This document shows positions 1-64,000 of a DNA stretch of 64,000 bases, in pieces. The position numbers and the translations under genes were made by a program. Under the pieces are notes generated by a model, which was not told where the DNA came from, did no database searches, and worked only from the letters and a program-made list of their open reading frames with translations. Positions within the stretch are counted from its first letter, which is position 1. The number at the start of each line of letters is the position of its first letter. The stretch comes from a virus, in the IMG/VR virus record IMGVR_UViG_3300024054_000015, positions 16,046 through 80,045 of that record, one strand, 5' to 3'.

Positions 1-2
1 CG

Positions 3-890
3 TTCTTCTTCCTTGGAGCCTTGTGGAGAAGAGACCTGTACGCCGTTGGTGGTAACGACGAGGAGTTCGTAAGCTACCAGGGATACGACGATGACTGGTT
101 TGCCAGATGCTTGGAGAATGGATTAGGTCTAAGGGCCGTTTATGTGGACTCAGTCGTGGGACACCACCAGTATCATGAGTGCCACGACACCAAGGAGAAG
201 TACACGCTCTCCAAAGCCTTTTATAGAAGGAAGTGCGAAATGGCTCAACAGGAGAATGTTTGGAGGGCTGCTGGAGGTCCTTGGCCTTACGAGGAGTCGT
301 TTGCCTCTGCCTATAAGAGCGGCGGTGATTGGAGCGGCCACGAGTCCGGTAGTGGTGAGGGGTCTTCCATCAAGGCCACTGAATCCATAAGGGTTATGCT
401 GAAGAACCTGATAGGGCTGCTGGACCTCAAGTCCATCCTGGACATACCTTGTGGAGACTTTAACTGGATGAGATGGGTGGAGCTAGGTGACGTGAAGTAC
501 CTGGGAGCCGACATCGTCAAGGAGCTAGTTCTGCAAAACCAAGAGAGGTTTCCAGGTAGAGAGTTCTTGTACCTGAACCTGCTAACGGAAAACCTGCCGA
601 CGGTAGACCTAGTTCTTTGCAGGGATTGCTTCGGGCACATGTCCTTTGAGGACTGCAACCGAGCCCTTGAGAACATCAAGCGTAGCAAGAGCAAGTACCT
701 GCTGATGACAACCTTTTGGAACCATGCTAACATGGACGGTAGGACAGGTCCTAGTTGGCACGCTAGGTCCATGACCAAGTCACCCTTCAACCTGCCACCA
801 CCCATGCTGACCGTGGACGAGTTGTGCCAGGAAGTCTATCCAAAGTACGCAGACAAGAGCTTAGGCTTATGGGAGGTTGCCAAGTTATGA
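3..890 (+). CDS. 5'-truncated glycosyltransferase (GT2/GT7 C-terminal-like) fused to class I SAM-dependent methyltransferase
   Basis: Frame open from window start; GGNDEEFVSYQGYDDDWFARCL resembles the GT7-C GGFDExFxGWGxEDxD motif; SILDIPCGDF..YLGADIV..DLVLCRD are SAM MTase motifs. Confidence 0.75.
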   Translation, partial: FFFLGALWRRDLYAVGGNDEEFVSYQGYDDDWFARCLENGLGLRAVYVDSVVGHHQYHECHDTKEKYTLSKAFYRRKCEMAQQENVWRAAGGPWPYEESFASAYKSGGDWSGHESGSGEGSSIKATESIRVMLKNLIGLLDLKSILDIPCGDFNWMRWVELGDVKYLGADIVKELVLQNQERFPGREFLYLNLLTENLPTVDLVLCRDCFGHMSFEDCNRALENIKRSKSKYLLMTTFWNHANMDGRTGPSWHARSMTKSPFNLPPPMLTVDELCQEVYPKYADKSLGLWEVAKL

Positions 891-1621
891 ACAGCATCGT
901 AGTCTGTGTGGAGTTCGACGATTTCCTAGCTCTTACTTTGCCAAGGAACAGGCGGCACTTTGGGCGGACGCTGGTAGTTACCTCCTGTGCTGATGTTTCC
1001 ACTCAGAAGCTGGCTCTGGAGAACTCCTGCGAGTGCTTCGTTACGAACTCGTTCTATGAACGTGGGGCGATGTTCAACAAGGGCTCGGCCTTGGAGAAGG
1101 GCCTGGACGTTCTCGGCAGGGAGGGCTGGATTTGCATCTGGGATGCAGACATTGTCATGCCGAACTCCATAGAGTTTGACAAGTCAGAGGAGTGCCTCTA
1201 TACAGCCCTACGCAGAACCCTAGACTTCCCGCAGGACTTCAACGACAACCTGGACTGGGAAACCGTTCCTGTTACTGGTCTCGAGTGCGAGTACCCTGGA
1301 TACTTTCAACTGTTCCATGTCTCAGCAGCTAGACAAAAGCCTTGGTACGAAACAGACTGGACGCACGCGGGCGGCTGTGATGGCAGCTTCCAGCACAGGT
1401 TCAAGAGGTTGGCTAGACCACCCTTCAACGTCCTGCACTTAGGCCCGAGCGTAGACGAAGCTCCACTATTCCATTTGAGAATAGGAAACAACTGGTGCGG
1501 CAGGACCACTCCCAGGTTAGACGGTAAACCACTGTCGCCAGATGCTAGGCTGCATCAAGTGGCCTCTATTTCAGAGAGTAGAAGGGTAGGTTGTGGCACA
1601 ATGAATGAGAAGCTGAAATGA
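887..1621 (+). CDS. GT-A fold glycosyltransferase (GT2-like)
   Basis: FNKGSALEKGL..WICIWDADIV (DxD) and GYFQLF motifs; ATG 887 overlaps the upstream stop. Confidence 0.7.
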   Translation: MNSIVVCVEFDDFLALTLPRNRRHFGRTLVVTSCADVSTQKLALENSCECFVTNSFYERGAMFNKGSALEKGLDVLGREGWICIWDADIVMPNSIEFDKSEECLYTALRRTLDFPQDFNDNLDWETVPVTGLECEYPGYFQLFHVSAARQKPWYETDWTHAGGCDGSFQHRFKRLARPPFNVLHLGPSVDEAPLFHLRIGNNWCGRTTPRLDGKPLSPDARLHQVASISESRRVGCGTMNEKLK

Positions 1622-2481
1622 TTTCAAAGCGTATGGCGTTCTTCTGGGTTGGTCGCATGTCTTGGCTAAGGTGGCTGACCCTCAGTAGCTTCGTTAGGTT
1701 CAACCCAGACTGGGAGGTTGTGCTTTACACAGCCGACAGTGAGTTTGTCGGGTCAAAGCATTGGAAGTCTGACAACGACGACGATAGCTCCTACGAGGGG
1801 CCTGACTATTGGGAGCATATTCCAAAGCAGGTCATCGTCAAGAAGTTTGTACCACCTTCCGTAATGAGTGCTGCCCAGATGTGTGATCTGTTCCAGTGGT
1901 GGTACTTGGGCACAGAGGGTGGGTTCTATGCCGACATGGACATCCTGTGGCTCCGGCCTTTCGATGAGACTTATAGAACCTGTCTAAACTCTAACGCTGT
2001 GTTCTGCCTAGAGGGTACACTCCTAGCCATTGGCCTTGTAGGCTCTACACCGGATTGCCCACTGTTCAGGGCTATCTATAGCGGAGCCGAGATAGAGTCC
2101 AATGCCGACTATCAGCACTATGGGACTAACCTTGTCTACAGAGTGTTCGAGATTGGCTATGGTAAACCTCATCCCGGCAAGAAGTTTCTTAACCTAGCTA
2201 GAAGGATCTACCCGAATCTGCAAATAGAGGAGATCCCGCAGAATACGGTCTATCCATTTATCTGGGATGAGGCCGACAAGATCTTTGAGAGAAAGCTGCC
2301 TGTGCCTAACAGTTCTGTAGGAATCCACTGGTTTGGAGGAGGGCCAATCCCTAACAAATGGAACAGGTTATTGACCGAGGACTCCTGGACAAGCTACGAC
2401 AACACTTTCACTGCCAGATTGAATAGGATCTGCAAAGTTGAAGGTAACTTTAATCTATCCCCCACAGCAGTCGCGTCCTGA
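1618..2481 (+). CDS. DXD glycosyltransferase, GT32/Och1-like sugar-binding family
   Basis: FFWVG..LSSFVRFNPDWEVVLY; CDLFQWWYLGTEGGFYADMDILWLRP; GIHWFGG. Confidence 0.8.
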   Translation: MISKRMAFFWVGRMSWLRWLTLSSFVRFNPDWEVVLYTADSEFVGSKHWKSDNDDDSSYEGPDYWEHIPKQVIVKKFVPPSVMSAAQMCDLFQWWYLGTEGGFYADMDILWLRPFDETYRTCLNSNAVFCLEGTLLAIGLVGSTPDCPLFRAIYSGAEIESNADYQHYGTNLVYRVFEIGYGKPHPGKKFLNLARRIYPNLQIEEIPQNTVYPFIWDEADKIFERKLPVPNSSVGIHWFGGGPIPNKWNRLLTEDSWTSYDNTFTARLNRICKVEGNFNLSPTAVAS

Positions 2482-3796
2482 CATTCCCCACAAGCCAGAG
2501 GCTTCCCTAGCTTATCCTTATCTGGCTGGGGGTCTACTAGACCTTGGTGTAAGTGTCAGTATCTATGACGCCTGTGTAGGGAACAGTAAAGATCCTGAGG
2601 ACGTGTTCTACAACTCTGTGGACCTCCCTAGTGGGCTACGCAGATACGGGGTTTCAGACGACAGGATCTTAGAGGAGGTTAGCGACAGTGACCTAGTTGG
2701 CATCACTTCCATATTCACTGCTCAGGAAACGATGGCCCTGTACGTCGGCAGGCTCATCAAGAAACATTTTCCAGACAAGGTCTTGGTTTGTGGCGGCACC
2801 AATGCCAGAAGCAGACCTAGGATGTTCATCAAGTCTGGGTTTGACGTGGTCTGTATGTCTGAGGCCGACTACAGCATCCAAGCCATCGCCTACGCAGTAG
2901 AGAACCACAGGCCGACTAGAAGGTTCTACCGGCAACCACTGATCACCAACCTGGACCAGCTTCCCATGCCAGCTTGGGAGCTACACCAGAACGATCGGTA
3001 CTGGCAGTTAGGAAAGCCTCACGGTTCAGCCCAAGGTGAGGGCTTCAAGTACGCTCCCATCATGACCTCTAGAGGATGTGTGTTCAGGTGCAGCTATTGC
3101 CACATCTCAGGAGAGCAAGGCATCTGCAAGTTTCGTGTCAAGTCCTTGGACAGGGTTTCCTTAGAGTTGGAGAAGCTTCGCACCCTGGGTGTAGAGAACC
3201 TCTTCATTGAGGACGACACGCTATTCGGGAACAAGCCCAGGGGCCTTGACGTCTTGAGGCTAGTCCAGCAGTTCAGCTTTAAGGTCTGGGACATCAACGG
3301 CGTCAACATTGCCCACCTGTTCAAAGGCAGCGAGCCAGACCAAGAAGTCCTGGACACTCTTCAGGCTTGTGGCTTTGCAGCCCTGACCATTCCAGTAGAG
3401 TCTGGTAGCCAGAGGATCCTGGACAAGTACGCCTCCAGGAAGTGGCAGGTAGCCAGATACGACATATCGAAACTCATCAAGGGTCTGAACAGCAGAGGCA
3501 TCAAGGCAGGCGTGAACTACATGCTGGGCTATCCAGACGAGACCCTAGAGGAGATGCAGTCAACCATCGCTCTAGCTCAGAAGCTAAGAGACGCTGGGGC
3601 GAACAGTTCAAACTTCATGATCGTTATCCCACTGCCTGGAACTGCCATCTATGACATGGCTATTAGGGAGGGGTATCTGGATCTAGACTTTAACCCAGAT
3701 ACGTTCAACTGGAGGCAAGCCAGCATGAAGAATACAACCGTGCCAGCAAGTCAAATAGAGGAGATGCAAGCCGAAGCCTACGCCAAGCTAAACTAG
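2438..3796 (+). CDS. Cobalamin-binding (class B) radical SAM enzyme
   Basis: N-terminal B12-binding-like domain (LVGITSIF, VCGGTNA) and CxxxCxxC (RGCVFRCSYC), VESGSQRIL, YMLGYPDET. Confidence 0.85.
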   Translation: MKVTLIYPPQQSRPDIPHKPEASLAYPYLAGGLLDLGVSVSIYDACVGNSKDPEDVFYNSVDLPSGLRRYGVSDDRILEEVSDSDLVGITSIFTAQETMALYVGRLIKKHFPDKVLVCGGTNARSRPRMFIKSGFDVVCMSEADYSIQAIAYAVENHRPTRRFYRQPLITNLDQLPMPAWELHQNDRYWQLGKPHGSAQGEGFKYAPIMTSRGCVFRCSYCHISGEQGICKFRVKSLDRVSLELEKLRTLGVENLFIEDDTLFGNKPRGLDVLRLVQQFSFKVWDINGVNIAHLFKGSEPDQEVLDTLQACGFAALTIPVESGSQRILDKYASRKWQVARYDISKLIKGLNSRGIKAGVNYMLGYPDETLEEMQSTIALAQKLRDAGANSSNFMIVIPLPGTAIYDMAIREGYLDLDFNPDTFNWRQASMKNTTVPASQIEEMQAEAYAKLN

Positions 3797-3818
3797 GCTG
3801 TTTGGCGTAATGCCCAAC

Positions 3819-3915
3819 AAGGCCCCTAGCTACCCTGTAGGCGAGCGCAAGCCGTAACAAGGTGCAGCTAGGCCACTAACTACCAGCGCTCGGCTACGGG
3901 CCTGCTAGGGGCTTT
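3819..3915. repeat. Inverted-repeat-bounded ~100-bp element A (paralog of element B at 37244-37340)
   Basis: AAGGCCCCTA at 3819 and CTGCTAGGGGCTTTAA at 3902; same ends and same 83-nt offset as element B. Confidence 0.6.
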
Positions 3916-3945
3916 AATTGGCATACTACCTTTGGGGGTAAGGTA

Positions 3946-3996
3946 GGCAGCGCTCTCGCTCGGGTCCTGCTCCGCCCGTAGCTTGAGAGCGCTGCC
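3946..3996. terminator. Hairpin between convergent genes, probable terminator
   Basis: GGCAGCGCTCTC ... GAGAGCGCTGCC inverted repeat. Confidence 0.55.
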
Positions 3997-4007
3997 CTAC
4001 CGTTCTG

Positions 4008-4181
4008 CTACTGTTTACCCTCCAGCTTGATCCTGTCGTAAACTTCCTGTCTATGCACTGGCATCTCTTTCGGGGCCTCGATGGCTATGCCCACCTTGTC
4101 TCCCCTAATGTAAGAGATAGAGATCCTGATGTTGTCACCAATCATGATCGACTCGCCAGCGTGTCTACTGAGAACTAGCAT
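4008..4181 (-). CDS. csrA: Carbon storage regulator CsrA/RsmA homolog
   Basis: MLVLSRHAGESIMIGDNIRISISYIRGDKVGIAIEAPKEMPVHRQEVY is the CsrA signature; AAGGAG RBS upstream. Confidence 0.92.
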   Translation of the reverse strand: MLVLSRHAGESIMIGDNIRISISYIRGDKVGIAIEAPKEMPVHRQEVYDRIKLEGKQ

Positions 4182-4326
4182 CTTGAACTCCTTTACGATC
4201 TGGTTCTGACCCTGTCTCATCAACTATCCCTAGATCATAGGCCTCCTCTAGAGACAACTCTCCATGATGGAATGCACTTCGTGCGTCTTCTGTATCAATC
4301 GTTTGATCCAAGAAGTCGTCAGCCAT
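4165..4326 (-). CDS. Small acidic hypothetical protein (53 aa; below ORF-track cutoff)
   Basis: Read by hand: MADDFLDQTIDTEDARSAFHHGELSLEEAYDLGIVDETGSEPDRKGVQDASSQ; fills the gap between ligase and csrA. Confidence 0.5.
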   Translation of the reverse strand: MADDFLDQTIDTEDARSAFHHGELSLEEAYDLGIVDETGSEPDRKGVQDASSQ

Positions 4327-4338
4327 ATCTCCCATAAC

Positions 4339-5244
4339 TTACTCCTTCGTTGTAGGAAGTGAAGACCGGAGACCTAAGTAGATCGGGAACCGTGGAGCAT
4401 CTCTAACTCCTGTGGGCTGGGACTTGTACTTGACAATCATACCACGTAGGAACTCTCTACAGTTCCAGAGAACCTTCCTGGTCTCATCGTCAAAGCCCGA
4501 TCCTATGTTGAATATCACGCCACTGTGAATGTCAATCACTGTTAGTGATCCCAATGTGTCCATTGGAATGAGATTGGCCTTGTGGGAGCTACGCTTGGTC
4601 CTGCCGAGCTCATCCAGCTTGGCCTCATTGGCGTTGTGCATCTTCTCCTCGACACCTATGATAACGGCCTCAGAATCTGAGAACCGTTTTATCTTGAGCA
4701 GCCACCCCTCCTTCTCGGTGCTGCGTCCGAACTTGTAAGGACCGTAGGGGTCACGAACCATCACACCTTCAAAGCCTAGTGATAGTACGTGATGCTCGTA
4801 CTCCTCCAGTTCTTCTGGGGTACTCATTCGGTCTGGTAGTACCAGTCGTACTGGATCACTCGGAGTGGGACTCTTGCCGAATTGGTCGGCCAGTCTAGTA
4901 ACCCTTATGTCGTATCCACACGTAGGGCTAGTTGCCAACCAGTCAAATACTTGATACTCGAAGTCAGGTGCTCCATCCCTGGACATGATGGCAGAACTGG
5001 TCTGCTGGAAAGTGCCCTCAGGTACGACCAACTCCCCGTCAAAGCCTACGGGGCAGATACTTTCTAGCTTGCCCCTAACGTACTCGTTGGGAATCGGCTT
5101 GAAGTTTCGGCTGACGGCAACCTTTCGATCGCCTTGCTGAATGATAAGACACCGAATGCCATCCAGCTTAGGCGTCGCCAGCACTGGATACTTCAGCTTG
5201 TTGATGTCCGAACATTTCCCCGCTAACATGGGTTTCTCGATCAT
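4339..5244 (-). CDS. ATP-dependent DNA ligase
   Basis: Motif I TPKLDGIRC, FDGEL, FEGVMVR, LLKIK, C-terminal OB fold with PRFP. Confidence 0.92.
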   Translation of the reverse strand: MIEKPMLAGKCSDINKLKYPVLATPKLDGIRCLIIQQGDRKVAVSRNFKPIPNEYVRGKLESICPVGFDGELVVPEGTFQQTSSAIMSRDGAPDFEYQVFDWLATSPTCGYDIRVTRLADQFGKSPTPSDPVRLVLPDRMSTPEELEEYEHHVLSLGFEGVMVRDPYGPYKFGRSTEKEGWLLKIKRFSDSEAVIIGVEEKMHNANEAKLDELGRTKRSSHKANLIPMDTLGSLTVIDIHSGVIFNIGSGFDDETRKVLWNCREFLRGMIVKYKSQPTGVRDAPRFPIYLGLRSSLPTTKE

Positions 5245-5539
5245 CTGGTTTCCTTCCAAACTTAACGGAAATTCCCTTGAGACCTAGCTTCTCGGCTAGG
5301 CCCCTAGCTTCCTCTAAACTCTTGACTAACCCCTGATCTGTATGCAACTCTAGGCTCCAACTAGAGGCATATACGGTAAGGTACTCTGGTCCTGAGTTGA
5401 TTCTGGAGTGAGTAAAGGCTTTGCTCTCCTCCAGTTCGTTTGGGACGCGTACCGAAACGTCCTCTCCGTTCAACACCCTAAGCTCGCGCTCGAGCCTCCT
5501 AAGCTGCTCCTCAAGGATCCGGGTCTGTAGAGACTTCAT
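5168..5539 (-). CDS. Hypothetical early protein
   Basis: ORF in the tiled leftward operon; overlaps the ligase start. Confidence 0.45.
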   Translation of the reverse strand: MKSLQTRILEEQLRRLERELRVLNGEDVSVRVPNELEESKAFTHSRINSGPEYLTVYASSWSLELHTDQGLVKSLEEARGLAEKLGLKGISVKFGRKPDDRETHVSGEMFGHQQAEVSSAGDA

Positions 5540-5744
5540 CGCCAGAGTCCTCCAACTTCTGAAACTTCTTTACAGTTTTCATAAAGATCTCTGGAGGATC
5601 TTCGTCCTGAAACCAAACGTGTGGCGTCTTGTTCTCCTTGATTGTGTGAGCTCTGAGGGCCTCCCTATTCTCTGGTGAGAAATGGGTTTCCTTCACATAT
5701 AGAAAGTTCTCCGTGTCCTCCGGGTGCATTATGTAGATCTTCAT
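5511..5744 (-). CDS. Hypothetical early protein
   Basis: ORF with GGAG RBS before MKIYIM. Confidence 0.55.
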   Translation of the reverse strand: MKIYIMHPEDTENFLYVKETHFSPENREALRAHTIKENKTPHVWFQDEDPPEIFMKTVKKFQKLEDSGDEVSTDPDP

Positions 5745-5745
5745 A

Positions 5746-6030
5746 TTATCTCCGGGAGATGTTAATCGCGTGATAGGTGTTGCCAGTGCGTTCATCCGTG
5801 ACCTCCGTCATGGTCACGTGGCAGTAATCCCTGACCATGCCGTGGACGATGTTCTTCCGCACCGTACTCTGTACGGCTCTAGGAGCACAGCGTACTGCGA
5901 GGTTGACGATTCGTCCAATCTTGATGGCCAGATCCTTAGCGTCGATGCCTGGATTAGCCGCCGTCAGATCATTGATCAAAGCCACCACTTCCTTACGACC
6001 TTCTTCTGCAATCTCTAAGTAACGAGCCAT
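5746..6030 (-). CDS. Hypothetical early protein
   Basis: ORF with AAGGAG RBS, tiled. Confidence 0.6.
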   Translation of the reverse strand: MARYLEIAEEGRKEVVALINDLTAANPGIDAKDLAIKIGRIVNLAVRCAPRAVQSTVRKNIVHGMVRDYCHVTMTEVTDERTGNTYHAINISRR

Positions 6031-6042
6031 GACTTGCTCCTT

Positions 6043-6255
6043 TCAGTTGGATCTAGCTGCATCTGCCTTCGGACCGTACACTGCCATTGGACCATCCACT
6101 GGATCTAGAACAGTTCCTCTTTCATCCTCGAACCAGACATGGGTTACGTCATAGATCTCCTTTATGATCTTTCTGGTAAGCTCCCTATCGAACTCCGTCA
6201 CAGACAGGGCTTCGCCACATTGCATCCCGATAGCATCCGCTGTGTAGTATCTCAT
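6043..6255 (-). CDS. Hypothetical early protein
   Basis: MRYYTAD start directly after the helicase stop. Confidence 0.5.
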   Translation of the reverse strand: MRYYTADAIGMQCGEALSVTEFDRELTRKIIKEIYDVTHVWFEDERGTVLDPVDGPMAVYGPKADAARSN

Positions 6256-6256
6256 G

Positions 6257-8137
6257 TTACACCTTGTACCTTGAAATTTCCCCATCCTCGGTGATAACCG
6301 ATACAAGGAACTTCCTGGAAATAGATCCGTCCTTGCGTACAACGTCTACGTACTGACCCATCTTTCCGCTGGGACCGCGTACGACCCATTTTCCGGTCAC
6401 CTTATCCATGGACCATGTGAACTCTCCTTCCGGTGGGCTTGAGGGTGTCGGTGGAATTACAGTTGGAATCTCTACTGGAATCGGTGTGGAGGCAATGATG
6501 TACTCCACATCCAAGCTATCATCTCCTGTAAAGGTAGGACACTCTGTTATGTCTAATTGTAGCTTGGCTCTGGTAACTGCGACGTAGACCAGCTTCTTGA
6601 TGGCGTCGTCGCACTTGCTAAGGGTTGGGAAGTCGCTGGCAAGTGCGACTGTATCCCACTCACGTCCTTTGGCCTTGTGAGCCGTGCTGATGATAAGATC
6701 CGCATCCTTTTCCTGCGGCATGTTCTTCAGGGCATCCTTGATCACCTTGGCCCCGAAGGTGTCAATCAGCTTAACCATCAGCCGCAGGTCTTCACCCTCG
6801 TCCTGTTTGCTGTACTCCTGCACTTCTGTCCAGGAAGCAAAGCAGGCAAGCTCTGGGTGAGAGGTAGGCTTCAGTTTCTGTAGGCACTCAGCAGCTTCTA
6901 CGAAGCTGATGACGTCTGAGCCGCCACCAACCAGGAAAGGTCGTAGACCGTTGCCAATCGCTGTGAGGAGCTTGGTCACTGCCATCGCATTGGTTCTGCA
7001 AAGGATGGCAACCGGATTCGCAATCGGTCCAACCACGCTCGGTATGCTCGGTAGACCTTTGAGCCTTAGAGGCGTCGGCTCATCCAACGTCTCAAGCACG
7101 GCATTGGCTACCTGAGCAATCGCCTCGCCAAAGCGAAAGCTCTGGCTTAAGAAGCAGCGTGGCGCGTCCGGAAAGAAGGACATCGCGTTGATGGCTCCAC
7201 GCCACTCATAGATCTGCTGGGCACTGTCGCCAACCAGGATCACTGGACACTTCTGCCGTCGTAGGATGTCCAGCATTACTGGCGCAGTGTCCTGAGCCTC
7301 ATCCAGTAGGATGTAGTCAGCAGAGATTACTGGATCGCTCAACTGCCAGATCTTGACGTAGTGGTCGTGTCCAAACGTCAGTTGCCCATCCTTGTCGCAC
7401 AGGTCCTTCCAAGCCTTCAACGCAAAGGGCAGCAGGTATTCCCTGACCTTCTTGTTGTTGGTGTAGGTTCTCCTTTCATCCACAGGAGCGTCGATACCAT
7501 CGATGTAACGAAAGTGATCGACCTTCAGTTCCATGTCTGCCGACTGGCAGAATCGCCGAATGGCGTCCAGCACCTTACCTGCCAGGAAGCCCGGAGCAAT
7601 TCGCCTGGTCTCATCACCAAGCTCAAACTCGAAGGCTTCCAGTTCCAGCATCCTTGCCACCTGCTCACTCTTGATCCTTGGTCGGTTGAGCTTGTGAGCA
7701 TACTGCTTTCCTACAGCCTGAAAGGCAAGGCTGTGAGTCGTGTTGCACTGTACTCGAGTCCCATGGAACTTGGGTTTCGTCTCGGCTACCAGTGCTGAAT
7801 TGAAAGCTGTGTACTGTCCACGACCTTCCATGACGTCTGCTAACATTCGCAGAGTCGTGGTTTTTCCAGTACCTGCTCCAGCTTCAATTATCAGACACTT
7901 CTTAACTCTACCTCCCTCAACCAAGATGACTTGCTGCTCCTTGGTTGGCTTCTTGTCACTCTTTGGTCCTGTGGGCGGTTTCAGCCTCTCTATTATTGAG
8001 GCTGTCTTCGTCTCACTTGCCACCACTTTCCTGGCAGTAGGGACACACTCTGGACACACGTTCCAGTTCCCTATTGCTCGGGGCCTGTTTGTCGGCTGTC
8101 CACAGATCTGACAGTCAACTGGTTGTTTCTTAGGCAT
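6257..8137 (-). CDS. Superfamily 1 (UvrD/Rep-like) DNA helicase with N-terminal Zn finger
   Basis: Walker A AGAGTGKTT, Walker B LLDEAQD, VGDSAQQIY, STAHKAKGREW, YVAVTRA. Confidence 0.92.
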   Translation of the reverse strand: MPKKQPVDCQICGQPTNRPRAIGNWNVCPECVPTARKVVASETKTASIIERLKPPTGPKSDKKPTKEQQVILVEGGRVKKCLIIEAGAGTGKTTTLRMLADVMEGRGQYTAFNSALVAETKPKFHGTRVQCNTTHSLAFQAVGKQYAHKLNRPRIKSEQVARMLELEAFEFELGDETRRIAPGFLAGKVLDAIRRFCQSADMELKVDHFRYIDGIDAPVDERRTYTNNKKVREYLLPFALKAWKDLCDKDGQLTFGHDHYVKIWQLSDPVISADYILLDEAQDTAPVMLDILRRQKCPVILVGDSAQQIYEWRGAINAMSFFPDAPRCFLSQSFRFGEAIAQVANAVLETLDEPTPLRLKGLPSIPSVVGPIANPVAILCRTNAMAVTKLLTAIGNGLRPFLVGGGSDVISFVEAAECLQKLKPTSHPELACFASWTEVQEYSKQDEGEDLRLMVKLIDTFGAKVIKDALKNMPQEKDADLIISTAHKAKGREWDTVALASDFPTLSKCDDAIKKLVYVAVTRAKLQLDITECPTFTGDDSLDVEYIIASTPIPVEIPTVIPPTPSSPPEGEFTWSMDKVTGKWVVRGPSGKMGQYVDVVRKDGSISRKFLVSVITEDGEISRYKV

Positions 8138-8151
8138 GACACTGATCCCTC

Positions 8152-8352
8152 TTAATGACCTTTGATCCTTCTCAACTCTGTACTAAATTCTAATGTTCCC
8201 CAATCAAGAACTTCCTGAACTCCTAGCTGCACACTTTTCGCTCCGAAAACTACTGGATCTTCTGCGGATCCCTTCACTGCCGAGCAGTTGCAGAACTTGA
8301 TCCAGTTAGCCTTGGTGAACTTCCACAATTCACCGTCAAGTAGAACATACAT
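8152..8352 (-). CDS. Hypothetical early protein
   Basis: AAGGAGG RBS; tiled. Confidence 0.55.
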   Translation of the reverse strand: MYVLLDGELWKFTKANWIKFCNCSAVKGSAEDPVVFGAKSVQLGVQEVLDWGTLEFSTELRRIKGH

Positions 8353-8437
8353 CGTAACCTCCTTCTAGTAGAGTGTCAATCAACACTGCACACTGCCGCA
8401 GCAGATCTTTCCAGGATCCCTGCGGGAGTTTGAAGTG

Positions 8438-8731
8438 TTACATGCCGTACCTACTGTGAGGGAAAGCCTTCTTGCAGATCTGCTCCTGCCTCTTGCGAGG
8501 CTGCTTCTCCAACCACTCCACAGCCTCGTTGTCTCCGCCGTGGGACATCGGATATCCTCCAGTGAATCCGCAGGATGTAACCGACTCGATTACTTGGGAT
8601 CTGGTCATTACAGCCCGCTCGATGCTCTTGGCTTCCCCACAGTCAACCATGCACTGAAGGGTGTCCGGTCCAATCGCCTGCCATGTGGCATCCAGTGCGC
8701 GAATGGCTCGTTTCTCCATGTCGTCTGTCAT
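8438..8731 (-). CDS. Hypothetical early protein
   Basis: Start overlaps upstream stop. Confidence 0.55.
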   Translation of the reverse strand: MTDDMEKRAIRALDATWQAIGPDTLQCMVDCGEAKSIERAVMTRSQVIESVTSCGFTGGYPMSHGGDNEAVEWLEKQPRKRQEQICKKAFPHSRYGM

Positions 8732-8955
8732 CTGTCAAGTCTCCCTTTGAATTGATTCACAGCATCAAAGAAGTTTTCGCTGTAGTGCCCGAACTCGGTA
8801 CTACCGTCTGGAAAGAATCTCCAGGAGACATACTCTCCATCAGGTCTACCTCCCTTGTTCCAATGGCAAAGAACATAAATGTTTCCGCAGCGGCTCTCCA
8901 TTCCTGTTAGGACTACCGCTCCGTTTTCTAGAATGGTTCCAGGTTTTGGAATCAT
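8728..8955 (-). CDS. Hypothetical early protein
   Basis: ATGA coupling, GGAGG RBS. Confidence 0.55.
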   Translation of the reverse strand: MIPKPGTILENGAVVLTGMESRCGNIYVLCHWNKGGRPDGEYVSWRFFPDGSTEFGHYSENFFDAVNQFKGRLDR

Positions 8956-9167
8956 GATGGCCTCCGGCTCAGTCTACGAGGGGGCTCTCTGCGAACAGGC
9001 TGCTCCTCTGGAAGAAGAGGCTGTGCTAACGGCTCTTGCTCACAGGGGTCAATTGGTCTCACTTGTATGTCTCCGTCCATGTTGATACCGAATCCCATCA
9101 AGTTGGTCGTGATAGCCATGCGGCCTCTAACGACACCATCCACTACTAGTTCGTAATACTGAATCAT
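8952..9167 (-). CDS. Hypothetical early protein
   Basis: ATGA coupling. Confidence 0.5.
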   Translation of the reverse strand: MIQYYELVVDGVVRGRMAITTNLMGFGINMDGDIQVRPIDPCEQEPLAQPLLPEEQPVRREPPRRLSRRPS

Positions 9168-10396
9168 CTGATCGGACCTCCCTGAAAGTAGTCCTCAAAC
9201 AAGTGTCGAACTTCTTTACTCACTGGACTGTTGCACGGTCCACTCACCTGAACTATAGCTCCGGCTCTCGTTTCGATTTGGCCCAGAGCTATCGGCTTTC
9301 CACCTCCGTTTCTAAGAACCAGTAGCACACTGGTCCTCTTGTCTATGGGATCGTGGTAGTTGGCAGCACAGTTATGAAGAGCCACCCCAATCTCCACGAG
9401 CTCACCGTAAGTCCTAACTGGACCAATGGTCGTTTCACCAACCTCCACAGTTGGGAACCTGTCTACCCAATCGTAGACGTACTCTTTGGGAACCGTCGGC
9501 ACCCAAGGATGGCCCCATCTCTCACGATTCGCGGCGTCTATAGCCTCGATCGTAGCGAACAGCCTTTCTGGTGGCATGGCTAAGACTTGATCAAACTCTT
9601 CGTCACGAAGTCTGGTGACCTCGTCCAGTCTGCCCATTCTGTTCTCCACCCTAAACCAGTCTCTGTACCTCCAGATGTACTCCAGGAGTCGCTTGATCTC
9701 CAGGCGCTTCTCCTTGGACTTCCAATACCATTTAGATGGAGTTAGTATCCCCTGCGACGTACCATAGCCTAGAGCTATGATATAGTCTGGAGGAACTATC
9801 GCCAGATCATTGACTTGTTGCAGAACCGTCTGCAAGTCAAACTTCCAGAGGATGAAGAAGTCCTTTCCCCTTTTGTACTTCATCCAAGTCTCCCTGACGT
9901 AAGGATCCTCGCAGAAGCAGAACTCGAGGTTATCTCTGTGAGGAACCTTCTTGTCACCAAAGATCCTGGTGTAGTTGTCGGCAGCTTTGACTGCCCGAAG
10001 ATAGAACTTCGGCTGTGCAGCTTTGATGTGCCGATAGAGAATGCCTGCTGGAATGCAGTCCTTGTCCAACTCATCCAGCGTTACATTCCCTCTACAGGTG
10101 TTAGACAGAATCATCAGGAACCTCTCAATAGAGGTATCAATCCTGTTCCCTCCAGCCCAAGCTCTGAGCTTTCCATTCTTAAGAGTCGGTTCTAAAGAAG
10201 GAACACGGCTATGCCATACAGACTCTGCTGCTGCGATAGCCCATCTCACGGACAGCTCTCTACTGTGTCCGCGTTCCCGAGCCTTCTTGTAGTTCTCGAT
10301 CATCTTAACGGCATTCGGCAAGAGTGCATGATGCCGTCCGATGTCGTTTACCCAACGAGGCTTGCCTGAAGACAAGCATGGAGTGCTCCAAGGCAT
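9164..10396 (-). CDS. PcfJ-like domain protein
   Basis: C-terminal ELVEIGVALHNCAANYH...VLLVLR...IVQVSGPCN; start MPWST coupled to upstream stop. Confidence 0.65.
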   Translation of the reverse strand: MPWSTPCLSSGKPRWVNDIGRHHALLPNAVKMIENYKKARERGHSRELSVRWAIAAAESVWHSRVPSLEPTLKNGKLRAWAGGNRIDTSIERFLMILSNTCRGNVTLDELDKDCIPAGILYRHIKAAQPKFYLRAVKAADNYTRIFGDKKVPHRDNLEFCFCEDPYVRETWMKYKRGKDFFILWKFDLQTVLQQVNDLAIVPPDYIIALGYGTSQGILTPSKWYWKSKEKRLEIKRLLEYIWRYRDWFRVENRMGRLDEVTRLRDEEFDQVLAMPPERLFATIEAIDAANRERWGHPWVPTVPKEYVYDWVDRFPTVEVGETTIGPVRTYGELVEIGVALHNCAANYHDPIDKRTSVLLVLRNGGGKPIALGQIETRAGAIVQVSGPCNSPVSKEVRHLFEDYFQGGPIR

Positions 10397-10686
10397 TACA
10401 AATCCTCCGCAGAAAGAACTGCGATCACAGTGGACATGTCTGAAGCCAACCCTCTTGGTGATACAGGGTGATCTGGCACCTTCTTGTGAGTGTTGTTCGG
10501 TCCATAAACCAGGATCACCCGCTGTCCTAGATATGAACTGTCCAGCATCTGGCACTCCAGCATGAACCATCCAGTAGGACGATAGTCACGCTTCTGCCTC
10601 AGCAAGATCTCTTTGAGACCTTCTGGAGTTTGCTCCTGTCTGTCGCAATACAGTTTTGCGAACTCATCGAACTTCACTTGCTTCAT
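10396..10686 (-). CDS. Hypothetical early protein
   Basis: RBS, tiled. Confidence 0.55.
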   Translation of the reverse strand: MKQVKFDEFAKLYCDRQEQTPEGLKEILLRQKRDYRPTGWFMLECQMLDSSYLGQRVILVYGPNNTHKKVPDHPVSPRGLASDMSTVIAVLSAEDL

Positions 10687-10719
10687 TTCCTTTCCCCTAA
10701 ACTAAGGTTACCGAACTCT

Positions 10720-10766
10720 ACCAAGAGCCAACCGAGGCTCACACTCCCTCGGTTGGTTGCTTGGTC
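10720..10766 (-). terminator. Stem-loop (terminator or processing site)
   Basis: CCAACCGAGG ... CCTCGGTTGG inverted repeat in an intergenic gap. Confidence 0.45.
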
Positions 10767-11097
10767 AGTTAGGTCGCTTGAATGTCAGGTGAATGTTGAA
10801 ACTGTTCGTCTTGGCACCATCAAAGAGCCAACCATCGTTTCTCATACGAGCGATGAATCTTTGTACGTTCTCCTCCTCTTCCAACTCGGTTGGGGGTCGT
10901 GGAATCACTATGACCTTGGTCGTGTAATCCTGATCCACTCGAGCCTTGCAGGGATTTTCTTCCAGACACTTATTCCACATGTCTGTTTCCTTTTGTGTAA
11001 TTCCCGGTCCTGCCGGAGCAGACTGTGCTAAGACCAGTCGCTTTGTGCTTTCCACGAACTTGCAGGCTTCGCAAACGCCGCAGCGAATTGTGATCAT
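10765..11097 (-). CDS. Hypothetical early protein
   Basis: ATGA coupling; CxxC. Confidence 0.5.
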   Translation of the reverse strand: MITIRCGVCEACKFVESTKRLVLAQSAPAGPGITQKETDMWNKCLEENPCKARVDQDYTTKVIVIPRPPTELEEEENVQRFIARMRNDGWLFDGAKTNSFNIHLTFKRPN

Positions 11098-11558
11098 GAT
11101 GCTCTTCCTATGCTGACGTTGAATTGAGCACAGAAGCTTCGCTTCGGGTTGGGTAACTCGATTCCGTCCAGTGTGTCAATGTCAAATGGCTCACTGGCAT
11201 TGCCGAGAGGGGCTGGCATCGTTCTGTACCACCACCACTTGACTCCATCACCATCCACATACTCCGGACAGTTCTCGTCCAAGCCTGCACAGGCTTTGGA
11301 GAAGTCACTGGTCATGTAGTCCTTCCAATCTCCATCACCCGGCTTGATGAGCCACCTTTCCAACTTGCCCTCATCAGCGGCCTCATCAAAGGCATCCTGA
11401 AGGTTAGAAGCAAACACGATGCACACCGGGAATCCATGGTCGTGAATCAACCACGGCACAACCTTGTGTGGATTGGACTCACCATCCGGAATCCAGTTGT
11501 CCAGATTCACGACATCGCTGTCAGAGAACTGGATTTCCCTGAACTTACTCATACTCAC
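11094..11558 (-). CDS. Hypothetical acidic early protein
   Basis: Tiled ORF. Confidence 0.55.
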   Translation of the reverse strand: MSMSKFREIQFSDSDVVNLDNWIPDGESNPHKVVPWLIHDHGFPVCIVFASNLQDAFDEAADEGKLERWLIKPGDGDWKDYMTSDFSKACAGLDENCPEYVDGDGVKWWWYRTMPAPLGNASEPFDIDTLDGIELPNPKRSFCAQFNVSIGRAS

Positions 11559-11902
11559 TGTTCTTCTCCTCTGTAGATCTCGTCCGCATCACCGGACTCG
11601 TCTGTATGGAGGTAAAGCTTCTGTCCACATGAACAGTAAGCGAATCCCTCCTTTACCTCCAGGATACCTTCAACAGCCCAATAGGTCTCACCGCAGGAGT
11701 CGTTCGGGTAGAACTTCCCGCAGTTGTGACACCAGAATCCTGCCCCTCCACACCAGAGCCGATTGTCTTCCTTGATCGATTCCGTGCATTCCTCTGCACA
11801 GGCAAGGTTCTTCCTGCCGCAGAATCCACAGATCTCATCAGGACCTTCGGCTGGTCCACAGTGAGGGTTCATGAACCACTCTTCTCTAGTAGTCATTGGC
11901 AT
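11555..11902 (-). CDS. Cys-rich (Zn-binding) hypothetical protein
   Basis: Several CxxC motifs; AAGGAG RBS. Confidence 0.55.
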   Translation of the reverse strand: MPMTTREEWFMNPHCGPAEGPDEICGFCGRKNLACAEECTESIKEDNRLWCGGAGFWCHNCGKFYPNDSCGETYWAVEGILEVKEGFAYCSCGQKLYLHTDESGDADEIYRGEEQ

Positions 11903-11949
11903 CTCCTTAGGTCTACTACGCTTCTCTCAGAGACTTCCCAACCGAAGGA

Positions 11950-12339
11950 TCACCACCGACCATGCGTCCACGTGCTCTCCTTGAGTTCGGACATCTTGTA
12001 GATCAAGGCCGGTTCTTTGAGGTACAACCCGTCCTCCGGATCCTCGTGCAGTTCCCAGTCCACGAAGGCTGCACTGTCGTATCGCAGCATGTCTTCCGGA
12101 AAGGAAAACAAGCCTCGGGCAACTCCGATGTGAACCCATCGGTACTTGACCGGACACTTCTTCAGGTCTGTGATCGGCAACCAGACGGCAGTCGCCGCTT
12201 GCGAGGGCACCATCCGCACGTAGATCTGTGCATCCGGTGCGTCGCTGGTCGGATAGGAAACCGTCTCCACTATCCGTCGTCTCTTGCTGGTTGGCAACTG
12301 AACCGTCGCCAACTCCCAAGGTTTCCACCTACTGTCCAT
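11950..12339 (-). CDS. Hypothetical early protein
   Basis: Tiled ORF with GGAG RBS. Confidence 0.5.
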   Translation of the reverse strand: MDSRWKPWELATVQLPTSKRRRIVETVSYPTSDAPDAQIYVRMVPSQAATAVWLPITDLKKCPVKYRWVHIGVARGLFSFPEDMLRYDSAAFVDWELHEDPEDGLYLKEPALIYKMSELKESTWTHGRW

Positions 12340-12535
12340 CAGCGTTCTCCTGACTGGCTGGAATCAAGACTTCCATCATGTTCCAGATGAGGTCATTGTA
12401 ACCGATGATCCCTTCCCACTGAAGGAATCTCTCCAAAACCTCTCGGGGCCGCATGTTGGCGATATCTTCCTCCGTGTACCCAGCATCATCCAGGGAATCC
12501 ACGACCATCATTGGTAGTCTTTCAACGTCGATCAT
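12329..12535 (-). CDS. Hypothetical acidic early protein
   Basis: TAGGAG RBS. Confidence 0.55.
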   Translation of the reverse strand: MIDVERLPMMVVDSLDDAGYTEEDIANMRPREVLERFLQWEGIIGYNDLIWNMMEVLIPASQENADGQ

Positions 12536-12720
12536 ATTGACATCTCCTAAGCTAAACCGAACACTAGAAACACAGCCCTCACGGTAGGAATCGCACCTAC
12601 TCTCGATCGCGTCTGTGAGGGTTAGCCCATCTTTACGAGTTTACCAGACTCTGGGCTGTAGCATGGGTCACCTCCTTTCATTTCGTTGCGCTTAGGGGAT
12701 GCAACGAAACCCATCAAAGG

Positions 12721-12753
12721 AGTCTGCTGGCAGAGTCAACCACCAGCAGACTT
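12721..12753 (-). terminator. Stem-loop downstream of the wHTH gene
   Basis: AGTCTGCTGG ... CCAGCAGACT inverted repeat. Confidence 0.5.
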
Positions 12754-12763
12754 GACCTCATGC

Positions 12764-13468
12764 TTACTCCTGGGCCTTGGCCTTCTTCAGTTCCTCACGA
12801 CCCTTGGCCGTGATCTTGAACCGCTTCCCTCGCACCCCCTCCTCCGGCACGAGCTCTTCGAGCAGCCCGCCTTCCACGATCTGGGGCAGCTTCTTGCCCT
12901 TCTGGATTCCAGTGCTGTCGGCGATCTCACTGGCAGTCCGAATGTTGCCGTCATCCATGGCCTCCAGCACCTTGATCATGTTCGGCGTCAAGCCATTGAA
13001 TGACTTCCGGCCTTCCCCCTTGGCCCTCGCCAGCTTCGGCAGCGGTCCAATCGAGGCCCGGTGCTTCTTGGCATCCTCCAGAATGCTCCACTCCTCGGTG
13101 TACTCCAGTTCCCGTTGGGCTTTCGCCACAGCGGCATCGGCCAGAGCGATCTCCTCCTCCTTCTTGGCCCTCTCAGCCAAGGCCAACTTCTTCTCGTTTT
13201 CCTTGGCCTCCTTCTTGGAGTTCTTCTCCTTTTTCTCCTTCTCCTGGGCTTGCTTCAGCTCCTTCTTGAGCTCCTCCATCTTCCGCTTGATGGCCTCCTT
13301 GGCCTCGTTCTGGGCCTTGGCCTTCTTGACGTTCTCCTCGTCCATCTTCTTCTCCTCGGGGGTCGTGGCGGGCTTCCCAACCGGCAGGGGCTTCGTGGTC
13401 CCCTCGGCGGCCTTCTTCTTCTGCTCCTCGGCCTTCTGCTGGTTCTGCGGGTTCTGATTCTTAGCCAT
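12764..13468 (-). CDS. Lys/Glu-rich coiled-coil plus C-terminal winged-helix DNA-binding protein
   Basis: LTPNMIKVLEAMDDGNIRTASEIADSTG...GLLEE...RFKITAKG wHTH; paralog at 32906-33226; AGGAG RBS. Confidence 0.7.
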   Translation of the reverse strand: MAKNQNPQNQQKAEEQKKKAAEGTTKPLPVGKPATTPEEKKMDEENVKKAKAQNEAKEAIKRKMEELKKELKQAQEKEKKEKNSKKEAKENEKKLALAERAKKEEEIALADAAVAKAQRELEYTEEWSILEDAKKHRASIGPLPKLARAKGEGRKSFNGLTPNMIKVLEAMDDGNIRTASEIADSTGIQKGKKLPQIVEGGLLEELVPEEGVRGKRFKITAKGREELKKAKAQE

Positions 13469-13577
13469 CTGTTGCTCCTGCGCTCCTAAGCGCTGTAAAC
13501 GAAACGAAACACGAAACACAGCCCTCCGCCGAGTAACGACACTCGGTACGATCCTCTCCGGAGGCTCCAAGGATCAC

Positions 13578-13631
13578 TGCCAAAGTGGCAACCCTTGGCA
13601 AGCACTGGCAACTAGAGCAAATGCCGTGCCA
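13578..13631 (-). promoter_or_regulatory. Sigma54-type promoter with downstream TGCCA-N3-TGGCA palindrome
   Basis: Minus strand TGGCAC-GGCAT-TTGCT (13631-13616) matches the RpoN -24/-12 consensus; TGGCAA phased at 13586, 13596, 13606. Confidence 0.65.
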
Positions 13632-13889
13632 TCACACGTATCCCCTTTCGCTCTTCCATGCGTCAAATGACAAGAGCAACGTCCTCTCTGCCGAGCGACG
13701 ATATTCGGTGATCCGGTCAAGCAGCTTCCCAAACTCGCAGTCGCTGCCGTACCGATTGAGGAGTTTGTGAGCCAAGAGCTCATCAATCTGAGACCTGGCT
13801 ATCTCTCCTGCGGCGTGCTGGATTTCATCCAGCGAGGTCCTCATCCTCCGGCTAGGACGCTTCATGACTTCTTCCCTTACTGGCTTCAT
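13632..13889 (-). CDS. Hypothetical early protein
   Basis: Tiled ORF. Confidence 0.5.
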   Translation of the reverse strand: MKPVREEVMKRPSRRMRTSLDEIQHAAGEIARSQIDELLAHKLLNRYGSDCEFGKLLDRITEYRRSAERTLLLSFDAWKSERGYV

Positions 13890-14149
13890 CAGATGGATCC
13901 CTTTCGCGAGTAGACCCCGAGGATCTTCGCGTCCTCGCCACGGTCGTTGAGGTACCTCAAGAGGTCAGACATCTTCGCCGGTTGCGTGACGGCAAAGACG
14001 TCGAGGCCTCCATCCACTAACACAAGAACGACGTGATCCAGTTCAACCGGCTCAAAGTCCCGGTCAAATCCGTTGTAAACGGTCTCGGCACCTGAATCTG
14101 TCACAGTGAACTTTCTAGGCTTTAGCATCCGAGTCTCCCTTTCCTCCAA
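13889..14149 (-). CDS. Hypothetical early protein
   Basis: Tiled ORF; exact start uncertain. Confidence 0.5.
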   Translation of the reverse strand: MEERETRMLKPRKFTVTDSGAETVYNGFDRDFEPVELDHVVLVLVDGGLDVFAVTQPAKMSDLLRYLNDRGEDAKILGVYSRKGSI

Positions 14150-14303
14150 CTACTTTCCACTGCCCGTAGTCCAACGCTGGACTACCACACTTCTTGCACA
14201 GCACATCCCTCCAGAGCTCTTTCGGTCCGGTATAGGTCGCCGGATCCTTGGCTCTCTGGCAATGGCCGCACTCCTGACACTCACGAATGAACCACTTAGT
14301 CAT
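14115..14303 (-). CDS. Small Zn-ribbon protein
   Basis: CQECGH...CKKCGS. Confidence 0.5.
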   Translation of the reverse strand: MTKWFIRECQECGHCQRAKDPATYTGPKELWRDVLCKKCGSPALDYGQWKVVGGKGDSDAKA

Positions 14304-14557
14304 ACTCTCATCTCCCCAAGTGTCAACCATACTTCAGAGAGGTTCTGCTTGTCTCGCTTAACGTGCAAGATCTTGTATCCGTGTTTCTTGATCCTCATTC
14401 CAGCGACGCTAGCGATTCTTTGCTCATCCATACTCTTCCAGCGGTCGTAGACCTCCATGGCTCTGTCCCTGGCTTCCTTCATGGATCCAGCCTTAACCAG
14501 ATCCGTCCACACGAAGAGTCCAGCTTGAACTCTCACTTTCCAAAAAGAGTCGGTCAT
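14300..14557 (-). CDS. Hypothetical early protein
   Basis: Start MTDSFW with GGAG RBS. Confidence 0.5.
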   Translation of the reverse strand: MTDSFWKVRVQAGLFVWTDLVKAGSMKEARDRAMEVYDRWKSMDEQRIASVAGMRIKKHGYKILHVKRDKQNLSEVWLTLGEMRV

Positions 14558-14801
14558 CTCACTTCTCCAAGTGAACCAAGAGTCTGTCAACCAGATCCGA
14601 GTCGCGGTCGTCGACCTCCGCCGCGTCGTTGAATACCTCCAACGCATGCTCCAGTTCGTCTCTGGTTAAGTTCCCCAGCGGCACTCCCGCCAAGATCTCC
14701 TTCAGTTCTGCTACACTCAACATTTTCATCCTAGCACTCCCTAAGCAATCATCGAGGAATCTGCCTCATCAGTGCCGGTAGATCATCTCCGGCAGAGTCA
14801 G

Positions 14802-14996
14802 TCACTCCTGGCTTTCGGCTTTCCTCGCAAGCTCCATCAGGGCACTGGTAATCTGCTCCTCTGTTATTCTAGCCTTTCGGCTCTTTGTGTTGTCGGTCAT
14901 CTGTACAAAACATCTCAGCCTTCTATTCGTTTTCGCTCTTATCATGTTCTCCGTAACAAACACGGAATTCATTCCACCTAGTTCTCTAACGCTCAT
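14802..14996 (-). CDS. Hypothetical early protein
   Basis: Tiled ORF. Confidence 0.45.
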   Translation of the reverse strand: MSVRELGGMNSVFVTENMIRAKTNRRLRCFVQMTDNTKSRKARITEEQITSALMELARKAESQE

Positions 14997-15397
14997 AGCT
15001 TTACTCCCAACTTTTCCATTCTGGCCGTTACCTCGGCCATCTCTTCATCACTCAAGGTTACTCCAGCCTGCTCGCAGGCTTGCAGTGCTGCCAACAGGGC
15101 TTGCATTTCATCCAGTTGCCCTCGCAGCTTCTTCGGCCTGTTCTTCTCTGCAATAAGTTCATTCTGCTTCTCGTTACTCTTATGGTAGCACGCCTGGCAT
15201 ACCGTCGTAACGTTCCAAGTGTCATAACCATTCTGGTTAATCAACAGCCTCGTAGCTTCCACTTCCTCCGCCTCCTCCACTGTAAGGCAAGGCTTGCAGT
15301 GGTAGGGGCAGTTTCGGCATCGTCCTATTCGGTACACTTCAGGTGGCATACTACCTGCCCTCCCGTCCTTATTTCCAAATGGTAATATTCTAATCAT
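14993..15397 (-). CDS. Cys-containing coiled-coil hypothetical protein
   Basis: GGAG RBS at 15401-15404; CxxC motifs. Confidence 0.55.
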   Translation of the reverse strand: MIRILPFGNKDGRAGSMPPEVYRIGRCRNCPYHCKPCLTVEEAEEVEATRLLINQNGYDTWNVTTVCQACYHKSNEKQNELIAEKNRPKKLRGQLDEMQALLAALQACEQAGVTLSDEEMAEVTARMEKLGVKL

Positions 15398-15473
15398 TCG
15401 CTCCACGCCTTACACTGCCTGCGCTGCCTGCTATACGCTGCGCCACTGTGTAGGCAAAAACCAATAGGCGCAA

Positions 15474-15505
15474 TAAAGCCCGTATGGCAAGCCATACGGG
15501 CTTTA
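15474..15505 (-). terminator. Intrinsic terminator-like hairpin of the island gene
   Basis: TAAAGCCCGTATGGC-AA-GCCATACGGGCTTTA perfect inverted repeat. Confidence 0.7.
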
Positions 15506-15521
15506 CGTGCGCTGCGCTGTG

Positions 15522-15875
15522 TTACTTGCCAGCGCTTACCAGCATGTAGTAGGCTGTGCCACCAACGGTAGTACCGTTGTTGCCAACGTAGCCGCCAGTG
15601 GTAACGCTTACCACTTGGCCAGCGCTGGCAAGCTTGCGCAATGTGCCGCGCAGTGGTGCCCATACAAGCTTGCCATTGCTGCGCTTGCGCGGCTTAAAGC
15701 CGCAAGCTTGCGCTACTTGGCGCAGTGTGTAGGGCTTACCTGCCTGCAAGCTTGCAAGTACTGCGCTGCCTTGCGGCGCTGCCTGCGCTGTGCTGGCAAG
15801 CGCTGCCTGCAATGCTGCAAGCGCTGCCTGTTGGGGGCTGGTGGTGGTGCTGGTGGTGGTGCTGGTGGTTGCCAT
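15522..15875 (-). CDS. Asp/Glu-free basic protein with probable winged-helix domain
   Basis: 117 aa with no D/E; AVLASLQAGKPYTLRQVAQACG...LRGTLRKLASAGQV looks wHTH-like; own promoter, AGGGG RBS and terminator. Confidence 0.7.
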   Translation of the reverse strand: MATTSTTTSTTTSPQQAALAALQAALASTAQAAPQGSAVLASLQAGKPYTLRQVAQACGFKPRKRSNGKLVWAPLRGTLRKLASAGQVVSVTTGGYVGNNGTTVGGTAYYMLVSAGK

Positions 15876-15907
15876 GTGCGTTACCCCTAAGCTGGTGGTG
15901 CAGTACC

Positions 15908-15968
15908 GTTGCTGCCACATTGGCAGCAACCGGCGTAACAGTGGCAACAACCGCAAGCGCTGTGCCAA
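15908..15968 (-). promoter_or_regulatory. Sigma54-type promoter with downstream TGCCA-N3-TGGCA palindrome
   Basis: Minus strand TTGGCAC-AGCGC-TTGCG (15968-15952); perfect IR GTTGCTGCCA-CAT-TGGCAGCAAC (15908-15930). Confidence 0.65.
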
Positions 15969-16102
15969 TGGCGCGCAAAATGGCTACAAGTGGCAGCGCG
16001 CGCGCACATATATGTTGTGTGCGCGCGCCGCCCCTGCCGGTCATTCACCATACAGACTCATAGAAAGTTTGGATAACATGGAAATACGACTATTGGAAAT
16101 AT

Positions 16103-16142
16103 CTAGACCTCCATACAAGATCCGTTTGTATGGAGATCTAGG
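16103..16142 (-). terminator. Hairpin downstream of the 16152 ORF
   Basis: CTAGAcCTCCATACAA ... TTGTATGGAGaTCTAG. Confidence 0.55.
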
Positions 16143-16151
16143 TTAGACTGC

Positions 16152-17402
16152 TCATCCTTGTGACTTGTCCAAGCTTCCAATGTCAATACCCATCAGGTCA
16201 CCAAACACTTCCCCAACCGTTGGACAAGCTGCCAACCTTTCCACTCCATCCTGGTCCTTGATTAGATCAAGGGTGACGTCCTCCTCAGCCAACTTCTTGT
16301 TTTCTGCGAATTTCCACCAGGATTGGACGATTAGGGCGACCCTTTCCTGGAGAAAAGAGCCTCCAGCAGAGTCCATCAGTTCTGATACAGCTTGTATGAG
16401 CAGCTTCATGGACTTGTCGCCAGAAGCGATGGCAGTCCAAAAGCTGCAAGCCTTATCCCACATGTCCCAATTCAGCAAGTCCTCTGTGGGACAGTCGGCC
16501 TGGATGTAGCCTGTGCCCTCGGAGTTCTCCCGCTCGCTGCTACTGGACCCCATGAGGTACAGCAGTGCCGCAGCGTATCCAGGACTGGGATAATACTTGA
16601 GCTTGTCGTCATTTCCATTCTCCTCGTATATGTGCCGCACGCACTCCAGGAGCTTCGGATGGCGTTGGATGAAGTCCAAGCTCTCGGCATGTGTACGCCT
16701 GGGAGCAAAGGCGTTTTCGCTGGCTCCAGTGCGCTGCCAGAGCAGCCTCACAGCATAGTCTGCCATACGGCTGAGCATTTTCAGCTTACGCTTGTCCTTG
16801 GACCTGGAGGCGTCCATGTCTCCAAACAGCCCGGAGGCGTAGATGGCATCCGCCAAGCTACGAGGCTTGCCAGTGTTGATGGTGTTAATGCTTTGGATGT
16901 CTTCACGTACTCCAATGTTGATGAAGCAGTGAATCTTCGGCTCTTCTCCCCAATGGTGGTACTTGTCCGGATTGTTGAGCCATTCCTGCTCAGCCAGCAC
17001 TAAGCCGATTAGGCGATGCTTCCCGTCGATCACTAGGGCTGTGCGGCTGATAATGATCGACTCACCGTTCGCCTCGCCGCCATCGCCGTTCCAGTGCCCA
17101 CCGAGTATTTCGCCCATCCACTGCAAGGCAGTAGCCATATAGAACGGTCGCTGCTTCTCGACGTTAAAGCACTTGGTTGCGACTCCATTGCGGTCCTTCA
17201 GGAGAAATTCTGTGTAGGGCTTGTCGGCGTTGTCCGACTGCTTCCAGCCTAGGAAGGTTCGAGCCTGCTCGGCTGTTAGCCAACCTACCTTCCCCTTGAG
17301 CTCGGGGTAGATCACCTTACGCTCTTTGGGCGGCGCTGGCTCTTTGGACTGCTTCTTGCTCTTAGCCTTGGACTCTTCCAACTTTTCAACAAACTTCGGC
17401 AT
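16152..17402 (-). CDS. ParB/Srx-like (DGxHR motif) domain protein
   Basis: NGESIII...IDGKHRLIGL and INTGKPRSLAD motifs; AAGGAG RBS. Confidence 0.6.
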   Translation of the reverse strand: MPKFVEKLEESKAKSKKQSKEPAPPKERKVIYPELKGKVGWLTAEQARTFLGWKQSDNADKPYTEFLLKDRNGVATKCFNVEKQRPFYMATALQWMGEILGGHWNGDGGEANGESIIISRTALVIDGKHRLIGLVLAEQEWLNNPDKYHHWGEEPKIHCFINIGVREDIQSINTINTGKPRSLADAIYASGLFGDMDASRSKDKRKLKMLSRMADYAVRLLWQRTGASENAFAPRRTHAESLDFIQRHPKLLECVRHIYEENGNDDKLKYYPSPGYAAALLYLMGSSSSERENSEGTGYIQADCPTEDLLNWDMWDKACSFWTAIASGDKSMKLLIQAVSELMDSAGGSFLQERVALIVQSWWKFAENKKLAEEDVTLDLIKDQDGVERLAACPTVGEVFGDLMGIDIGSLDKSQG

Positions 17403-17412
17403 GTGTTGCTCC

Positions 17413-17745
17413 TTAACCAAAATCAACTGCACTAGGTACAAACTGTTCCCTTTCGTCCAACTCTTCCTGAGGAACATCCTCAGGTTCTACTGGCTGTGCT
17501 GAAAGCGTTCTCCTTTCTTTGAGTTCTTCTTTTGTCAGGTACTGCCATCCACATAGACCCTCGTCTAGTTCTGGGGCTTCGTGGTTGGCAGTAGAGGTAC
17601 TAATGACCTTAATACCTATCCCTTTAGTAGTCCCACGGCCATTAGACCGTACGATGTGGTCCTCACTAGACCACCCTGCGCGAATTTTCGCAGTTTCCTG
17701 GGCAATTTCTTCCTCTGTGGGAAGATAGGGTGTAGCCCTCGGCAT
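17413..17745 (-). CDS. Hypothetical protein
   Basis: AAGGAGG RBS; PTEEEIAQETAKIRAGWS motif. Confidence 0.6.
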   Translation of the reverse strand: MPRATPYLPTEEEIAQETAKIRAGWSSEDHIVRSNGRGTTKGIGIKVISTSTANHEAPELDEGLCGWQYLTKEELKERRTLSAQPVEPEDVPQEELDEREQFVPSAVDFG

Positions 17746-17920
17746 TTGGAACCTCCTTTAGTTGCTGGCTGTTGTTCCAAGTATGCCTAATTATACACAA
17801 CTATTTATGTTTTAACAATAACCCCTTTGGGTGGGGCTAACAAGCAGTTCGGATCTACTTTGGATCTTCTTTAACTCTTACTCTAATAATATAATAATAA
17901 AATAATAAGAATACTGACCC

Positions 17921-18014
17921 ATTGTAAGTATAGTGGAGAATGCCGCAAGTGCAAGGCCCGAGGCCGCGAATGGTGTGCGGCTCCCTTGCAAAAGCCTTAT
18001 TTATGCTTTAACAT
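17921..18014. promoter_or_regulatory. Divergent sigma70-like promoters
   Basis: Plus TTGCAA(17986)-17-TAACAT(18009); minus TTGCAC-16-TATACT; AT-rich flank. Confidence 0.55.
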
Positions 18015-18020
18015 AAAGGT

Positions 18021-18593
18021 GTGGCACCTTACCCTTCTCTTCAGAAAGTTGCGGCGATGCGGGAAGAATTCGAAAGGATGATTGAGTTAGGCAAATGCGG
18101 GTACAAGCTCGCAGTCCTCAAGATTGTTAGACCAGACACCGATCCCGAGTACACCTACCAGTTAAGGCTGGATGGGCTGCGCTATGGGCAGTTCGGCATT
18201 GTGCAGGAGGATGAGATCTTCTACGTGGTCCACGTGGGCTCGGGCAGAGTTTGCGGTGAGTTCACAGTTATTGAGACTGCTGAGCGTGAGGTTTTTCTTC
18301 TCAGAAAATTGACCGACTGGAGGAAGGTTGGCTGGAGTGACAATGAGAAGTTTCTAAAGAGTCCTTTCCGCTTCATCTGTGCTGAAGCTGCGGAGTATTG
18401 TGTAGGTCTGGACAAGCCATTTGACAGACTCGCCAAGGCTGTGAAGGCCGCTCTCCCTAAGACTAAGGAAGAGATCGTGGAAGAGTTTGCATTTGAGCTA
18501 CAGTCCACTCCATTCGGGGATGATGAGGAATTTGTACCTCCCAAGCGGTCTGAAGCCAAGAAAGACGATGGCTGGGGGCATACTATTACATAG
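18021..18593 (+). CDS. Hypothetical protein (possibly leaderless)
   Basis: First ORF of the rightward arm; GTG 7 nt after the -10 box. Confidence 0.6.
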   Translation: MAPYPSLQKVAAMREEFERMIELGKCGYKLAVLKIVRPDTDPEYTYQLRLDGLRYGQFGIVQEDEIFYVVHVGSGRVCGEFTVIETAEREVFLLRKLTDWRKVGWSDNEKFLKSPFRFICAEAAEYCVGLDKPFDRLAKAVKAALPKTKEEIVEEFAFELQSTPFGDDEEFVPPKRSEAKKDDGWGHTIT

Positions 18594-18607
18594 TGGCGGC
18601 GGCGGGC

Positions 18608-18635
18608 TTGCCTTATTACTGTTTGTGGTTACTAT
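18608..18635 (+). promoter_or_regulatory. Sigma70-like promoter
   Basis: TTGCCT-16-TACTAT; ATG 18642 lies 7 nt downstream. Confidence 0.55.
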
Positions 18636-18641
18636 ACTAAT

Positions 18642-18857
18642 ATGGCACATAAATACAGCAATTATCGTGGTCGTCCAAGGAAGTATCCATGGAAGACCTG
18701 GTTCAAAAACTCTGTGACCCATTTGGTTCGTGGTAAGGACTACCAGTGTGAACCTTATAGTCTGGCTATACAGATACGCAGGATGTCTAACATCCTGGAC
18801 ATTCCAGTTACGGTCTCCGTACATGCAGAGCGGGTGACCATTACGAGGTTGAAATGA
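18642..18857 (+). CDS. Small basic DNA-binding-like protein
   Basis: RGRPRKYPW (AT-hook-like) N-terminus. Confidence 0.6.
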   Translation: MAHKYSNYRGRPRKYPWKTWFKNSVTHLVRGKDYQCEPYSLAIQIRRMSNILDIPVTVSVHAERVTITRLK

Positions 18858-19318
18858 ACTACACAGAGAAAGACTTAAAAAGGTTCTGGAGCAGAGTCAA
18901 CAAGTCTGGACCTGTTCATCCAGTTCATGGAACCTGTTGGAATTGGAAGACTTGGGATGGACGTAACTTCTATCACTATGGTGACTTCTTCTGCCAGGGA
19001 AGAATCTACAGGGCTCACAGGTTTTGCTGGGAGCTCCTTGTTGGACCAATTCCAGAAGGACTTATCGTCTGTCACAAGTGCGATAACGGAGGTTGTGTTA
19101 AGCCTAGTCATTTGTTCCTTGGCACTTACCAAGACAATATGACTGACGCCTCTGTTAAGGGTAGGATGAAAAGTCCTAAAGCTAAATTGAACAAGACTCA
19201 GGTTAGAAGAGTGAGGCAGGGTAAGGAATCCTTGGCCAAGCTGGCTAGGGAGTTTGGAATAACTGTTCCGGCGTTGATTCAAGTGAGAAAGAGAACTACT
19301 TACAAGTGGGTGAAATAA
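18854..19318 (+). CDS. HNH homing endonuclease
   Basis: RFWSRVNK..CWNW..RAHRF..VCHKCDNGGCVKPSHLFLGT..DN. Confidence 0.9.
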   Translation: MNYTEKDLKRFWSRVNKSGPVHPVHGTCWNWKTWDGRNFYHYGDFFCQGRIYRAHRFCWELLVGPIPEGLIVCHKCDNGGCVKPSHLFLGTYQDNMTDASVKGRMKSPKAKLNKTQVRRVRQGKESLAKLAREFGITVPALIQVRKRTTYKWVK

Positions 19319-19818
19319 TGCCTAAGCTCCCTATTCCTATAGTCATTAAACCTGAACCTTGGTTCATTGGAGTAGATCCAGGTCAGTCTGGAGGAATCGC
19401 TGTAGTCTCTTTCAGTGTAAAGTGTGAGTACCTTTTCAAAATGCCTGAGACAGAGCAGGGCATTTGGGAGCTCTTTAGAGACCTATCAGTTGCATGTGAG
19501 TGTCGTGCTGTGATAGAGAAGGTTCACGCCATGCCTAAGCAGGGTGTATCATCCACATTCAAGTTTGGCTGTGGATATGGTGGGCTTAGGATGGCTCTAA
19601 CTGGAAACCTAATTCCATTTGAGGAGGTTTCTCCACAGACTTGGCAGAAGCAAATGGGTATCCGTCCTCGAGCAAAGACGGAGAGCAAGAACGATCACAA
19701 AAACAAGCTCTTAGCAGCCGCCCAGCGACTATTTCCTGGACCGAGAATTACCAAGGCTACTGCTGATGCTCTATTGCTGGCGGAATACCTGCGTCGTGAG
19801 TACAGGGGAGTCATGTAA
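19318..19818 (+). CDS. RuvC-like Holliday junction resolvase
   Basis: IGVDPGQSGGIA, AVIEKV, FKFGCGYG, PQTWQK, ADALLLA. Confidence 0.85.
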   Translation: MPKLPIPIVIKPEPWFIGVDPGQSGGIAVVSFSVKCEYLFKMPETEQGIWELFRDLSVACECRAVIEKVHAMPKQGVSSTFKFGCGYGGLRMALTGNLIPFEEVSPQTWQKQMGIRPRAKTESKNDHKNKLLAAAQRLFPGPRITKATADALLLAEYLRREYRGVM

Positions 19819-20387
19819 TGCCTAGAGTTGGCGATACTCCTTGGCAACGCTTTAAGCTCAAGTGGTCTGACTGTACGCAGTGTGAACTGTGTCAGGTACG
19901 GAAGAAGATCGTGCTGTGTCGTGGCAGTATCCCCTGTGATGTACTCCTGATTGGTGAAGCTCCTGGAGCCAGCGAAGACGTAATAGGTCAACCGTTCGTT
20001 GGACCTGCCGGTCACTTGTTGGATGAGCAGGTAGAGAATGTCATGAAGAACCTGGACTTCCCAGAGATCAGCTTCTGCTTCACCAACCTAGTATGCTGTA
20101 TCCCCAAGGTTCATGGCCGAAAGATCACTGAACCTATGGAGGAGCATGTGGACTCCTGCCAGCAGAGGAGGCTCGAGTTCATCCAGTTGTGCCAGCCTAA
20201 GATTATAGTCTCTGTTGGAGACTTGGCCTACAAGTACCTGGAGAGGGATGAGTTGGAAACCGTTAAGATCACTCATCCTGCGGCAATCCTCAGGGCTGAG
20301 GTTGTAAGGCAAGGACTTATGTATCAGAAAGTGGTGGTAACTCTAGAAAACGCCATAAGGGATCTGTTAGATGGACAAGTTCATTGA
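19818..20387 (+). CDS. Family-4-like uracil-DNA glycosylase (Fe-S)
   Basis: CTQCELC, IGEAPG, GQPFVGPAG, TNLVCC, HPAAILR. Confidence 0.85.
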   Translation: MPRVGDTPWQRFKLKWSDCTQCELCQVRKKIVLCRGSIPCDVLLIGEAPGASEDVIGQPFVGPAGHLLDEQVENVMKNLDFPEISFCFTNLVCCIPKVHGRKITEPMEEHVDSCQQRRLEFIQLCQPKIIVSVGDLAYKYLERDELETVKITHPAAILRAEVVRQGLMYQKVVVTLENAIRDLLDGQVH

Positions 20388-20476
20388 GTTAATGATGGAA
20401 CCCGAACCGGAGTTGGTTAGGGAACAGTTGGAAATGCGTCGTGAGAGGTTCTTACCAGTTACACAGGAGCAGTTAG

Positions 20477-21595
20477 ATGCCCAAGCTCGCCAGCAAGCTG
20501 AAGAAGATTCAAGAAGAAAGGCCGAAAGGCCCAGTCTGGCAGGGTCCATGTGATCCTGGTCCCAATGGAGGAGTAACACAATCGTTACTCAACTCCTTTC
20601 TGGTGTGTCGGGAAAGGTTCAGAATCAAGTACATGGAGGGACTCCAGATACCGGATGACTTCAACCACCGGCTTGAGTATGGAAACATGTGGCACGCCTG
20701 TGAGGAAGGCTTGGCTGCAAAAGACAAGGATCCCTTCGAAAGACTCACAAAGCTGGTCGTGGAACTCTGTGAGAAGTATCCACTTAAGAAGGCTGATATC
20801 ATCCACTGGTACGAGATCTGTAGGATCCAGTTTCCAGTGTACCAAGCCTTCTGGGCTGAACACGAGGATACAGACAATCTCAGACCCGTTGCTCAAGAGC
20901 TTACGTTTAGGGTAGGCTTTCTACTGCCCAAAGGCAGGAAGGTCTGGCTGCGAGGCAAGTTCGACTCCATCGACAGAATTGGAACTAAGGTCTGGCTGCA
21001 AGAGAACAAGACCAAAGGAGACATTGACTCTGCTCTCATGCAGCGGCAGTTGTCGTTCGATCTGCAGACCATGCTATACCTCACAGCTATGCACAGTCAG
21101 GCGTGGACTGGTGAGGATGGAGCGCACTATGCTCCATCAGAGGTTGCCGGCGTCCGCTACAACGTGATCCGTAGACCTCTCAGCGGTGGTAAGGGTAGTA
21201 TCCGCCAAAAGAAGAACCAAACTTCTGAGGAGTTCTACCAGGAACTTGGTGAGTTGATCAAGAGTGCTACTGGCCCAGAGTGGGGAGTATTACCAAGAGA
21301 GCATTTCTTCTTCATGCGGTGGAAGGTGGCTGTAACCAATGCGGATATAGTCGCCTATGTGCAGCACTTCCTGATCCCAGTCCTGGAGATGTTGTGTGAC
21401 TGGTATGAGGAGCAGGTGGAGTTAAAGGAAATGAACCTTCGGCCCTTCGATGGTCATCACCACTTTAGGACACCTTATGGAATCTACTCTCCACTGTATG
21501 ATGGGAAGCCCACAGACGTGGATGAGTTTCTTTCTTCAGGGAGTACCGTAGGTCTTGTGAGAACCGAAAAGTTGTTTAAGGAGTTAGCAGAATGA
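20477..21595 (+). CDS. PD-(D/E)xK exonuclease (RecB/Cas4-like)
   Basis: YGNMWH, LRGKFDSI..LQENKT, QTMLY. Confidence 0.8.
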   Translation: MPKLASKLKKIQEERPKGPVWQGPCDPGPNGGVTQSLLNSFLVCRERFRIKYMEGLQIPDDFNHRLEYGNMWHACEEGLAAKDKDPFERLTKLVVELCEKYPLKKADIIHWYEICRIQFPVYQAFWAEHEDTDNLRPVAQELTFRVGFLLPKGRKVWLRGKFDSIDRIGTKVWLQENKTKGDIDSALMQRQLSFDLQTMLYLTAMHSQAWTGEDGAHYAPSEVAGVRYNVIRRPLSGGKGSIRQKKNQTSEEFYQELGELIKSATGPEWGVLPREHFFFMRWKVAVTNADIVAYVQHFLIPVLEMLCDWYEEQVELKEMNLRPFDGHHHFRTPYGIYSPLYDGKPTDVDEFLSSGSTVGLVRTEKLFKELAE

Positions 21596-21685
21596 GTAAG
21601 AGAGTCAGTTCTTGGTGGCCCTATCTTCAAGCAGTGGTCTGGGGGATTGGGATTCTGGAAGTGTTGATCTTGTCACTTGAGGAAA

Positions 21686-22519
21686 ATGAGAATGCCGTCG
21701 GTTCAGAAACAAACAGTGGGTCAAAGGCCAGTAGCAAGCGGAGTCCTCGGAAGAATCGTACCCGTAAGCAGCTTGTCAAAGGGGATGAAGCTGTTGGTGT
21801 ACGGAAGAGGAAAAACGGGTAAGACCCGTCTGTTCTCCACGTTTCCAAAGCCTGCTCTACTGGTAGGTACTGAGGATGGAACCAACAGTATCGCCGACGT
21901 GAAGGGCCTGGACTTTATCTACCTCAGGGAAAGCTCTGAGTTGGATGAAGTTTGTACGATGCTCAAGAGTGGCAAGTACAAGTCCGTAGGCTTGGACACG
22001 GCAGGTGGATTGCAGGACTTGATCCTCAAGGAAGTGTTGGGTTTGGATAACGTACCTGTTCAGCGTAGCTGGGGAATGGCCCAGCAACGTGATTGGGGTA
22101 CAGTTGGTGTCCAACTCAAGGAACGGCTACGCAGGTTGCTAGACCTAGCTGATGCTGGTATAATGGATGTAATGGTCATCGCTCACGAAAGAAACTTCAA
22201 CGATGAGGGTGGTAGTGAGCTCATGACCCCCACAGTAGGTGCTGCCCTCAGTCCTTCTGCTGCCGGTTGGCTTAATGGAGCCACCGACTACATCTGTCAA
22301 ACTTTTATCAAGGAAGCCACCCAGACAACTACACAAAAGGTGGCGGGAAAGGAGATTAGCCAAACGAAGAAGACGGGCAAGGCTGAGTATTGCCTTAGAA
22401 TTGGAGCCCATCCTGTGTATATTACAGGGTTCAGGGTAAGAAAGTCTGCCCAACAGTTGCCTGACATGATTGTGGACCCCAGCTACGAGAAGATTCGCAA
22501 ACTCATTGACGTTTCTTGA
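21686..22519 (+). CDS. AAA-family ATPase (Sak4-like recombination protein)
   Basis: LLVYGRGKTGKT, SVGLDT, VIAHE. Confidence 0.8.
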   Translation: MRMPSVQKQTVGQRPVASGVLGRIVPVSSLSKGMKLLVYGRGKTGKTRLFSTFPKPALLVGTEDGTNSIADVKGLDFIYLRESSELDEVCTMLKSGKYKSVGLDTAGGLQDLILKEVLGLDNVPVQRSWGMAQQRDWGTVGVQLKERLRRLLDLADAGIMDVMVIAHERNFNDEGGSELMTPTVGAALSPSAAGWLNGATDYICQTFIKEATQTTTQKVAGKEISQTKKTGKAEYCLRIGAHPVYITGFRVRKSAQQLPDMIVDPSYEKIRKLIDVS

Positions 22520-22533
22520 GAAAGGAACCCTGT

Positions 22534-23697
22534 ATGGCGAAGAAAGTGACGAAGAGTTCGTTCGCGGAGCGCTTGGCTCAGGCTCACGAGGAGCATAAGG
22601 GAGACGAAACACGAGTAGGAAGTGGTGGAGATCTGCCGCCCGGTATCGATCAGGGAGTAGCACGGCTGGTCGATGTCAAGGTTGGCACCTTCCAGAAGGG
22701 TGACAATAAGGGGCAACCGTTCTTCATGGCTGCTGGAACTGTGCTGGAACCTGACACCATCACAGTGGTTGACCAGAAGACAAAGAAGTCTCGCGTGATC
22801 CACGTCAAGGGCTTGCGTACCCAGATTGGGCCGGAACCCATCTGTGATACAACCGCCAAGAAGACTGGCGTGGTGACTTCCTTGTCGGACCATTGGGATC
22901 GCGTGCTCAACCACTTGCGGTTGTTGGGAATCGATACTAAAACTATTTCTCCAGAAGATGTGATCGCGGAGGCTGAAAATGGTGAGTTTAGCTCTGGTGC
23001 TGTGTTGGAAGCACTTCTGGAAGCTGCTCCGACATTTCGTTTCCGTACTTGGCAGGGCAAGCCTAGTGCAGAGTACCCCGATCCGCGTGTGAACCACGAT
23101 TGGCGAGGGGCCTTTGACTACAGCGAGAATGGAGACGGGGATGCTGTGCAAGACTCCTCTGGGGAAAAGCCTAAGTGGGAGTCGGATGCTGAGGCTGAGG
23201 CCGGGGCCACAGAGGAAGAGGCACCCGTAGAGGAAGAGCCTGAAACCGAAGCTACTGAAGAGCCTGAAGAGGATGAGAAGGTGGACTACCTCGCCTTGGC
23301 AAAGCTGGCTGATGCTGGCAAGCCCAAGAAGGAAGCCCTGGCAGCAGCCAAGACCTTGTCTGATCACGCCAAGATGCTTGGAATCGAGGGAGCTGAGGAC
23401 ATGGCTTCCTGGGTAGAGGTGGCCGAGGCAATCGTAGCAGAGGAGCAGCCCGAGGCCGAGGAAGAGGAGGAAGAGCCTCAGGAGGAGGAAGAGTACCAGG
23501 AAGAGCCTGAGGAGTGGGCACCCTCTGAGGGCGAAGTGTGCTACCTCAGCAACGGAGCTAAGAAGGCTCCCACTGAGTGTGAGATTGTCAAGGTGTACGG
23601 CAAGGTTCAGAAGGCCGACATCAAGCGTTTGGACACCAAGAAGATTATCAAGGGTGTTCCATTCGCGAAGCTGGGGCCGGATGAGATTCCGTTCTAA
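22534..23697 (+). CDS. Putative ssDNA-binding protein with long acidic linker
   Basis: Follows exonuclease-ATPase pair; acidic tracts; C-terminal DEIPF tail typical of SSBs. Confidence 0.6.
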   Translation: MAKKVTKSSFAERLAQAHEEHKGDETRVGSGGDLPPGIDQGVARLVDVKVGTFQKGDNKGQPFFMAAGTVLEPDTITVVDQKTKKSRVIHVKGLRTQIGPEPICDTTAKKTGVVTSLSDHWDRVLNHLRLLGIDTKTISPEDVIAEAENGEFSSGAVLEALLEAAPTFRFRTWQGKPSAEYPDPRVNHDWRGAFDYSENGDGDAVQDSSGEKPKWESDAEAEAGATEEEAPVEEEPETEATEEPEEDEKVDYLALAKLADAGKPKKEALAAAKTLSDHAKMLGIEGAEDMASWVEVAEAIVAEEQPEAEEEEEEPQEEEEYQEEPEEWAPSEGEVCYLSNGAKKAPTECEIVKVYGKVQKADIKRLDTKKIIKGVPFAKLGPDEIPF

Positions 23698-23714
23698 GTG
23701 ATCCCTTTCCCAAC

Positions 23715-23768
23715 CCTTCCCATCACGGTGGAATGCTGGCTCTGCCGTGGTTGGGAAGGGTATTTTAT
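23715..23768 (+). terminator. Intrinsic terminator
   Basis: CCCTTCCCA.CACGG ... CCGTGG.TGGGAAGGG followed by TATTTT. Confidence 0.6.
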
Positions 23769-23888
23769 ATGACCCATTTGGACTACCAACTGAAACCCGC
23801 CCGCAAAATGCTCGCTGGGTCCAAACCAGTGGAGAAACGGGCTATGGCTCAACACTGGTAGGAGGGTCTTATTCTTGCGGAGAAGTTA

Positions 23889-24172
23889 TGACGCCGGAAG
23901 AACACATACAGCAAGCCGAGTTGAAGATCAGGTGGTGGCGGTCGATCATTGCCAAGAAGCCGATTACTATTCAGGTTTTCGATAAGTGTAGGAGGGAGTG
24001 GGTTGTGATTAAGGATCCTTCCTGGGATTCGATAAACACCTATCGTGAGAAGCCTAAGCCCTTTGAGGGTTGGGTAGCGACAGCCGATTGCTACCGCACC
24101 CAAGAAGACGCGAGTCGTGCTATGGGTGACACTTTCCATAGGCTGATTCACGTCCGTGAAGTGGAGGAGTGA
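23889..24172 (+). CDS. Hypothetical protein
   Basis: MTPEEHI start with GGAG RBS (start approximate). Confidence 0.45.
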
Positions 24173-24561
24173 GGATGAGTCTACCAAAGCTCGAAGATCT
24201 GATCCGAGAAAAGATCGATTACAACGGCTATACGCTCAGCTACGTTAATGTCTCGGATGCTCTTAGGCTGTTGGAGCAGTGCCGACAACTCCAGATGGAA
24301 TTAGCACAAGCTCGTGCGACCCCTAATCCTACGCGAGACTTTGTTACAGAATGTAATGAAGCCTTAGATTCAAAGAATAAGGTAATTAAGCAGTTGGCTA
24401 CAGAAGTGGAGCGGTTGCGCAATGCGCTGGAACAGTACGCCGACAGAAATCGCTGGGCTGGAGTGGATCACCAAGTAACCTGGATCAGAACTGAAGGGCC
24501 GCAGAGGGATCAGAATTACCCTGGTTGGCGGATAGCTGAGGAGGCGCTGAGGTATGAGTAA
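24169..24561 (+). CDS. Coiled-coil hypothetical protein
   Basis: Tiled ORF. Confidence 0.55.
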   Translation: MRMSLPKLEDLIREKIDYNGYTLSYVNVSDALRLLEQCRQLQMELAQARATPNPTRDFVTECNEALDSKNKVIKQLATEVERLRNALEQYADRNRWAGVDHQVTWIRTEGPQRDQNYPGWRIAEEALRYE

Positions 24562-24787
24562 AATCTATGAACCATTGGATATGCACACAGAGTGTCGGCG
24601 GATAATCAAGCTCCGCATTGCGGAGCTTGGGCTCCTGCGGGCGGAAGTGGAGCGGTTGCGGAAGGCGTTGCTGTGTCCAGAGTGCGCTGGGAAAGGACAA
24701 GTGGCTGTGTTTGGTATCACTACCGTTAACTGGATGGACTGCCCCAACTGCGAGGCAGCGAAGATCCGAAAGGAAGCACAGAAATGA
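24554..24787 (+). CDS. Small Zn-finger protein
   Basis: CPECAGKG...CPNC. Confidence 0.55.
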   Translation: MSKIYEPLDMHTECRRIIKLRIAELGLLRAEVERLRKALLCPECAGKGQVAVFGITTVNWMDCPNCEAAKIRKEAQK

Positions 24788-26280
24788 GTAAGACTAGAAA
24801 GTTGCAGTTTGAGAATCTCGAGTCCCGTCAGTTGCTCTCGACCGATCTATGGCCGAAAGGGGTGGGACTGAAGGCCGATGTCTTCGTCGATGGCGGGGTT
24901 GAATTGTCGAAGGTGTCGTTGGCAAAATCCGCCAACCTCGCTGGACTCACACGCGAAGTGTTCTTCACCAACAGTGGTGCGACGACGCGCGCTGTGATCG
25001 GTGGCAATGCCAACGATACCAACGGTGCTCTGCTGTTCCCGGATGGCCAGCCGCGATTTGGCACCATCTATGTCAACGGCGGATCGGCGGGTCATGCCAA
25101 GATAATGGGCGCGGCGGGGCGACAAGCAATAGAAACCTTCTATGCCCACGGAGGTTCCTACACCGGCTCGTGTGCTGGTGAGTTTGTGGCAGCACGTCGT
25201 ATTCCGTCGCTTTGGGGCGGGAAGGTTGGTAATCAAGGTAACACAGGAAGACAAACCATTACGTTTGATGAAACCGACCATCCGCTGGTGCAGGATTTGA
25301 TGCGCTGGAACGGCGGCAGTAATGTCGTCACCAACGTCCCGCACTATTGGGGACCGACGAACCGGGAATCTTATCCGCATCCCGAGGGGACGCTGTTCCT
25401 CGGCACGATTACGGGCGGGCTGTATCGTGGAACCGATTTCCTCGTCGAATACCAACGCGATGCGGAATCGGGGGTAACGGTGCTCAGCCCCTCCCATCCT
25501 GAGTATGGTAGGCAGGCTAGTCATACAGCCTTGATGGCGTCGATACTAAAGCGGGCCAACGATCTGTCGCGCACCACACCGGACCTGAAGGGCACGCTGG
25601 TTAGCGACCAGTCCTTGGAAATGAGCGGCCCGGAACAGAAAGTCGGTGATGGGCAGTATCACAGATATACGCTCGAGGTTCCAGAGGGAACGAGCGTACT
25701 GTACGTGGGTCTCACCAACCTTAGCGGCAACGCTGACCTCTTTATACAGAAGGATGGCGTAGCGCACGCTGGTAGCTACCTAGTGAAGTCAACCAACGTC
25801 GGCGATGACATGGTGGCAATTCCAAGCCCGGAGGCTGGCACGTATGAGATCAGTGTGTTCGGGGCACATACGGTGTTGAATGGTGCAGCCTACACTTTGT
25901 CAGTGAAAGCTCAAGCGGTGGACATGGTACTAGCGGAAGCGGAGATGAACATGAGTGACGAGGTGAAGGTCGAAGGTCCGTACACCTTCGGGTTGACCCC
26001 TGGCTCCAAGTTGGAGGTCCAGACCATTGAAGGTCAGGAGATCGATCGCCTGCGGGTGGAAATGGATCAGTTACAAAAGAAACTGGATGAGGCTAACAAG
26101 TTGTTGGCCGCGTCGATGCGACTGTTGAAGAATCGCGATTACTATTGGAGTTGGAACTATAAGCTGGAGCAATACGGCTACTTCAGCCAGGGTGAGTACG
26201 TCGGTACGGAGTTACTGGACGTGGTGAAACTGGAGGCCAGACTCGCAAATGAAAGAGCCAGCAACAGTAACGCCAGTTGA
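24784..26280 (+). CDS. Planctomycete-type exported protein (LEPR-XLL motif, class-I glutamine amidotransferase/BPL-N-like domain, PPC domain), apparently fused to a downstream small gene
   Basis: RKLQFENLESRQLLS; GGSYTGSCAG and SPSHPE; PPC-like GNADLFI..GTYEISV; internal GGAG-ATG at 25945/25951. Confidence 0.7.
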   Translation: MSKTRKLQFENLESRQLLSTDLWPKGVGLKADVFVDGGVELSKVSLAKSANLAGLTREVFFTNSGATTRAVIGGNANDTNGALLFPDGQPRFGTIYVNGGSAGHAKIMGAAGRQAIETFYAHGGSYTGSCAGEFVAARRIPSLWGGKVGNQGNTGRQTITFDETDHPLVQDLMRWNGGSNVVTNVPHYWGPTNRESYPHPEGTLFLGTITGGLYRGTDFLVEYQRDAESGVTVLSPSHPEYGRQASHTALMASILKRANDLSRTTPDLKGTLVSDQSLEMSGPEQKVGDGQYHRYTLEVPEGTSVLYVGLTNLSGNADLFIQKDGVAHAGSYLVKSTNVGDDMVAIPSPEAGTYEISVFGAHTVLNGAAYTLSVKAQAVDMVLAEAEMNMSDEVKVEGPYTFGLTPGSKLEVQTIEGQEIDRLRVEMDQLQKKLDEANKLLAASMRLLKNRDYYWSWNYKLEQYGYFSQGEYVGTELLDVVKLEARLANERASNSNAS

Positions 26281-26428
26281 GTGTCGGGTGTGCGACGGCT
26301 ATGGGGTTCTGTATCGCACCGTCGTGCAGAGAGACGGTGAAGAATACGAGGTAGCCGATGAGTGTCCAGCGTGCGGCGGGCATGGGTGGACCGTAGAACT
26401 TGTCAAAGGTGGTGTTGTTTCTGTTTAG
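26249..26428 (+). CDS. DnaJ-type Zn-finger miniprotein (59 aa; below ORF-track cutoff)
   Basis: Read by hand: MKEPATVTPVECRVCDGYG...ECPACGGHGWTVELVKGGVVSV. Confidence 0.6.
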   Translation: MKEPATVTPVECRVCDGYGVLYRTVVQRDGEEYEVADECPACGGHGWTVELVKGGVVSV

Positions 26429-26442
26429 TTTCTGTAAGGAGA

Positions 26443-26892
26443 ATGATGATGGTGCGAAGGATGTTGATGGTGTTCGTGGTGTTGGTGTTGGTGTCTGACG
26501 TGAATGCAGGTATCTTCAACTGGCGAAGAGCTCGCTGCTCCAATGGATCCTGTGGTACAGCTTCAGCAGTACAAAAGGAAACTGCTGTGCAGAAGGAAGC
26601 CGTTCAAAAGGAGGCTGTGCAGAAAGAGGCCGTGCAAAAGTCCGTGGTGGTCACGCAAGGTAGTCCACTTTACGGGATCTGCCTCCGCAAAGCTCGTCTA
26701 CAGGCGGCACGCGGACGAGTGTTTCATCCAGGAGGTAGTATGGGCAGTTGCCATTACGAAGGATGTGGTAGTGGTTCTACAGCCGCTCAAGCTCTGGCTA
26801 ATTGCTGCTTCACTGGAAAGCGACGTTGTGCAGCCTCAGCAGTAGTGCGAGGGGCGAACGGTCGTTACTACGCTACCAAACTCTTCTGGTAG
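26443..26892 (+). CDS. Secreted Cys-rich protein with AVQKE repeats
   Basis: Signal peptide, five AVQK(E) repeats (26565-26640), Cys-rich C-terminal domain; AAGGAG RBS. Confidence 0.65.
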   Translation: MMMVRRMLMVFVVLVLVSDVNAGIFNWRRARCSNGSCGTASAVQKETAVQKEAVQKEAVQKEAVQKSVVVTQGSPLYGICLRKARLQAARGRVFHPGGSMGSCHYEGCGSGSTAAQALANCCFTGKRRCAASAVVRGANGRYYATKLFW

Positions 26893-26897
26893 TCTAC

Positions 26898-26985
26898 GGG
26901 CCTGATAGTGTAATCGGTAGCACATTGCTGTTCAAGATCGGTGGCTTGGCAGTGAAGGTGTGGGTTCGAATCCCACTAAGGTCCT
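26898..26985 (+). tRNA. tRNA-like element, anticodon arm non-canonical
   Basis: D arm GTGT-AATCGGTA-GCAC, T arm GTGGG-TTCGAAT-CCCAC, acceptor GGCCTGA/TAAGGTC with one mismatch. Confidence 0.5.
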
Positions 26986-27004
26986 TGAAAACAAGACTGT
27001 AAAT

Positions 27005-27240
27005 CTGGCAGCAGTAATGTCGCAACGCACAGTCTACAACCGACCTCACGGACGCTCGCGAAAGCGTTGGTCTGGCAGGTTTGTGCGTAGCTGTAGAAAT
27101 GTCTGGTCTTTGTTCGCGGGAGCTGGACCGTCTCCACGGAGACGTTTCGAGCCTACACTCCTTTCCACAGATGGGCTTTTGTCCGGGTTAGCCGCCGGAC
27201 GCTGGTGGGCTCCGGAAGCTAATGTCCGTCCCACCCAACT
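27005..27240 (+). ncRNA. Putative structured RNA
   Basis: Nested/adjacent stems ACGCACA/TGTGCGT, GACGC/GCGTT, CGTCTCC/GGAGACG, GTCCGG/CCGGAC, GGTGGG/CCCACC. Confidence 0.3.
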
Positions 27241-27251
27241 AAGCAGTACCT

Positions 27252-27917
27252 ATGGTCATATCTACCGCCTGCTGGGGCGGAAGAAAGAAATACCAGCTAG
27301 AGTTTTACAAGAATTATCATACAGAATGGAGTCAATTAGTGGGACCATTTCTTGATAAGTTAAGGAAGACTCTGGACGAGAAGCCAGTAGCTATATGGAC
27401 GCCTAGGCCAGAAGTCTTGCTTCTTCCGCAGATTCCCAAACCCATGCACGGACTTGCTCCTAGGGTAATCCTTGGAGACAAGTGGTGGAATGAGACTAGA
27501 CGTGCTGCCTACAATAAAACTGACAATCATTGTATCGCCTGTGGAGTTCACAAAACCCGAGCTAAGGGTCCAAAATGGATGGAGGCCCACGAGGTCTACC
27601 GTACTAACTATCTACAGGGCAGAATGGTCTTTCTGGAAGCTGTTCCACTGTGTCACTACTGTCACAACTTCATACATAGTGGGCGTCTGCAGGCCCTCTT
27701 GGATAAGCACAGAATCACACAGCAGCGGTTTACCTCTATTATCCAACATGGTGAGCGCGTGCTTGGTCAGGCTGGTTTGGAGAAGGCTCCGCCATACGAA
27801 GGTAAAATCGCGCCGTGGTCAAGCTGGCGTCTCGTGTTGAACCGTAAGATGTATAAGCCACGCTTCAAGTCAGCAGAGGCTTGGGCTAAACACTTCGGGG
27901 TAGAATTGGAGGAGTAA
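27252..27917 (+). CDS. HNH-like nuclease domain protein
   Basis: CIACG...EAHEVY...PLCHYCHNFIH. Confidence 0.65.
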   Translation: MVISTACWGGRKKYQLEFYKNYHTEWSQLVGPFLDKLRKTLDEKPVAIWTPRPEVLLLPQIPKPMHGLAPRVILGDKWWNETRRAAYNKTDNHCIACGVHKTRAKGPKWMEAHEVYRTNYLQGRMVFLEAVPLCHYCHNFIHSGRLQALLDKHRITQQRFTSIIQHGERVLGQAGLEKAPPYEGKIAPWSSWRLVLNRKMYKPRFKSAEAWAKHFGVELEE

Positions 27918-27918
27918 G

Positions 27919-29925
27919 GTGCCGAAAGTAAAGGAGCATATCTATGCCTTGGATACCGAAGCTACAGGGTTAGATCTAAGGCATGGGGCTAGGCCGTTCT
28001 TTGTCAGCATTTGCACACAGGACAACGAGGTACACTATTGGGAAGCTACAGTTGATCCACTAACTAGGAGGCCTTATTGGAAAGAGGAGGACTTGTATGA
28101 AATCCAGGAGATGATAGATGAGGCCGATACCTTGGTCCTGCAAAACCCTCGGTACGACTTTCGTGGGCTGGACCTGTTGGGACTCAGGGCTGGTACTCCA
28201 AGGAATTGGATCAAGGTCCGCGATACGTTAATGGCTGGGCATCTGCTAGTGTCCAATCAGCCACATGATCTAACCACTATGGCTATGATCTATCTGAGGC
28301 TGAACATTCAACCACTTGAGGACAAGCTGGAGGCAGCGGTTAAGGAGGCCGTTAGGATTGCCAAGCGCAAGTACCCTAAGTGGAGGTTGGCTAAGAAAGA
28401 CCTGCCCGAGATGCCTAGTGCCAAGGACAAGGTCTGGAAGTACGACTCCTGGCTACCCAAGGCTATTGCCGCAGCAGAGGGCTACGAGCCTGACCATGAC
28501 TGGTGGACCGTTCTAGCAAACTACGGCAACGGCGACAGTAGTGTGACCCTGCCGTTGTACTTAGCCCAGGAGAAGCTGCTAATCAAGGCTGGGCTTTACA
28601 GTATCTACAAGTTCCGGCTCAAGCTGTTGCCAACCATCTACAAGATGGAAACACATGGCATGACTATGAGTAAGGAGCGGACCACCGAACTACTGGCTAG
28701 GCTCACAGATGAATCCGAGCAGTGTCGCGCTAACTGTATAGAGCTCTCTGATGGAGAGTTGGAGGACTTGCCCGTTAATGGAATGAGCAATGCTCTACGG
28801 CATGTGCTGTTTGAGAAGTTCTCCTTACACTCACCTAAGCAAACAGCCGCAGGAAAGTCCAGTGCTGACAAGTTCGTGCTGGACCACTGGATCGCTACTC
28901 TTCCAGAAAGTTCCAGGGCTTGGAAGTTTGTTAACGACCTGAAGAGGTACCGAAAGCGTAAGACTGCCATAGGGTACATTCACTCCTATGAGAAGTTCTG
29001 GCAGCATACGGTAGTCACGCTGCGTGGTAGTGGTACTGTCATGATAGTGTACCCCTCGTATAATCCGACGGGCACAGATACGCTGCGGTTCAGTAGCCAG
29101 AACCCTAATGCCCAACAGGTCAGCAAGCAGGAGGAGGTCAACACTCGCTACTGCTTTGGTCCAGCCCCAGGTCGTGAGTGGTGGTCCATAGACTTCTCCA
29201 ACCTGGAGTTGCGTATCCCAGCCTACGAGTCGGGCGAAGAGGAGATGATATTCCTGTTCGAGCATCCGAACGATCCACCCTACTATGGCTCCTACCACAT
29301 GATGATCTTCGACACGCTGCACCCTAACCTGTTCCTGGAACATGGTATGGAGTGCAAGAAGGTCTTCGAGTCTACGTGGTATCAGTGGACCAAGAATGGA
29401 AACTTTGCTGTGCAGTATGGGGCTGTGGAGCATAGTGGTACGGCAGATAAAGCCTACCACGTACTAGGAGCCCAGCGTAAGATCATGTCGCGGTTCACTA
29501 GGATCAAGCAACTCAGCAATCGGTGGATCGAGTTCGCCAATAAGTCTGGCTATGTGGAAACAATGCCCGACAAGACAGTGGACCCTATTCGGGGTTATCC
29601 CCTATACTGTACCCGCACCAACTACGGCAAGGTCTTGGAAACAGTGCCTCTAAGCTACCACGTTCAGGGTACTGCCATGTGGATCACCTGTAGGGCGATG
29701 ATTGACTGCCAGAACTACTTGGACATACATAAGAGTAGTGGTGGCAGGATAATCTCACAGATCCATGACGAGATCCTGTTCGACTTCCCGGTAGGTGTAG
29801 GCAAGCACCATGTTGGGAATCTTAGGAAGCTAATGGAGCAGGTAGGTCAGGATATTGGGGTTCCATTGGCAACCACTTGCGGCTATCATCCAGTAACTTG
29901 GGCCAAGTCGGAGAACTATCAGTGA
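27919..29925 (+). CDS. Family A DNA polymerase with 3'-5' exonuclease
   Basis: ALDTEATG (ExoI), TLRFSSQNPNAQQ, IDFSNLELR (motif A), KNGNFAVQYG (motif B), QIHDEI (motif C). Confidence 0.95.
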   Translation: MPKVKEHIYALDTEATGLDLRHGARPFFVSICTQDNEVHYWEATVDPLTRRPYWKEEDLYEIQEMIDEADTLVLQNPRYDFRGLDLLGLRAGTPRNWIKVRDTLMAGHLLVSNQPHDLTTMAMIYLRLNIQPLEDKLEAAVKEAVRIAKRKYPKWRLAKKDLPEMPSAKDKVWKYDSWLPKAIAAAEGYEPDHDWWTVLANYGNGDSSVTLPLYLAQEKLLIKAGLYSIYKFRLKLLPTIYKMETHGMTMSKERTTELLARLTDESEQCRANCIELSDGELEDLPVNGMSNALRHVLFEKFSLHSPKQTAAGKSSADKFVLDHWIATLPESSRAWKFVNDLKRYRKRKTAIGYIHSYEKFWQHTVVTLRGSGTVMIVYPSYNPTGTDTLRFSSQNPNAQQVSKQEEVNTRYCFGPAPGREWWSIDFSNLELRIPAYESGEEEMIFLFEHPNDPPYYGSYHMMIFDTLHPNLFLEHGMECKKVFESTWYQWTKNGNFAVQYGAVEHSGTADKAYHVLGAQRKIMSRFTRIKQLSNRWIEFANKSGYVETMPDKTVDPIRGYPLYCTRTNYGKVLETVPLSYHVQGTAMWITCRAMIDCQNYLDIHKSSGGRIISQIHDEILFDFPVGVGKHHVGNLRKLMEQVGQDIGVPLATTCGYHPVTWAKSENYQ

Positions 29926-30311
29926 AGGCTAAGTGTGTAGCTATCTTAGATACTATGTGGGGAGGATCTGGCAAGGCTCCAGGTATGTTTAGGATAAACC
30001 CTAAGAACCACACAGGCCGGAGGCTGTACTGGTTCCTCGGCCACAAGGATCTATGGGTTACGAATGCCTGCACAGAGTACGTCGCCAATGCCAAGCTGCA
30101 CGGGAGGCCAGACCCTAAGAGGTTGGCAACTAACCTCCAGAGAGTCACCTGTGACCTATTGCTGGTCTGTGGTTCGGTGGCTGCTAAAGCCTTTAGGAAG
30201 TGTGGCTACAAACCGAAGTGTAGGGTCATATACATTCCGCATCCAGCTTGGCGTGGTTGGACAATGGAGCACTTGGAAGAAGTGAGAAGGAGAATACAAG
30301 ATGAAGATTGA
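29922..30311 (+). CDS. Minimal UDG-like fold protein
   Basis: TGRRL, VTNAC, LLLVCGSVA, IPHPAWR; GTG overlaps the pol stop. Confidence 0.55.
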   Translation: MKAKCVAILDTMWGGSGKAPGMFRINPKNHTGRRLYWFLGHKDLWVTNACTEYVANAKLHGRPDPKRLATNLQRVTCDLLLVCGSVAAKAFRKCGYKPKCRVIYIPHPAWRGWTMEHLEEVRRRIQDED

Positions 30312-31179
30312 AGATGTTAGGAAGCTAAGCCCAGAAGGGAGGTTTCTGTATTGGGTTGGGGAAAGATGGAATATCCTTAGCAAGAGAAGGAGTGGCTATG
30401 TAAGGCCCTGGACGAATGACAAGATCTTACAGTCCTACTACTTTACCAATGTGAAGCGTAAGGATGACAAGGTCACCATCTGGGTTACTGAGAACATTAT
30501 TGGACCAATGCAATGGGATCCACTGGTCATCTTTGCAGTCCTAGCCTTTCGGTGGTTCAACCAACCCCAACCTTCTGGAGAGTATCTAGTAAGTCATGAT
30601 CTTCTAAAGCTGTGGAACTGCGAGTTGGCAGTGAAGGGACTTACAGGGTTCAAGAACGCGGGCTTGAAAGTGTTCACTGGAGCCTTTAACATTTCCAATG
30701 GAGGTAGTAGCAAGCCTAAAGTCAACCGCGTCTGCGAGGACTACATCCAGCCAGTATGGGAGTGTCGAGAGAACTTACTGAACCGTATATTAGAGCCCAA
30801 GGAGCGTACCCTCGCAAGAGCCTTTGAGGTAATCTCCGAGTATCCAGGTATGGGTGGCAGTGGCTTCATGGCTGCTCAGGTTGTCTGTGATCTAGCCTAC
30901 ACACACTTTCTAGAGGATGCTAAGGACTTTGAAACATGGTGTTCCTGGGGTCCGGGAAGTAGACGTGGTATGAATAGAGTGTGTGGCTTTGATGAAAACT
31001 TTCCAATGCCAGCAGGGGATTGGAATGTTAGACTTCAACGCTTGCGTGGGGTCATCAGTAGGAAGCTTGGCCTAAACCTCCATGCCCGCGATGTTCAGAA
31101 CTGTCTATGTGAGTTCTCGAAATACGAAAGGGCTTTGTGGAATCAAGGTCACTTAAAGAGGAGGTACAAGGGTGCCTAG
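30301..31179 (+). CDS. aGPT-Pplase1 / 5-hmdU-DNA-kinase helical-domain family protein (thymidine hypermodification)
   Basis: ERWNI..RRSG..PWTNDKILQSYYFTNVKRKDD, GFMAAQVVCDL, GPGSRRGMNR, DVQNCLCEFSKY. Confidence 0.8.
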   Translation: MKIEDVRKLSPEGRFLYWVGERWNILSKRRSGYVRPWTNDKILQSYYFTNVKRKDDKVTIWVTENIIGPMQWDPLVIFAVLAFRWFNQPQPSGEYLVSHDLLKLWNCELAVKGLTGFKNAGLKVFTGAFNISNGGSSKPKVNRVCEDYIQPVWECRENLLNRILEPKERTLARAFEVISEYPGMGGSGFMAAQVVCDLAYTHFLEDAKDFETWCSWGPGSRRGMNRVCGFDENFPMPAGDWNVRLQRLRGVISRKLGLNLHARDVQNCLCEFSKYERALWNQGHLKRRYKGA

Positions 31180-32089
31180 AATACAGGAGCAGTTGATTGT
31201 CTATGTCCCCACTAGGGGAAGAGCTCGCAAGCAGACAACCCTCAAGCAGTTTGACCTCTATAAAAGGCCAGACGTGTTTGTAGTGGTTCCAGAGTGTGAA
31301 CGCAGGTTGTGGACTAGGGATGTGCTGGTAGTTCCAGACGACTACAAGTTTTCTGACATTCGGCAGTTCATCCTTAACTGTCCTGGGAAGTACCATCTGG
31401 TGTTGGATGACGACCTAAGACCCGCGGTCAGAAGGATCGACGATCCAACTAAGTTCACCAACCTAGAGGTTATGGACAGGGCTTCTAGGGCAGACCATAT
31501 TGACCAACTGTTTGATACGATACTGTCGTTACTCCAAGAGGGATGGGTGCATGGAGGCATTGCGGCTCGGCAAGGGGCCAACAACGACACCAATCAGTAT
31601 CAGTTCTGTAGTCGGGTGGTAAGAGCCCACTTCTACAACGCAGAGATTGTGAAGAGTCTAGGACACGACTTTCGGCAGTTCGTTATTAAGCAGGACTATG
31701 ACTTCATCCTGTCCATGCTGTGTAAGGGGATCCCTAACATAGTGATAAACGAATATGTCCAGGATCAGGTTGGCAGTAACACTTCAGGAGGTTGCTCCAG
31801 GTATAGGACAAGCTCGGTGCTAGAGGAAGGAGCTAATCTACTACACCAGAAGTATCCAGACTTCGTAAAGGTGGTGCATAAGCACCCCAAGACTTCCTGG
31901 GGAGGAAAGCCTAGAGTGGATGTAGTGATCCAGTGGAAGAAAGCCTATAAGGAGGGGTTAGAGTATGCCCGTCATTTACAGAGAAAGAATCCGGCCTCCA
32001 TGGACAATAAAGATAGAGCAATCGCGCGGTTGCAACCTCTCATGCAAGTTCTGTCCAATAAACTACTTGAAGGAAATCAACCAAAGTAG
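31172..32089 (+). CDS. GT-A glycosyltransferase of the DNA-modifying (TET-associated/GREB1-like) type
   Basis: YVPTRGRA, LVLDDDL, QDYDFILSML..G, SNTSGGCS, WKKAY. Confidence 0.7.
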   Translation: MPRIQEQLIVYVPTRGRARKQTTLKQFDLYKRPDVFVVVPECERRLWTRDVLVVPDDYKFSDIRQFILNCPGKYHLVLDDDLRPAVRRIDDPTKFTNLEVMDRASRADHIDQLFDTILSLLQEGWVHGGIAARQGANNDTNQYQFCSRVVRAHFYNAEIVKSLGHDFRQFVIKQDYDFILSMLCKGIPNIVINEYVQDQVGSNTSGGCSRYRTSSVLEEGANLLHQKYPDFVKVVHKHPKTSWGGKPRVDVVIQWKKAYKEGLEYARHLQRKNPASMDNKDRAIARLQPLMQVLSNKLLEGNQPK

Positions 32090-32861
32090 GAAGTTCCTAA
32101 GCCCCTCAATGTGTAGGATTATTACTCGGCAGGCAGTGGAGCTAAAGCCCAACCTGAGAGTGGAACTGACCCTTAGAGGGGAGCCTACTCTAAACCCGCA
32201 CATTCTGGAGAACCTCTCCATTATTAGAGAGGAGGCGCCTGAGTTCCAGATAAGTCTGTTCACCAATGGGGTGAAGACCTTTGGTGATCCGTCCCTGATC
32301 GTAGCGTTGCTGGATGCAGGTGTGAACATCCTGTGCATCGATTGCTACAACAATACCTACCAGAGATTTCTCGAAGCTGCCAAGAGAACCAAGGAGCAGG
32401 TCGTGGACTTCAGGGAGTTCTCTGCCTACAAGAGATACAGGAACGGTCATAGGCTACGGGTTATCAACCTAGTACCCGACATCCAGGAGGGATCTGTAGA
32501 CGTCAGGAAGATCCACAATAACGCTGGAAACGTGGACCCCGAGTACCTGTCTAAACTTGAGGGCTACGTTAAGCAAGCCCTACCATTGGCCCGAGGATGC
32601 TCTAGACCATTCACTGAGGTTGTGGTCTACTACAATGGGGATGTTCCAATCTGCTGTAGTGATTGGAAGGCTGAGTATGTCCTAGGTAATGTTATGGACC
32701 AAGACCTATCGGACATCTGGTATGGTAAGAGACACTACGAAGCCTTGGTGAAGCTTCACATGTCTAGGGCAGATAGAAGTCTACCTCCATGTGCCAAGTG
32801 TGACTACCACGGTGGGTATCGTCTTGGACTTCTGCAAGATCCAATAAAAAACCCCCGCTGA
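31965..32861 (+). CDS. Radical SAM enzyme with SPASM/twitch domain
   Basis: GCNLSCKFC, GEPTL, CSRPF..GDVPICCSD..LGNV..PCAKC. Confidence 0.85.
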   Translation: MPVIYRERIRPPWTIKIEQSRGCNLSCKFCPINYLKEINQSRKFLSPSMCRIITRQAVELKPNLRVELTLRGEPTLNPHILENLSIIREEAPEFQISLFTNGVKTFGDPSLIVALLDAGVNILCIDCYNNTYQRFLEAAKRTKEQVVDFREFSAYKRYRNGHRLRVINLVPDIQEGSVDVRKIHNNAGNVDPEYLSKLEGYVKQALPLARGCSRPFTEVVVYYNGDVPICCSDWKAEYVLGNVMDQDLSDIWYGKRHYEALVKLHMSRADRSLPPCAKCDYHGGYRLGLLQDPIKNPR

Positions 32862-32884
32862 ACACCGTTCAACGAGGGTTGTTT
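32846..32884. terminator. Probable bidirectional terminator
   Basis: AAAAACCCCCGCTGAAC/GTTCAACGAGGGTTGTTT between convergent genes. Confidence 0.55.
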
Positions 32885-32905
32885 GTGTTGATCGTAGTTG
32901 CCGTG

Positions 32906-33226
32906 TTAGCTCTTTGATTCCTTCAGGGCTTTTTCCAGGGCTTTTCGACCAACGGGTGTAATCTTGAATCTCTTGCCACGCTTGCCTTCCTCGGCCACCA
33001 GTTCCTGTAGATATCCTTTCTCCACAAGCTCGGGCAGTCGGCGTCCCTTGTCGATCCCGGTCGAGGAACTGATCTCAGCGGCAGTCAACACGCTACCACT
33101 CTTCAGCGAGTCCAACACCTTCATCATGTTGGGAGTAAGATCCTTTGGCTCCCGAGGGGTTTGCTCCTTCTTCTCCTCCTTGGCGACCTTTCCCTTCTTC
33201 ACTGGAAGTTCTGCTGTCTTGGGCAT
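32906..33226 (-). CDS. Winged-helix DNA-binding protein, paralog of 12764-13468
   Basis: LTPNMMKVLDSLKSGSVLTAAEISSSTG...RGKRFKITPVG; AAGGAG RBS. Confidence 0.75.
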   Translation of the reverse strand: MPKTAELPVKKGKVAKEEKKEQTPREPKDLTPNMMKVLDSLKSGSVLTAAEISSSTGIDKGRRLPELVEKGYLQELVAEEGKRGKRFKITPVGRKALEKALKESKS

Positions 33227-33272
33227 CAAATGCTCCTTTAGAAATGTAACCAACAAAACACCACTACCTTGC

Positions 33273-33300
33273 ATTGTAGGGTATAATGAAGTATTGGCAA
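33273..33300 (-). promoter_or_regulatory. Sigma70-like promoter
   Basis: Minus strand TTGCCA-16-TACAAT. Confidence 0.5.
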
Positions 33301-33366
33301 GTCCTAGCTGAAAAATTTGTTCAAATAGTTGCAACTCGTGTTCCCACTCTCACTTAGGAGCAGACA

Positions 33367-34413
33367 ATGCACCTGTCTTACATGAATGTGAACGCCGCTT
33401 TCAACGACTTGGTGTGCAAGTTCCACTACAGTGAAATCCCCATAACTGTAGCCCCTAGTAGGAATGGGGACGTGATCATGGCGACCCAGCCCATGACCAT
33501 CACCTACCTGAACCCCAAGCAAAGAGTCTTGTTTAACGAGGCTCGGGATTGCAACCCATTCTTTCATCTGTTTGAGTCCTTGTGGATACTGGCTGGCAGG
33601 GATGACGTCGCTCCTCTGAAGTATTTTGTGTCTACGATTAATGAGTTCTCTGACACAGGTTTCACGTTCAATGGTGCCTATGGTCAGAGATTGAGGTACT
33701 TCCATAGGATTGATCAGATTAAAGAGGCCATTGCCCAACTGAAGCACAACCCAAACTCTAGAAGGGTAGTGCTACAGATGTGGACTCTCTCAGACATGAT
33801 GAAAGCTGACAACAGACATGGAACCATGTCCAAGGACGTTCCATGCAACACACATGCCTACGTCTCTATCAACCCACTTGGCCTAGAACTAACTGTCTGT
33901 AACCGAAGCAACGACATGATCTGGGGAATGCTGGGAGCCAATGTCGTACACTTCTCTTTCCTTCAGGAATACTTGGCGGCTTGTATAGGAGTTCCGGTCA
34001 ACGTCTACAATCAGTTCACTAACAACCTACACGTTTACCGAAGCAACTGGAAGCCAGATGAATGGTTGAGTGACCGGACCGAGGATCTGTATAGTATGCC
34101 ACGCGTCTTGAGAGCAGTGCCCTTAGTAAAAGACGTAGAGAGGTTCAACTACGAGTGTGCAGAGTTCATAGACCTAAAGGAGGATGGAGTCTATCAGGAA
34201 CCATTTCTTAACGACGTAGCTGTCTGGGCTTGCTTGGGGTACAGACACCATAAGAACCGGGAGTACCCTCGAGCTCTGGAAGCTGTGTCCAGGATAGAGT
34301 CTGATGATTGGAGAGTTGCTTGTCGTAGGTGGTTGGAACGAAGGTCAGTAGCTTGGAGGAAGAAGAATGGAGATGTCGAAAGAGCCGAGAGTTGTGATAA
34401 CGCTGAGGCTTAG
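33367..34413 (+). CDS. Thymidylate synthase superfamily enzyme, probable dUMP hydroxymethylase
   Basis: SRRVVL, KDVPCN, NRSNDMIWGMLGANVVHF (Asn at the dUMP/dCMP specificity position), NNLHVY; context next to the aGPT-Pplase1-like gene. Confidence 0.8.
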   Translation: MHLSYMNVNAAFNDLVCKFHYSEIPITVAPSRNGDVIMATQPMTITYLNPKQRVLFNEARDCNPFFHLFESLWILAGRDDVAPLKYFVSTINEFSDTGFTFNGAYGQRLRYFHRIDQIKEAIAQLKHNPNSRRVVLQMWTLSDMMKADNRHGTMSKDVPCNTHAYVSINPLGLELTVCNRSNDMIWGMLGANVVHFSFLQEYLAACIGVPVNVYNQFTNNLHVYRSNWKPDEWLSDRTEDLYSMPRVLRAVPLVKDVERFNYECAEFIDLKEDGVYQEPFLNDVAVWACLGYRHHKNREYPRALEAVSRIESDDWRVACRRWLERRSVAWRKKNGDVERAESCDNAEA

Positions 34414-34645
34414 TAAGCTCGAGAGGGACAAGTTGATTGACAAGGCTAACAAGATGGGCATTAGCCTGAACGAGTACCTGAGGTTTAGATTAGGATTCCC
34501 CCTAAATGAAAAGAGTACCAAGATCATCAGCGCTCCAAACCCCTATCTCATCAACGAACTTTCCAGATCTATCGCTACCGAACTTGCCAGACAGGAGGCC
34601 AGTCCTAACAAAGCAGGACTTTGCCCGCCGGTATCGTTCGGGTGA
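34367..34645 (+). CDS. Ribbon-helix-helix protein
   Basis: VVITLRLSKLERDKLIDKANKMGISLNEYLR. Confidence 0.6.
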   Translation: MEMSKEPRVVITLRLSKLERDKLIDKANKMGISLNEYLRFRLGFPLNEKSTKIISAPNPYLINELSRSIATELARQEASPNKAGLCPPVSFG

Positions 34646-35129
34646 GTTCGGCAATGCCGCCCCTACGTGGGATTGCAGTATCGAGCTACTCCGTTCTGGC
34701 TATCTAGATCCAGTACATCTACGCTGTAGGGAGTCTAGTGGAGCAACCTTCTACAACCTGGAGCCTTCAGAAGCTCTACGCATGTGGAAGGCAATGCCCT
34801 TCCCAGAGATGTACTACTGCTCGGCAATGGCTCCACATGGTAGGGGAACCATCCAAGGCGAAGTACAGCAAACAGAAAGGGGTTTGTCACTGTTGGCCTT
34901 TAGTGCCGACATAACTATGCGGGATGCTATGGCAAGGCGTGGTGTGGAGCTACATGGCATCCTTGCCGTCCACTTACTGAAGATGAACATGTGTCCTAAG
35001 AGCTATGACTGGCTTCAGTTCCTACTGGAGGCCTATCCACTTCATGTTGTGGAGTTCACTTGCTTTGATTGTAATTGGGGTACGTTACCTGGATTCAACA
35101 CCGTCTTTTGGGAGGTCCGCCTGTATTAG
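34506..35129 (+). CDS. Hypothetical protein in the modification cluster
   Basis: Long ORF; start uncertain because of overlap. Confidence 0.55.
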   Translation: MKRVPRSSALQTPISSTNFPDLSLPNLPDRRPVLTKQDFARRYRSGEFGNAAPTWDCSIELLRSGYLDPVHLRCRESSGATFYNLEPSEALRMWKAMPFPEMYYCSAMAPHGRGTIQGEVQQTERGLSLLAFSADITMRDAMARRGVELHGILAVHLLKMNMCPKSYDWLQFLLEAYPLHVVEFTCFDCNWGTLPGFNTVFWEVRLY

Positions 35130-35138
35130 GAGTTCTAA

Positions 35139-35684
35139 ATGCCGTTTACACAGAAAATTTTAGACAGATTCTGGTCCAAGGTAGATAAGAAAGGTCCTAT
35201 CCATACAGCCTATGGGAAATGTTGGACCTGGAGTAGTGCAATTAACAATAAAGGATACGGTGTGTTTAGCCTACGTAGAGGTAGAAATTCCTACTCTCAC
35301 AGGCTATCTTGGAGGATTCATTATGGTAAGATTCCGGACGGGATGTGTGTACTTCACAAGTGCGACAACCCAAGATGTGTAAATCCAAGCCATTTATTTC
35401 TTGGATCTCACAAGGACAACACGCAGGACATGATTAGAAAGGGAAGGAGAGGATACACTGGAGTATCTGGAGACTCAAATCCTTCCAGGACTCATCCAGA
35501 GTGTTTAGCTAGAGGCTCTAGTCATGGAATGGCAAAGCTATCAGAAGGTCAAGTTTTAGAAATTCTTAAACTTAGAAAGGTTGGGTATACGCAGGCCAGA
35601 TTAGGAAAGATGTTTGGTGTTAGCAGGGAGCAGATTAAGAATATTGTCAACAATAAGCAGTGGAGACATGTCGTATGTCAATGA
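35139..35684 (+). CDS. HNH homing endonuclease with C-terminal HTH
   Basis: RFWSKVDK..CWTW..HRLSW..VLHKCDNPRCVNPSHL. Confidence 0.9.
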   Translation: MPFTQKILDRFWSKVDKKGPIHTAYGKCWTWSSAINNKGYGVFSLRRGRNSYSHRLSWRIHYGKIPDGMCVLHKCDNPRCVNPSHLFLGSHKDNTQDMIRKGRRGYTGVSGDSNPSRTHPECLARGSSHGMAKLSEGQVLEILKLRKVGYTQARLGKMFGVSREQIKNIVNNKQWRHVVCQ

Positions 35685-36292
35685 CTCTAAAAGAGTATCA
35701 ACAGTTAGCTCTACGAACGGAATGTGATCAAAATCGCAGTCTTAACAACATTGTTCATCATCAGCCTCCACTTATTACTGTTAGGGCGCTACACAGTGTG
35801 ATTGGAATGTCTGGAGAAGTAGGTGAATTATCTGGGTCCATAGAGAAATGGATCTACTATGGACAACCCTTGGATGTTTTGAATATCAAAGAGGAGATAG
35901 GAGACCTACTATGGTATGTGAATCAGTTATGCAGCGTGTTACATCTGGACCTAGGACAGATCATGGAGGCCAACATTGCCAAGCTGAGACAACGCTATCC
36001 CCAGAAGTTCGAGGAAGTCTTAGCCAAGGAAGAGAACCGCGACCGTGCTGCTGAGGCGGAGTGTGTAGCCTGTAGCACAGGTGGAAACATGAACTGTTCG
36101 GAGGAAGTCACGGAGAGTGGATCCGACTTCATCAAGCATCAAATGCTGAATAAGCCTAGGACTGCTCTCTGCCCTCATTGTGGTGGGCATCTGAATAGAC
36201 AGGCTTGTAACAGGGCTGCTGAGGGTGGTAGGTCCGTAGCGTGCCCAGACTGCTTGAAATCGTTTTCCGTTAAGGAGATCAGATACGCATGA
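35681..36292 (+). CDS. MazG-like nucleotide pyrophosphohydrolase with C-terminal Zn ribbon
   Basis: EYQQLALRT, GMSGEVGEL, EEIGDLLWY, ANIAKLRQRYP. Confidence 0.85.
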   Translation: MTLKEYQQLALRTECDQNRSLNNIVHHQPPLITVRALHSVIGMSGEVGELSGSIEKWIYYGQPLDVLNIKEEIGDLLWYVNQLCSVLHLDLGQIMEANIAKLRQRYPQKFEEVLAKEENRDRAAEAECVACSTGGNMNCSEEVTESGSDFIKHQMLNKPRTALCPHCGGHLNRQACNRAAEGGRSVACPDCLKSFSVKEIRYA

Positions 36293-37182
36293 CAGAGGAT
36301 CTGCCAGCAAAGATAAGACCTTTTGTGTTTCATGGACTGACTTTATCAAAGAGAAACAACGAGTACGTAGGAGCCTGCCCCTTTTGTGATAAGGAGAAGT
36401 TCTCGGTCAACTGTATCACAGGACTCTGGAAGTGTTGGTACTGCGCCACTGGTAGCGAGAAGGCCGGAGGCAACATTAGCACTTTCATCCAGAAGTTTCA
36501 TGGGATGTGCATGGAAGCCACTAAGCCCAGCGAGTATTCCAAACTAGCTGAGGACCGTAGCTTTGTGGATGGCATGGCTGTAGTGGAATGGCAGTTGGCT
36601 CTATCAACCACTACGGGCGATTGGCTAGTCCCAGGGTACAACCATCAGCGAACGCTGTGTTCCCTGTATCGCTACATCCACCAGAGAGATGGTGGCTATA
36701 GGCTGATCCCTACTCCCACACTAGGTCATCACATTCATGGGATGAACTTATGGGTCAAGAGCAAGCCTGTAGTCTACATCTGTGAAGGGCCTTGGGATGC
36801 CATCGCCTTATGGGAATGCTTGATTGCTGCTAAGAACTCTTCCAATGGTCTAGCTCTCACTGCCAGCAGAGAGTCTAGCCTAGCTTCTCAAGCTAACGTG
36901 ATAGCTGTTCCTGGATGTGAGGTATTCTACGAGCCGTGGCTATCTCTGTTCGAGGGCAAGATCGTTAACCTGATGTACGATAGCGATCATCCTCGTAAGC
37001 ATCCGAATACAGGACACATCACAGAGGGTGCTGGCTACAGAGCCATGAAGAGGATCACGGAGTTGTTCTCTAAGTCTAAACATCAACCAGAGGAGTTGAA
37101 TTACTTATGTTGGGGTCCAGAGGGTTACGATCCCAAGAGAAAGTCTGGGTTCGACGTTAGGGACTTCATCGTTAGGGGATAG
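36289..37182 (+). CDS. DNA primase (Zn finger + TOPRIM)
   Basis: CPFC..KCWYC; VYICEGPWDAIAL; MYDSD. Confidence 0.8.
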   Translation: MTEDLPAKIRPFVFHGLTLSKRNNEYVGACPFCDKEKFSVNCITGLWKCWYCATGSEKAGGNISTFIQKFHGMCMEATKPSEYSKLAEDRSFVDGMAVVEWQLALSTTTGDWLVPGYNHQRTLCSLYRYIHQRDGGYRLIPTPTLGHHIHGMNLWVKSKPVVYICEGPWDAIALWECLIAAKNSSNGLALTASRESSLASQANVIAVPGCEVFYEPWLSLFEGKIVNLMYDSDHPRKHPNTGHITEGAGYRAMKRITELFSKSKHQPEELNYLCWGPEGYDPKRKSGFDVRDFIVRG

Positions 37183-37184
37183 AT

Positions 37185-38561
37185 ATGCCGAGATTGCCAG
37201 CACTTGAAGAGCCCTTACAGCCTGCCACCCAAACAAGCCCAGCAAGGCCCCTACAAGCCCGTTTAACGCATTTGCGGGCTTTATTGGGGTTGGTGCAGCC
37301 TGTACCGCGCGCGTGGCTTGTAGGGGCTGCTAGGGGCCTTAAAAGCCATGCCACTAGTTCGGGGGGTGAAGAAACTACCATTAGACTTAAATCCTGCGAG
37401 TCGTATCAAGATCTCGTGAAGGCTTGGCGTAAGGCCCTCAAGTGGTCTCCAGGTCTTGATAACACGTTAGCAGTGATGTTAGCCTCGAGCTTCTCTACAC
37501 AGTTCGTTGGAGAGCAGTTGTGGCTTAAAGTCATCGGGCCTCCTAGTTGTGGAAAGACAACCCTAATGGAAGGGTTAGCCACTGCTAGGAAGTGGTATTT
37601 GAGTAAAGATACCATACGAGGCTTTCATAGTGGTTGGAAGCGTGAGGACAATGCAGACGTATCGTTAGCCGATATGGTCAAGGGAATGACATTAGGGACT
37701 AAGGATGGCGATACACTCCTCAAGGCTCCCAACCTCAAACAGATACTAGCCGAGGCTCGAGCTCTCTACGATCGTGTATCCAGAACCAACTACCGCAACG
37801 ATACCAATCGTGAGTACCAAGGTCATCGCATGACTTGGCACCTAGCAGGCACTAACGCTCTTAGGGAGATCGACGACTCAGAGCTTGGTGTAAGGTTTCT
37901 GGACGTAGTGGTAATGGATAAGATTGATGACGAGTTCGAGTACGAGGTCTGCTGGAGGGCTGTCAACCAAGAGATGATCAACATGCGTCATCTCTCTGAC
38001 GGAAAACCCGAAACGCAGTATCCTGAGGATTTGGCTAATGCAATGGCCCTTTCTGGAGGATATCTCGACTTCCTCAGGACTAATGCTGTGGAGCTAGCTC
38101 GTAGTCTAGAGTTGTCTGATGAAAGCGTCGTTAATCGCTGTATTCAGCTAGGGATCTTCACAGCCTTTATGCGTGCTAGATCTGGTGCTAACTCCGAGGA
38201 AGCTACTCGTGAGTTTGGCCCTAGACTAACGACACAGTTAGGGCGATTGGCTACAGGATTAGCCTGTGTCTTCAACAAGCCTAGAGTTGATGATGAGGTC
38301 ATGCACAAGACTTGGCAAGTCGCTATGCACACATCCAGAGGGCCTACGTTAGAGCTCGTGAAGGTTCTACACAAGATCCCTCAAGGGATAGAAGTGCGTG
38401 GTTTAGCAGCCCTAATGCGTGCTAATGATGACAAGCTGCGCGCGCAGTTAAGATTCTTGCGAGCTATTGGTGTAGTGGAAACTGATGTGAACTTTAAGCG
38501 TTGGCGTATAACTCCCAAGCTATCCAAGCTCTATGAGGCTGTCAATGCCCAGAGATCCTAA
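37185..38561 (+). CDS. P-loop ATPase, putative replicative helicase
   Basis: IGPPSCGKTT Walker A; follows primase; C-terminal wHTH-like region. Confidence 0.7.
   Translation: MPRLPALEEPLQPATQTSPARPLQARLTHLRALLGLVQPVPRAWLVGAARGLKSHATSSGGEETTIRLKSCESYQDLVKAWRKALKWSPGLDNTLAVMLASSFSTQFVGEQLWLKVIGPPSCGKTTLMEGLATARKWYLSKDTIRGFHSGWKREDNADVSLADMVKGMTLGTKDGDTLLKAPNLKQILAEARALYDRVSRTNYRNDTNREYQGHRMTWHLAGTNALREIDDSELGVRFLDVVVMDKIDDEFEYEVCWRAVNQEMINMRHLSDGKPETQYPEDLANAMALSGGYLDFLRTNAVELARSLELSDESVVNRCIQLGIFTAFMRARSGANSEEATREFGPRLTTQLGRLATGLACVFNKPRVDDEVMHKTWQVAMHTSRGPTLELVKVLHKIPQGIEVRGLAALMRANDDKLRAQLRFLRAIGVVETDVNFKRWRITPKLSKLYEAVNAQRS
37244..37340. repeat. Inverted-repeat-bounded ~100-bp element B inside a 150-nt GA/TC-free tract (37210-37359)
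   Basis: AAGGCCCCTACAAGCC ... GGCTTGTAGGGGCTGCTAGGGGCCTT. Confidence 0.65.
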
Positions 38562-38717
38562 CACTTATGGAGAGGTTCTTAAGGAAAGGCTGAGGAATTG
38601 GGCATTTCCTGTTTGCATGGATGCTCTTAGGGAAATAGAGCGCTTAGAACGTCTTTTAAGAGAGAAAGACAGAGAGATAGAAGAGTTAACCTCTAAGCGC
38701 AAGTATATTAGATTGTA

Positions 38718-38768
38718 ATTATATCAAGTGTTTTCGGGCTTGCAAGTGACATTTGTGCGTGGTAAGTT
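38718..38768. promoter_or_regulatory. Overlapping divergent sigma70-like promoters sharing TTGCAA
   Basis: Plus TTGCAA(38740)-17-TAAGTT with TGn; minus TTGCAA-16-TATAAT with TGn. Confidence 0.55.
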
Positions 38769-38774
38769 GCACTT

Positions 38775-39359
38775 GTGGAGACACCCTGGGAGCAGACTAT
38801 GAACGGATTGGTGTACGATCTGGAGATTGTCAAGGGTATCCCTTTAGGACATAAAGAAGAGGGTGTGGAGTACTGTGACGGATGGACAGACTATGCTAAC
38901 ATGGGCATCAGTGTTCTCTGTGCCTACGACTTCGTGAGCAAGTCTTTTAGGGTCTTCTGTCAGGACAACCTTCAGGAGTTCTTTGAGTTAGCAGCCCAAA
39001 GGGATCCATTGATTGGGTTCAACTCTGTAGGATTCGATAACAACGTCCTCTCATGCTTTGGTACTCTTCCAGAGGGTAAGGACTACTACGATATCCTTCA
39101 GGAGATCTATCGCACGGTTGGCAAAAGATTCAAGGGTAGTGGTCTTGATGCTATCTGTACTCTGAATGGGTTGGGTAGCAAGTCTGGAAATGGTGCTCTA
39201 GCTCCTGTGCAATGGCAGAGAGGGCAAATTGGTAGTGTCATTGATTACTGCTTGAGGGATGTAAGGCTTACGAGGGATCTCTTCGTCCTCAGTCAGAAGG
39301 CTATCATCAAGACTCCTAAGGGAAACCTCTCGTTGAGGAAGGTTGATGATGCTGATTAA
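38775..39359 (+). CDS. DEDD/RNase H-like 3'-5' exonuclease
   Basis: VYDLEI, IGFNSVGFD, LDAIC, DYCLRDV; alternative ATG 38799. Confidence 0.8.
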   Translation: METPWEQTMNGLVYDLEIVKGIPLGHKEEGVEYCDGWTDYANMGISVLCAYDFVSKSFRVFCQDNLQEFFELAAQRDPLIGFNSVGFDNNVLSCFGTLPEGKDYYDILQEIYRTVGKRFKGSGLDAICTLNGLGSKSGNGALAPVQWQRGQIGSVIDYCLRDVRLTRDLFVLSQKAIIKTPKGNLSLRKVDDAD

Positions 39360-39921
39360 CCCTTTCACTGGTCAAGTCTTGAATGCTAATCCAGAGGGGC
39401 ATAACCAGTATTGGAACCCTAATGGACCTTCTGCAGACTTCTCTCTGCCTCTGAAGCCCTCTATCTCTCCAGGAAGTCTATCGAGGGGGTTGGCTAAGAG
39501 AAGGTCTAGGGAGGCTATTCGCCTTCTTAAAGTTGCCTCTAGAGCTCCTGGCACAAGTCTTGATAAGTTCATGTCTAAAATGACTGGAGTTGACGCTGAT
39601 AGCCGAGTGGCTGAGGAAGCTAAGGATCAGCTAGAGAGACTTAGGAGTAGTAGAAAGCCCTCAAAACACGCTCTGGTTGCTAAGAAGCTCAGGGACATCT
39701 ACGAAAACGAGGAATTCCTCATGGTTGATGAGGCAGATGCCCTAAAGAGACTCTCCGGCGCAAATCAGAGAGCAGCAGATGCCTATGCCGTGGCTAAGAA
39801 GATTAGATCAAGGAGAAACGCCAGTAGTGGTCAATTCGTGAAGAAGAGTGGTGATTTGATTCCAGTTCAACCCTTCAATCAACCTTTCTGGACTCCTCGT
39901 GAGTACCCTGAACCTGACTAG
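39349..39921 (+). CDS. Putative internal head protein, NPFTG leader family #1
   Basis: MLINPFTGQVLN-ANPEGHNQY; basic helical body. Confidence 0.65.
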   Translation: MLINPFTGQVLNANPEGHNQYWNPNGPSADFSLPLKPSISPGSLSRGLAKRRSREAIRLLKVASRAPGTSLDKFMSKMTGVDADSRVAEEAKDQLERLRSSRKPSKHALVAKKLRDIYENEEFLMVDEADALKRLSGANQRAADAYAVAKKIRSRRNASSGQFVKKSGDLIPVQPFNQPFWTPREYPEPD

Positions 39922-39933
39922 TGGAGACCTATC

Positions 39934-40167
39934 ATGACTGAAGGCTGGCAACAACGACTCATTGACGAAGCAGAGGACCTCGAGATCAGGATCAAGAAGC
40001 TCTCTGAGTTTGCTAACACCGAGGAGTTCAAGAGCCTTGACAGTACTCATCGTGATTTCGTGAGGATTCAGCAGTATCACATGGGGTGGTATCTCTGGGC
40101 TCTGAAGGCTCGAATCAAGAGACTTTCTGAGCCTGCTCCTCCGGTTATCATTCCGTTGAATAAATAA
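39934..40167 (+). CDS. Small coiled-coil phage protein (crAss001_48-like)
   Basis: WQQRLIDEAEDL..IKKL..F...QQYHM..Y..LKARI. Confidence 0.6.
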   Translation: MTEGWQQRLIDEAEDLEIRIKKLSEFANTEEFKSLDSTHRDFVRIQQYHMGWYLWALKARIKRLSEPAPPVIIPLNK

Positions 40168-40191
40168 TGTCTAGTGGTGGATGGGACAGAA

Positions 40192-40851
40192 ATGCCATCT
40201 GTGATTCTCAAGAAACGTGATCTTGATTCCTTGAATGATATGGAATTGAGATTCGTCAAGGCTTTGATCGCTGACGATCTTTGGAGACCTGTTCAGGCAG
40301 CTAGGACTGTTGGATATAAGAGCCCTTCATTAGCTGCTACGAGGTTGATGAAGAAGCCCGTAGTAGCAGCAGCCTTAGGAAGAGAACAACGTCGCAGATT
40401 AGAACGTCTTCAGTTGAAAGCTGATGAAGTTCTGCACATGCTCGCTACTGGACTCTTCTTCAATCCACTTTCACTCTTTAAGCCTTCTGCTGATGGAAAG
40501 TGGGTCGTAGAGGACTTGGACAAAGTCCCTGCGGAAATAGGACGTTGTGTAGAGGAAGTCAAGTGTCGTACTGTGGACAGTATGGACGACGATGGGAACG
40601 TGACTTCCACAACGTACTTTGAACTGAAGATGATGTCCAAGACGAAGCTCTTAGAGCTTGCGATGAAACACTGCGGAGTTGACGGCACGCAGAAGATAGA
40701 GCATACGGGCAATCTGGGTCTACAGATCGGCCTCAGCAATGGGATCAATGGGCTGCTGATGGCCATTGAGAACACACGCTCTTCCCAAGTGGTCGATGGT
40801 ACAGTGTTGGAGAAAGAGGTAACAGATGTTACTAATCAATCCGCTGACTAG
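40192..40851 (+). CDS. terS: Terminase small subunit
   Basis: RFVKALI..QAARTVGYKS..ATRLMKKP HTH; KTKLLELAMKH; position. Confidence 0.8.
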   Translation: MPSVILKKRDLDSLNDMELRFVKALIADDLWRPVQAARTVGYKSPSLAATRLMKKPVVAAALGREQRRRLERLQLKADEVLHMLATGLFFNPLSLFKPSADGKWVVEDLDKVPAEIGRCVEEVKCRTVDSMDDDGNVTSTTYFELKMMSKTKLLELAMKHCGVDGTQKIEHTGNLGLQIGLSNGINGLLMAIENTRSSQVVDGTVLEKEVTDVTNQSAD

Positions 40852-41299
40852 GCAAGTTCTAAACCACATGCAAGGAAGGCATGATCAGTCAGGACATGGA
40901 CAGGAGGCTTTGCCAGACAAGTTCTACAAGAAGAGAAGGGATTCTACTTCCAGTAGGTTGGCCAAGAGAATCTTTGAGGGACCATTTGACAGTTTTGAAG
41001 AGGCTGCTGCTCACTCGTACGTGTTGGATGACCTGGACACTAGGAAGTCTTCCCTGGATAAAGGCTTTCTGATGGGAGCTCATGGGAAAGCAATCCCTGT
41101 CACCAAAGGCTCTTATCTTCAGGAGGATATCACAGGAGGAAATGAGGGAGACATTCACGACTACAACAAGAGTGGAGATCGTATCCCTATAAGGCATAGG
41201 ATTGTCCCGGTAAGGAGTGTGGCAAAGCTCCGACCCAAAAGAGTGAACATGATGGCAGACGTGATAGCAGAACTTAGGCAGAGAAGGGGATTAGACTGA
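40826..41299 (+). CDS. Putative internal head protein, NPFTG leader family #2
   Basis: MLLINPLTRQVLN-HMQGRHDQSGHG. Confidence 0.6.
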   Translation: MLLINPLTRQVLNHMQGRHDQSGHGQEALPDKFYKKRRDSTSSRLAKRIFEGPFDSFEEAAAHSYVLDDLDTRKSSLDKGFLMGAHGKAIPVTKGSYLQEDITGGNEGDIHDYNKSGDRIPIRHRIVPVRSVAKLRPKRVNMMADVIAELRQRRGLD

Positions 41300-41688
41300 T
41301 GTCCAACGAGATACAGGTAACGATTCAGCTTAGTTGTGCTAAGGGTGAGTTCTATCAGCCTGCCCTTGGAACGCCTCAATCAGTAGACCAGAACGGTCTA
41401 GGTGGAGGCAATCCAGGGTTCATTAACGTAGGGGCCTCTGAGGAGGACGTTAGCTTGGGAGACCTTACGACTCCAGGCTATTGCTACATCAAGAACCTTG
41501 GCCCTTTGACTGGCACGGCTCAGCCTGTGATCACCTTTGGTCCTAAGAGTGGCGGAGCTATGGTCGGCTTCTGTAGTCTAAAGACTGGCGAGGAAGCGTG
41601 CTTTAGGCTCACGGACACAACTCCCACGCTGCGCATTGTCAGCGATATCGCGAATACAGGCGTGCAGATAGTCATCCTGGAGGATTAG
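41299..41688 (+). CDS. Hypothetical beta-rich (virion?) protein
   Basis: Tiled ORF. Confidence 0.55.
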   Translation: MSNEIQVTIQLSCAKGEFYQPALGTPQSVDQNGLGGGNPGFINVGASEEDVSLGDLTTPGYCYIKNLGPLTGTAQPVITFGPKSGGAMVGFCSLKTGEEACFRLTDTTPTLRIVSDIANTGVQIVILED

Positions 41689-41689
41689 C

Positions 41690-41896
41690 ATGGCTACGAT
41701 TCATCTAGCAGGTCCAATAGTAACTGTAGACAGCAGAGTCGTTCAGCGTTGTGCTGTCTGTGGACAGAAGCTAGTGGACTTGGACGCTTTCGAGCCAGGA
41801 AAGCCTGTAGTGGAAGAGGGCTGTCAGTTGAAGACAGTGCAGAACGTAGATATGTACCATAGCTCCGACCTGTGCGTGACCTTGGTGGAGAAATGA
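41690..41896 (+). CDS. Small Cys/His protein
   Basis: H..CAVCG..C. Confidence 0.5.
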   Translation: MATIHLAGPIVTVDSRVVQRCAVCGQKLVDLDAFEPGKPVVEEGCQLKTVQNVDMYHSSDLCVTLVEK

Positions 41897-42378
41897 CCAT
41901 GCTCATCAATCCGTTTACAGGTCAGGTACTCAACGTCAATCCACAGGGATACAATCAGTACACTGGAAAGGGTCCGGAGTCTAACAGGAAGAGACTTCAG
42001 CAGATCGCTGGAGATGATGTCCGTATTGAGTACAAGATCCCAGAGGCCTACGAGAAGAGCGTGAGGCTGTCTGGAGACTACTTTCCTCCAGAGGTAGACT
42101 GGGACACTGAAGAGGTAACGAAGCCAGCGACTATCTTTGTTTCTCCAGGCAGATACGAAGGTGCTATAGCTGCCCATGAGATAGGGCATCATAAGCTAGG
42201 TCACACGCAGGATGTGGAATACGAAGATGATGCAGAGAGCCGTGAAAGAGATGCCTGGCGATATGCTCTTAAGAACAGAAAGAGTATGGCAGTCTCTAAG
42301 AGGAAACTGTTCCGCCTTATGAGGACTGCTGAGGTTCTGGCTAAGAAGTCTAGAGGAACTTTCGGACCAGCTAAGTGA
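41893..42378 (+). CDS. Putative internal head protein, NPFTG leader family #3, with HExxH metallopeptidase motif
   Basis: MLINPFTGQVLN-VNPQGYNQY; AAHEIGHHKLGH...ERDAWRYA. Confidence 0.65.
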   Translation: MTMLINPFTGQVLNVNPQGYNQYTGKGPESNRKRLQQIAGDDVRIEYKIPEAYEKSVRLSGDYFPPEVDWDTEEVTKPATIFVSPGRYEGAIAAHEIGHHKLGHTQDVEYEDDAESRERDAWRYALKNRKSMAVSKRKLFRLMRTAEVLAKKSRGTFGPAK

Positions 42379-43976
42379 TCAACTCCGAAGCTGACCTACT
42401 CTCTGATCCCTTTAACTTTCTTGCTCTGTGTTGGCCAGACATCAAGCTGACCAAGCCGCAAGCCAAGATCGTACATAGCATTGTCCACAATCACACTACT
42501 GTCGTGCCTGCTGGCAACGATCAAGGCAAGGACTTTATTGCAGCCTTTATCTGCGTCTGGTTCTTCTGCTCTCGTAGCCCTTGCAAGATTGTGACCCATT
42601 CGGTAGATCAGCCTCAGCTTAAAGGCGTTCTCTGGGGCGAAATGAAGAGGTTTATTCAGACCTCGAGATATCCTCTGCCGCTGAACGTGCGTGAGGATAT
42701 GTTCATGCAGTTCGTGCGTCCTGATGGTACAGCCGATCCCTTGAGCTACCTCATTGGCCGTGTCACACGTAAGGGTGAGGGATTGCTGGGTCATCATATC
42801 GCTAACACAGAGAGCGATAGACTGCCCGATGGCTCTATGCTTCCTCGTACGCTGTTCGTAGCTGATGAAGCCAGCGGTATTGACGACGAGGCATGGGAGA
42901 AGGTGGACACCTGGAGTCATCGTAAGCTCGCTATCGGCAATCCCTATCCCACTACGAACTTCTTCTATAAGGCCACGAAGGCCGGAGATATCCCGCACCC
43001 CAGGCTCAAGGGACGTTTCCTTCAGAAGGTTATCCACATCGATTGCGATGATAGTCCGCACGTAGAGCGGGCTAAGTCGATGATGGACATTGGTCTAGAC
43101 CCTGATGACAAGGTCTTGATCCCAGGCATCCTCAGTTGGCAGGAATACGAGCGACGTCTCAAGGTCTGGGATGAGATGCGGCAGTGCATCGGCCTACATG
43201 GGAAGTTCTATGAAGGTCGTGAAGTCAAGCTATTTCCTCCCAACTGGCTAGACCGTGCTGAGGAAGTCGCTGAGAGGTTGCCGAAGGATCGCATAGGCAA
43301 AGCGATGGGAGTGGACGCTGCTGAAGGTGGCGATAACTCCGTGTGGTGCATAGTGGACGAGTTGGGCTTGATCTACATGGAGGCCCATAAGACAAATGAC
43401 ACAAATGATATTCCTGGACTTTCCATTGCCATCGGGAAGCGTTTCGGTGTTGCTCCTGAGCGTTGGGTATTCGATCGTGGGGGTGGCGGCAAGCAACATG
43501 CCGATCGGTTACGAGCAATGGGGTATGAGTGTGCTTCCATCGGTTTTGGTGAGGGTGTGGTAGATCCACAAGCCTGGAAGCGTACTGCGGACTATATCCC
43601 GAAGAAAGAAGTGCGGGAGGCTACAGAAGAGAGGTACATCTACAAGAACCGTAGAGCCGAGATGTACGGCACGCTTAGGCTTGCATTAGATCCGACTGTG
43701 TTGCAAAATGGCTTCGGGCTACCAAAAGAGTTGATTCGGGTGAAACGGTTGGACGGTGGACCTTCCCTCAGAGATCAGTTAGAGATACTACCGCTGCTCT
43801 ACGATCCTGAGGGAAGGCTCTACTTGCCGCCTAAGCAGAAGAAGAATGCGGACGACAAAACAGTCACGATCAAAGATATGCTGGGCGACTATAGCCCAGA
43901 CGAGGCAGACGCGCTTGTGCTCGCCTGCTATGGAATGACCTTTAAGAGTCCTCCAGTCATCAGGAGTATGATATGA
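42375..43976 (+). CDS. terL: Terminase large subunit
   Basis: PAGNDQGKDF Walker A-like, FVADEASG Walker B, IGNP, GVDAAEGGDNSV nuclease, SPDEADAL. Confidence 0.9.
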   Translation: MINSEADLLSDPFNFLALCWPDIKLTKPQAKIVHSIVHNHTTVVPAGNDQGKDFIAAFICVWFFCSRSPCKIVTHSVDQPQLKGVLWGEMKRFIQTSRYPLPLNVREDMFMQFVRPDGTADPLSYLIGRVTRKGEGLLGHHIANTESDRLPDGSMLPRTLFVADEASGIDDEAWEKVDTWSHRKLAIGNPYPTTNFFYKATKAGDIPHPRLKGRFLQKVIHIDCDDSPHVERAKSMMDIGLDPDDKVLIPGILSWQEYERRLKVWDEMRQCIGLHGKFYEGREVKLFPPNWLDRAEEVAERLPKDRIGKAMGVDAAEGGDNSVWCIVDELGLIYMEAHKTNDTNDIPGLSIAIGKRFGVAPERWVFDRGGGGKQHADRLRAMGYECASIGFGEGVVDPQAWKRTADYIPKKEVREATEERYIYKNRRAEMYGTLRLALDPTVLQNGFGLPKELIRVKRLDGGPSLRDQLEILPLLYDPEGRLYLPPKQKKNADDKTVTIKDMLGDYSPDEADALVLACYGMTFKSPPVIRSMI

Positions 43977-44575
43977 GCAAAGAGCCAATCGTGAATCCGT
44001 TTACTGGAGAAGTGGTGGCGAACTTCAGTCTTAGGGGAATCGGAGAGGTATTTGACCTGGGAAGGAAGGCCCAGAAGCTCGGTCAGATGGCAGGAACTAA
44101 GTCAGGTGCGGTTGAGTCCAGGTGGGCTAAACTTCGCGGTAAAGACGCTGGTCTCTCTAGGAGAGCTTCCAGAAGGATCTACCGAGCCGGTGCTGGAACC
44201 CAGAAGGCCATAGAAGCCGCGAAGAAGCACTCCTTCAAGACGGGAGTGGCGACTGGTGCGGTTGCTGGTGCTGCCTCTACAGGAGCCGCCATGAAGTACT
44301 CCAAGTCCAAGAAGAAGCAGATGGCTCACAACATCCTCGGCATGGCTCTGGGAAAGGTCAGGAACCCTCTGCAAGATGCCCTCACCAAACCCTTCCGCAA
44401 GAAGAAGACCACTGTCGGTGGCGTGCTGAAGGGCGGACTCACAGGCGTTAGGAACGAGAGCCATCTTGGCCTCATTACGCCTTCCAAGGCTAGGAAGCGT
44501 AAGCTCATCTCTTCTGCAGAGCAAGATGCCAAGAAGAGGGGATTGGTCCTCAAGCCCGTCGGGAGCTTCAGATGA
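43973..44575 (+). CDS. Putative internal head protein, NPFTG leader family #4 (basic, Gly/Ala-rich)
   Basis: IVNPFTGEVVAN; internal MAHN and GVRN sites. Confidence 0.6.
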   Translation: MSKEPIVNPFTGEVVANFSLRGIGEVFDLGRKAQKLGQMAGTKSGAVESRWAKLRGKDAGLSRRASRRIYRAGAGTQKAIEAAKKHSFKTGVATGAVAGAASTGAAMKYSKSKKKQMAHNILGMALGKVRNPLQDALTKPFRKKKTTVGGVLKGGLTGVRNESHLGLITPSKARKRKLISSAEQDAKKRGLVLKPVGSFR

Positions 44576-44760
44576 CTCTTGGACAAATCGCTTACGAAGC
44601 CTACTGCAAGTTCAGTGACAACAAGTCTCTGGTCTCTGGGCAAGAGCTACCAAGCTGGGGAAACCTCAACAGTCGCATTAAGGCTGCTTGGGAAGCATGT
44701 GCTAAAGAGGTTGGCAGGTATGTGATGACAGAATTGGCAGACCTTGCCAAAGGAGACTAG
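44572..44760 (+). CDS. Small hypothetical protein
   Basis: LGQIAYEAY...AAWEA. Confidence 0.55.
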   Translation: MTLGQIAYEAYCKFSDNKSLVSGQELPSWGNLNSRIKAAWEACAKEVGRYVMTELADLAKGD

Positions 44761-44985
44761 GTGGACAAGCCTAAGACCATTGCTGACCTGGGCGACAACA
44801 CCGAACGTGATAAGCCCATTATCGGCAAGTCCATGATAGACCATGGACCTAAGTCGGTAAGTCGTCGCATTGAGGAAGCCCAGAAGCGGCATGAGGAAGA
44901 GCAGAAGCTGCTAGAGGCTGGCGGCTATGACTATGGCGGCACAGAGGCTTTCGAACGAGCCATGAGGAACGTGGGGAGATGGTGA
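44761..44985 (+). CDS. Small hypothetical protein
   Basis: Tiled ORF with GGAG RBS. Confidence 0.5.
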   Translation: MDKPKTIADLGDNTERDKPIIGKSMIDHGPKSVSRRIEEAQKRHEEEQKLLEAGGYDYGGTEAFERAMRNVGRW

Positions 44986-45515
44986 TGATTCTAGTCAATC
45001 CATTCACTGGCCAAGTGCTTATCAACGCCAACCCTAGAGGCGACAATCAGTACATCAATCCCGATGGGCCTAGCCAGAAGCCTGTTAGAACAGCGAAGCA
45101 TCTCGTTAAACGTCTGACTGCTGGCGTGCTAGGACCTGTCTCGGCAGATCGTGTTGCTGGATTTGCACTGCCTGACGACAGTCTAGTGGGAGGCCTGGGC
45201 AAGATGCATGAGGATCTGGTGCGAGAGGATCCTGAGAAGTTCGGAATGGACAGAGGAGACATGCCAAGAGATCCAGTGGCCAAGGCTATCTCCAAGGGAG
45301 CCATACGCTTTCGTGGAGTTTCCCTAGAGCTCGACTCTAGCAGACACACTCCAGGGAAGATTGGCATGATGATCTCCAGCGGTAAGTTGCCCTCTACTAC
45401 CGAAGGTCATGTCTACATTGACTCTGCAGACTTCAATGGTGCAGCCCATGTGGATGAGTTGCTGATGGCCAAGTCTTGGAGACATCTAGCTTACGGGAAG
45501 AAAAGACTAAGATAA
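44985..45515 (+). CDS. Putative internal head protein, NPFTG leader family #5
   Basis: MILVNPFTGQVLIN-ANPRGDNQY. Confidence 0.65.
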   Translation: MILVNPFTGQVLINANPRGDNQYINPDGPSQKPVRTAKHLVKRLTAGVLGPVSADRVAGFALPDDSLVGGLGKMHEDLVREDPEKFGMDRGDMPRDPVAKAISKGAIRFRGVSLELDSSRHTPGKIGMMISSGKLPSTTEGHVYIDSADFNGAAHVDELLMAKSWRHLAYGKKRLR

Positions 45516-45525
45516 GGAAATAAGA

Positions 45526-48144
45526 ATGCCCACAGCAGAACGCAAGCGCCTGGCCTTGGAGCAGATGGCCAACTCCAAAGACTTCGTCATGAACGCTGAG
45601 TTCCAGGCCAAGTTCTTAGACCTCGTGCAAAACGAGTTCCTTAGTCGTGGAGCTTTCATTCAACGCTGGATGGACCCACGTCGGGACTACAACCGTGAGT
45701 GCGGCTATCCCGAGACGTATGAGATCACCAGTGAGAAGTGGCAGGACTACTACGAACGTCATCCCATTGCTGCCCGCGTTGTGGAGATCATGCCTAGCGA
45801 GTGCTGGCAGATAACGCCAGATCTGTACGAGGTTGATGACCCCAACGTCAACACTCCGTTCGAACAGGGCTTTAAGGACTTGGCTGGGGACCTGCGTGGA
45901 GTCCAGTCGTACTACAAGCCTGAGGAAGAGGTCGTGCATCCGCTGTGGGAGTACTGCCGACGGCTAGACATTCTCTCAGGAATTGGTCAGTTCGGTGTGA
46001 TGCTGCTAGGGTACGACGATGGCATTTCCCTGAACCAACCTGTAGAGGGTTGGCAAGAGCCAGAGGTAGGGAACATCACCTGGAACCAAGAGGCACTGCC
46101 TTTCCTCAGAGAGTTGTCCAAGCACTTCCATATCACCGCTAACGGTGAGCTAATATGGAATGCACCAACTCCCGATGAAGAAGAGCAGTTGAAGAAAAAG
46201 TCCAAGTCTGTGCCTGAGGCAACTAACGGCAAGAAGCCCAAGGAGAAGAAGGTCACCGACAAGGAGAACATGCAGAGCTCAGAAGGCTATCTGCCTCCAG
46301 AGCCTACAGGGAAGTCCATGCCTAGTCCTGCGGCCTTCGGTAATGTCAACCCGCAGCAGGGAAAGTATCACGATCCCATGGACCCAGAGGCTTTGAAGGA
46401 CATCCAGCCTCAAGGGCCAGAGCAGCCAGAGTTTGGGGACTTTACTACTGAGGACCAACGCCAACAGCCAGGAATGCAGACCGCTCCCACAGGCAGACGT
46501 AGGCTGATCTATGTGCGAGTGTTCCCCGAGGCGTTAGTGCAGATCATGCGATACGAGCAGAACATGGCGAGTCCACGCTTTGGACAGCCTACCATGTATC
46601 GCATCACGCTCAATGACCCCATGCAGAACCAGACGGGAGTGGGACTGCCTCTAAGCACCATTGAGGTCCACTACTCGCGGGTTATTCACGCTGCTGATTT
46701 GGGAGCTAATGCCGGATCTAGTGAAATCTTCGCTCCTCCTCGCATGAGGCCGGTGCTGAACAACCTCATCGATCTACAGAAGATCTATGGAGCTTGCGGG
46801 GAAGGCTACTGGAAGAACGCTTTCGCAACGCTGGCAGCAGAGACACATCCTCAACTCGGTGGAGATGTTACTCTGGACGTAGAAGCCATGCGGGAGCAGA
46901 TGAAGAAGTGGAGAGATAGCCTGGATCGTGTGCTGGCAGCTACGGGCGTCACTTGGAGGACTATCAGCCCGCAACTGATTGATCCCAATAGCTACGTGCA
47001 GAATCACCTGACTGCCATTTGCATCAAGCTCGGCTGTCCGTTGCGAGTGTTCATGGGCAGCGAACAAGGAGTGTTGGCCGCGAGCCAGGACTCGTACTCT
47101 TGGGGATTGCGAGTTCAAGAGCGTCGCAAGAACTACCTGACTCCTCGGCTAATCGTGCCGTTGATTGACAGACTCATCACCGTAGGCGTGCTGCCTGCTC
47201 CGCAAGAGTCGTACATGGTCAACTGGAACGATGAGCAGAAGCTGACTCCTCAGGAGCAGGCGAGCATCGGTGGAGCAATCACTGGAGCGATGGCAACCTA
47301 CATCAGTGGCCAAGTTGACCAACTGATTGAGCCTGTGACCTGGATGACAGAGGTTCTGGGCTGGAATAGGGAGAAGGCTCAGTCTGTGGTAGATGCCACG
47401 ATGGAGCATATCCTCAAGCAGCAAGAGCAGCAGGCGATGCAGGGGCAGCAGATGATTGACCCCATGACGGGTCAGCCCATGCAGCAGGACGAGATGGGAC
47501 AGTTCATTGATCCCAATACGGGCGAGCCTGCTCCGACAGATGAGATGGGCAAGCCGATGGTGATGGATCCCAATACTGGACAACCGATGCCCGCTCAGCC
47601 TCAGTCGCCACAAGAGAGCCAAGGCCCGCTAGGGGCAGAGGCTTCAGAGGCCGCTCAGGTTAGCCAAGAGATGGATCCTGGAGTTGAGGCACCAGAAGAG
47701 CAGATGGAACCCGAGGAAGAAGAGTTGCCCACAGACCCCGACTCTGGGTTGATGATCGACGAGGAAGCAGGACTAGCTCTTGATCCAGAGACAGGTGACG
47801 TGTACGACATAGAGACTGGAGAAGTAGTAGGGAACGTGAACGATGATGAGCAATATGCTGACGAGTTTGATCAGGAGCAACCGGATCAAGAAGATGGTTC
47901 TGAACTGGAAACTGAAGAACCCGAGGACGGCTTTGAAGACATGGAAGGTGATCAAGAGCTTGGTCAAGAAGACCCGATGGAAGAAGCCCAGGAGCCAGAA
48001 CATCAGATAGATCCAGAAACGGGTCGCATCGTTAACCCTGAGAATGGCTATCAGCTTGATCAGGAAACGGGCGACATCTACACACCTGAAGGCGAGTTGT
48101 GGGGAAATATCAATGACGAGGATGACCAGGAAGAGATGGAATAG
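45526..48144 (+). CDS. Portal protein (DUF1073-like) with internal insertion and long acidic repeat tail
   Basis: YYERHPIAARVVE, SPRFGQPTMY, VHYSRVIH, PLRVFMG; position after terL. Confidence 0.85.
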   Translation: MPTAERKRLALEQMANSKDFVMNAEFQAKFLDLVQNEFLSRGAFIQRWMDPRRDYNRECGYPETYEITSEKWQDYYERHPIAARVVEIMPSECWQITPDLYEVDDPNVNTPFEQGFKDLAGDLRGVQSYYKPEEEVVHPLWEYCRRLDILSGIGQFGVMLLGYDDGISLNQPVEGWQEPEVGNITWNQEALPFLRELSKHFHITANGELIWNAPTPDEEEQLKKKSKSVPEATNGKKPKEKKVTDKENMQSSEGYLPPEPTGKSMPSPAAFGNVNPQQGKYHDPMDPEALKDIQPQGPEQPEFGDFTTEDQRQQPGMQTAPTGRRRLIYVRVFPEALVQIMRYEQNMASPRFGQPTMYRITLNDPMQNQTGVGLPLSTIEVHYSRVIHAADLGANAGSSEIFAPPRMRPVLNNLIDLQKIYGACGEGYWKNAFATLAAETHPQLGGDVTLDVEAMREQMKKWRDSLDRVLAATGVTWRTISPQLIDPNSYVQNHLTAICIKLGCPLRVFMGSEQGVLAASQDSYSWGLRVQERRKNYLTPRLIVPLIDRLITVGVLPAPQESYMVNWNDEQKLTPQEQASIGGAITGAMATYISGQVDQLIEPVTWMTEVLGWNREKAQSVVDATMEHILKQQEQQAMQGQQMIDPMTGQPMQQDEMGQFIDPNTGEPAPTDEMGKPMVMDPNTGQPMPAQPQSPQESQGPLGAEASEAAQVSQEMDPGVEAPEEQMEPEEEELPTDPDSGLMIDEEAGLALDPETGDVYDIETGEVVGNVNDDEQYADEFDQEQPDQEDGSELETEEPEDGFEDMEGDQELGQEDPMEEAQEPEHQIDPETGRIVNPENGYQLDQETGDIYTPEGELWGNINDEDDQEEME

Positions 48145-48354
48145 AGCCAAGTGGCTAGGGATGCTAGGACGCGATCAGGAGGAGCTCCACCAACGCGAAA
48201 GGTTAGAAACGGGACAAGACCCGGACGAGTACACGATCTGGCACGTTCTGTGCCCTGCCATACGAAAGGGCTGGACGAAAGCTATGGAGCGTGACAGAAG
48301 GGCCTATGGTCGTAGGCTGGCAGTTACGATTCAAGAAGTCTCTGGCAAATCGAC

Positions 48355-49347
48355 ATGAGCATCCTTCGCGTAGACCCCACTCGCACTACTAGACTTCGTC
48401 GTCAGTTCACTAGTGCGATTAACGTGCGGTTCACCATGTTCAAGAAGGACCTATTGCATCTGTTTCAGCATGGAATGCTGGGCATGGTCCGCCCTACCCT
48501 TAACGCCGAGTGGACCTTTCCCACAGAGCATAAGCTGCAAGAGCTCAAGCGATGGCTTCAGTTTAAGACTGGTCAGCTATTCCTAAAGAACTATATGGAG
48601 GACTCTGCACAGTCTTGGGTTGGGGAGTACATACAGCAGTCGTACCAGCGAGGCTTGAAGAGATCTTGGGGCGACTGGCGTAGGCCGACTCAGGTTATGA
48701 CCATGCCTGGAGACGTAGGAGCTATCTTCCAGAAGGGTGGCGAAGCAGAGTTTATGCGGCAGTCTTTTGGTGGACCTATTCCTGTAGAGAAGGTAAGACT
48801 ACTCTCAACACGCACCTACAGTGACTTGGCTAACGTCACAGAGCAGATGTCCGCACAGATCTCTCGAACTCTGCTGGACGGTGCTGTTAGTGGACTCAAT
48901 CCCCGCAAGGTCGCCAAGCAACTGTCTAAGCTCGTAGACATGAGTAAGGGTCGGGCCTACATGGTCGCCCAGACAGAGACGATCAGGAGCTTTAACGAGG
49001 GAGCCTTAGATGGATTGGAGAACCTGGGAGCTAAGGCTGTAGGCGTGATGGTGGAATGGTCCGTGTCAGGGCTGGGCTACACCGAAAAGGGCTATCCTTC
49101 ACCCTGCAAGAAGTGTGCCCCTTTGGCGGGACTGGTGCTGACCGTTGATGAGGCTAGAGGGATGCTGCCTCGGCATCCGCGTTGTCGGTGCAGTTTCATA
49201 CCCGCGAACGTAGGAGAAAAGACCGCCAAGCAAGTCCGTGATGCTGAACGCATACGAGCGGCCATTGCCCGTTCTGCTAGTGGTGACACCCGTTGGATTG
49301 GAGCAAGTAAGACTATCTCTTCAGAAAGACCAGTGGAGGCCTCATGA
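48355..49347 (+). CDS. MuF/SPP1 gp7-like head morphogenesis protein
   Basis: DPTRTT, RAYMVAQTETIR, CKKC..LPRHPRCRC. Confidence 0.85.
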   Translation: MSILRVDPTRTTRLRRQFTSAINVRFTMFKKDLLHLFQHGMLGMVRPTLNAEWTFPTEHKLQELKRWLQFKTGQLFLKNYMEDSAQSWVGEYIQQSYQRGLKRSWGDWRRPTQVMTMPGDVGAIFQKGGEAEFMRQSFGGPIPVEKVRLLSTRTYSDLANVTEQMSAQISRTLLDGAVSGLNPRKVAKQLSKLVDMSKGRAYMVAQTETIRSFNEGALDGLENLGAKAVGVMVEWSVSGLGYTEKGYPSPCKKCAPLAGLVLTVDEARGMLPRHPRCRCSFIPANVGEKTAKQVRDAERIRAAIARSASGDTRWIGASKTISSERPVEAS

Positions 49348-49604
49348 GTGGAGTCAATGGATTTACACCCACGGAGCGTAGAATGCTAGAGCTCCTTAAG
49401 GACGGCAAGCCTCATAGAAGGGAGGAGTTGCACTCGTGCTTGCAGGATGAGCTTGCAGACTTGTCTGCGATACAGCCGCATATCTCAAACATCAGGAAAC
49501 GTATCAGGAACCTTGGTGAGGAGATCGTGTGCGAGTTCTATCAGAGATCGTTGCACTACAGACACGTAAGGCTCCTTAGTTCTCCGTATGATGGTAGAGT
49601 TTAA
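49344..49604 (+). CDS. Winged-helix (OmpR/PhoB-type) DNA-binding protein
   Basis: FTPTERRMLELL..REEL..HISNIRKRI. Confidence 0.7.
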   Translation: MSGVNGFTPTERRMLELLKDGKPHRREELHSCLQDELADLSAIQPHISNIRKRIRNLGEEIVCEFYQRSLHYRHVRLLSSPYDGRV

Positions 49605-49633
49605 GGCTTAGGCCAAAGGCTCTCATCCATTGA

Positions 49634-49661
49634 TTGCTCAAGAACCCTAAGTTGGTATATT
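49634..49661 (+). promoter_or_regulatory. Sigma70-like promoter (extended -10)
   Basis: TTGCTC-16-TATATT preceded by TGG; ATG 49668 lies 7 nt downstream. Confidence 0.55.
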
Positions 49662-49667
49662 TGCATT

Positions 49668-52600
49668 ATGAACATTCCACGAGAAATGTCTCCAAAGTCG
49701 TACAGGCTGGTTTCGTCAATTCTCCACAATGAATGGAGTGATGAAGCCCGGAAGAAGTCTGCCGAGTCTAGGAAGCGCAAAGCCCAACAGCGTGGATCTT
49801 GGTTAGGGTCTACAGCGAAGGCTGTGGGCAAGGCTGGGCTGATCGCCGGTGGAGTAGTCGCTGGAGGACTCCTTGGGGGAAGGATAGCTCCTAGAGTCTT
49901 CGGTAAGGGAAGACTAGCTAGGGTTGGAGAGAACCTCACCGGAAAGGTCGTCTACACCGTTCCGCCTAAGAACTTGGAAGGATTCGAGAAGTGGTCTATA
50001 GGGGCTGCAATTCCAGTCGGTAGGAAGCGGAGTCTAGGCTCGGTACTGGAAGAACAGGGCAAAAGAGCTGGACTCAGAGGAAGAGTTGCCAGAAGACTCA
50101 GTGCCATAGAGAAGTGGTTCGGGATCCCTGAACGACATTACGGTGTTGGCACTGACAAGGGTCACGTGACTCACTTCTCTCCGCATGGAGTAAAGAAGCA
50201 CACCAAAGGTGAGTTCGGGGCCTACTGGTCTGAAAGAATGTCAGATCGCGAGCCTCGTAACATCTGGGTTGTGGACGAGGGTCTGGTAAGCGGAAAGAAG
50301 GGAAGTGTAAGGAAGGCAGAGCTCGCTGCGGTTAAGTCCAGGCTTGCAGCTAGGAGAAACTGGAGAGGCAGAGAACTTAGATGCCTTGGCAAGAAGAACT
50401 GCGAGACCTTCGCTAGAGAGATCTCCAGCGGCAGAAAGCAGTACAAGAGCCGATTGGCTCTTACAGGTGCAGCCGGAATCGCAGGTGGTGGAACCACTGG
50501 TGGAGCGGTCACTGGAGCCGCTACCCTACTCGGCGGGAAGAAAAAGAAGGACTCCAAGAGAAGGATGGTCAGAAACGTCCTACAAGTGATCAACGGTGGT
50601 CCAGGCTCAGGCTTCCGTGGGCACAAGGGAAGACCGGGTCAAAGGGGTGGGTCAGCTCCGGAAGGTGGCGGAATGCTGGGATCGACTACTTATAGACCAG
50701 CTTCGCTTCCATTGTCAGAGTCTCCTCAGGCTCGAGCCAAGCGAATTAAGCTGATCTACACTAAGGCCTCTAGACTGGCCGATGTGTACGGGGATCATGC
50801 GAACAAGCTCGAGCAGAAGAGGCGCAGCAAGCTCCTTCCGCTGAACAGGCGAGAACTGATCGATCTGTTGGAAGCCCACAAGAACGCTGCTGACAACTTC
50901 CGGGCGAGTGCCGAGCAGTCTACCTTGGTCAAGAGATTCACTCCCGAGCAGCAACTCCAACGCTTGGAGCAGGCGAGTCGTCACGAGGAGATGGCAGCTA
51001 AATACCTCAAGAGGCTAAACCGTGAGATCCCAGGTAAGGACTTCGTTAAGGCTGTGGGCAAGACATTCCTCGGAGAACTGGTTGGGGATCTTCCTTCAGA
51101 GATTGGTCGCATGGGTGCGGACATCACTAGGGAATCGATCCGAGGCGGCTTCAAGTCTTTGGTCGGTAAGAGCCCTTCGCTGGGCAAGTTTGGAGAGGGT
51201 GTCTTTAAGGGTGGAAAGGCCAAGGCCGAGGAGTACAAGAATTCAATCCTAGAAGGCGGAAGGATTAGGGACAAGTCCAAAATGCTGAGAGCCGCCATGG
51301 AAGAGGTCAAGAGGCTTCAAGCTATCGACAAGAACATCAAGAAGCAACTCCATGCTCTTGGTGGTCGGGTCAGTCGAGGCAAGCCTAAGTCAGCTTCCGA
51401 GAAGCCGAAGCAATTCAGTGCAGACGCTATTCGGAAAGCTCTAATCGAGGCCGCTAATCAGAAGCTGGCTGATGCCGAAGAGAGGGTTCTGGCCTCGAAT
51501 GAGTTCACAGCCCTGGTGTCTAACCTTGAAGGTCAGGTGCGTCGGGAAACGCTGCACGACCGCGAGTATCTAGTGGCACCCCTAACGATGATCGTTCCAG
51601 GCGTCTTGGCAGGAAGCAAAGGCCCACTTCTATACCCAGAAGAGGAAGTTGCTAAGAACCCGAGCGCCTGGAACGGTATGCCCATCGTGGTCAATCACCC
51701 GATGAAAGACGGGATGCCGGTAGAGGCTCGCAACCCTGCCATCCTCAATCAGTACCAGATCGGTACTGTCTTCAACACCAAGTACAACGGCAAGCTCGTA
51801 GCTGAGGGCTGGTTCGACGTGGACCGCACTCGCAAGACCAACATCGGCATCTACGAGCAGTTGGTCAACAACCGGCCGATTGAGTTGAGTACGGGTCTGT
51901 ACACGGACAACGAGTCCTCTGAGGGAACCTGGAACGGTCGCCCTTATAGCTACGTGGCTCGCAACTATCGCCCGGATCATCTGGCGATCTTGCTGGGCTC
52001 CAAAGGTGCTTGCAGCATTAAGGACGGCTGTGGAGTGCTGATCAACGAAACTGATCCCGTAACCAACATCGTCCAGAAGACTGGTGGAGGCTACAAGCTC
52101 GTCAGCCATAAGGGCAAGAACCTCGGCACGGCCAAGACTAAGGCTGGTATCCTCAAGCGTGAGCGTCAGGTGGAGTACTTCAAGCACGTGAGAAACGAAG
52201 TGCGAGAAGTGATAGACCTCATCAACAACGGTCCCTATCGTGCTGCCGCAGGAAGCTTGTGGAAGGCTGTCAAGTTAGGTGGTGGTCAGGCCATTAAGGA
52301 CGTGCTGGGAGTTGCCAAGAAGACATCTAAGACTAGAAGGTTTATCAAGAAGTTCCCGAAGACTTCTACAGCCGTAGCTGCCGGTGGAATCGGTTATGCT
52401 GCTGGAAAGCGTAAGAGGAGCCAGACGAACAATGCCCTCAAGGCTGGGATCGTAAACATACCCTTCATCAGCAAGAACCGTGCCAAGGCTCGGCGTCAAG
52501 TCGCTGGCTTTGCTGGAGGGGCGGCTGCTGGAGCCTATGGCACAGTCAAGGGTGCTGCTATAGGAACCGCTGTAGGTGGACCAGTTGGAGGGATTATAGG

Positions 52601-53153
52601 AGGGGCTGCTGGTGGTGCGACTGGAGCCTGGGGCGCTCGCAAGATTGCCAAGAGACTTGGCGGTAGCAGTGCTGAGTCCGGTGCAGACCTGGGAGGCCTA
52701 GCAGGTACGTTCGCTCCCATAGGTTCTGGGGCTGCTAGAGCCGCTGGAGCAGCCGTTAAAGCTTCCAGAACCAAAAGGATTATCGGCGGTGCTGGAAGAT
52801 TGGGTGCAGATTATGCAGCTTATGAGGGAACTACTAGAGGTCTGGATAAGCTGGCTTCAAAGTTCAGCAGACGTAGGAAACGCTCTGTGGTAAGTAATGC
52901 CTGGACTGAGGAAGCCCGCCGCAAGTCGCTAGAGACCCGTAGGCGTCATGCTGTAGGTGGAACTGATATTGGATTGGGGATAGCTGGCGGCATGGCTGTG
53001 GGAAAGATTGGGTCGAAACTGGTAGAGCCTGAAATCGACGCAGCGGTGGACAGAATCCGACAGGCTATCATCAGGTCTTTTAAGGATGTGAAGAGGAATC
53101 CGGGTCTTGGTCGTAGAGTGATCAGGCTTCTCAAGTCAATCAGGAGAGTCTAA
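49668..53153 (+). CDS. Head polyprotein: LRAT-like domain + DUF2213 prohead protease + multiple basic/Gly-zipper modules
   Basis: Protease ~51510-52045 (WNGMPIVVNHP, IELSTGLY, PDHLAIL, GACS); HYG...NCETFA LRAT motif; repeated hydrophobic-X-N junctions. Confidence 0.8.
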   Translation: MNIPREMSPKSYRLVSSILHNEWSDEARKKSAESRKRKAQQRGSWLGSTAKAVGKAGLIAGGVVAGGLLGGRIAPRVFGKGRLARVGENLTGKVVYTVPPKNLEGFEKWSIGAAIPVGRKRSLGSVLEEQGKRAGLRGRVARRLSAIEKWFGIPERHYGVGTDKGHVTHFSPHGVKKHTKGEFGAYWSERMSDREPRNIWVVDEGLVSGKKGSVRKAELAAVKSRLAARRNWRGRELRCLGKKNCETFAREISSGRKQYKSRLALTGAAGIAGGGTTGGAVTGAATLLGGKKKKDSKRRMVRNVLQVINGGPGSGFRGHKGRPGQRGGSAPEGGGMLGSTTYRPASLPLSESPQARAKRIKLIYTKASRLADVYGDHANKLEQKRRSKLLPLNRRELIDLLEAHKNAADNFRASAEQSTLVKRFTPEQQLQRLEQASRHEEMAAKYLKRLNREIPGKDFVKAVGKTFLGELVGDLPSEIGRMGADITRESIRGGFKSLVGKSPSLGKFGEGVFKGGKAKAEEYKNSILEGGRIRDKSKMLRAAMEEVKRLQAIDKNIKKQLHALGGRVSRGKPKSASEKPKQFSADAIRKALIEAANQKLADAEERVLASNEFTALVSNLEGQVRRETLHDREYLVAPLTMIVPGVLAGSKGPLLYPEEEVAKNPSAWNGMPIVVNHPMKDGMPVEARNPAILNQYQIGTVFNTKYNGKLVAEGWFDVDRTRKTNIGIYEQLVNNRPIELSTGLYTDNESSEGTWNGRPYSYVARNYRPDHLAILLGSKGACSIKDGCGVLINETDPVTNIVQKTGGGYKLVSHKGKNLGTAKTKAGILKRERQVEYFKHVRNEVREVIDLINNGPYRAAAGSLWKAVKLGGGQAIKDVLGVAKKTSKTRRFIKKFPKTSTAVAAGGIGYAAGKRKRSQTNNALKAGIVNIPFISKNRAKARRQVAGFAGGAAAGAYGTVKGAAIGTAVGGPVGGIIGGAAGGATGAWGARKIAKRLGGSSAESGADLGGLAGTFAPIGSGAARAAGAAVKASRTKRIIGGAGRLGADYAAYEGTTRGLDKLASKFSRRRKRSVVSNAWTEEARRKSLETRRRHAVGGTDIGLGIAGGMAVGKIGSKLVEPEIDAAVDRIRQAIIRSFKDVKRNPGLGRRVIRLLKSIRRV

Positions 53154-53504
53154 GTGACTACTGTAACCATCAACAACGCTCAGCAGCGAGAGATCGAGTC
53201 TCGTATGCTGATGAAATCTCTTACGATCAACATTCCTGGATATGCCCCTAAGAAGCGTGGACTCGTTCGTCGTACGTTAGGGGCTGGATTAGGAGCAGTC
53301 GGCGGTGGCATCAAAGGAATGATGGGTGGAGCGGTCAAGGGTGGTACAGTTGGAGGACTTGGTGGTTCGATGGTTGGAGCGGCTCCTATGGGAGCCACTG
53401 CTGGAGCTCTTGGTGGTGGTGCCATTGGCGGAATTCGTGGAGCCATGCGGGGGGCTGCTTACGGAGCTCGTAAGTTCTCGAAACCTAAGGTCATTTATCA
53501 ATAG
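53154..53504 (+). CDS. Glycine-zipper protein with scaffold-type leader
   Basis: TVTINNAQQREIE leader; GxxxG repeats. Confidence 0.65.
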   Translation: MTTVTINNAQQREIESRMLMKSLTINIPGYAPKKRGLVRRTLGAGLGAVGGGIKGMMGGAVKGGTVGGLGGSMVGAAPMGATAGALGGGAIGGIRGAMRGAAYGARKFSKPKVIYQ

Positions 53505-53517
53505 CGGGAGAAGCACG

Positions 53518-54306
53518 ATGCCCACAACGGTAACGATCAACAGATCGGAACAGCAGCGAGTTGAGAACCAACTTGTTGCTAATGGACTTGCTAAGGACAT
53601 CGGTCATGGATGGTCCTTCAGCAGGGACTTGATAAAGTCTGGAATAAAGAAAAGACCACGGATGGTCGATCCAAACCTGGGGTTCTCTGTGGGGTTTGAA
53701 GGTCACCGTCTGAAGGAAGCTATCAAAAGGCATCCAAAGACGACCGCAGGCGTTGCTGGAGTAGGAGCTGGTCTGGTTGGTGCTGGCTATCTTGCAGGGA
53801 AGAGGAAAGGCAAAAAGAAAACCACCAACAACGAGGTTTTGATCAACCACTCCGAGCAGCAACGAGTTGAGCGGCAGATGTTGATCAATCAACTGTCACA
53901 GAACTACCAGCCAGTGGAGATGATCGACAATGCCTCCATAGGAAAGATGGTGAAGGGTGGTAAGGCAATGGCCCGGCGAGGATTTAAGAGGTTGTCCTCT
54001 GGAGTCCAGTCATTCAAGACTGGAAGTGAGGTTGGCACCAAGTATGGCGCGAAGGCTAGAAAAGGTATAGGAAAGTCAAGCACTCCTGCCAGCTACAAAG
54101 CTGGGGTGATCTTTGGATCCACCGCTGGAAGGGCTGGAAAGGCTGCTGCAATCCAAGCCAAGCGAGCCGGGCTTAGAGCGAAGAAATTTGCTAAGAGCCC
54201 TGCTGGAAAAATGACTGGAGTAGGTGCGGCGGCTGCTGGTGGAGCCGCTTTTGGAAGTACGGTTAGTAGCCGCGCTCGTCGCAAGAAGGCTAGAAACGAT
54301 TATTGA
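53518..54306 (+). CDS. Two-module basic protein with duplicated scaffold-type leader
   Basis: TVTINRSEQQRVENQLVAN and VLINHSEQQRVERQMLIN. Confidence 0.7.
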   Translation: MPTTVTINRSEQQRVENQLVANGLAKDIGHGWSFSRDLIKSGIKKRPRMVDPNLGFSVGFEGHRLKEAIKRHPKTTAGVAGVGAGLVGAGYLAGKRKGKKKTTNNEVLINHSEQQRVERQMLINQLSQNYQPVEMIDNASIGKMVKGGKAMARRGFKRLSSGVQSFKTGSEVGTKYGAKARKGIGKSSTPASYKAGVIFGSTAGRAGKAAAIQAKRAGLRAKKFAKSPAGKMTGVGAAAAGGAAFGSTVSSRARRKKARNDY

Positions 54307-54368
54307 CCAACAATTCACAGACGACCATTGTTGGCTCGTCTAAACGTTCGTTTACAAGGAGAGCCTAA

Positions 54369-55082
54369 ATGGCCAGAATGACTTTGAACCAAGCAGAGAG
54401 GCGAGAGTTGATCTCGTCAATGGTCACCAACTGCGCTGGTTGGGACAAAGAGGACTTGGACATTCTTCACAACATGAGCGACGACAAGCTCTGGGTCCAT
54501 GCCCGAGGCTGTGCGCAGTTGATCGCCAATGAGGAAGAAGACGCCGGTGACCTTAGCGACGAAATCGAACCCTCGGCTGCGACAGAGTTGGAAAGCTCTG
54601 CCACAGAAGGGCTTGAGGATGAAGAGGTTGATGGCAATCAGGGTGAGCAAGGTCCACCCGCTGTGGAGCCTGACGCCGAGACCAAGGATCAACCCAAGAA
54701 GTGTTGGGATGAGGAAGGAAACGAGACCTCTTGCCCCGAAGAAACGGCTGATGGTGAAAACGTGACTGAAAACCAATACCTGAACTTTCTGCCGCCTCGT
54801 ATCCGCAGCGTGGTCGTCAACGCCATCAAGTTTGAGCAGGCCCAGAAAGCTCAGTTGGTTGGTTCCATCACGGCCAACAGTCGCAACCGCTTCAGTTCTC
54901 AGTACCTGATGCGCATGAGCTTGGACGAACTCCAGGCTCTGGCGGATCTGGCCTCGCCTCGTCGTTCGAATCAGCTTTATGTTGGAGCCGCTGGCGGTCC
55001 GGTTCTCAACCAGTCGGACGTTGACCGCGAAGACATTCTGACTGTTCCGACTCTCGAGTTCACCATGAGCTCGAAGGGTTGA
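54369..55082 (+). CDS. Putative capsid scaffold protein
   Basis: Acidic, helical; directly upstream of decoration and capsid genes; AAGGAG RBS. Confidence 0.6.
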   Translation: MARMTLNQAERRELISSMVTNCAGWDKEDLDILHNMSDDKLWVHARGCAQLIANEEEDAGDLSDEIEPSAATELESSATEGLEDEEVDGNQGEQGPPAVEPDAETKDQPKKCWDEEGNETSCPEETADGENVTENQYLNFLPPRIRSVVVNAIKFEQAQKAQLVGSITANSRNRFSSQYLMRMSLDELQALADLASPRRSNQLYVGAAGGPVLNQSDVDREDILTVPTLEFTMSSKG

Positions 55083-55113
55083 GTAACAATCGCCAAACAA
55101 AGGAGGTTCTACA

Positions 55114-55608
55114 ATGGGTGCTGTTGACAGTCACAACACGATTGTGTTGACTCCGGCTCCGGCTGGACGATTTCTGGAGGGTCTCCTGGACGTAACCACG
55201 TCCTTGAAGCCTGGACACTTGATGGCCATCAAGGCGGCTACCGAGCCGGTCGGTGGTCGTCACACCTGGACGAAGTATGAAGGCACTGCTGGTCATCGCA
55301 CACTGATTGCGATTCTGCTGGAAAACGAGATGGTGGGACTCACCTGCGAAGACGCCATCAGCGACGGTCAGCGTATTCGCCTGTACTGTCCGATTCCTGG
55401 AGATGAGTTGCTGGTTCGCGTTAGTGCCGCTGGTACGGGTACTGGCGATGCCTTGGCCATTGGAGATAAGGTGATTGCCTCTAACGATGGAACGTTTAAG
55501 GCCAACACTGGCTCTCCAGAGTCTGAGCCGTTCATTGTCATGGAGACAGTGGCAGACGTGACTGCGTCTCCTGGTGATCTGGTTCACGTGATGTTCACAG
55601 GATTCTAA
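55114..55608 (+). CDS. Head decoration/cement protein
   Basis: LKPGHL..; IGDKVIASNDGT; position before MCP. Confidence 0.65.
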   Translation: MGAVDSHNTIVLTPAPAGRFLEGLLDVTTSLKPGHLMAIKAATEPVGGRHTWTKYEGTAGHRTLIAILLENEMVGLTCEDAISDGQRIRLYCPIPGDELLVRVSAAGTGTGDALAIGDKVIASNDGTFKANTGSPESEPFIVMETVADVTASPGDLVHVMFTGF

Positions 55609-55653
55609 CTGATCAGCTCCTCATGCTGACGTCTCTTTTTAAGGAGGTTTGAA

Positions 55654-56907
55654 ATGTTTGTTGATTCCTTTGTTCAGAATGAGGGCTGGTCCGGTGATTC
55701 GCTGGGCAGCGCCCTCGAACTCGTAAGGGACCGTGGGACCATTTGGGATCCAGGTCTCATGCGACCGTACCTGGACAGTAAGGGCCGAGCCTGTGTGACA
55801 GTGAACACAGGTCGCAAGGCCCCTCGCAGGGACGAGCGCGGTGGTGGATTCATTACCAACGAGCATGGGATGCCCAAGATGTTTCCCATTCTCGAGAAGC
55901 AACTGATCTCCGAGCGTGCCGCTCGAGGACTGGCAGTTCCAACGGTCAACGCAGGCAACCTGCTCACGAAGGAAGCCTGGGTGATGTTGGACAACGCGGT
56001 CCTGGAAGCTGCACGGAATCGCCTGCGTGCTTGGGCAGATCTTCGCGCTGCCAACACGTATGGTGGTTTCGACGGGATGGCCAATCCCATCCTGGAGTTC
56101 GAACGAGTGACGGACGTGGGTGAGGCCGTAGAAGACATGGACGGCATGACCGAGGCCCGCTCGTTTGCTCCGAAGTTTGACTTGCAAGGAATGCCCTTGC
56201 CGATCACGCACAGTGACTTCTTCCTGTCGGCTCGCTTCTTGGCCGTCAGCAAGAACAAGTCACAGCCCATGGACACCATGCGTGCGGAGATGGCTGGACG
56301 CCGTATTGGTGAGCGTATTGAGCAAGTCACTATCGGTTCAGCAACAGGGATGCTCTATGGTGAGGCCGCTGGCAGTCGCTACACTTATGCGAACGACAGT
56401 CAGGTCTACGGCTATATGACCCATCCGGATCGGTTGACGTCCAGTGGACTCACTACTCCTACTGGATCCAACGGTACGACCATTTTGGGTGATTGGCTGT
56501 CTATTCGTGAAACGATGTACACGAACAAGTTCTTTGGCCCGTACATCGTGTACACGTCCACGGATTGGGATCAGTATCTGGACAACCTGTTCAGCACGAC
56601 TGAGCCGAGTGCGGGCACGTTGCGCAAGCGATTGCTGGAGATCTCTGATATCCAAGACATTCGTCGCTTGGATTATCTCACGAGTGCCAGCTATCCCTTC
56701 ACAACGATCTGGGTCCAAATGACTCCAGAAACAGCACGGGCTGTCAACGGTATGGAGATCACCACTGTTCAGTGGCCCTCCATGGGTGGCATGCGCTTGA
56801 ACTTCAAGGTCATGTGCATCCAGGTGCCGCAGATTCGCTCTCGCTTCACTGGTCCCAACACGACCACGGCGAAAGCTGGTGTCTGCATTGGTACTCACAC
56901 TTCGTAG
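55654..56907 (+). CDS. Major capsid protein (HK97 fold, linocin/encapsulin-like subgroup)
   Basis: VN-AGNLLTKEAWVMLDNAV, PLPITHSDF, FKVMCIQVPQIR; strong AAGGAGG RBS; downstream terminator. Confidence 0.85.
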   Translation: MFVDSFVQNEGWSGDSLGSALELVRDRGTIWDPGLMRPYLDSKGRACVTVNTGRKAPRRDERGGGFITNEHGMPKMFPILEKQLISERAARGLAVPTVNAGNLLTKEAWVMLDNAVLEAARNRLRAWADLRAANTYGGFDGMANPILEFERVTDVGEAVEDMDGMTEARSFAPKFDLQGMPLPITHSDFFLSARFLAVSKNKSQPMDTMRAEMAGRRIGERIEQVTIGSATGMLYGEAAGSRYTYANDSQVYGYMTHPDRLTSSGLTTPTGSNGTTILGDWLSIRETMYTNKFFGPYIVYTSTDWDQYLDNLFSTTEPSAGTLRKRLLEISDIQDIRRLDYLTSASYPFTTIWVQMTPETARAVNGMEITTVQWPSMGGMRLNFKVMCIQVPQIRSRFTGPNTTTAKAGVCIGTHTS

Positions 56908-56916
56908 TCCCCTTCC

Positions 56917-56962
56917 AAGCGCGCTGAGGGTTGAGAGAATGGGCTCAGCCCTCAGCGCTTTT
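56917..56962 (+). terminator. Intrinsic terminator after MCP
   Basis: GCGCTGAGGG.TGAG ... CTCAGCCCTCAGCGC-TTTT. Confidence 0.7.
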
Positions 56963-56979
56963 ACTTCCTAGGAGCAGCC

Positions 56980-57363
56980 ATGTCCACAGTACAGCAAGAA
57001 TACCGCTATGCTTTCAAGCTCAAGAGCGGATCTCATTACGACTTTAAGCGAAAGCTCAGTATTGAGGCTGGAGAGATCTACCACACCGATACGGACATGA
57101 TCAAGCTTCACGGCAAAAACCGTTGGGAGCTTGTTGGTGAAGGTGAAGAGTCGATCGACAGTCTCCGAAACAAGATCAAACAGCTTGAAAGCCGTCTACC
57201 CCAAGCTCAGCCCGTAGCCAAAGACCAGGACGACCTGGACGCAAAGTCCATCAAGGACTTGCGAACAATGGCTGCTGAGATGTCTCCGCCAGTTGACCTA
57301 ACGACCTGTACTGGCAAGGCCGAGATCATCAACGCCATTCGCCAAGCTATGGACGCCGCCTGA
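56980..57363 (+). CDS. Protein with C-terminal Rho-N/HeH-like motif
   Basis: LDAKSIKDLRTMA...KAEIINAI. Confidence 0.6.
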   Translation: MSTVQQEYRYAFKLKSGSHYDFKRKLSIEAGEIYHTDTDMIKLHGKNRWELVGEGEESIDSLRNKIKQLESRLPQAQPVAKDQDDLDAKSIKDLRTMAAEMSPPVDLTTCTGKAEIINAIRQAMDAA

Positions 57364-57376
57364 CAGGAGCTAGTCA

Positions 57377-57814
57377 ATGCCTAGAGCCACTAAAGATGCG
57401 GTTATTGAAGTGGTAGAGTGGCAGGACGGAACTATCTCCGAAGAGTCCGCCATTTCTTTAACTCCATTTCTTAGGCAGGCTAACATCCTAGTTGACTGGT
57501 TGCACAGTAAGGACACAGACAACGAACTCAACGATGCAGCCCTGACAGCTATCGAAGTTCAGTTGGCTGCACACTTCTACTCTGTGCAGCGTGATCCGCA
57601 GCTTCAGTCTAAGAGTACAGATGGAGCCTCTGGTTCGTATCAAGGGGCTACAGGCTTCAGTCTACAAGCCACTCACTACGGACAGACTGCAATGCTGTTG
57701 GATGTAACTGGTAACTTGACCAAGAGAAACATCGAGGCTCAGCAAGGTAAGAGAGTCTCCGTGACAACTTGGTTGGGATGGCAAGACCATTCAGAGGATC
57801 CGTACGATGCCTGA
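57377..57814 (+). CDS. Head-tail adaptor-like protein
   Basis: LAAHF..GASGSY..THYGQTAMLLD. Confidence 0.7.
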   Translation: MPRATKDAVIEVVEWQDGTISEESAISLTPFLRQANILVDWLHSKDTDNELNDAALTAIEVQLAAHFYSVQRDPQLQSKSTDGASGSYQGATGFSLQATHYGQTAMLLDVTGNLTKRNIEAQQGKRVSVTTWLGWQDHSEDPYDA

Positions 57815-58172
57815 CGTACATCTACTAGTTCTAACGAATTGGTGTACTGTCTGGCAGCGGCAAGACACGAAGACTCGGTATGGTCAAGCTAGGGTTTCTT
57901 CTCCAGAGAATATGAAGTGTCGGTGGACGGTAAGAGATGCCGACAGTGTGGGACAGGATTCTACTACTGAGTTCTACCCTAGATCAGTCATGGTTGCAAA
58001 ACAGGTTGCTCTAGGGAGTTACGTGGCGAGGGGAAAGATTGCAGATCTTCCAACGTCACCTCAGTATTTTGAAGTGGTAGGAATTGACGAAATCTCCGAT
58101 GTGAAGGGTAGACATACGTCTTATCGGCTAACTCTTCAGAAGGCTTCCAAGACCCTTCCGGAAGTCATCTAA
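57807..58172 (+). CDS. Head closure-like protein
   Basis: CTVW..RYGQ..KCRW; position. Confidence 0.6.
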   Translation: MPDVHLLVLTNWCTVWQRQDTKTRYGQARVSSPENMKCRWTVRDADSVGQDSTTEFYPRSVMVAKQVALGSYVARGKIADLPTSPQYFEVVGIDEISDVKGRHTSYRLTLQKASKTLPEVI

Positions 58173-58187
58173 CGAAAGGAGCATTCA

Positions 58188-58472
58188 ATGAACGCTGAAG
58201 CTTTCTATGACCTGATCAACGAAGCCATGCCGGAGGCTTCTGGCGAAGAGGAAATGGTCGGGGCCGAAGGGGGTATGATTACGAGCTTGCTGACATCCGT
58301 TCTGTTCAAGAAGGTCAGCGACCTGATCTTGGAGTACGGTTGTGAGAATGCCGACTCCATCATGGAAGCCGTCAACCGCATTATCGACGAGCGTGTCAAG
58401 AATCCTATCTTCAAGATGGCTCTCAAGTCTGGTTCGGAAGCTCTGCGTGGAGCCCTTTGCAATCAAGCGTAG
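58188..58472 (+). CDS. Hypothetical protein
   Basis: AAGGAG RBS. Confidence 0.55.
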   Translation: MNAEAFYDLINEAMPEASGEEEMVGAEGGMITSLLTSVLFKKVSDLILEYGCENADSIMEAVNRIIDERVKNPIFKMALKSGSEALRGALCNQA

Positions 58473-58522
58473 CCGAGCCCGCTGGTCGGACGTGAGGGGT
58501 GGGCACGGAGGCCCATTTTGAA

Positions 58523-58921
58523 ATGAAGTGGTTCATCGTTCTAGTTCTGCTGTGTGGATGCAACTACCAGTTCCCTGAGTGTCCAGCGGAACCTGAAGCC
58601 TACCAAGGAGAGGTTCAGGAATGTGCCAAGCTGGCTCGTAAGTATAGAGCCAAGACTGAGGTACGCTTAGAGGATGGTACTCGCTGTGATCTGGTCAACG
58701 ACACGTATGCCATCGAATGCGAGTACCCGGACAAGTGGGCTGAGGCCATCGGCCAGTCGCTGTACTACGGCATTCAGTTGAACAAGAAACCTGCCATACT
58801 CTTTCTCATCAAGGACGTACCCAGAGAAGCGAAGTTTGTTCGCAGGTGCAAGGTCGTTGCCAAGCAACACGAAATCGAAGTATTTGAAGAGTACATTGGT
58901 CCTATAGGAGCAAAGTCATGA
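58523..58921 (+). CDS. Lipoprotein-signal protein with PD-(D/E)xK-like fold
   Basis: MKWFIVLVLLCGC; EVRLEDGTRCDL..AIECE..KWAEAIGQSLYY. Confidence 0.55.
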   Translation: MKWFIVLVLLCGCNYQFPECPAEPEAYQGEVQECAKLARKYRAKTEVRLEDGTRCDLVNDTYAIECEYPDKWAEAIGQSLYYGIQLNKKPAILFLIKDVPREAKFVRRCKVVAKQHEIEVFEEYIGPIGAKS

Positions 58922-59643
58922 ATCTGTTAGCCTTAGCTCTCTGCTGCCTAATGGGAGCAGACGCCGGAATCGGTGTAGTAGGTCCGAACAAGGCAGAGGT
59001 CAACAATGCCGTAAGACTATCTCTTCAGGGATTACCTCCGGTAGACTTGACCAAGGCGATGAACGAGCAACTGTCTTGGGTCAGCGATGTAGCCATCTTT
59101 GTTGATACACCAACCTCCGTAGACCCAGGTCAGTACACCCTTAGCAAGAAGCTCTCTATTGACGTCTCACCATTTCGCTGGGCATTTGAGTTGGACTTTG
59201 TTGCCAACAAGCCTGGGGATTATGTACTGATTATCGACTGGAACAAAGCTCCTTTTGAGCTCTGCCATCACCGTATCACCATAGGTGGAGGCACGGCTCC
59301 GGCGGACCCTACGAAACCAGTCGACCCTACGAAACCCCAGCCCCCCAACCAGAAGATAACCCGCGTGACGTGGGTGTGGGAGAAGGACGAAGGCCCAATC
59401 CCACGGTACGTCGCTACAGCCCTCCAAAAGCTCAGCGACCCCGCTGGGGGTTATTCCGTCGTCGCAACTGACTTCGAAGACGATACTACGGACGGTGATG
59501 GACAGGTGCCGGAGCAGTATAAGCTCGCCCTGGAAACCTCCAAGACGACAGGTGTGCCAGTGCTGGTCCTCCAGTCCGATGGCATAGTAGTCAAGACCTT
59601 GAAGCCCAAAACTGAAGCTGAAATTCTGGAGGCTGTGCGATGA
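58918..59643 (+). CDS. Exported protein with Pro-rich linker
   Basis: Signal peptide; DPTKP repeats. Confidence 0.55.
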   Translation: MNLLALALCCLMGADAGIGVVGPNKAEVNNAVRLSLQGLPPVDLTKAMNEQLSWVSDVAIFVDTPTSVDPGQYTLSKKLSIDVSPFRWAFELDFVANKPGDYVLIIDWNKAPFELCHHRITIGGGTAPADPTKPVDPTKPQPPNQKITRVTWVWEKDEGPIPRYVATALQKLSDPAGGYSVVATDFEDDTTDGDGQVPEQYKLALETSKTTGVPVLVLQSDGIVVKTLKPKTEAEILEAVR

Positions 59644-60551
59644 CTGGCAAAATCAACCCTGCCCTGATCGACGTGACCATCCCGGACATCACAGGCTACC
59701 CGGAGGAGTTCGAGCTTGAGGACACCCGCGACGTGTTGATGTGTGCCGTGCGGGATCTGGCGGGTTTAGACCCCCGTATCAAGGCCACCGACTTTCCCAA
59801 GGAGATGTGGATCGAGCGCAAGGATTGGTTGGAAGTGCAGAAGCTGGGCGAAAAGAATCGCACGCGGGCCATCGACTTCCTGGACCGCTTCACCAATCAA
59901 TCGCCTACGCATGAGTGTACCTGTCACGCTGCTACCTCGGCTCAGGCCGCGATTCGCAATCGTTCCCGTCGTATCGCCCTCGGTCCACCTGTTGCTCATC
60001 AACAGTTGCCGATCTCGGCTCAATCTGCGAGTGTGTGGCTATCACCACTCTCGGTCTATGCTGAGGCCAATCCCCGCAAGTGGGGTGGAGCCAATGTGCG
60101 ACAAGTGTTGGAGATCATGCTCAAGCGTGGTATCCTGCCAGACAAGAAGCAGCCCCGGGATTGGGGATTCAAGCACACGCTGACTGGGACCAACGGCAAG
60201 GGTAATGAATGCCAGTCCAGCGGTGATTGGGTGCGGCTTTCCAAGTTCCCTGAAGGCTGGCGGGAAACATCCAAGCACTTCCGGCCCCTGGAAGTCATCT
60301 TCCCAGAGAACTTCGAACAGCTAGTCTGCTTGCTGCTGGGCGGTCCCGAAGCAATGGGCCTGCCCGTCGTCGTGGGCGGTCGCGGGCACTCCATCCCTTA
60401 CATGTTCGTAGACGTCGAGGAGCAGGTCATCGGCTATCCTGATTCCTATGACGTGATCCGCTACGATTCCTTCCGCAACTACCGTTCAGGAGGCATGTAT
60501 GCTCCGGTCAGTTGCACCCTTCCTGATGACTGGAACAAACCCGCAGGTTGA
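59640..60551 (+). CDS. Papain-like (C1-type) cysteine peptidase
   Basis: NQSPTHECTCHA (Q...C), LSPLSVY, GGANVRQVLE, GHSI. Confidence 0.65.
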   Translation: MTGKINPALIDVTIPDITGYPEEFELEDTRDVLMCAVRDLAGLDPRIKATDFPKEMWIERKDWLEVQKLGEKNRTRAIDFLDRFTNQSPTHECTCHAATSAQAAIRNRSRRIALGPPVAHQQLPISAQSASVWLSPLSVYAEANPRKWGGANVRQVLEIMLKRGILPDKKQPRDWGFKHTLTGTNGKGNECQSSGDWVRLSKFPEGWRETSKHFRPLEVIFPENFEQLVCLLLGGPEAMGLPVVVGGRGHSIPYMFVDVEEQVIGYPDSYDVIRYDSFRNYRSGGMYAPVSCTLPDDWNKPAG

Positions 60552-60574
60552 TATACAGGTTGAAAGGATAACTC

Positions 60575-61162
60575 ATGAATCCACGACGAGCCGACGCCTC
60601 TCGTCCCGACGCCGACCCGCCCAAGATTGAAGGGAACCTAGTCGTGCTTAAAAGTACGGTTGATTGGGTGTTGCAAAAGGTTGACAAGCACGGAGTTGCT
60701 GTTGTGGGTCTGGTGGTCATCACTTCGATTCTCTGGTTTGGCTTTGTAGTTCCGCAGAACGCGGATCGCACGGCGGTGCGCACCGAACGTGAAACGCTGA
60801 TGAAGTCGATGGTTGCTACCAATGAGAATCTGAATAAGAACAATGATCGGATAGCTGAAGTCTTGGCTGAACTCAAATCGGCTTTTGATCGCTACAGTCA
60901 AGACACGCGGGATTCTGTGGATGCTGGTTTTGAGGTAGTGCAGAGTAACGCCAATATCCTAGCGGGGGTACAACGTACTCATGAGCTTCAGACGCAGCAG
61001 CTAAATGAGCTGAAGGATCTCAGCAAAAACACCAATACATTGATGGAGAACGCCGCGACTATGATGGCTCCGGCTAATTCTGATCGCAGAGAAATGATTA
61101 CCCTCCTTAAAGAACTGGCTGAGGAGAGTAAGCGTAAGGCAGAGCCCCCAGCTAACCCGTGA
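60575..61162 (+). CDS. Single-TM coiled-coil membrane protein (holin/spanin-like candidate)
   Basis: HGVAVVGLVVITSILWFGFVV TM then heptad-rich region. Confidence 0.55.
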   Translation: MNPRRADASRPDADPPKIEGNLVVLKSTVDWVLQKVDKHGVAVVGLVVITSILWFGFVVPQNADRTAVRTERETLMKSMVATNENLNKNNDRIAEVLAELKSAFDRYSQDTRDSVDAGFEVVQSNANILAGVQRTHELQTQQLNELKDLSKNTNTLMENAATMMAPANSDRREMITLLKELAEESKRKAEPPANP

Positions 61163-61171
61163 GGCACTAGC

Positions 61172-63682
61172 ATGAATTCCGGCGCACCATACGCAGCAGT
61201 CGTGGGCGCACCGTTCATGGGGACCACCCACGGCGGTCATGTCCACCGTAATGCCACGACGGGACTGCAAGAACTGAAGAAGTCGAATCTCATCGCCACG
61301 ACCGATCCCACGGTGGGCGATGACACTGACGACGGCTACGCAGTCGGCTCACAATGGATCAACGTCAGTTCGGGCTCGGTCTTCACCTGCACGAACGCTG
61401 CGGCGGGTGCTGCCAACTGGACGCTCTTGGGTGGTGGGTCTGGCGTAGGCATCCCGGCGGGCTCTGGTACGGAAGTCCAATACCGCGTCAACGCCACCAC
61501 GTTCGGTGCCGTGACTGGTTCCTCGTGGGACGGCACGACGCTGACGCTGCCGAAGACGAACTTCTCGGGCGTTGTTGGTGCGGCGGCCGGTTCTGCCGCT
61601 GCTCCCTCGCTCTCCTTCTCAGGAGATACCGACACCGGCTTCTTCCTGAGCGCCGCCAATAAAATCGGTGTGGCGTCGGCGGGTGGCGAGATGTTCACGA
61701 TCAGTACCACATCAGGTATCACACCCACCATAGGATCACTATATGGATTCGGTAGCGGTAGTCTCTCCTGGCTGACGGGCTTGTTTGATCGAATCAACGC
61801 GGCAACTGCTGGGAATAACAAAACCGTTTTCAATATGAGTTCCGCCGGCACGTACTACGGGGCTATCATGGTAGACCCGGCTGGTGTGGCTGCTGGAGCA
61901 TGGTCGCTAGGTTATTCGGCAGCAACGACAAACGCCTACGGCACTCCGGTCCTCACTTGGACGGGAGACGGTCGTGTCGGCATCGGCACCGCGACACCAA
62001 TAGCTCTTGCACATATCAATAGCTCTACAGTCTCCTCACGGATTAAGCTGACCAATTCCACGACTGGCGTCACGGCTACAGACGGCTTCGATCTTCAGAT
62101 GGAATCGTCGGCAGCTTACGTGTGGAACTATGAAAACGGACCGCTGTATGTAGGGGTGAACAACGCCACCGCCATCACAGTGACCGCTGCTGGCAGAGTG
62201 GGGATTGGAATTACTGGACCCGGAGCAGCATTGGAGGTCGCCAGTGACAATATAACGCTCTCCAATATGAATCTCACTGATACTCGCTCTATGGCAATCA
62301 CTTGCGGCGGGCAAGTGTATTTCTGGGGCAAGTACACCAGCGGCGGAGCGTATGCTGCATTCGGACAAGTCAGTGGTTCCAAAGAGAGTGGTACGAGCGG
62401 ACAGACGCAAGGCAGTCTCGTCTTCCAGGTCAATACGGGTGGTGGTGCGACTGCCGTGTTCGAGAAGATGCGGTTGACGAGTGCCGGGTATCTGGGTATC
62501 GGCAAGACCGCACCCGCTGCAGCGTTGGACGTGATGCTGAGCGCCCAGATCAGCGTACCCGGACTAGCGTTCAACGAGATTTCCAGCCTTGTGTTTCAGG
62601 CAACTCGTCCTGCCTCTACAGCGGCCTTGAACGCCGGCAAGATTTACGGCAAGTATTTCGGCGGGGGACTCGATACGTCGGCTTTGATCTTCCAGGTCAT
62701 CGACGCGGGTGGTTCCGGTGTCGATGCCATGTGCATCACGAACGGCGGCAACGTCGGCATCGGTATTGCGTCGGGCCTTGGGAACCTTCTGCACGTGCGC
62801 GGAACCGCCAACCAAACTGGTCTGCGGGTTGATTCGGGAGCCTCATACACCTGCTCCGTGGTTGAACTCTACAACGCAAACACCGGAGCCACGGCAGCTA
62901 GAAACTGGCGGTTAGCGAGTAACTATACAGCTAACGGGATGTTTGAGATTCAACGCTCATTGGCCGCGGATGCTGCCGCAACAACTACTGCCTTAGCCTT
63001 TGATTCCAACGGCAACGTCGGTATCGGCACAACAAGTCCATCCACCAAGCTGCACGTCATCCAGACCGCCGAGCAACTGCGCCTGGGATACGATGCCACT
63101 AAGTACACGACATTCACCGTTGATGTTGGTGGTGATTTGAACGTCACGCCGAGTGGCAACTTTATGGTACTCAACGGAAAACTGGTCGTCACTGCTACGG
63201 GATCTAACGTAGCTTATATCAGCTACCAACAGCCGGTCGATGGTCAAGGTGGTTACATCCTCCTTCGCGGCGGAGTAGCCGGCACTACCGTAAGAGGCTA
63301 CGTCGGCTTCACGCACAATGGTGTGGGTGCCTCCACATTATTCACCGGGGAAACCGCAGACTATGTGGCACTGCGTGGTGAAAACGGCGTGCATCTGGGG
63401 GTTAGCACGAACCTCTACGCCACACTGGCATCTTCGGCCATCACCGTTGCCGAGGGTATCAATCTGGCTGCGGGCACTACGACCGGCACCAAGATTGGCA
63501 CGGCTACGAATCAGAAACTCGGTTTCTGGAACGCGACTCCTGTCATCCAGCAAACCACGGGAGCTTCTGCGGCGACGTTTGTGCAGAATAGCGGCAATGC
63601 CGTCAACGATGCGAGTACGTTCGACGGTTACACGATTGCTCAAATGGCGAAGATCATTCGAACTTTAGGATTGGCGGCATAA
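61172..63682 (+). CDS. Tail fibre/spike-like protein
   Basis: Repeated GxVGIGT...LHV units, Gly/Ala/Thr-rich. Confidence 0.75.
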   Translation: MNSGAPYAAVVGAPFMGTTHGGHVHRNATTGLQELKKSNLIATTDPTVGDDTDDGYAVGSQWINVSSGSVFTCTNAAAGAANWTLLGGGSGVGIPAGSGTEVQYRVNATTFGAVTGSSWDGTTLTLPKTNFSGVVGAAAGSAAAPSLSFSGDTDTGFFLSAANKIGVASAGGEMFTISTTSGITPTIGSLYGFGSGSLSWLTGLFDRINAATAGNNKTVFNMSSAGTYYGAIMVDPAGVAAGAWSLGYSAATTNAYGTPVLTWTGDGRVGIGTATPIALAHINSSTVSSRIKLTNSTTGVTATDGFDLQMESSAAYVWNYENGPLYVGVNNATAITVTAAGRVGIGITGPGAALEVASDNITLSNMNLTDTRSMAITCGGQVYFWGKYTSGGAYAAFGQVSGSKESGTSGQTQGSLVFQVNTGGGATAVFEKMRLTSAGYLGIGKTAPAAALDVMLSAQISVPGLAFNEISSLVFQATRPASTAALNAGKIYGKYFGGGLDTSALIFQVIDAGGSGVDAMCITNGGNVGIGIASGLGNLLHVRGTANQTGLRVDSGASYTCSVVELYNANTGATAARNWRLASNYTANGMFEIQRSLAADAAATTTALAFDSNGNVGIGTTSPSTKLHVIQTAEQLRLGYDATKYTTFTVDVGGDLNVTPSGNFMVLNGKLVVTATGSNVAYISYQQPVDGQGGYILLRGGVAGTTVRGYVGFTHNGVGASTLFTGETADYVALRGENGVHLGVSTNLYATLASSAITVAEGINLAAGTTTGTKIGTATNQKLGFWNATPVIQQTTGASAATFVQNSGNAVNDASTFDGYTIAQMAKIIRTLGLAA

Positions 63683-64000
63683 TGGCAATCTCACTCTTAC
63701 AGCACGGCGGCGTGGCAGCGATCGGGTACGACTCCGCGACCAACGAGCGCGGTTTCCTGTTGAAGATGCTCAACAAGACCGGCGTATCGTCGGTCAAAGG
63801 GGAACTGGTTGCGCAGCACTCGTCCAACAACCGTGAAGTAACTCTGCAAACCGGCGAATACGATACAATCGGTATCGTCCAGGAAGCAGGAGTTGCTGAA
63901 GGTTCCGAAATGTGGGTTTGGCAGATCGGCAGCGTGTGCCAAGCGCTGCTCAAGAACACCGTGTCCGCGTCTCGTGCTAATTTGGCGATTGCGGCTGACA
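63682..64000 (+). CDS. 3'-truncated virion protein (cement/fibre-associated-like)
   Basis: ATG overlaps the upstream TAA; LNKTGVSSVKGELV..IGIVQEAGVAEG; open to window end. Confidence 0.55.
   Translation, partial: MAISLLQHGGVAAIGYDSATNERGFLLKMLNKTGVSSVKGELVAQHSSNNREVTLQTGEYDTIGIVQEAGVAEGSEMWVWQIGSVCQALLKNTVSASRANLAIAAD

Follow-up and report, generated by a model that had tools for sequence, protein, structure and literature searches.

An acidic C-terminal tail with OCRE-like repeat modules on a phage portal protein, a candidate tether for basic internal proteins

The window analyzed here (64,000 nucleotides, positions 16,046 to 80,045 of the IMG/VR virus record IMGVR_UViG_3300024054_000015; coordinates below count from its first letter) encodes an 872-residue protein (P0002; 45526–48144, + strand) that ends in a strongly acidic, repeat-bearing stretch, which raises the question of what such a tail does and how it relates to the short leader found at the N-terminus of several neighboring proteins. 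The protein itself is a portal. It matched PF06381 with 52 bits (curated cut-off 33.8) and phrog_146 at 6e-38, and its full-length AF2 model (pTM 0.58) matched the solved portals of Sf11 (9yin, the best match, E 1e-18), FCWL1, Pam3, and T1, the weakest of these at 5e-10. The Sf11 portal was also matched by sequence profile at 1e-29, in an alignment that stops about 36 residues short of the C-terminus of the Sf11 chain. The gene lies within a head-packaging order of terS (40174), terL (42375), the portal, a MuF-like gene (48355), and then a protease-containing polyprotein and the capsid protein. A Pro-rich insertion within the portal (residues 226–319; 46201–46482, + strand; 14% Pro) is predicted to be disordered (pLDDT <50) and is 45% identical within the clade described below. 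The last crown helix (residues 615–638; 47368–47439, + strand), modeled as a helix in the full-length AF2 prediction, closes the canonical portal fold, with the tail beginning beyond it.

The tail comprises the last 229 residues (644–872) and the stop codon (47455–48144, + strand). Asp and Glu make up 34% of it and Lys and Arg 1%, giving a net charge of −72. A single open frame runs throughout, and the tail is therefore neither encoded by an ORF of its own nor made by frameshifting. All ten DPxTG-type strings that the first-pass annotation had listed in this region are present in the translation. In its strict form, the motif [DN]Px[TSN]G occurs seven times, compared with a shuffle mean of 0.04 (maximum of 2 in 20,000 shuffles), while shuffles average 0.56 copies of the looser form xD(P)xTGx, of which the tail has 10. 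These repeats are visible in the protein only; their DNA copies are 71–88% alike over 17 nt, and no tandem DNA repeat was found in the tail-coding stretch, on which grounds recent DNA slippage was rejected as their origin. A calcium-binding or RTX-like reading was likewise discarded, since neither DxDxDG nor GGxGxD occurs in the sequence.

The tail falls into three modules separated by two acidic linkers (all on the + strand). Module A (residues 644–700; 47455–47625; pLDDT 60–82) contains three DPxTG(Q/E)P repeats spaced by 17–19 residues, followed by a P/Q-rich stretch up to a conserved GPLGAEA, and its residues G649, P651, Q654, D662, E673, G675, and P689 are invariant in the clade. It is followed by acidic linker 1 (residues 701–733; 47626–47724; 36% D/E, mostly pLDDT <50) and by module B (residues 734–773; 47725–47844), in which four octads of the form xDxxTGxx, at D737, D745, D753, and D761, and a closing conserved GN (G769-N770) are predicted by AF2 to form an OCRE-like beta meander of four strands (pLDDT 89–95). 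Hyper-acidic linker 2 (residues 774–825; 47845–48000; 50% D/E, net charge −26, pLDDT 35–37), which differs in length among relatives, leads to module C (residues 826–866; 48001–48123), a second octad-repeat beta meander with units at D829, N837, and D845 plus a TPEG unit, for which AF2 gave two to five strands (pLDDT 88–96). The profile of module C matched module B at 4e-12, marking module C as a duplicate of module B. The translation ends with the acidic DQEEME and the stop codon (48124–48144). The two meanders at pLDDT of about 90 and the linkers below 50 were obtained alike in the tail-alone and full-length AF2 models, where helices in the tail are short and the rest consists of beta modules and disorder. 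The tail is organized, not random low complexity.

The period and turns of modules B and C resemble those of OCRE domains. The window portal matched Pfam OCRE (PF17780) with 21.5 bits over residues 737–765, below the cut-off of 24.7, and the family was matched in 12 of 17 clade relatives (E ≤ 0.01), at best with 3.4e-10. The best VIA matches of module B were the OCRE domains of RBM5 and RBM10 (Z 3.6 and 3.4; 44 residues, rmsd 3.1), which is a weak likeness, and a Foldseek search with the tail model returned nothing significant, with OCRE (RBM10/RBM5) on top at E 1.6. The tail has an eight-residue period and turns of the D-P-x-T/S-G type in common with the OCRE domains of RBM5 and RBM10 (5mfy, 5mf9, and 2mxw), and it is predicted to form a similar small meander of antiparallel beta strands. 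Tandem imperfect octamer repeats, the OCRE hallmark (about five), are present in both modules. OCRE is a twisted antiparallel sheet of six strands, compared with the four predicted in B and two to five in C. The fold serves protein–peptide recognition, and proline-rich motifs are bound in eukaryotes by a surface of aromatic triplets that is rich in Tyr (PMC5127646). Such Tyr-rich triplets are absent from the tail modules (B has one Tyr; C has two Tyr and one Trp), and the clade consensus holds one or two aromatic residues per module; unlike RBM5 and RBM10, the tail is also viral, extremely acidic, and probably enclosed in a capsid. DPETG also forms the turn in chignolin, a designed hairpin with the sequence GYDPETGTWG (PMC9054626). 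The AF2 models and the OCRE matches thus bear out an earlier proposal that the tail units are beta-hairpins or turns, as predicted structures. OCRE-type repeat units were also found in unrelated bacterial proteins, and the tail unit appears to be a generic OCRE-type repeat.

Comparison of 17 portals of the clade (40–66% identity) revealed that the layout of modules and linkers is kept in all of them, with many invariant Gly, Pro, and Asp positions. Mean identity was 71% for module A, 55% for B, and 57% for C, compared with 40% for linker 1, 22% for linker 2, and 76% for the portal core. The higher identity of modules than of linkers indicates that the modules are under purifying selection. The tail is restricted to this one small portal clade. 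It had only 23 matches among 1.84 billion representatives; a scan for the tail pattern found only a clade locus (L003) and two P22-family portals, and a scan of genome contigs found only distant portals (22–36% identity), none with the tail. The two P22-family portals were rejected as homologs of the tail, as their motif pair sits within the portal body. The tail had no match among PDB sequences (phmmer) and no usable match in the ESM Atlas, and our literature search found no paper in which portals are connected with OCRE domains or with acidic tails made of repeats. Other PF06381 portals carry acidic or Pro/Gln-rich linkers at the same C-terminal position, for example a poly-Glu tail lacking DPxTG motifs in portal P0025, often together with fused domains that precomputed Pfam labels give as ART-PolyVal, ADP-ribosyl exotoxin, ATLF, topoisomerase I, and sigma70_r2. 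The recurrence of fused domains and linkers at this end in relatives points to the portal C-terminus as a general attachment point for material inside the capsid, a use that the family seems to make of its lumenal end.

The leader strings INPFTGQV and VNPFTGEVV reported by the first-pass annotation are real and lie at ORF N-termini. Five genes of the window (all on the + strand) carry a leader: the first at 39349–39921 (MLINPFTGQVLN...; pI 9.9); the second, with a degenerate leader INPLTRQV (MLLINPLTRQVLN), at 40826–41299 (pI 9.7); the third (phrog_87), with an HExxH metalloprotease motif in its body, at 41893–42378 (leader ORF start also given as 41899); the fourth (PIVNPFTGEVV; net charge +32) at 43973–44575; and the fifth (MILVNPFTGQVLIN), immediately upstream of the portal, at 44979–45515 (leader ORF start also given as 44985). 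Each leader ORF is preceded by a GGAG-like site, and the leader copies differ in codons. Nine leaders from three phages have N-P-x-T...N in common, on unrelated bodies, and the leader-bearing proteins have net charges of +3 to +32. Downstream of the portal, a MuF-like minor head protein (PF04233, phrog_758; 48355–49347, + strand; net charge +18) is a candidate partner of the tail, and a basic polyprotein of 1161 residues (49668–53153, + strand; net charge +116) with an embedded DUF2213 prohead-protease-like domain is a candidate electrostatic partner. A putative scaffold (54369–55082) is acidic, with a net charge of −27.

Tail units and leaders have in common the skeleton hydrophobic-[D/N]-P-x-T-G-[Q/E]-[V/L/P]-hydrophobic. 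Among the nine leaders, Asn is present in all nine, Phe in eight, and Pro and Thr are also conserved, while Gly is present in five (replaced by Arg in three and Gln in one). In the tail units, Asp occupies its position in 94%, followed by Pro, a polar residue (never Phe) where the leader has Phe, Thr or Ser, and Gly, the latter by construction of the motif. In a search of 1831 translated segments, leaders were the best non-portal matches to the profiles of modules A and C, although at E values of 0.6–7 these are not significant, and all five Gly-bearing leaders ranked within the top 18 for module B. The likeness is real but limited to a turn skeleton of about nine residues. The earlier proposal that tail and leader are the same unit is doubtful, as their conserved positions differ, and it is further weakened by the nonsignificant profile matches. 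With respect to distribution, leader and tail occur together in the window, L003, L004, and L109, the four tail-bearing loci whose flanks were usable, and no N-terminal leader was found in about 150 tail-less portal loci (about 1.9 Mb). Across the loci compared, no leader occurred without the tail, and the circumstance that the first-pass annotation had named as refuting its proposal, relatives with the leader family but lacking the portal repeats, thus did not arise. Since all co-occurring loci belong to one clade, however, they count as one evolutionary event. Scans of IMG/VR gave no match to INPFTGQVLN, 43 pattern matches from the leader alignment of which none was confirmed, and 15 matches to hydrophobic-[IV]NPFTG[QE]V, all inside unrelated ORFs with no N-terminal leader.

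Portals are assembled from 12 copies, and their extensions past the crown point into the capsid, so the tail would lie within the capsid lumen. We tentatively consider its most likely role to be that of an intracapsid multivalent tether that gathers basic internal proteins. The tail would then resemble beads on an acidic string, with modules A, B, and C strung on two poly-Asp/Glu linkers, and 12 such tails would offer a flexible platform for recruitment on the inner side of the portal vertex. The linkers might provide long-range electrostatics and the folded knobs short-range contacts. While the procapsid nucleates on the portal, the tails could collect the polyprotein with its protease domain, the MuF-like protein, and the small proteins that bear leaders, all of them candidate partners. 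The complementary charges that the first-pass annotation had pointed out are indeed found, with −72 on the tail against +3 to +32 on the leader proteins and +116 on the polyprotein. The missing aromatic surface and the weak structural likeness to OCRE weigh against this reading, and, as the putative scaffold is itself acidic, not all head-assembly proteins would be attracted.

The same charge could instead act mainly on DNA, with the tails surrounding the inner opening of the portal channel as a polyanionic brush. Such a brush could push back packaged DNA, leave the channel and the end packaged last unobstructed, or modulate packaging or ejection, and the hairpin modules would do no more than stiffen or space it. 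An extreme charge of −72 per chain, or about −860 per dodecamer, is consistent with this reading, as are the acidic or Pro/Gln-rich tails without DPxTG of many other PF06381 portals, which suggest that acidity is the more widespread feature within the family. For a brush acting by charge alone, however, a module A conserved like the core and invariant positions in B and C would be unnecessary, and the enzymatic domains fused at the same position in relatives suggest handling of cargo, not of DNA; we regard a brush as unlikely. Conservation also weighs against a tail devoid of specific function, in which a stretch of low complexity would have expanded in this lineage and been tolerated at the free end of the protein. 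The variable length and sequence of the linkers and the confinement to a small clade would fit such an expansion, but module positions and invariant residues are maintained among portals with only 40–66% identity, identity in module A reaches 71%, and the folds are predicted with confidence, making this explanation highly improbable.

Two further readings keep the tail in head assembly. It may be a scaffold-like domain used in assembly only, nucleating the procapsid before being cut by the DUF2213-type protease and expelled before or during packaging. Other phages are known to trim their portal proteins, and scaffolds and capsid delta domains are cut off and expelled around packaging. The prohead-protease-like domain encoded three genes downstream, a composition similar to that of the acidic putative scaffold, and some 300 kDa of extra polypeptide per virion, which would compete with DNA for space, favor this possibility, but a conserved cleavage motif was not found where crown and tail meet, and we consider this reading distinctly unlikely. 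An assembly-only tail is compatible with recruitment of basic proteins, and the two are not exclusive. The first-pass annotation had instead taken the leader for the same hairpin as the tail repeats, docking on the tail or sharing a partner with it; in one variant, the leader would add a strand to the open edge of the OCRE-like meander. The common skeleton, the rank of the leaders among non-portal profile matches, the joint occurrence of tail and leader with no leader elsewhere in the IMG/VR scans, and the complementary charges all fit. Against these stand the differing conserved positions, the nonsignificant E values, the single evolutionary event behind the co-occurrence, the presence of OCRE-type units in bacterial proteins that are unrelated and lack leaders of this kind, and the T4 precedent, in which targeting is to the scaffold core and not to the portal. 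On balance, this docking model seems improbable, and slightly more so the specific version in which the OCRE-like knobs or module A would be the receptor for the NPFT leader, with proteins loaded non-covalently into the procapsid on 12 tails. If true, that version would amount to portal-centered capsid targeting, a non-covalent counterpart of the effector domains fused to related portals.

Loading of defined internal or ejected proteins is understood for few model phages, through the T4 targeting sequence and the ejection proteins of P22 and T7. In T4, the internal proteins IPI-III are guided to the scaffold core by a capsid-targeting sequence, which is removed by cleavage; we know of no portal receptor for it. 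T4 and the phage described here are alike in placing a short N-terminal leader on several unrelated small basic proteins, with a prohead protease nearby, but the T4 signal is cleaved and its internal proteins are packaged, whereas the leader proteins here are, by gene position and basic pI, candidates for such a fate. The P22 portal extends beyond its crown as a long alpha-helical coiled-coil C-terminal barrel with ejection proteins around it. Barrel and tail are both beyond-crown extensions into the capsid with internal or ejection proteins nearby, as candidate partners in the case of the tail. In contrast to the barrel, the tail consists of disordered acidic linkers and small beta modules on a portal of another Pfam family, and a P22-type long C-terminal coiled coil is absent from the predicted tail. 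Closer relatives are the PF06381 portals with fused domains, which belong to the same family and bear these domains at the same place behind the crown, in many cases by way of a linker that is acidic or rich in Pro; there, enzymatic or effector domains are attached covalently, while portals of the present clade carry only repeat modules with no enzymatic signature. Should the tail recruit basic internal proteins, it would provide a handle, simple and transferable, by which selected proteins could be packaged in capsids, and would be the first assigned role of OCRE-type repeats in a virus; as a mere acidic spacer, it would be a minor structural variant of the portal. In SPP1, the portal gp6 binds the MuF-like minor head protein gp7. 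Unlike gp6, which has no such repeat tail, the portal described here carries one, and, as in SPP1, a MuF-like gene (PF04233) follows it directly, with a basic product.

The interval 47455-48144 comprises the final 229 codons and stop of a single unbroken ORF (45526-48144, 872 aa), in an 80,045-bp IMG/VR virus record rated complete by CheckV. The ORF was identified as a portal by Pfam PF06381 (52 bits; cut-off 33.8 bits) and phrog_146 (6e-38), and its profile matched the solved Sf11 portal at 1e-29, while a full-length AF2 model (pTM 0.58) matched the Sf11, FCWL1, Pam3 and T1 portals with E values of 1e-18 to 5e-10. The gene is flanked by terS and terL on one side and by a MuF-like gene on the other. 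Across the 210-nt portal-MuF gap lies a basic 81-codon ORF in another frame (48113-48358), sharing the portal's final 30 nt, which may be a small gene or spurious.

All ten motif strings quoted in the first-pass annotation were found in the translated tail (portal residues 644-872), which is indeed acidic (34% Asp/Glu, 1% Lys/Arg, net charge -72). Seven copies of the strict motif [DN]Px[TSN]G are present, where 20,000 shuffles of the tail that preserve its composition give 0.04 on average (maximum, two); the looser form has ten copies, with 0.56 expected. No tandem repeat was found in the tail at the DNA level, where the motif copies are merely 71-88% alike over 17 nt, indicating that the repetition is old and maintained at the protein level.

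A search of 5.8 billion proteins revealed 16 further portal clusters (40-66% identity) with an acidic tail and three to eight strict motifs, against none or one in some 100 PF06381 portals at greater distance. When the 17 portals were aligned, the tail divided into five parts. Module A (residues 644-700) consists of three DPxTG(Q/E)P turns, 17-19 residues apart, followed by a P/Q-rich stretch ending in GPLGAEA, and its 71% identity within the clade is nearly that of the portal core (76%). Linker 1 (701-733; 36% D/E, 40% identity) leads to module B (734-773; 55% identity), in which four xDxxTGxx octads end in an invariant Gly-Asn; linker 2 (774-825; 50% D/E, 22% identity) varies in length and precedes module C (826-866; 57% identity), a second octad array. 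The module C profile matches module B at 4e-12, identifying the two as duplicates, and cross-matches between module A and modules B and C are weak. The portal tail is best described as conserved and modular: a module of turn repeats and a pair of OCRE-like knobs, joined by acidic linkers.

In AF2 models, modules B and C were predicted as small beta meanders (pLDDT 88-96); module A reached 60-82 and the two linkers stayed under 50, whether the tail was modeled alone (17-sequence alignment) or within the whole portal (80 sequences). In the model, the crown ends with a helix at residues 615-638, and the tail starts directly beyond it. As the crown of all solved portals points into the capsid lumen, the 12 tails should, by analogy, hang within the head.

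Sequence and structure concordantly suggest a likeness to OCRE, the octamer repeat domain of RBM5 and RBM10. Pfam OCRE (PF17780) reached residues 737-765 of the window portal at 21.5 bits, slightly below its 24.7 cut-off, and matched 12 of 17 relatives at E<=0.01 (best, 3.4e-10). Foldseek with the tail model ranked the RBM10 and RBM5 OCRE domains best (rmsd 1.3-1.5 over 28 columns, E 1.6), and an exhaustive VIA-align search placed RBM5 and RBM10 on top (Z 3.6 and 3.4; 44 aligned residues, 25-27% identity), the weak structural scores reflecting the tiny size of the domain. OCRE is a six-stranded sheet of octamer repeats, which binds proline-rich peptides through a face rich in Tyr (PMC5127646). 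Its period and turns are retained in the portal modules, but its aromatic triplets are not (module B has one Tyr, module C two Tyr and one Trp); the modules thus resemble OCRE in architecture while lacking the surface by which it is known to bind. A 94-residue Pro-rich insertion of the portal, predicted to be disordered (residues 226-319, window 46201-46482) and containing a conserved island, AFGNxNPQQGKYRDPMD, could be a ligand of these modules. The tail also contains two copies of DPETG, the turn sequence in chignolin, a designed hairpin of 10 residues (GYDPETGTWG; PMC9054626), which fits autonomous hairpin formation by the tail units.

An exhaustive HMMER search with the tail against 1.84 billion representatives returned only 23 hits: portal fragments from the same clade, and unrelated bacterial proteins with OCRE-type repeats, among them (as labeled by Pfam) a TrbI conjugation protein, proteins with weak matches of TPS and PilM-like type, and subtilases bearing WW-like repeats. 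As a repeat module the unit is thus generic, and what distinguishes this clade is its recruitment to a portal tail; we found no paper that connects portals with OCRE-type repeats or with tails of this kind. Two P22-family portals (PF16510, ~620 aa; L092:75-1952 and L093:75-1934, both minus strand) carry a DPxTGQP-x11-DPxTGEP pair spaced as in module A, though inside the portal body (~residues 459-490) and not in a tail; either convergent evolution of a hairpin pair or an ancient portal element could account for it.

Five window genes open with the leader (M)LINPFTGQVLN or variants (starts at 39349, 40826, 41893/41899, 43973 and 44979/44985), each with a GGAG-like site upstream. Codons differ among the leader copies, and the protein bodies are unrelated to each other. 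All five proteins are basic (pI 9.0-11.4). The third gene (41893-42378), directly upstream of terL and overlapping its start, encodes a metalloprotease-like body with HEIGHHKLGH (HExxH; phrog_87 at 5e-5). Three leaders were found beside a 65% identical portal (locus L003), one beside a 59% identical portal (L004) and three beside a 56% identical portal (L109). In nine aligned leaders, N, P, T and the downstream N are invariant and Phe occurs in 8/9, while Gly follows Thr in five, R in three and Q in one. In L109, a motif with Cys residues, SYF(S)EC(E/P)RD(D/E)EGRC, follows each of the three leaders (at 456, 1978 and 5499: MTTLVNPLTRQVIN, MILCNPFTGQVIN, MIYVNPFTGEFIVN) and is missing from the window's leader proteins. 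At L003:4847-5553 and L004:9228-9362, the NPFT leader continues straight into N-(A)-W-T-[DE]-x-A-R-K-A-S...RKRK; the same motif occurs at the N-terminus of the 1161-aa head polyprotein (window 49668-49790, HNEWSDEARKKS) and near its C-terminus (~52890-52960, VVSNAWTEEARRKS). This placement indicates that the two motifs combine modularly, always after hydrophobic-x-Asn.

The proposed resemblance of the tail repeats to the leader held for a shared skeleton, hydrophobic-[D/N]-P-x-T-G-[Q/E]-x-hydrophobic, but this is a turn motif only, constrained at different positions in leader and tail. Among 158 tail units from 17 portals (collected such that Gly was fixed), the first position is Asp in 94%, and the position matching the leader Phe is always polar or small. 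Leaders were the best non-portal segments for the tail-module profiles among 1831 translated segments, with the third at E 0.6 for module C, the fifth at E 7.3 for module A and all five Gly-bearing leaders ranking 18th or better for module B; none of these matches was significant by itself, and the R- and Q-variant leaders did not score. Of the tail-bearing loci, the four whose flanks could be used (window, L003, L004, L109) each had at least one leader, the flanks of three others (L110-L112) being too short to judge. No N-terminal NPFT/NPLT leader was found around tail-less PF06381 portals in ~150 loci (~1.9 Mb; roughly 40 of the IMG/VR loci reach 4 kb or more upstream of the portal), nor elsewhere in IMG/VR by pattern scans. 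The suggested co-occurrence thus survived, with no leader found without portal repeats; as the positive loci all belong to one clade, it counts as one evolutionary event and not as independent support. Specific docking of the leader onto the tail, as the first-pass annotation had it, is possible but improbable, and not the reading we favor.

The tail's charge, -72 per chain or ~-860 per dodecamer, contrasts with that of neighboring head-module proteins: the polyprotein (49668-53153), with a DUF2213 protease-like domain, is at +116, two neighboring basic Gly-rich proteins at +14 and +37, MuF at +18 and the leader proteins at +3 to +32, the putative scaffold being acidic (-27). Other PF06381 portals (498-1484 aa) carry acidic or Pro/Gln-rich linkers at the same C-terminal position (e.g. 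poly-Glu or DxxGNPLP repeats), often followed by a fused domain, with precomputed Pfam labels of ART-PolyVal, ADP-ribosyl exotoxin, ATLF, topoisomerase I and sigma70_r2. In this portal family, the lumenal end thus seems to serve generally as a site where intracapsid material is attached. We tentatively favor, at somewhat less than even confidence, that this clade swapped covalent cargo for a multivalent tether: basic internal proteins would be drawn in by the acidic linkers and contacted specifically by the conserved modules as procapsid assembly nucleates on the portal. That the tail is instead a polyanionic brush directed at DNA appears unlikely. Also rather unlikely is a role in assembly alone, with the prohead protease removing the domain afterwards, though this would be compatible with the tether. 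A tail without function is highly improbable, being contradicted by the conservation of the modules.

Large C-terminal fusions in the distant PF06381 homologues P0039, P0040, P0072, P0093, P0100 and P0107, and in the tail of portal locus L119, suggest portal-tethered effector cargo, judging from these precomputed Pfam labels. Another PF06381 homologue, P0031, is called an 'anti-CBASS Acb1 family protein' in its NCBI record, a name apparently inherited from the Pfam family and not based on a tested function.

Follow-up and report, generated by a model that had tools for sequence, protein, structure and literature searches.

A DUF2213 prohead protease embedded in a likely self-processing polyprotein of an uncultured lake phage

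In herpesvirus pre-assemblin (UL26/UL80a), lambda C/Nu3 and P2 gpO, the protease lies within a longer assembly protein and releases itself by cuts flanking its own domain; the remainder of these precursors is scaffold only, located C-terminal to the protease, and the sites are Ala|Ser, not Asn. To our knowledge, these precursors have neither enzyme or membrane-type passengers nor an N-terminal extension. The T4 gp21, phiKZ gp175 and SPN3US gp245 enzymes, in comparison, are separate small proteins with a C-terminal propeptide only, act on cargo encoded by separate genes, and cut after Glu (L/I-x-E and S/A/G-x-E), where Asn is predicted here. In these three systems, one protease recognizes a short motif in many different head proteins and also cleaves itself, and maturation removes leaders and long propeptides, some of which are cut several times (PMC10052503). 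In coliphage TLS, the Edman-determined N terminus of the capsid protein (gp36) follows K-N-D, i.e., the cut is after Asp (PMC11447400), and the ‘capsid maturation protease’ gp33 matches DUF2213 (E = 4e-23). Finally, polyvalent phage proteins were described by Iyer et al. (2017), whose four peptidase superfamilies include an assemblin-like one that is linked to virion processing; the embedded peptidase is predicted to free the domains (PMC5512222). The general idea of a polyvalent protein with a domain-releasing assemblin-like peptidase is already published (PMC5512222).

Here, we analyzed a 64,000-nt stretch of viral DNA (the window), in which ORF 49668–53153 probably encodes (probability of ~0.6) a head-internal polyprotein whose protease cuts at Asn junctions. 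All features described below lie on the (+) strand.

The reading frame and its protease domain

ORF 49668–53153 is open throughout and specifies a 1161-aa, 125-kDa chain, with the stop codon at 53151–53153 and no Shine-Dalgarno sequence visible upstream. Contigs of four lake-water metagenome runs tile the region 49000–54000 with 0 joints and 0 indels, and the DNA of the ORF is present in seven runs (2018 and 2025). Four recorded contigs encode an identical protein beginning at Met7, and collinear homologs of 1133–1549 aa occur on independent contigs, with two IMG/VR metagenomes among the sources.

The DUF2213-type protease, put at ~180 aa by the earlier note, proved to be a 174-aa domain (residues 620–793; 51525–52046) of the assemblin fold, with its limits set by homology with 178 relatives. 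Pfam DUF2213 (PF09979) covers residues 657–775 and scores 24.4 bits on the whole protein and 30.6 bits on the excised domain (cut-off 22). In addition, phrog_760 matches residues 623–802 (E = 7e-26), and phrog_530, annotated ‘head maturation protease’, also supports this identity. The AlphaFold model of the domain has a pLDDT of >90, and its top Foldseek match is T4 gp21 (5jbl; probability 1.0, TM 0.52), along with herpesvirus assemblins (KSHV, CMV, PRV, EBV and HSV-1) and BFVD prohead proteases (E down to 4e-15). H677, S741 and D770-H771 are invariant in the alignment of relatives, and H677, S741 and H771 (or D770) are candidates for the catalytic set. The domain ends in an invariant block, C-S-I-x-D-G-C-G-V-L-I-N, with the Asn closing D-G-C-G-x-x-x-N found in 154/165 relatives, while N619, just before the domain, is invariant in 38 sequences. 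In relatives with an N-terminal protease, a propeptide of 6–15 aa ends in the same Asn, typically as M-E-T-L-x-x-N. The translation of the ORF contains no in-frame Met near the start of the domain, and so the enzyme can arise only from the precursor.

Among the 178 sampled relatives, which range from 227 to 1978 aa in length (44 to 1792 aa after the protease), the protease is N-terminal in 147 and embedded in 26. A scaffold-like C-terminal domain is present in 78 relatives, with at least 100 aa between protease and scaffold in 32 and at least 300 aa in 13 of these 78. Cargo is often inserted beside the protease, and modules change position between relatives with their Asn flanks retained, i.e., the variable module set around a constant protease that had been expected. 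A search of the cargo of seven long relatives for Pfam domains found none.

Modules and Asn junctions of the polyprotein

The N-terminal leader (residues 1–21; 49668–49730), starting at Met1 or Met7 and delimited by conservation of N21 and low pLDDT, reads T-x-R-L-I-R-A-L-x-x-N in homologs and resembles a scaffold-type leader, E-R-R-E-L-I-S-S-M-V-T-N. It is followed by module B (residues 22–303; 49731–50576; predicted fragment of 30.4 kDa, pI 11.2), which consists of a basic WSDEAR helix, a Gly-rich hydrophobic stretch and a putative LRAT-like (permuted NlpC/P60) Cys-hydrolase core spanning roughly residues 80–270, whose structure was modelled from nt 49890–50498. This assignment as LRAT-like draws on sub-threshold sequence scores (Pfam LRAT: E = 1.2e-3, 19.6 bits, under the gathering cut-off of 24.3) and a middling structural Z of ~8. 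The best fold match is PLAAT4 (Z 8.2, rmsd 2.6 over 94 aa), with further matches to H-REV107, HRASLS3, YiiX, PPPDE, TseH and Aichivirus 2A; all 11 sequences compared retain H157 and N244-C245-E246, in the LRAT order, and the Atlas pointed to LRAT clusters (lead of 0.86).

The spacer VLQVIN (residues 304–309; 50577–50594), defined by Asn conservation and an insertion point, lies between the tandem sites N303 and N309 and leads into module D (residues 310–611; 50595–51500; predicted fragment of 33.0 kDa, pI 10.3). Module D begins with a GGPGSG..GGS linker, which in relatives is always directly preceded by x-x-N, and continues as a long all-helical domain (AlphaFold helices at 353–610; pLDDT 84–96 over about 350–450) with no matches in Pfam, PHROG or Atlas. 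The spacer EFTALVSN (residues 612–619; 51501–51524) then ends at the N-terminal boundary of the protease, at the invariant N619.

Downstream of the protease, the spacer ETDPVTN (residues 794–800; 52047–52067), marked by low pLDDT and by indels in homologs, precedes module H (residues 801–843; 52068–52196), a small unit of three strands and a helix with the core G-G-Y-K-L-V-S-H-K-G-K-N-L-G ... Q-V-E-Y-F-K-H. Module H recurs: it is found non-syntenically in five relatives, nearly always flanked by Asn, and as a stand-alone ORF of 63–94 aa in three other viral contigs. An acidic spacer (residues 844–854; 52197–52229; pI 4.1), recognized by Asn conservation, separates it from modules J (residues 855–921) and L (residues 931–1077), which together with the intervening spacer ALKAGIVN (922–930) occupy 52230–52898. 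Both modules are very basic (pI 11.6 and 11.8), Gly/Ala-rich (44% Gly+Ala in module L), glycine-zipper-like and of low pLDDT. Module M (residues 1078–1161; 52899–53150) comprises a second basic helix, WTEEAR, and a basic C-terminal tail, P-G-L-G-R-R-V-I-R-L-L-K-S-I-R-R-V, that is conserved in 17 close homologs. The first and last modules do start alike, as the earlier note had remarked, with EWSDEARKKSAESRKRK after N21 and AWTEEARRKSLETRRRH after N1077; the WSDEAR module recurs at different positions. That note had also counted at least six unrelated modules. Six non-protease segments are indeed present, but three of them (855–921, 931–1077 and 1078–1161) are not clearly folded domains, since they are basic, Gly/Ala-rich and predicted with low confidence.

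Every junction tetrapeptide listed earlier was found in the translation, namely ILHN (residues 18–21), MVRN/QVIN (300–303/306–309), LASN/LVSN (608–611/616–619), VLIN/PVTN (790–793/797–800), HVRN/LINN (840–843/851–854), QTNN (919–922) and VVSN (1074–1077), as was GIVN (927–930), which that list lacked. All module boundaries have a conserved aliphatic-x-x-Asn motif, often doubled with an acidic or neutral spacer of 6–11 residues between the copies, and P1 is a fixed Asn whereas P1′ varies (E, V, G, L, I, A or N). The junctions all fall in predicted disordered linkers (AlphaFold pLDDT <50, e.g., at residues 17–23 and 795–800), and it is at these points that homologs insert, delete or move modules. 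Specifically, four homologs carry inserts of 103–287 aa at N303/N309, two carry inserts of 40–46 aa in the region of residues 794–800, and seven lack 795–818.

The polyprotein contains 44 Asn, 30 of which are outside the protease domain (residues 620–792). Across an alignment of 17 sequences, retention of the junction Asn is 60–100%, as against 6–36% for most of the remaining Asn outside the protease; the exceptions are N244 (in the catalytic NCE box), N410 and N818. A Mann-Whitney comparison of the two groups gives p = 5.5e-5. Individual values were 14/14 homologs for N21, 11/16 for N303, 16/16 for N309, 13/17 for N843, 9/14 for N854, 9/15 for N921 and 17/17 for N1077. At N854, N921 and N930, conservation is only moderate or the alignment is gappy. 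The pattern of junction Asn exceeds chance. Judging from sequence, these Asn-ending junctions are most likely the sites where the protease frees itself and its passengers inside the head. No prohead protease specific for Asn was encountered in our literature search.

Companion head genes and the proposed maturation pathway

A separate scaffold-like gene (54369–55082; 237 aa, acidic pI 4.2) begins with the leader M-A-R-M-T-L-N...M-V-T-N. Its full length aligns with the C-terminal halves of canonical relatives (phmmer E of 1e-20 to 5e-28; e.g., P0175 residues 202–419 and P0041 residues 196–413), which identifies it, at the level of homology, as the split-off C-terminal scaffold half of a canonical DUF2213 protease-scaffold protein. 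In the major capsid protein gene (DUF6260; 55654–56907), residue 99 is matched by the first position of the Pfam profile, and the predicted maturation site, L-A-V-P-T-V-N99 | A-G-N, lies immediately before this Pfam core. An IMG/VR relative conserves both the Asn-leader/capsid-site system and the capsid site itself (V-P-T-I-N | T-G-N). Hydrophobic-x-x-Asn ends two families of leaders on nine other head proteins in the window. These include five cargo genes within 39343–45515 (starting at 39343, 40826, about 41896, 43973 and 44979), whose leaders are of the I-N-P-F-T-G-Q-V-L-N type and end in V-L-(I)-N, and two basic glycine-zipper genes (53154–53504 and 53518–54306; pI 11.6 and 11.2), whose leaders read T-V-T-I-N...E-Q-Q-R...x-x-N, with a second, internal leader copy in the latter gene.

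In the pathway that we propose, the precursor would enter the procapsid via its scaffold-like N-terminal leader and/or its conserved basic C-terminal tail, either of which could serve as an address for the protease as well as for the cargo. Proteolysis would take place on the C-terminal side of Asn, with Asn at P1 and an aliphatic residue or Thr at P3/P4, so that the protease is released and the chain is divided into pieces of about 30, 33, 19, 5, 7, 14 and 9 kDa. The same enzyme may strip the Asn-ending leaders from at least nine other head proteins, process the separately encoded scaffold and trim about 99 N-terminal residues from the capsid protein. Short spacers and leaders would exit the head, and the basic fragments would remain on the DNA. 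More speculatively, ejection might carry these fragments into the host cell, with the LRAT-like enzyme and glycine-zipper peptides then acting on its envelope. As for its evolution, the canonical protease-scaffold fusion split in this lineage, with the scaffold half becoming gene 54369–55082 and the protease half becoming embedded in cargo. Of the earlier interpretation, a likely self-processing polyprotein with variable modules around the protease stands, but entry of cargo by virtue of its fusion to the protease, as a third loading route apart from the leader types, is unsupported because the polyprotein has its own scaffold-like N-terminal leader.

Alternative readings and comparison with known systems

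The modules may instead form a sacrificial internal core or scaffold that, in the manner of T4 gp22 or the long SPN3US propeptides, helps to build the prohead; after the same processing, they would be chopped up and expelled without any delivery, perhaps leaving a protease remnant. Module D is long, helical and scaffold-like, the predicted cut sites are numerous and closely spaced, several modules are of low complexity, and in SPN3US the head is cleared of propeptides after these have been cut into multiple pieces (PMC10052503). However, it is hard to see what an LRAT-like domain with invariant His and Cys would do in a scaffold. The fragment pI of 10–12 would suit retention on DNA, whereas the dedicated scaffold (54369–55082) is acidic, and module H is also an independent phage gene. 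This reading is unlikely, albeit the strongest competitor of the Asn-cleaved polyprotein.

It is less probable still that the product is a largely uncut multidomain head protein with a tethered protease, cleaved at most twice, at the protease boundaries. Its Asn motifs would then serve as recombination joints and as conserved linkers, hairpins or helix caps. In 47/48 instances, the WSDEAR helix directly follows an Asn, which may be part of the motif and could be a structural helix-capping residue; doubled motifs are hairpin-like (e.g., L-I-N-P-F-T-G-Q-V-L-N) and could be beta-hairpin recognition elements instead of two cuts; and the N4 virion RNA polymerase contains a peptidase domain yet is packaged intact (PMC5512222). 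Against this, the motif also ends the N-terminal leaders of unrelated proteins and precedes the capsid-protein core, and a fixed P1 beside a variable P1′, with all junctions in disordered linkers, argues for cleavage.

The strict Asn at P1 is the residue used by asparagine peptide lyases, and each site might cleave itself via a succinimide with the serine protease uninvolved. Asn-lyase maturation of viral capsids is established (MEROPS families N1, N2 and others), as in nodavirus and tetravirus coat proteins, and inteins are Asn lyases as well. In all Asn lyases known to us, however, cleavage depends on a folded catalytic setting of the scissile Asn, whereas the predicted sites lie in short, disordered, unrelated contexts; moreover, the chain carries a conserved protease of the assemblin fold whose His/Ser set is intact, and the equivalent experimental site of the related TLS enzyme is Asp, which is unable to cyclise so, leaving autocatalysis highly improbable. 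Lastly, an assembly or gene-calling artefact fusing separate genes, which the metagenome origin of the window and the unusual length of the ORF might suggest and which the earlier note had raised, is effectively refuted by the joint-free four-run tiling, the recurrence in seven runs, the identical product from four contigs and the independent collinear homologs.

Among known systems, TLS agrees in its gene order (portal, MuF-like, protease, decoration and capsid protein), in a protease that matches DUF2213 like the domain described here (30.6 bits), and in the loss of an N-terminal segment from the capsid protein, shown by Edman degradation in TLS (PMC11447400) and predicted here. Direct BLAST between the two protease domains was not significant (E = 0.19). 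In TLS, the protease is N-terminal with the scaffold behind it in the same chain and the cut follows Asp, whereas here it is central with cargo on both sides, the scaffold is separate and each predicted P1 is Asn. T4 gp21 has the same fold, but in the T4, phiKZ and SPN3US systems the cargo is not on one chain with the enzyme. Module B shares the His and N-C-E box of LRAT, H-REV107 (PLAAT) and permuted NlpC-P60 proteins, a set that takes in the T6SS effector TseH and the picornavirus 2A H-NC proteins; its candidate substrates are phospholipid and peptidoglycan, its Pfam score is below the cut-off, and its Z of about 8 is middling. Polyvalent proteins resemble the polyprotein in being large, with disparate domains strung together and an embedded peptidase (PMC5512222). 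Their assemblin-like peptidase, however, is ‘always at the C termini’, and they are rich in nucleic-acid and protein-modifying enzymes (PMC5512222), whereas the protease described here sits mid-chain among mostly basic, membrane-like cargo with a single LRAT-like enzyme, and the junctions show explicit conserved motifs.

Protease domain and modules of the polyprotein

The window represents an uncultured lake phage and spans its late region. The polyprotein ORF (49668-53153, + strand; 1161 open codons) lies there within a head-gene operon, and its protease domain occupies residues 620-793. Pfam DUF2213 (PF09979) matched residues 657-775 with 24.4 bits in the whole protein and 30.6 bits in the excised domain (cut-off, 22), phrog_760 matched residues 623-802 (E = 7e-26), with a further match to phrog_530, annotated "head maturation protease" (E = 2.6e-6); a phmmer search of the whole polyprotein against PDB sequences returned no match. 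AlphaFold modelling with 38 homologs gave residues 620-795 a pLDDT of >90, and Foldseek identified the T4 prohead protease gp21 as the top PDB match (5jbl; probability 1.0, TM 0.52, target-normalised), followed by the KSHV, CMV, PRV, EBV and HSV-1 proteases (assemblins). The best BFVD matches were DUF2213 and prohead proteases (E down to 3.6e-15), and the domain thus displays the T4 gp21/herpesvirus assemblin fold. Four residues (H677, S741, D770 and H771) are invariant in the 38 sequences and follow the conserved His...Ser...His/Asp order of the DUF2213/assemblin family. We take H677, S741 and D770/H771 to be candidate catalytic residues, by analogy only, given the His...Ser...His order of assemblins, and the domain is predicted to act on head proteins. 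Because there is no in-frame Met near residue 620, the enzyme can arise only by way of the long precursor.

Upstream of the protease, module B (residues 22-303) comprises a WSDEAR basic helix, a Gly-rich hydrophobic stretch and a putative LRAT-like core. Its Pfam LRAT score (19.6 bits, E = 1.2e-3) was under the cut-off of 24.3, and both H157 and N244-C245-E246 were invariant among 11 sequences, with the H-box His upstream of the NC-box Cys. In VIA-align, five of the six top rows belonged to the LRAT/permuted NlpC-P60 superfamily, namely, PLAAT4 (Z 8.2; rmsd 2.6, 94 aa), YiiX (7.3), PPPDE (6.5), the cysteine peptidase 3kw0 (6.2) and the T6SS effector TseH (5.1), although a Z of ~8 falls inside the background usual for best hits; the rank-1 row was a Euglena respiratory supercomplex chain. 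The top Foldseek rows were H-REV107, HRASLS3 and AdPLA at E-values of 0.4-0.6, and Atlas returned an LRAT-like lead of 0.86. Taken together, the sub-cut-off Pfam score, the invariant His and NCE residues, the fold matches and the Atlas lead suggest that module B is LRAT-like.

The remaining modules (D, H, J, L and M), as well as the scaffold-like gene at 54369-55082, had no match in Pfam or PHROGs, and Pfam found nothing in the cargo of seven long relatives. Module D (residues 310-611) consists of a GGPGSG..GGS linker and long helices and yielded no usable match in Atlas. Modules J and L (residues 855-1077) have a pI of 11.6-11.8 and up to 44% Gly+Ala and are glycine-zipper-like, and module M (residues 1078-1161) contains the helix again, as WTEEAR, with a basic tail conserved in 17 close homologs. 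The 43-aa module H (residues 801-843), a small three-strand-plus-helix domain, occurs at differing positions in five protein relatives (P0161, P0019, P0023, P0114 and P0072), with flanking Asn in nearly all cases. It also forms a widespread small phage ORF of 63-94 aa, standing alone in other viral contigs (L008, L009 and L011 from IMG/VR, 50-131 kb), and is embedded in 886-1271 aa proteins of other phages; its motif, ...G-K-N-L-G...K-K-R-L-K-Q-V-E-Y-F-K-H-V, corresponds to no Pfam or PHROG family.

Asparagine junctions, leaders and the split scaffold

All eleven junction tetrapeptides listed in the earlier note were present in the translation (11/11), and we found a twelfth, GIVN, at residues 927-930. 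Across an alignment of 17 sequences, the Asn at the junction was retained in every aligned sequence at N21 (14/14), N309 (16/16), N619, N793 and N1077 (17/17 each) and in a majority at N303 (11/16), N611 (12/17), N800 (7/10), N843 (13/17), N854 (9/14) and N921 (9/15). In comparison, Asn residues located elsewhere outside the protease were mostly kept in 1-5 sequences (Mann-Whitney p = 5.5e-5), the exceptions being N410, N818 and N244, the last belonging to the catalytic NCE box. The AlphaFold model showed pLDDT values of <50 at residues 17-23, 269-350, 606-620, 795-800, 840-955 and 1012-1079, i.e., in the junction regions. Matches to 178 relatives (BLAST, phmmer) start four residues before N619 and end at N793-795, and the protease C-terminal end reads C-S-x-x-D-G-C-G-x-x-x-N, with the terminal Asn found in 154 of 165 relatives. 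Large indels in homologs likewise fall at junctions (after 293, at 794-818, around 855-937 and before 1077), GGPGSG in relatives is always directly preceded by x-x-N, and the WSDEAR motif has Asn at -2 or -1 in 47 of its 48 instances. The same Asn punctuation appears in the independent lineages P0047, P0153 and P0080 and in cultured phages: the 417-aa protein of Pseudomonas phage Torfinnsbu (PQ464596) has ...Q-V-N at its N terminus and G-V-G-L-L-V-N at the protease end, with M-V-V-N and then M-V-T-N beyond, and the 428-aa protein of Salmonella phage KFS-SE2 (MK112901) has the same motifs. Four independent lines, namely, conservation, disorder, homology boundaries and module shuffling, indicate that the junctions are not due to chance.

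The 178 relatives were examined from 6921 relatives of the protease domain detected at E <= 1e-3 among 1.84 billion cluster representatives. The protease is N-terminal in 147 of the 178 and embedded in 26, and the N-terminal-protease relatives carry a propeptide of 6-15 residues ending in Asn, typically M-E-T-L-x-x-N. In 78 of the 178, there is a C-terminal domain of ~220 aa that ends Y-x-G-A-A-x-P-x-x-N...D-D-I-L-P-L-P-T-I/M-N-W, and the insert between protease and this domain reaches at least 100 aa in 32 of these 78 and at least 300 aa (up to 871) in 13. Loading of extra modules beside the DUF2213 protease is recurrent in the family. Along its entire length, the 237-aa gene at 54369-55082 (pI 4.2) is homologous to the C-terminal domain of the relatives (phmmer E down to 5e-28), and it retains the family tail as Y-V-G-A-A-G-G-P-V-L-N...D-I-L-T-V-P-T-L. 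The canonical protein therefore joins protease and scaffold in one chain, in the manner of herpesvirus pre-assemblin, whereas the lake-phage lineage has separated the scaffold and embedded the protease in cargo.

Analysis of the translations also revealed leaders on other proteins of the window. An I-N-P-F-T-G-Q-V-L-N-type leader is present on five unrelated proteins and a T-V-T-I-N...E-Q-Q-R...x-x-N-type leader on three, including the scaffold-like gene product, with an internal copy in one of them; both leader families end in V/L/T-x-Asn. In the capsid protein (DUF6260; 55654-56907), L-A-V-P-T-V-N99 stands immediately before position 1 of the Pfam DUF6260 profile, and the capsid protein of the related IMG/VR contig L001 has V-P-T-I-N at the place equivalent to the N99 site.

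The ORF listed as 326 aa (53326-54306) probably starts at 53518 (M-P-T-T-V-T-I-N), and 53518-54306 holds the second, internal leader copy, E-V-L-I-N-H-S-E-Q-Q-R-V-E-R-Q-M-L-I-N, and therefore resembles a two-module mini-polyprotein. In the L001 gene at 3-1273, an I-N-P-F-T leader runs directly into N and then A-W-T-E-A-A-R-K-A-S, so a WSDEAR-type helix would be general at new N termini after junctions, beyond the polyprotein; DNA retention is one possible role for it. The gene at 41896-42378 encodes a leader-bearing 160-aa cargo protein with a zincin-like H-E-I-G-H-H, and similar small HExxH modules are also found inside the polyproteins P0008, P0153 and P0036, as well as in two L001 genes with leaders, although homology among them is marginal. 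In a Rosetta-stone test, this stand-alone gene and the P0008 module shared 23% identity at an E of 1e-3 against a tiny database, a marginal result that was not used as evidence. The portal ends in a 233-aa C-terminal extension (residues about 640-872; 47443-48144) with a pI of 4.1 and D-P-x-T-G-type repeats, on which the basic polyprotein (pI 10.6) and cargo could dock electrostatically.

Proposed processing and alternative readings

We propose, with a probability of roughly 60%, that the precursor enters the procapsid, where the protease would cut after Asn and thereby free itself and the modules; it would likewise remove the leaders, process the scaffold and take the first 99 residues off the capsid protein. 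The predicted fragments differ in size, at about 30.4, 33.0, 19.3, 4.8, 7.0, 14.1 and 9.3 kDa. Each doubled site encloses an acidic or neutral spacer, and all modules except the protease have a pI of 10-12; the short acidic or neutral pieces would exit the head, and the basic fragments would remain with the DNA. Subsequent ejection into the host, where the LRAT-like and glycine-zipper pieces would attack the envelope, is speculative. The earlier note had suggested that cargo gains head entry through its fusion to the protease as a third loading route; this was not established, as the polyprotein has a leader of its own resembling the scaffold type and a conserved C-terminal tail, and either the N-terminal leader or the C-terminal tail could address the whole chain, protease included.

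It is conceivable, albeit improbable, that the flanking modules are a sacrificial core and not cargo. We find it harder still to credit a largely uncut multidomain protein in which the Asn motifs would be structural. Self-cleavage as an Asn lyase was judged very unlikely: the junction Asn residues are modelled in linkers with pLDDT <50 and in unrelated contexts, which argues against a folded self-cleaving domain.

That the ORF is an assembly or gene-calling artefact can practically be dismissed. An assembly fusion, raised in the earlier note as the outcome that would undo its reading, is rejected because contigs of four of the seven lake-water metagenome runs (2018 and 2025) that contain 98-100% of the ORF's sampled words tile 49000-54000 with 0 joints and 0 indels, the same protein, with Met7 as its start, is recorded on 4 contigs, and collinear homologs of 1133-1549 aa occur on independent contigs reaching 80 kb. 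A 1357-aa relative with the same gene order is present on two IMG/VR contigs from different metagenomes. The genes run from the large terminase (TerL; 42375-43976) through the 872-aa portal (45526-48144), a MuF-like protein (48355-49347), an 86-aa ORF (49344-49604) and the polyprotein to the acidic scaffold-like gene, which two small basic genes separate from the polyprotein, a head-decoration gene (55114-55608) and the capsid gene. This order matches L001 and coliphage TLS and places the protease gene after portal/MuF and before the capsid gene, as in DUF2213 late operons. The sole strong terminator-like site is located 3' of the capsid gene, and no RNA run was listed among the sequencing runs holding the stretch of the ORF.

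Neither candidate start (ATG 49668 or ATG 49686) is preceded by a Shine-Dalgarno-like sequence within 49640-49690; the Met7 start was picked by one gene caller. Two of the four lake runs carry a linked set of three SNPs at window 51221-51242 (C>T, C>T and T>G), which indicates co-existing strains of the phage. The 86-aa ORF is conserved in L001 (2158-2535) and weakly similar to the winged-helix Trans_reg_C (E = 3e-3), which is unusual within a head-gene block.

We give even odds to the broader proposal that this DUF2213 branch, with thousands of members, consists of P1-Asn-specific endopeptidases, that an aliphatic-x-x-Asn code gives the mature virion proteome, and that the enzyme of the lake phage is itself one bead in a chain of basic, membrane-active and LRAT-like ejection proteins. 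In the open-access literature covered, on DUF2213, on the motifs cut by prohead proteases and on Edman data with Asn, no prohead protease specific for Asn was found. If the code is real, P1 Asn would be a new substrate specificity among assemblin-fold maturation proteases, and it would provide a sequence rule for the mature head and packaged proteins (leaders, scaffold, capsid and multi-module precursors) of a very large, mostly uncultured phage group. It would also show a mode of head-cargo organisation with the protease as one module of the cargo precursor and the scaffold as a separate gene.

Comparison with known systems

In TLS, the "capsid maturation protease" gp33 belongs to the DUF2213 family (E = 4e-23), and Edman sequencing showed the N terminus of the mature TLS capsid protein to be A-S-D-M-G-I-W (PMC11447400). 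In the TLS record, K-N-D stands directly before this sequence. Asp is an isostere of Asn, and the association of a member of the same Pfam family with a cut after Asp makes an Asn-directed S1 pocket plausible, without proving it; T1-like phages thus offer a related Asp site seen by experiment. Compared directly by BLAST, the lake-phage protease domain and TLS gp33 gave no significant match (E = 0.19); the link between them rests on the Pfam family that they share. In the canonical DUF2213 layout, an N-terminal protease and the scaffold share one chain, which is not the arrangement here, with the protease at residues 620-793 and the scaffold separate.

The proteases of T4, phiKZ and SPN3US are separate proteins that cut after Glu. 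In these phages, one protease recognises a short motif on many head and ejection proteins, with multiple cuts and self-cleavage (PMC10052503). For T4-type capsid-targeting cargo, gp21 cuts after Glu in L/I-x-E, whereas the conserved lake-phage junctions all end in Asn.

Polyvalent phage proteins have been described, some with assemblin-like peptidases "always at the C termini" that were predicted to function in processing of the virion (Iyer et al. 2017, PMC5512222). The lake-phage chain resembles them in joining an embedded peptidase to LRAT-like, helical and small beta-alpha domains but differs in that its peptidase is central, with 368 residues beyond it. Polyvalent peptidase proteins are thus already known, and what sets the lake-phage chain apart is its central protease, its split scaffold, its explicit Asn code and its LRAT-like passenger.

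Follow-up and report, generated by a model that had tools for sequence, protein, structure and literature searches.

The choice of proteins other than those of the shell, portal and scaffold for packaging into a phage head is understood in very few phages, essentially through the T4 tag and through the sharing of whole domains in nested genes. In the nested protease-scaffold genes of lambda (C/Nu3) and of herpesviruses (UL26/UL26.5), the passenger enters the shell by means of the scaffold sequence it shares. Encapsulin cargo-loading peptides are short conserved peptides that send unrelated cargo inside an HK97-fold shell; they are C-terminal, bind the shell protein directly and stay uncleaved, with neither a scaffold nor a protease involved. 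The giant phages phiKZ and SPN3US are far larger than the phage described here and unrelated to it; their prohead cleavage sites end in Glu, and we know of no common tag resembling a scaffold start that has been described in giant phages. For phiKZ and SPN3US, the prohead protease is reported to remove propeptides of ejection and inner-body proteins, and maturation is reported to involve cuts in many head-internal proteins by a gp21-like protease (PMC5694885, PMC7411985, PMC10052503). In T4, a short N-terminal peptide of the basic internal head proteins IPII and IPIII, the capsid-targeting sequence (CTS; Mullaney and Black 1996, reviewed in PMC9958956), directs proteins into the scaffolding core and is portable to other proteins. 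The CTS is about 10 residues long with a Glu site at its end, is removed by the prohead protease at this tag-closing site and is not conserved in other core proteins (PMC9958956). In Staphylococcus phage 80alpha, the capsid and scaffolding proteins are N-terminally processed by the host protease Prp; the N-terminal sequence of the scaffold is needed for assembly and is cleaved, the scaffold cleavage itself being dispensable (PMC5744158).

The locus analyzed here comes from an uncultured phage with a genome of 80,045 bp, of which the window, i.e. the whole stretch of DNA studied, covers 64,000 nucleotides (positions 16,046 to 80,045 of IMG/VR record IMGVR_UViG_3300024054_000015). On its + strand the genes for a protease polyprotein, ORF A, ORF B, ORF C, a decoration-like protein and the capsid protein follow one another. 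The head gene order is identical in relatives L001, L002, L027 and L028, and the putative cargo genes lie between protease and scaffold in all seven loci with DNA, the same number in which the pairing of tag and scaffold was looked at. A metagenome scan for related loci yielded 4 loci. ORFs A, B and C fall into no Pfam or PHROG family, a faint match of ORF B to a PHROG spanin (E 0.008) apart. A homolog search with ORF B returned just one other cluster, and its Protein Atlas matches comprised nothing beyond unnamed viral clusters.

An earlier sequence-only reading of this DNA had listed four leader-like peptides, and all four were found on the + strand, at 53154, 53518, 53833–53889 and 54369. 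ORF A (53154–53504) starts M-TTVTINNAQQREIESRMLMKSLTIN. Its leader (aa 1–26; 53154..53231) consists of M-TTVTIN, the 13-mer NAQQREIESRMLM and K-SLTIN, contains no Gly and matches the leader HMM with E 1e-9. ORF B, with its ATG at 53518, starts MPTTVTINRSEQQRVENQLVAN; leader B1 (aa 1–22; 53518..53583) reads MPTTVTIN-RSEQQRVENQLVAN and matches the leader HMM with an i-E of 6e-9. The internal leader B2 (aa 105–138; 53830..53931), within which the peptide EVLINHSEQQRVERQMLIN is located (53833–53889), reads NEVLIN-HSEQQRVERQMLIN-QLSQNYQPVEMIDN, with three Asn at 14-residue intervals, and matches a 34-residue leader HMM with an i-E of 2e-18. A regular expression derived from the four peptides matched the six-frame translation at these four sites alone, and no other resembling sites were found in six-frame translations of the window and of the whole 80,045-bp genome.

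The leaders constitute a real family. A profile search of 1.84 billion proteins revealed 21 more clusters with the leader, and the 28 copies considered below come from the window, from 21 representative clusters and from 6 related loci. The consensus of these copies, hThN-NSEQxRVExQhhhN, frequently continues into a second 14-mer that ends in DN. The first Asn site is present in 27 of the 28 leaders and the second in 26, with the Asn–Asn spacing fixed at 14 residues. Judged by sequence, the three cargo copies (ORF A, the start of ORF B and the interior of ORF B) are a robust family. IMG/VR scans with the Q-family alignment (see below) and with a back-translated leader pattern recovered nothing new. 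Eleven of the 28 leaders are internal, located after poly-Lys and an upstream Asn; Shine-Dalgarno-like sequences at the internal starts ahead of such leaders in L002 and L027 are weak. The leader HMM also matches, among the connector genes of L027 and L002, three small ORFs with bodies that, compared by eye, are unlike the modules described next and unlike one another. The presence of the leader at the head of these ORFs, elsewhere in the relatives' genomes, indicates that it is portable.

The polypeptides that follow the leaders are of another kind. The ORF A body, or G module (53232..53504), starts IPGYAPKKRGL and is 31% Gly with a pI of 11.8 and no acidic residues. In ORF B, module X (aa 23–104; 53584..53829) is basic (pI 10.9), includes an uncharged Gly/Ala stretch and has a poly-Lys end, KKKTTNN; the module Q body (aa 139–262; 53932..54306) is Ala/Gly/Lys-rich with a pI of about 11.5 and a C-terminal RRKKAR. 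KD19 values of the uncharged Gly/Ala stretches in the cargo are 1.0–1.3. The leaders have 0% Gly and a pI of 5.5–9, compared to 15–31% Gly and a pI of 10.9–11.8 for the bodies, and by sequence the leader marks the point where a Gly-free stretch gives way to a basic body rich in Gly. The leader is the most conserved part of these fast-evolving cargo proteins. In the Q family (21 representative clusters, E down to 7e-39), the bodies have diverged to 32–43% identity and the invariant or nearly invariant columns are almost all within the leader. G-module homologs in L002, L027, P0044, P0047, P0054 and P0055 have an identical body start point and are preceded by leaders of 9, 20, 26 or about 64 residues, each with a terminal hhxN; the leader type of ORF A is seen also in P0047 and P0055. 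G modules of four relatives are without the 13-mer, which is, therefore, not required for every cargo. Q modules retain the leader even internally, where a tag at the N-terminus of the chain would do, so the leader may serve Q or processing. In L002, G, X and Q form a single ORF in which the counterpart of module X continues from the G module with no leader in between, whereas in the window a stop separates G from X-Q and the new chain starts with a full leader, a pattern of one tag for each chain. The position of the ORF A stop corresponds to PKV(I/T/V)YN in the fused forms P0044, P0047 and P0055.

ORF C (54369–55082), which starts MARMTLNQAERRELISSMVTN, had been named as the putative scaffold, and the assignment held: its homologies, position and predicted make-up mark it as a phage scaffolding protein. 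In 20 related loci, DUF2213 protease fusion ORFs carry in their C-terminal part a match to an HMM (A1) of 32 scaffold homologs, 30 of which came from Logan/ENA (E-values from 6e-22 to 1e-2; another locus reached an E of just 0.13). An in-frame internal ATG with a Shine-Dalgarno sequence is found ahead of the scaffold part in 10 out of 10 fusions checked. In the head module the gene directly precedes those for the decoration-like and capsid proteins. The protein is acidic, with a pI of 4.15, and AF2 predicts helices at residues 8–57 and 134–195 and disorder at about 57–133. The part downstream of the N-terminal segment (54432..55082) accordingly comprises N-domain helices to aa 57, an acidic disordered linker (58–133) and a helical C-domain (134–195); in the C-terminal tail beyond Asn214, at the end where known scaffolds have their capsid-binding region, D219, R220, D222, L224, P227 and F231 are invariant. 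No relatives in the PDB were detected by sequence or by Foldseek. A search among longer proteins gave weak evidence that the close clade has no fused form, none being detected.

The N-terminus of the scaffold (aa 1–21; 54369..54431) reads MA-RMTLN-QAERRELISSMVTN, with Asn7 and Asn21 in leader register. Scaffold N-termini are nearly invariant within the clade, and T5, L6, N7, R11, E13 and N21 are invariant among the 32 homologs. A second leader-like element, VVVN-AIKFEQAQKAQLVGSITAN (aa 148–170; 54810..54878), has V148, N151, F155, I167 and N170 invariant; it is the third-best match to the scaffold N-terminus and the second-best offset in the profile-profile scan described below.

The likeness between the leaders and the scaffold N-terminus, which the sequence-only reading had called mimicry, was measured in several ways. 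In an ungapped BLOSUM62 scan of 68,266 stop-free 18-mers, the scaffold N-terminus found its best two non-self matches at the start of ORF A (38) and at that of ORF B (34). Used as the query itself, ORF A matched B2, B1 and ORF C best (41, 40 and 38; next 29). When a profile of six cargo leaders, with the scaffold left out, was run over 84,561 windows of the 80-kb genome, the scaffold N-terminus was the top non-cargo window (27.8, z 5.8; next 18.0). In a profile-profile comparison of 27 unique leaders with 32 scaffolds, the best of 216 offsets fell on scaffold residues 2–21 (22.8; next 10.6), and column permutation with the maximum taken over offsets gave 0/3000 (P<3e-4). On the other side, hmmsearch with the leader HMM did not reach the scaffold, and hhalign aligned leader and scaffold in the expected register with a P of 0.006–0.02 and a probability of 2–7%. 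Because of these last two results we consider the likeness, as read from the alignments, real but modest: register, Asn spacing and permutation speak for it, the leader HMM misses it and hhalign gives it weak support. AF2 predicts the proposed shared helix with a pLDDT of just 56–66; in the scaffold it is placed at residues 8–19. The 13-mer was expected to be amphipathic, which was rejected, since in both cargo and scaffold the hydrophobic moment was below that of shuffles. Scaffold residues 22–35 and the second 14-mers of the cargo agree in Asn spacing, but the hhalign alignment was not extended there and no match is claimed.

The presumed leader-removing enzyme is encoded immediately upstream. 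The polyprotein (1161 aa; 49668–53153), which has no scaffold domain in the phage of the window, contains a DUF2213 capsid-maturation protease domain (aa 623–802; 51534..52073) with Pfam and PHROG matches. An AF2 model of the domain (pLDDT 79, pTM 0.75) was searched with Foldseek; the best match was 5JBL, T4 gp21 (E 8e-4, probability 1.0), followed by EBV, KSHV, HCMV and HSV proteases. The modeled domain thus has the gp21/assemblin fold. Candidate catalytic residues H68, S132 and D161-H162 (alignment A4) are invariant in 13 sequences, and an hhxN motif is present at both ends of the domain in 13 out of 13 relatives. The motif hh.N is enriched about threefold in the head proteins (40 observed, 12.7 expected), compared to 23 observed and 26.8 expected in 16 other ORFs. 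In the major capsid protein (DUF6260; 55654..56907, + strand), Asn is conserved at FhxN and CVT(V/I)N, seen here as FVQN near the start and CVTVN about 50 residues in. The opening hTIN of the leader is the same as VT(V/I)N, a conserved capsid protein site, so hTIN may be just a cleavage site. Removal of the leader by cleavage after Asn is plausible from these motifs, and the specificity proposed for the protease is Asn at the cut with hydrophobic residues at P3/P4; the literature searched on DUF2213 specificity and on prohead-protease cleavage after asparagine contained no report of a phage protease with such a preference for Asn.

Among the described systems, the leader is like the T4 CTS in being a short, portable N-terminal peptide common to basic, putatively head-internal proteins. 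The tag here is 20–35 residues long, and its two or three Asn sites lie 14 residues apart; it is also found within multi-module chains and is similar to the beginning of the scaffold itself. There is no sequence similarity, and Asn takes the place of Glu at the closing positions; on this comparison the leader is an analogue of the T4 CTS and not a member by descent. As in 80alpha, a scaffold and another head protein would be N-terminally processed by one protease; unlike here, the second protein of 80alpha is the capsid protein and not cargo, and its protease is a host cysteine protease. Relatives L003–L023 fuse a gp21/assemblin-fold protease to the scaffold with an internal Shine-Dalgarno start, much as lambda C/Nu3 and UL26/UL26.5 do. 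In the phage of the window, in contrast, the scaffold has a gene to itself, and scaffold-like sequence in the passengers amounts to about 20 residues at most.

We tentatively propose, at slightly less than even confidence, that a removable, scaffold-like address tag loads cargo into the head and is cut off by the gp21/assemblin-fold protease after the bracketing Asn residues. ORFs A and B would be internal head proteins, of cargo or ejection type, built from very basic Gly/Ala-rich modules; the head-internal location of the proteins that carry the leader on G, X and Q modules is inferred. A Gly-free propeptide would stand ahead of each separately translated chain and of every Q-type module. 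It would comprise a short N-terminal piece with a terminal canonical site, hT(I/V)N, the 13-residue NSEQxRVExQhhh, which a second Asn closes at a distance of exactly 14 residues from the first, and, often, a second 14-mer closed by DN. This propeptide would act as an address and, since it resembles the first 21 residues of the scaffold, would probably occupy the docking site of the scaffold N-terminus in the assembling core, replacing the covalent protease-(cargo)-scaffold linkage of related phages. Once the shell is assembled, the protease in the upstream polyprotein would cleave behind each bracketing Asn, giving tag peptides of 5–14 residues and freed basic bodies, and the scaffold would be broken down at hhxN sites of its own. 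From sequence we infer that the proteins are present in proheads, that they are cut after Asn and that the cargo leaders bind the scaffold core; overall, the interpretation offered by the sequence-only reading is partly supported. The fuller version, in which cargo poses as scaffold by carrying a copy of its docking segment, enters the core and is released by an Asn-specific protease at a 14-residue pitch, strikes us as somewhat doubtful.

Other accounts of the shared segment were weighed against the tag. It could be a junction cassette, a site-spacer-site unit inherited from an ancestral protease-cargo-scaffold polyprotein that became N-terminal as the gene broke up; likeness to the scaffold would then reflect common descent of junctions, and cargo would enter otherwise, e.g. 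by attraction of bodies of pI 11–12 to the acidic scaffold linker or to the portal tail. The scaffold motif of distant relatives indeed lies within one long ORF, after the protease and an insert of 300–1600 residues, fused and split forms break at hhxN, as at the ORF A stop, and bodies and scaffold are oppositely charged; the internal leaders behind poly-Lys and Asn and the identity of hTIN with the capsid protein site fit as well. A plain spacer, however, would not preserve NSEQxRVE and an exact 14-residue spacing in 28 copies while the bodies diverge. Moreover, small ORFs remote from the protease-scaffold block carry the leader, and the capsid protein start, the protease ends and the INPFTGQVLN tag are predicted sites without the 13-mer. 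We consider such a cassette unlikely. Less likely still is that the segment serves as an exosite for the maturation protease, marking substrates and ordering the cuts without binding the scaffold core, even though scaffold and cargo, both predicted substrates, have the densest hh.N motifs, the segment is always bracketed by sites and in fusion proteins it comes directly after the protease and a linker. Other predicted substrates are without it, and the protease of the window belongs to a polyprotein that has no scaffold domain, so that docking there would itself be a form of targeting.

The segment might, finally, be neither removed nor a tag and stay in the mature proteins, for example as an oligomerisation or a membrane- or DNA-binding element of a paralogous family, with the scaffold likeness a coincidence of composition and ORFs A and B possibly lysis or membrane proteins. 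The faint spanin match, the uncharged Gly/Ala stretches and the weakness of the scaffold link in hhalign and HMM comparisons are compatible with this, and A, B1 and B2 could be local duplicates. We nevertheless hold it to be very improbable, given the first rank of the scaffold register genome-wide and its permutation result, the position of the genes between protease and scaffold, the abrupt change of composition at the Asn sites, the variable length of the leader ahead of a fixed body start, bodies behind one leader type that appear unrelated by eye and an hh.N enrichment limited to head proteins.

The clade offers a tag with boundaries readable from sequence in naturally fused, split and re-tagged forms, adjoining the scaffold whose start it resembles and a protease that apparently cuts after Asn. 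If the fuller reading, of cargo that poses as scaffold, is true, one capsid would use two separate address systems, the other being the unrelated INPFTGQVLN tag of the same genome; the maturation code would be readable from sequence, and one could trace how nested protease-scaffold genes gave way to cargo genes that are free and tagged. Confirmation of the tag would make head cargo and mature protein ends predictable for phages not in culture, supply a small tag with which to load foreign proteins into HK97-fold shells and extend the assemblin/gp21 protease family by a new specificity. As a separate observation, the N-terminal region of the portal is matched by distant relatives alone, with matches that begin at query residue 6 or later.

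ORF A and ORF B, which encode basic, Gly-rich putative head cargo, and the scaffold gene ORF C sit inside a plus-strand head module; the window is a 64-kb part of one contig of 80,045 bp. The module includes the portal (45526-48144, +, PF06381/phrog_146), followed by a MuF-like protein (48355-49347, +), a winged-helix-like ORF of 86 aa and a polyprotein (49668-53153, +, 1161 aa) whose residues 623-802 form a DUF2213 core. ORF A (53154-53504, +, 116 aa) has a GTG start that immediately follows the polyprotein stop, with AGGAGA upstream. Next come ORF B (53518-54306, +, 262 aa), ORF C (54369-55082, +, 237 aa), a decoration-like ORF (55114-55608, +) and the major capsid protein (55654-56907, +, DUF6260/phrog_771), which shares 30% identity with Brevundimonas phage capsid proteins.

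The sequence-only reading had picked out leader peptides at the starts of ORF A (53154) and ORF B (53518, copy B1) and inside ORF B (copy B2) as a family mimicking a fourth peptide, the N-terminus of the putative scaffold ORF C (54369). All four are present, and a regular expression derived from them matched only those places in six-frame translation. Independently of this expression, 68,266 stop-free 18-mers were compared without gaps under BLOSUM62. With the scaffold start as query, the two best non-self matches were the N-termini of ORFs A and B; the ORF A leader recovered B2, B1 and C. When six cargo leaders, with the scaffold left out, were made into a profile and compared with all 84,561 windows of the complete genome, the scaffold start was the top non-cargo window (27.8, z 5.8; next 18.0). 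In a profile-profile comparison of 27 unique leaders with 32 scaffolds, scaffold residues 2-21 gave the highest-scoring of 216 offsets (22.8, against 10.6 for the runner-up), a score attained in 0 of 3000 column permutations. By these comparisons the three cargo copies clearly form one family, as had been claimed. Their likeness to the scaffold start is real but modest: the leader HMM gave no match to the scaffold, and hhalign, although it aligned leader 2-20 with scaffold 3-21 as expected, returned P 0.006-0.02 and a probability of 2-7%.

The cargo-profile scan also scored two other peptides at z 4.1. The portal opens with MPTAERKRLALEQMAN (aa 1-16, 45526-45573), echoing the AER...hxN pattern (h, hydrophobic) and spacing of the scaffold start; this was seen in the window phage, portal matches elsewhere being distant relatives whose first residues lie outside the matches. 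In the polyprotein, LLPLN-RRELIDLLEAHKN (aa about 389-406, 50832-50885) has RRELI and the Asn-bracketed layout in common with the scaffold start, with a spacing of 13 residues instead.

The assignment of 54369 as a scaffold, on which the earlier reading depended, is upheld by comparison with related loci. ORF C homologs (n=32, 46-100% identity) keep T5, L6, N7, R11, E13, N21, C22 and W25 invariant. In 20 related loci (E 6e-22 to 1e-2; another locus reaches 0.13 only) the family HMM aligns with the C-terminal portion of long ORFs opening with DUF2213, for example at aa 297-504 of 508 in L003, 208-436 of 444 in L005 and 830-1014 of 1041 in L011. Such protease-scaffold single ORFs lie at L003 7781-9307, L005 5184-6518, L008 8148-9416, L011 6313-9438, L015 42-1313 and L017 73-1128, among others. 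Since the matches often begin at HMM position 1-10, the fusion proteins carry the scaffold start motif L-T/K-x-x-E-R-x-x-h-h-x-x-L-h-x-N-C-x-C at an internal position. An in-frame ATG stands just ahead of it in 10/10 fusions examined, with a Shine-Dalgarno sequence (GGAG, GAGG or AAGGAGG) 5-10 nt upstream that is partly encoded by a conserved K-E-G-G peptide. The distant relatives thus look as if their scaffold gene is nested as in lambda C/Nu3, a protease-scaffold design shared by herpesvirus UL26/UL26.5.

An alignment-based AF2 model of ORF C (pLDDT 63) predicted helices at 8-19, 27-34 and 38-57, an acidic, disordered stretch at 57-133 and a confidently predicted helical domain at 134-195; sequence and Foldseek searches found no PDB relative. 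The first scaffold Asn (LTLN) is limited to the close clade that also has tagged cargo, and the second (hhxN-C) is widely conserved. A Cys pair (N-C-x-C, often then W) directly follows hhxN in the scaffold domains of the distant relatives L003, L004, L005, L008, L009, L012, L019 and L022; the window clade has a single Cys (NCAGW) in its place. At the other end (aa 214-237, 55008-55082), the scaffold alignment A1 contains an invariant Asn214 followed by the invariant tail D-R-x-D-x-L-x-x-P-x-x-x-F. In herpesviruses, a cut at the scaffold M-site takes off the capsid-binding tail, and this arrangement recalls that site.

Searched with a profile, 1.84 billion representative proteins yielded 21 clusters (E 7e-39 to 5e-4); window, related loci and clusters together hold 28 leader copies, 17 N-terminal and 11 internal. 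Their consensus is hT(I/V)N-NSEQxRVExQhhhN, followed in 12 copies by a second 14-mer (xLxxxxxPxEhhDN). The first Asn is present in 27/28 copies (the sole exception has Asp, then Asn) and the second in 26/28, at a constant distance of 14. All 11 internal leaders are preceded by a poly-Lys stretch and an additional upstream Asn. Leaders are Gly-free with pI 5.5-9, and the bodies contain 15-31% Gly with pI 10.9-11.8. Alignment A3 covers the Q-type module (a B2-like leader plus body) from the window, P0034 and five loci; in this family, invariant or near-invariant columns lie almost all within the leader, body identity falling to 32-43%. The leader HMM also matches three small ORFs of relatives (L027 10410-10742, L027 10764-11078, L002 12132-12437) located among connector genes downstream of the capsid gene and beginning MITQ(P/S)ST(T/V)VT(I/L)N-TSEQRRA.N.VLL(N/K). 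Because their bodies, which are not Gly-rich, look mutually unrelated by eye, the leader is portable, more than the conserved end of a single paralogous family. No corresponding ORF exists in the window phage, in which 57377-57814 and 57807-58172 overlap at that position.

The G-type body, that of ORF A, begins at the identical residue (IPGY/PPKKRGL) in 7 proteins, after leaders of about 9, 20, 26 or 64 residues that all end in hhxN. L002 joins G with the two ORF B-type bodies, X and Q, in one ORF in which X lacks a leader of its own; the window has a stop codon between G and X-Q, and the chain that newly begins there bears a full leader. The ORF A stop aligns with the PKV(I/T/V)YN junction of fused P0044, P0047 and P0055.

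The protease was modelled from 13 DUF2213 sequences (pLDDT 79), with T4 gp21 as the best match (5JBL, E 8e-4, probability 1.0), then herpesvirus proteases. In alignment A4 of the 13 domains, a His, a Ser and an Asp-His pair are invariant, and the domain itself is flanked in 13/13 by hhxN at the start and DGCGV-h-x-N at the end (window 51495-52112, +, polyprotein aa 610-815). Counted against within-protein shuffles, [VILMF][VILMFTA]xN occurs 40 times in eight head proteins versus 12.7 expected (scaffold 7 versus 1.2, polyprotein 11 versus 3.8, ORF B 5 versus 0.9), compared with 23 versus 26.8 in 16 other window ORFs. Among 20 related capsid proteins, 15 have FhxN within the first 10 residues, two others having Asp in place of the Asn, and 19 keep the Asn of CVT(V/I)N-TG(R/K) about 50 residues in (window capsid aa 1-58, 55654-55830, +); both are possible maturation sites. 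These indirect signs suggest that the protease may cut after Asn with hydrophobic P3/P4, a specificity for which we found no literature report in a phage head protease.

The sequence-only reading, in which the cargo co-assembles with the scaffold core through a shared helix that is then cleaved off, is supported in part. We tentatively prefer, at a little under an even chance, a related account that makes the leader an address tag to be removed later. The tag would substitute for the covalent scaffold link used by relatives, imitating the scaffold N-terminal segment and entering the core via the same contacts; cuts at the bracketing Asn would free the basic bodies, to remain with the DNA or be ejected. 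Portability, one tag per chain, fixed body starts and the scaffold likeness speak for it, as does the identity of ORF C. Against it, that likeness is weak, amphipathicity is absent from the 13-mer, Q modules retain the leader even at an internal position, and the 13-mer is missing from four G modules.

A less probable account is that the leader is purely a junction or processing cassette left over from a polyprotein. The leader opening hTIN is identical to the capsid VT(V/I)N site and so may be a mere canonical site; the conserved 13-mer needs an explanation other than canonical cleavage. That the leader is a protease-docking element seems unlikely, and an uncleaved structural segment resembling the scaffold by chance more unlikely still.

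The closest functional analogue of the leader would be the T4 capsid-targeting sequence, to whose family it does not belong by sequence. In phage 80alpha, host Prp processes the N-termini of both scaffold and capsid proteins, and the scaffold N-terminal sequence is essential for assembly, its cleavage being dispensable (PMC5744158). The leader differs from both systems in its length, in an architecture of two or three Asn sites spaced 14 residues apart, in its presence within multi-module chains, in its resemblance to the scaffold itself and in its proposed Asn specificity. It should interest phage-assembly specialists mainly because its sequence yields precise predictions that proteomics and loading assays can use cheaply.

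The cargo bodies have uncharged Gly/Ala-rich stretches of about 19 residues (ORF A aa 73-91, 53370-53426; ORF B aa 76-94, 53743-53799, and aa 232-250, 54211-54267), each followed by a poly-basic run. They are glycine-zipper-like and possibly membrane-active after ejection, but their Kyte-Doolittle value of 1.0-1.3 lies under the usual transmembrane threshold. After some Q-type leaders (P0038, P0046, P0050) the body following the last leader Asn opens with (V/A/R)W(T)D(A/V)ARKAA, a motif that also starts the first and last polyprotein modules (N-EWSDEARKKS and N-AWTEEARRKS, window 49734 and 52902).
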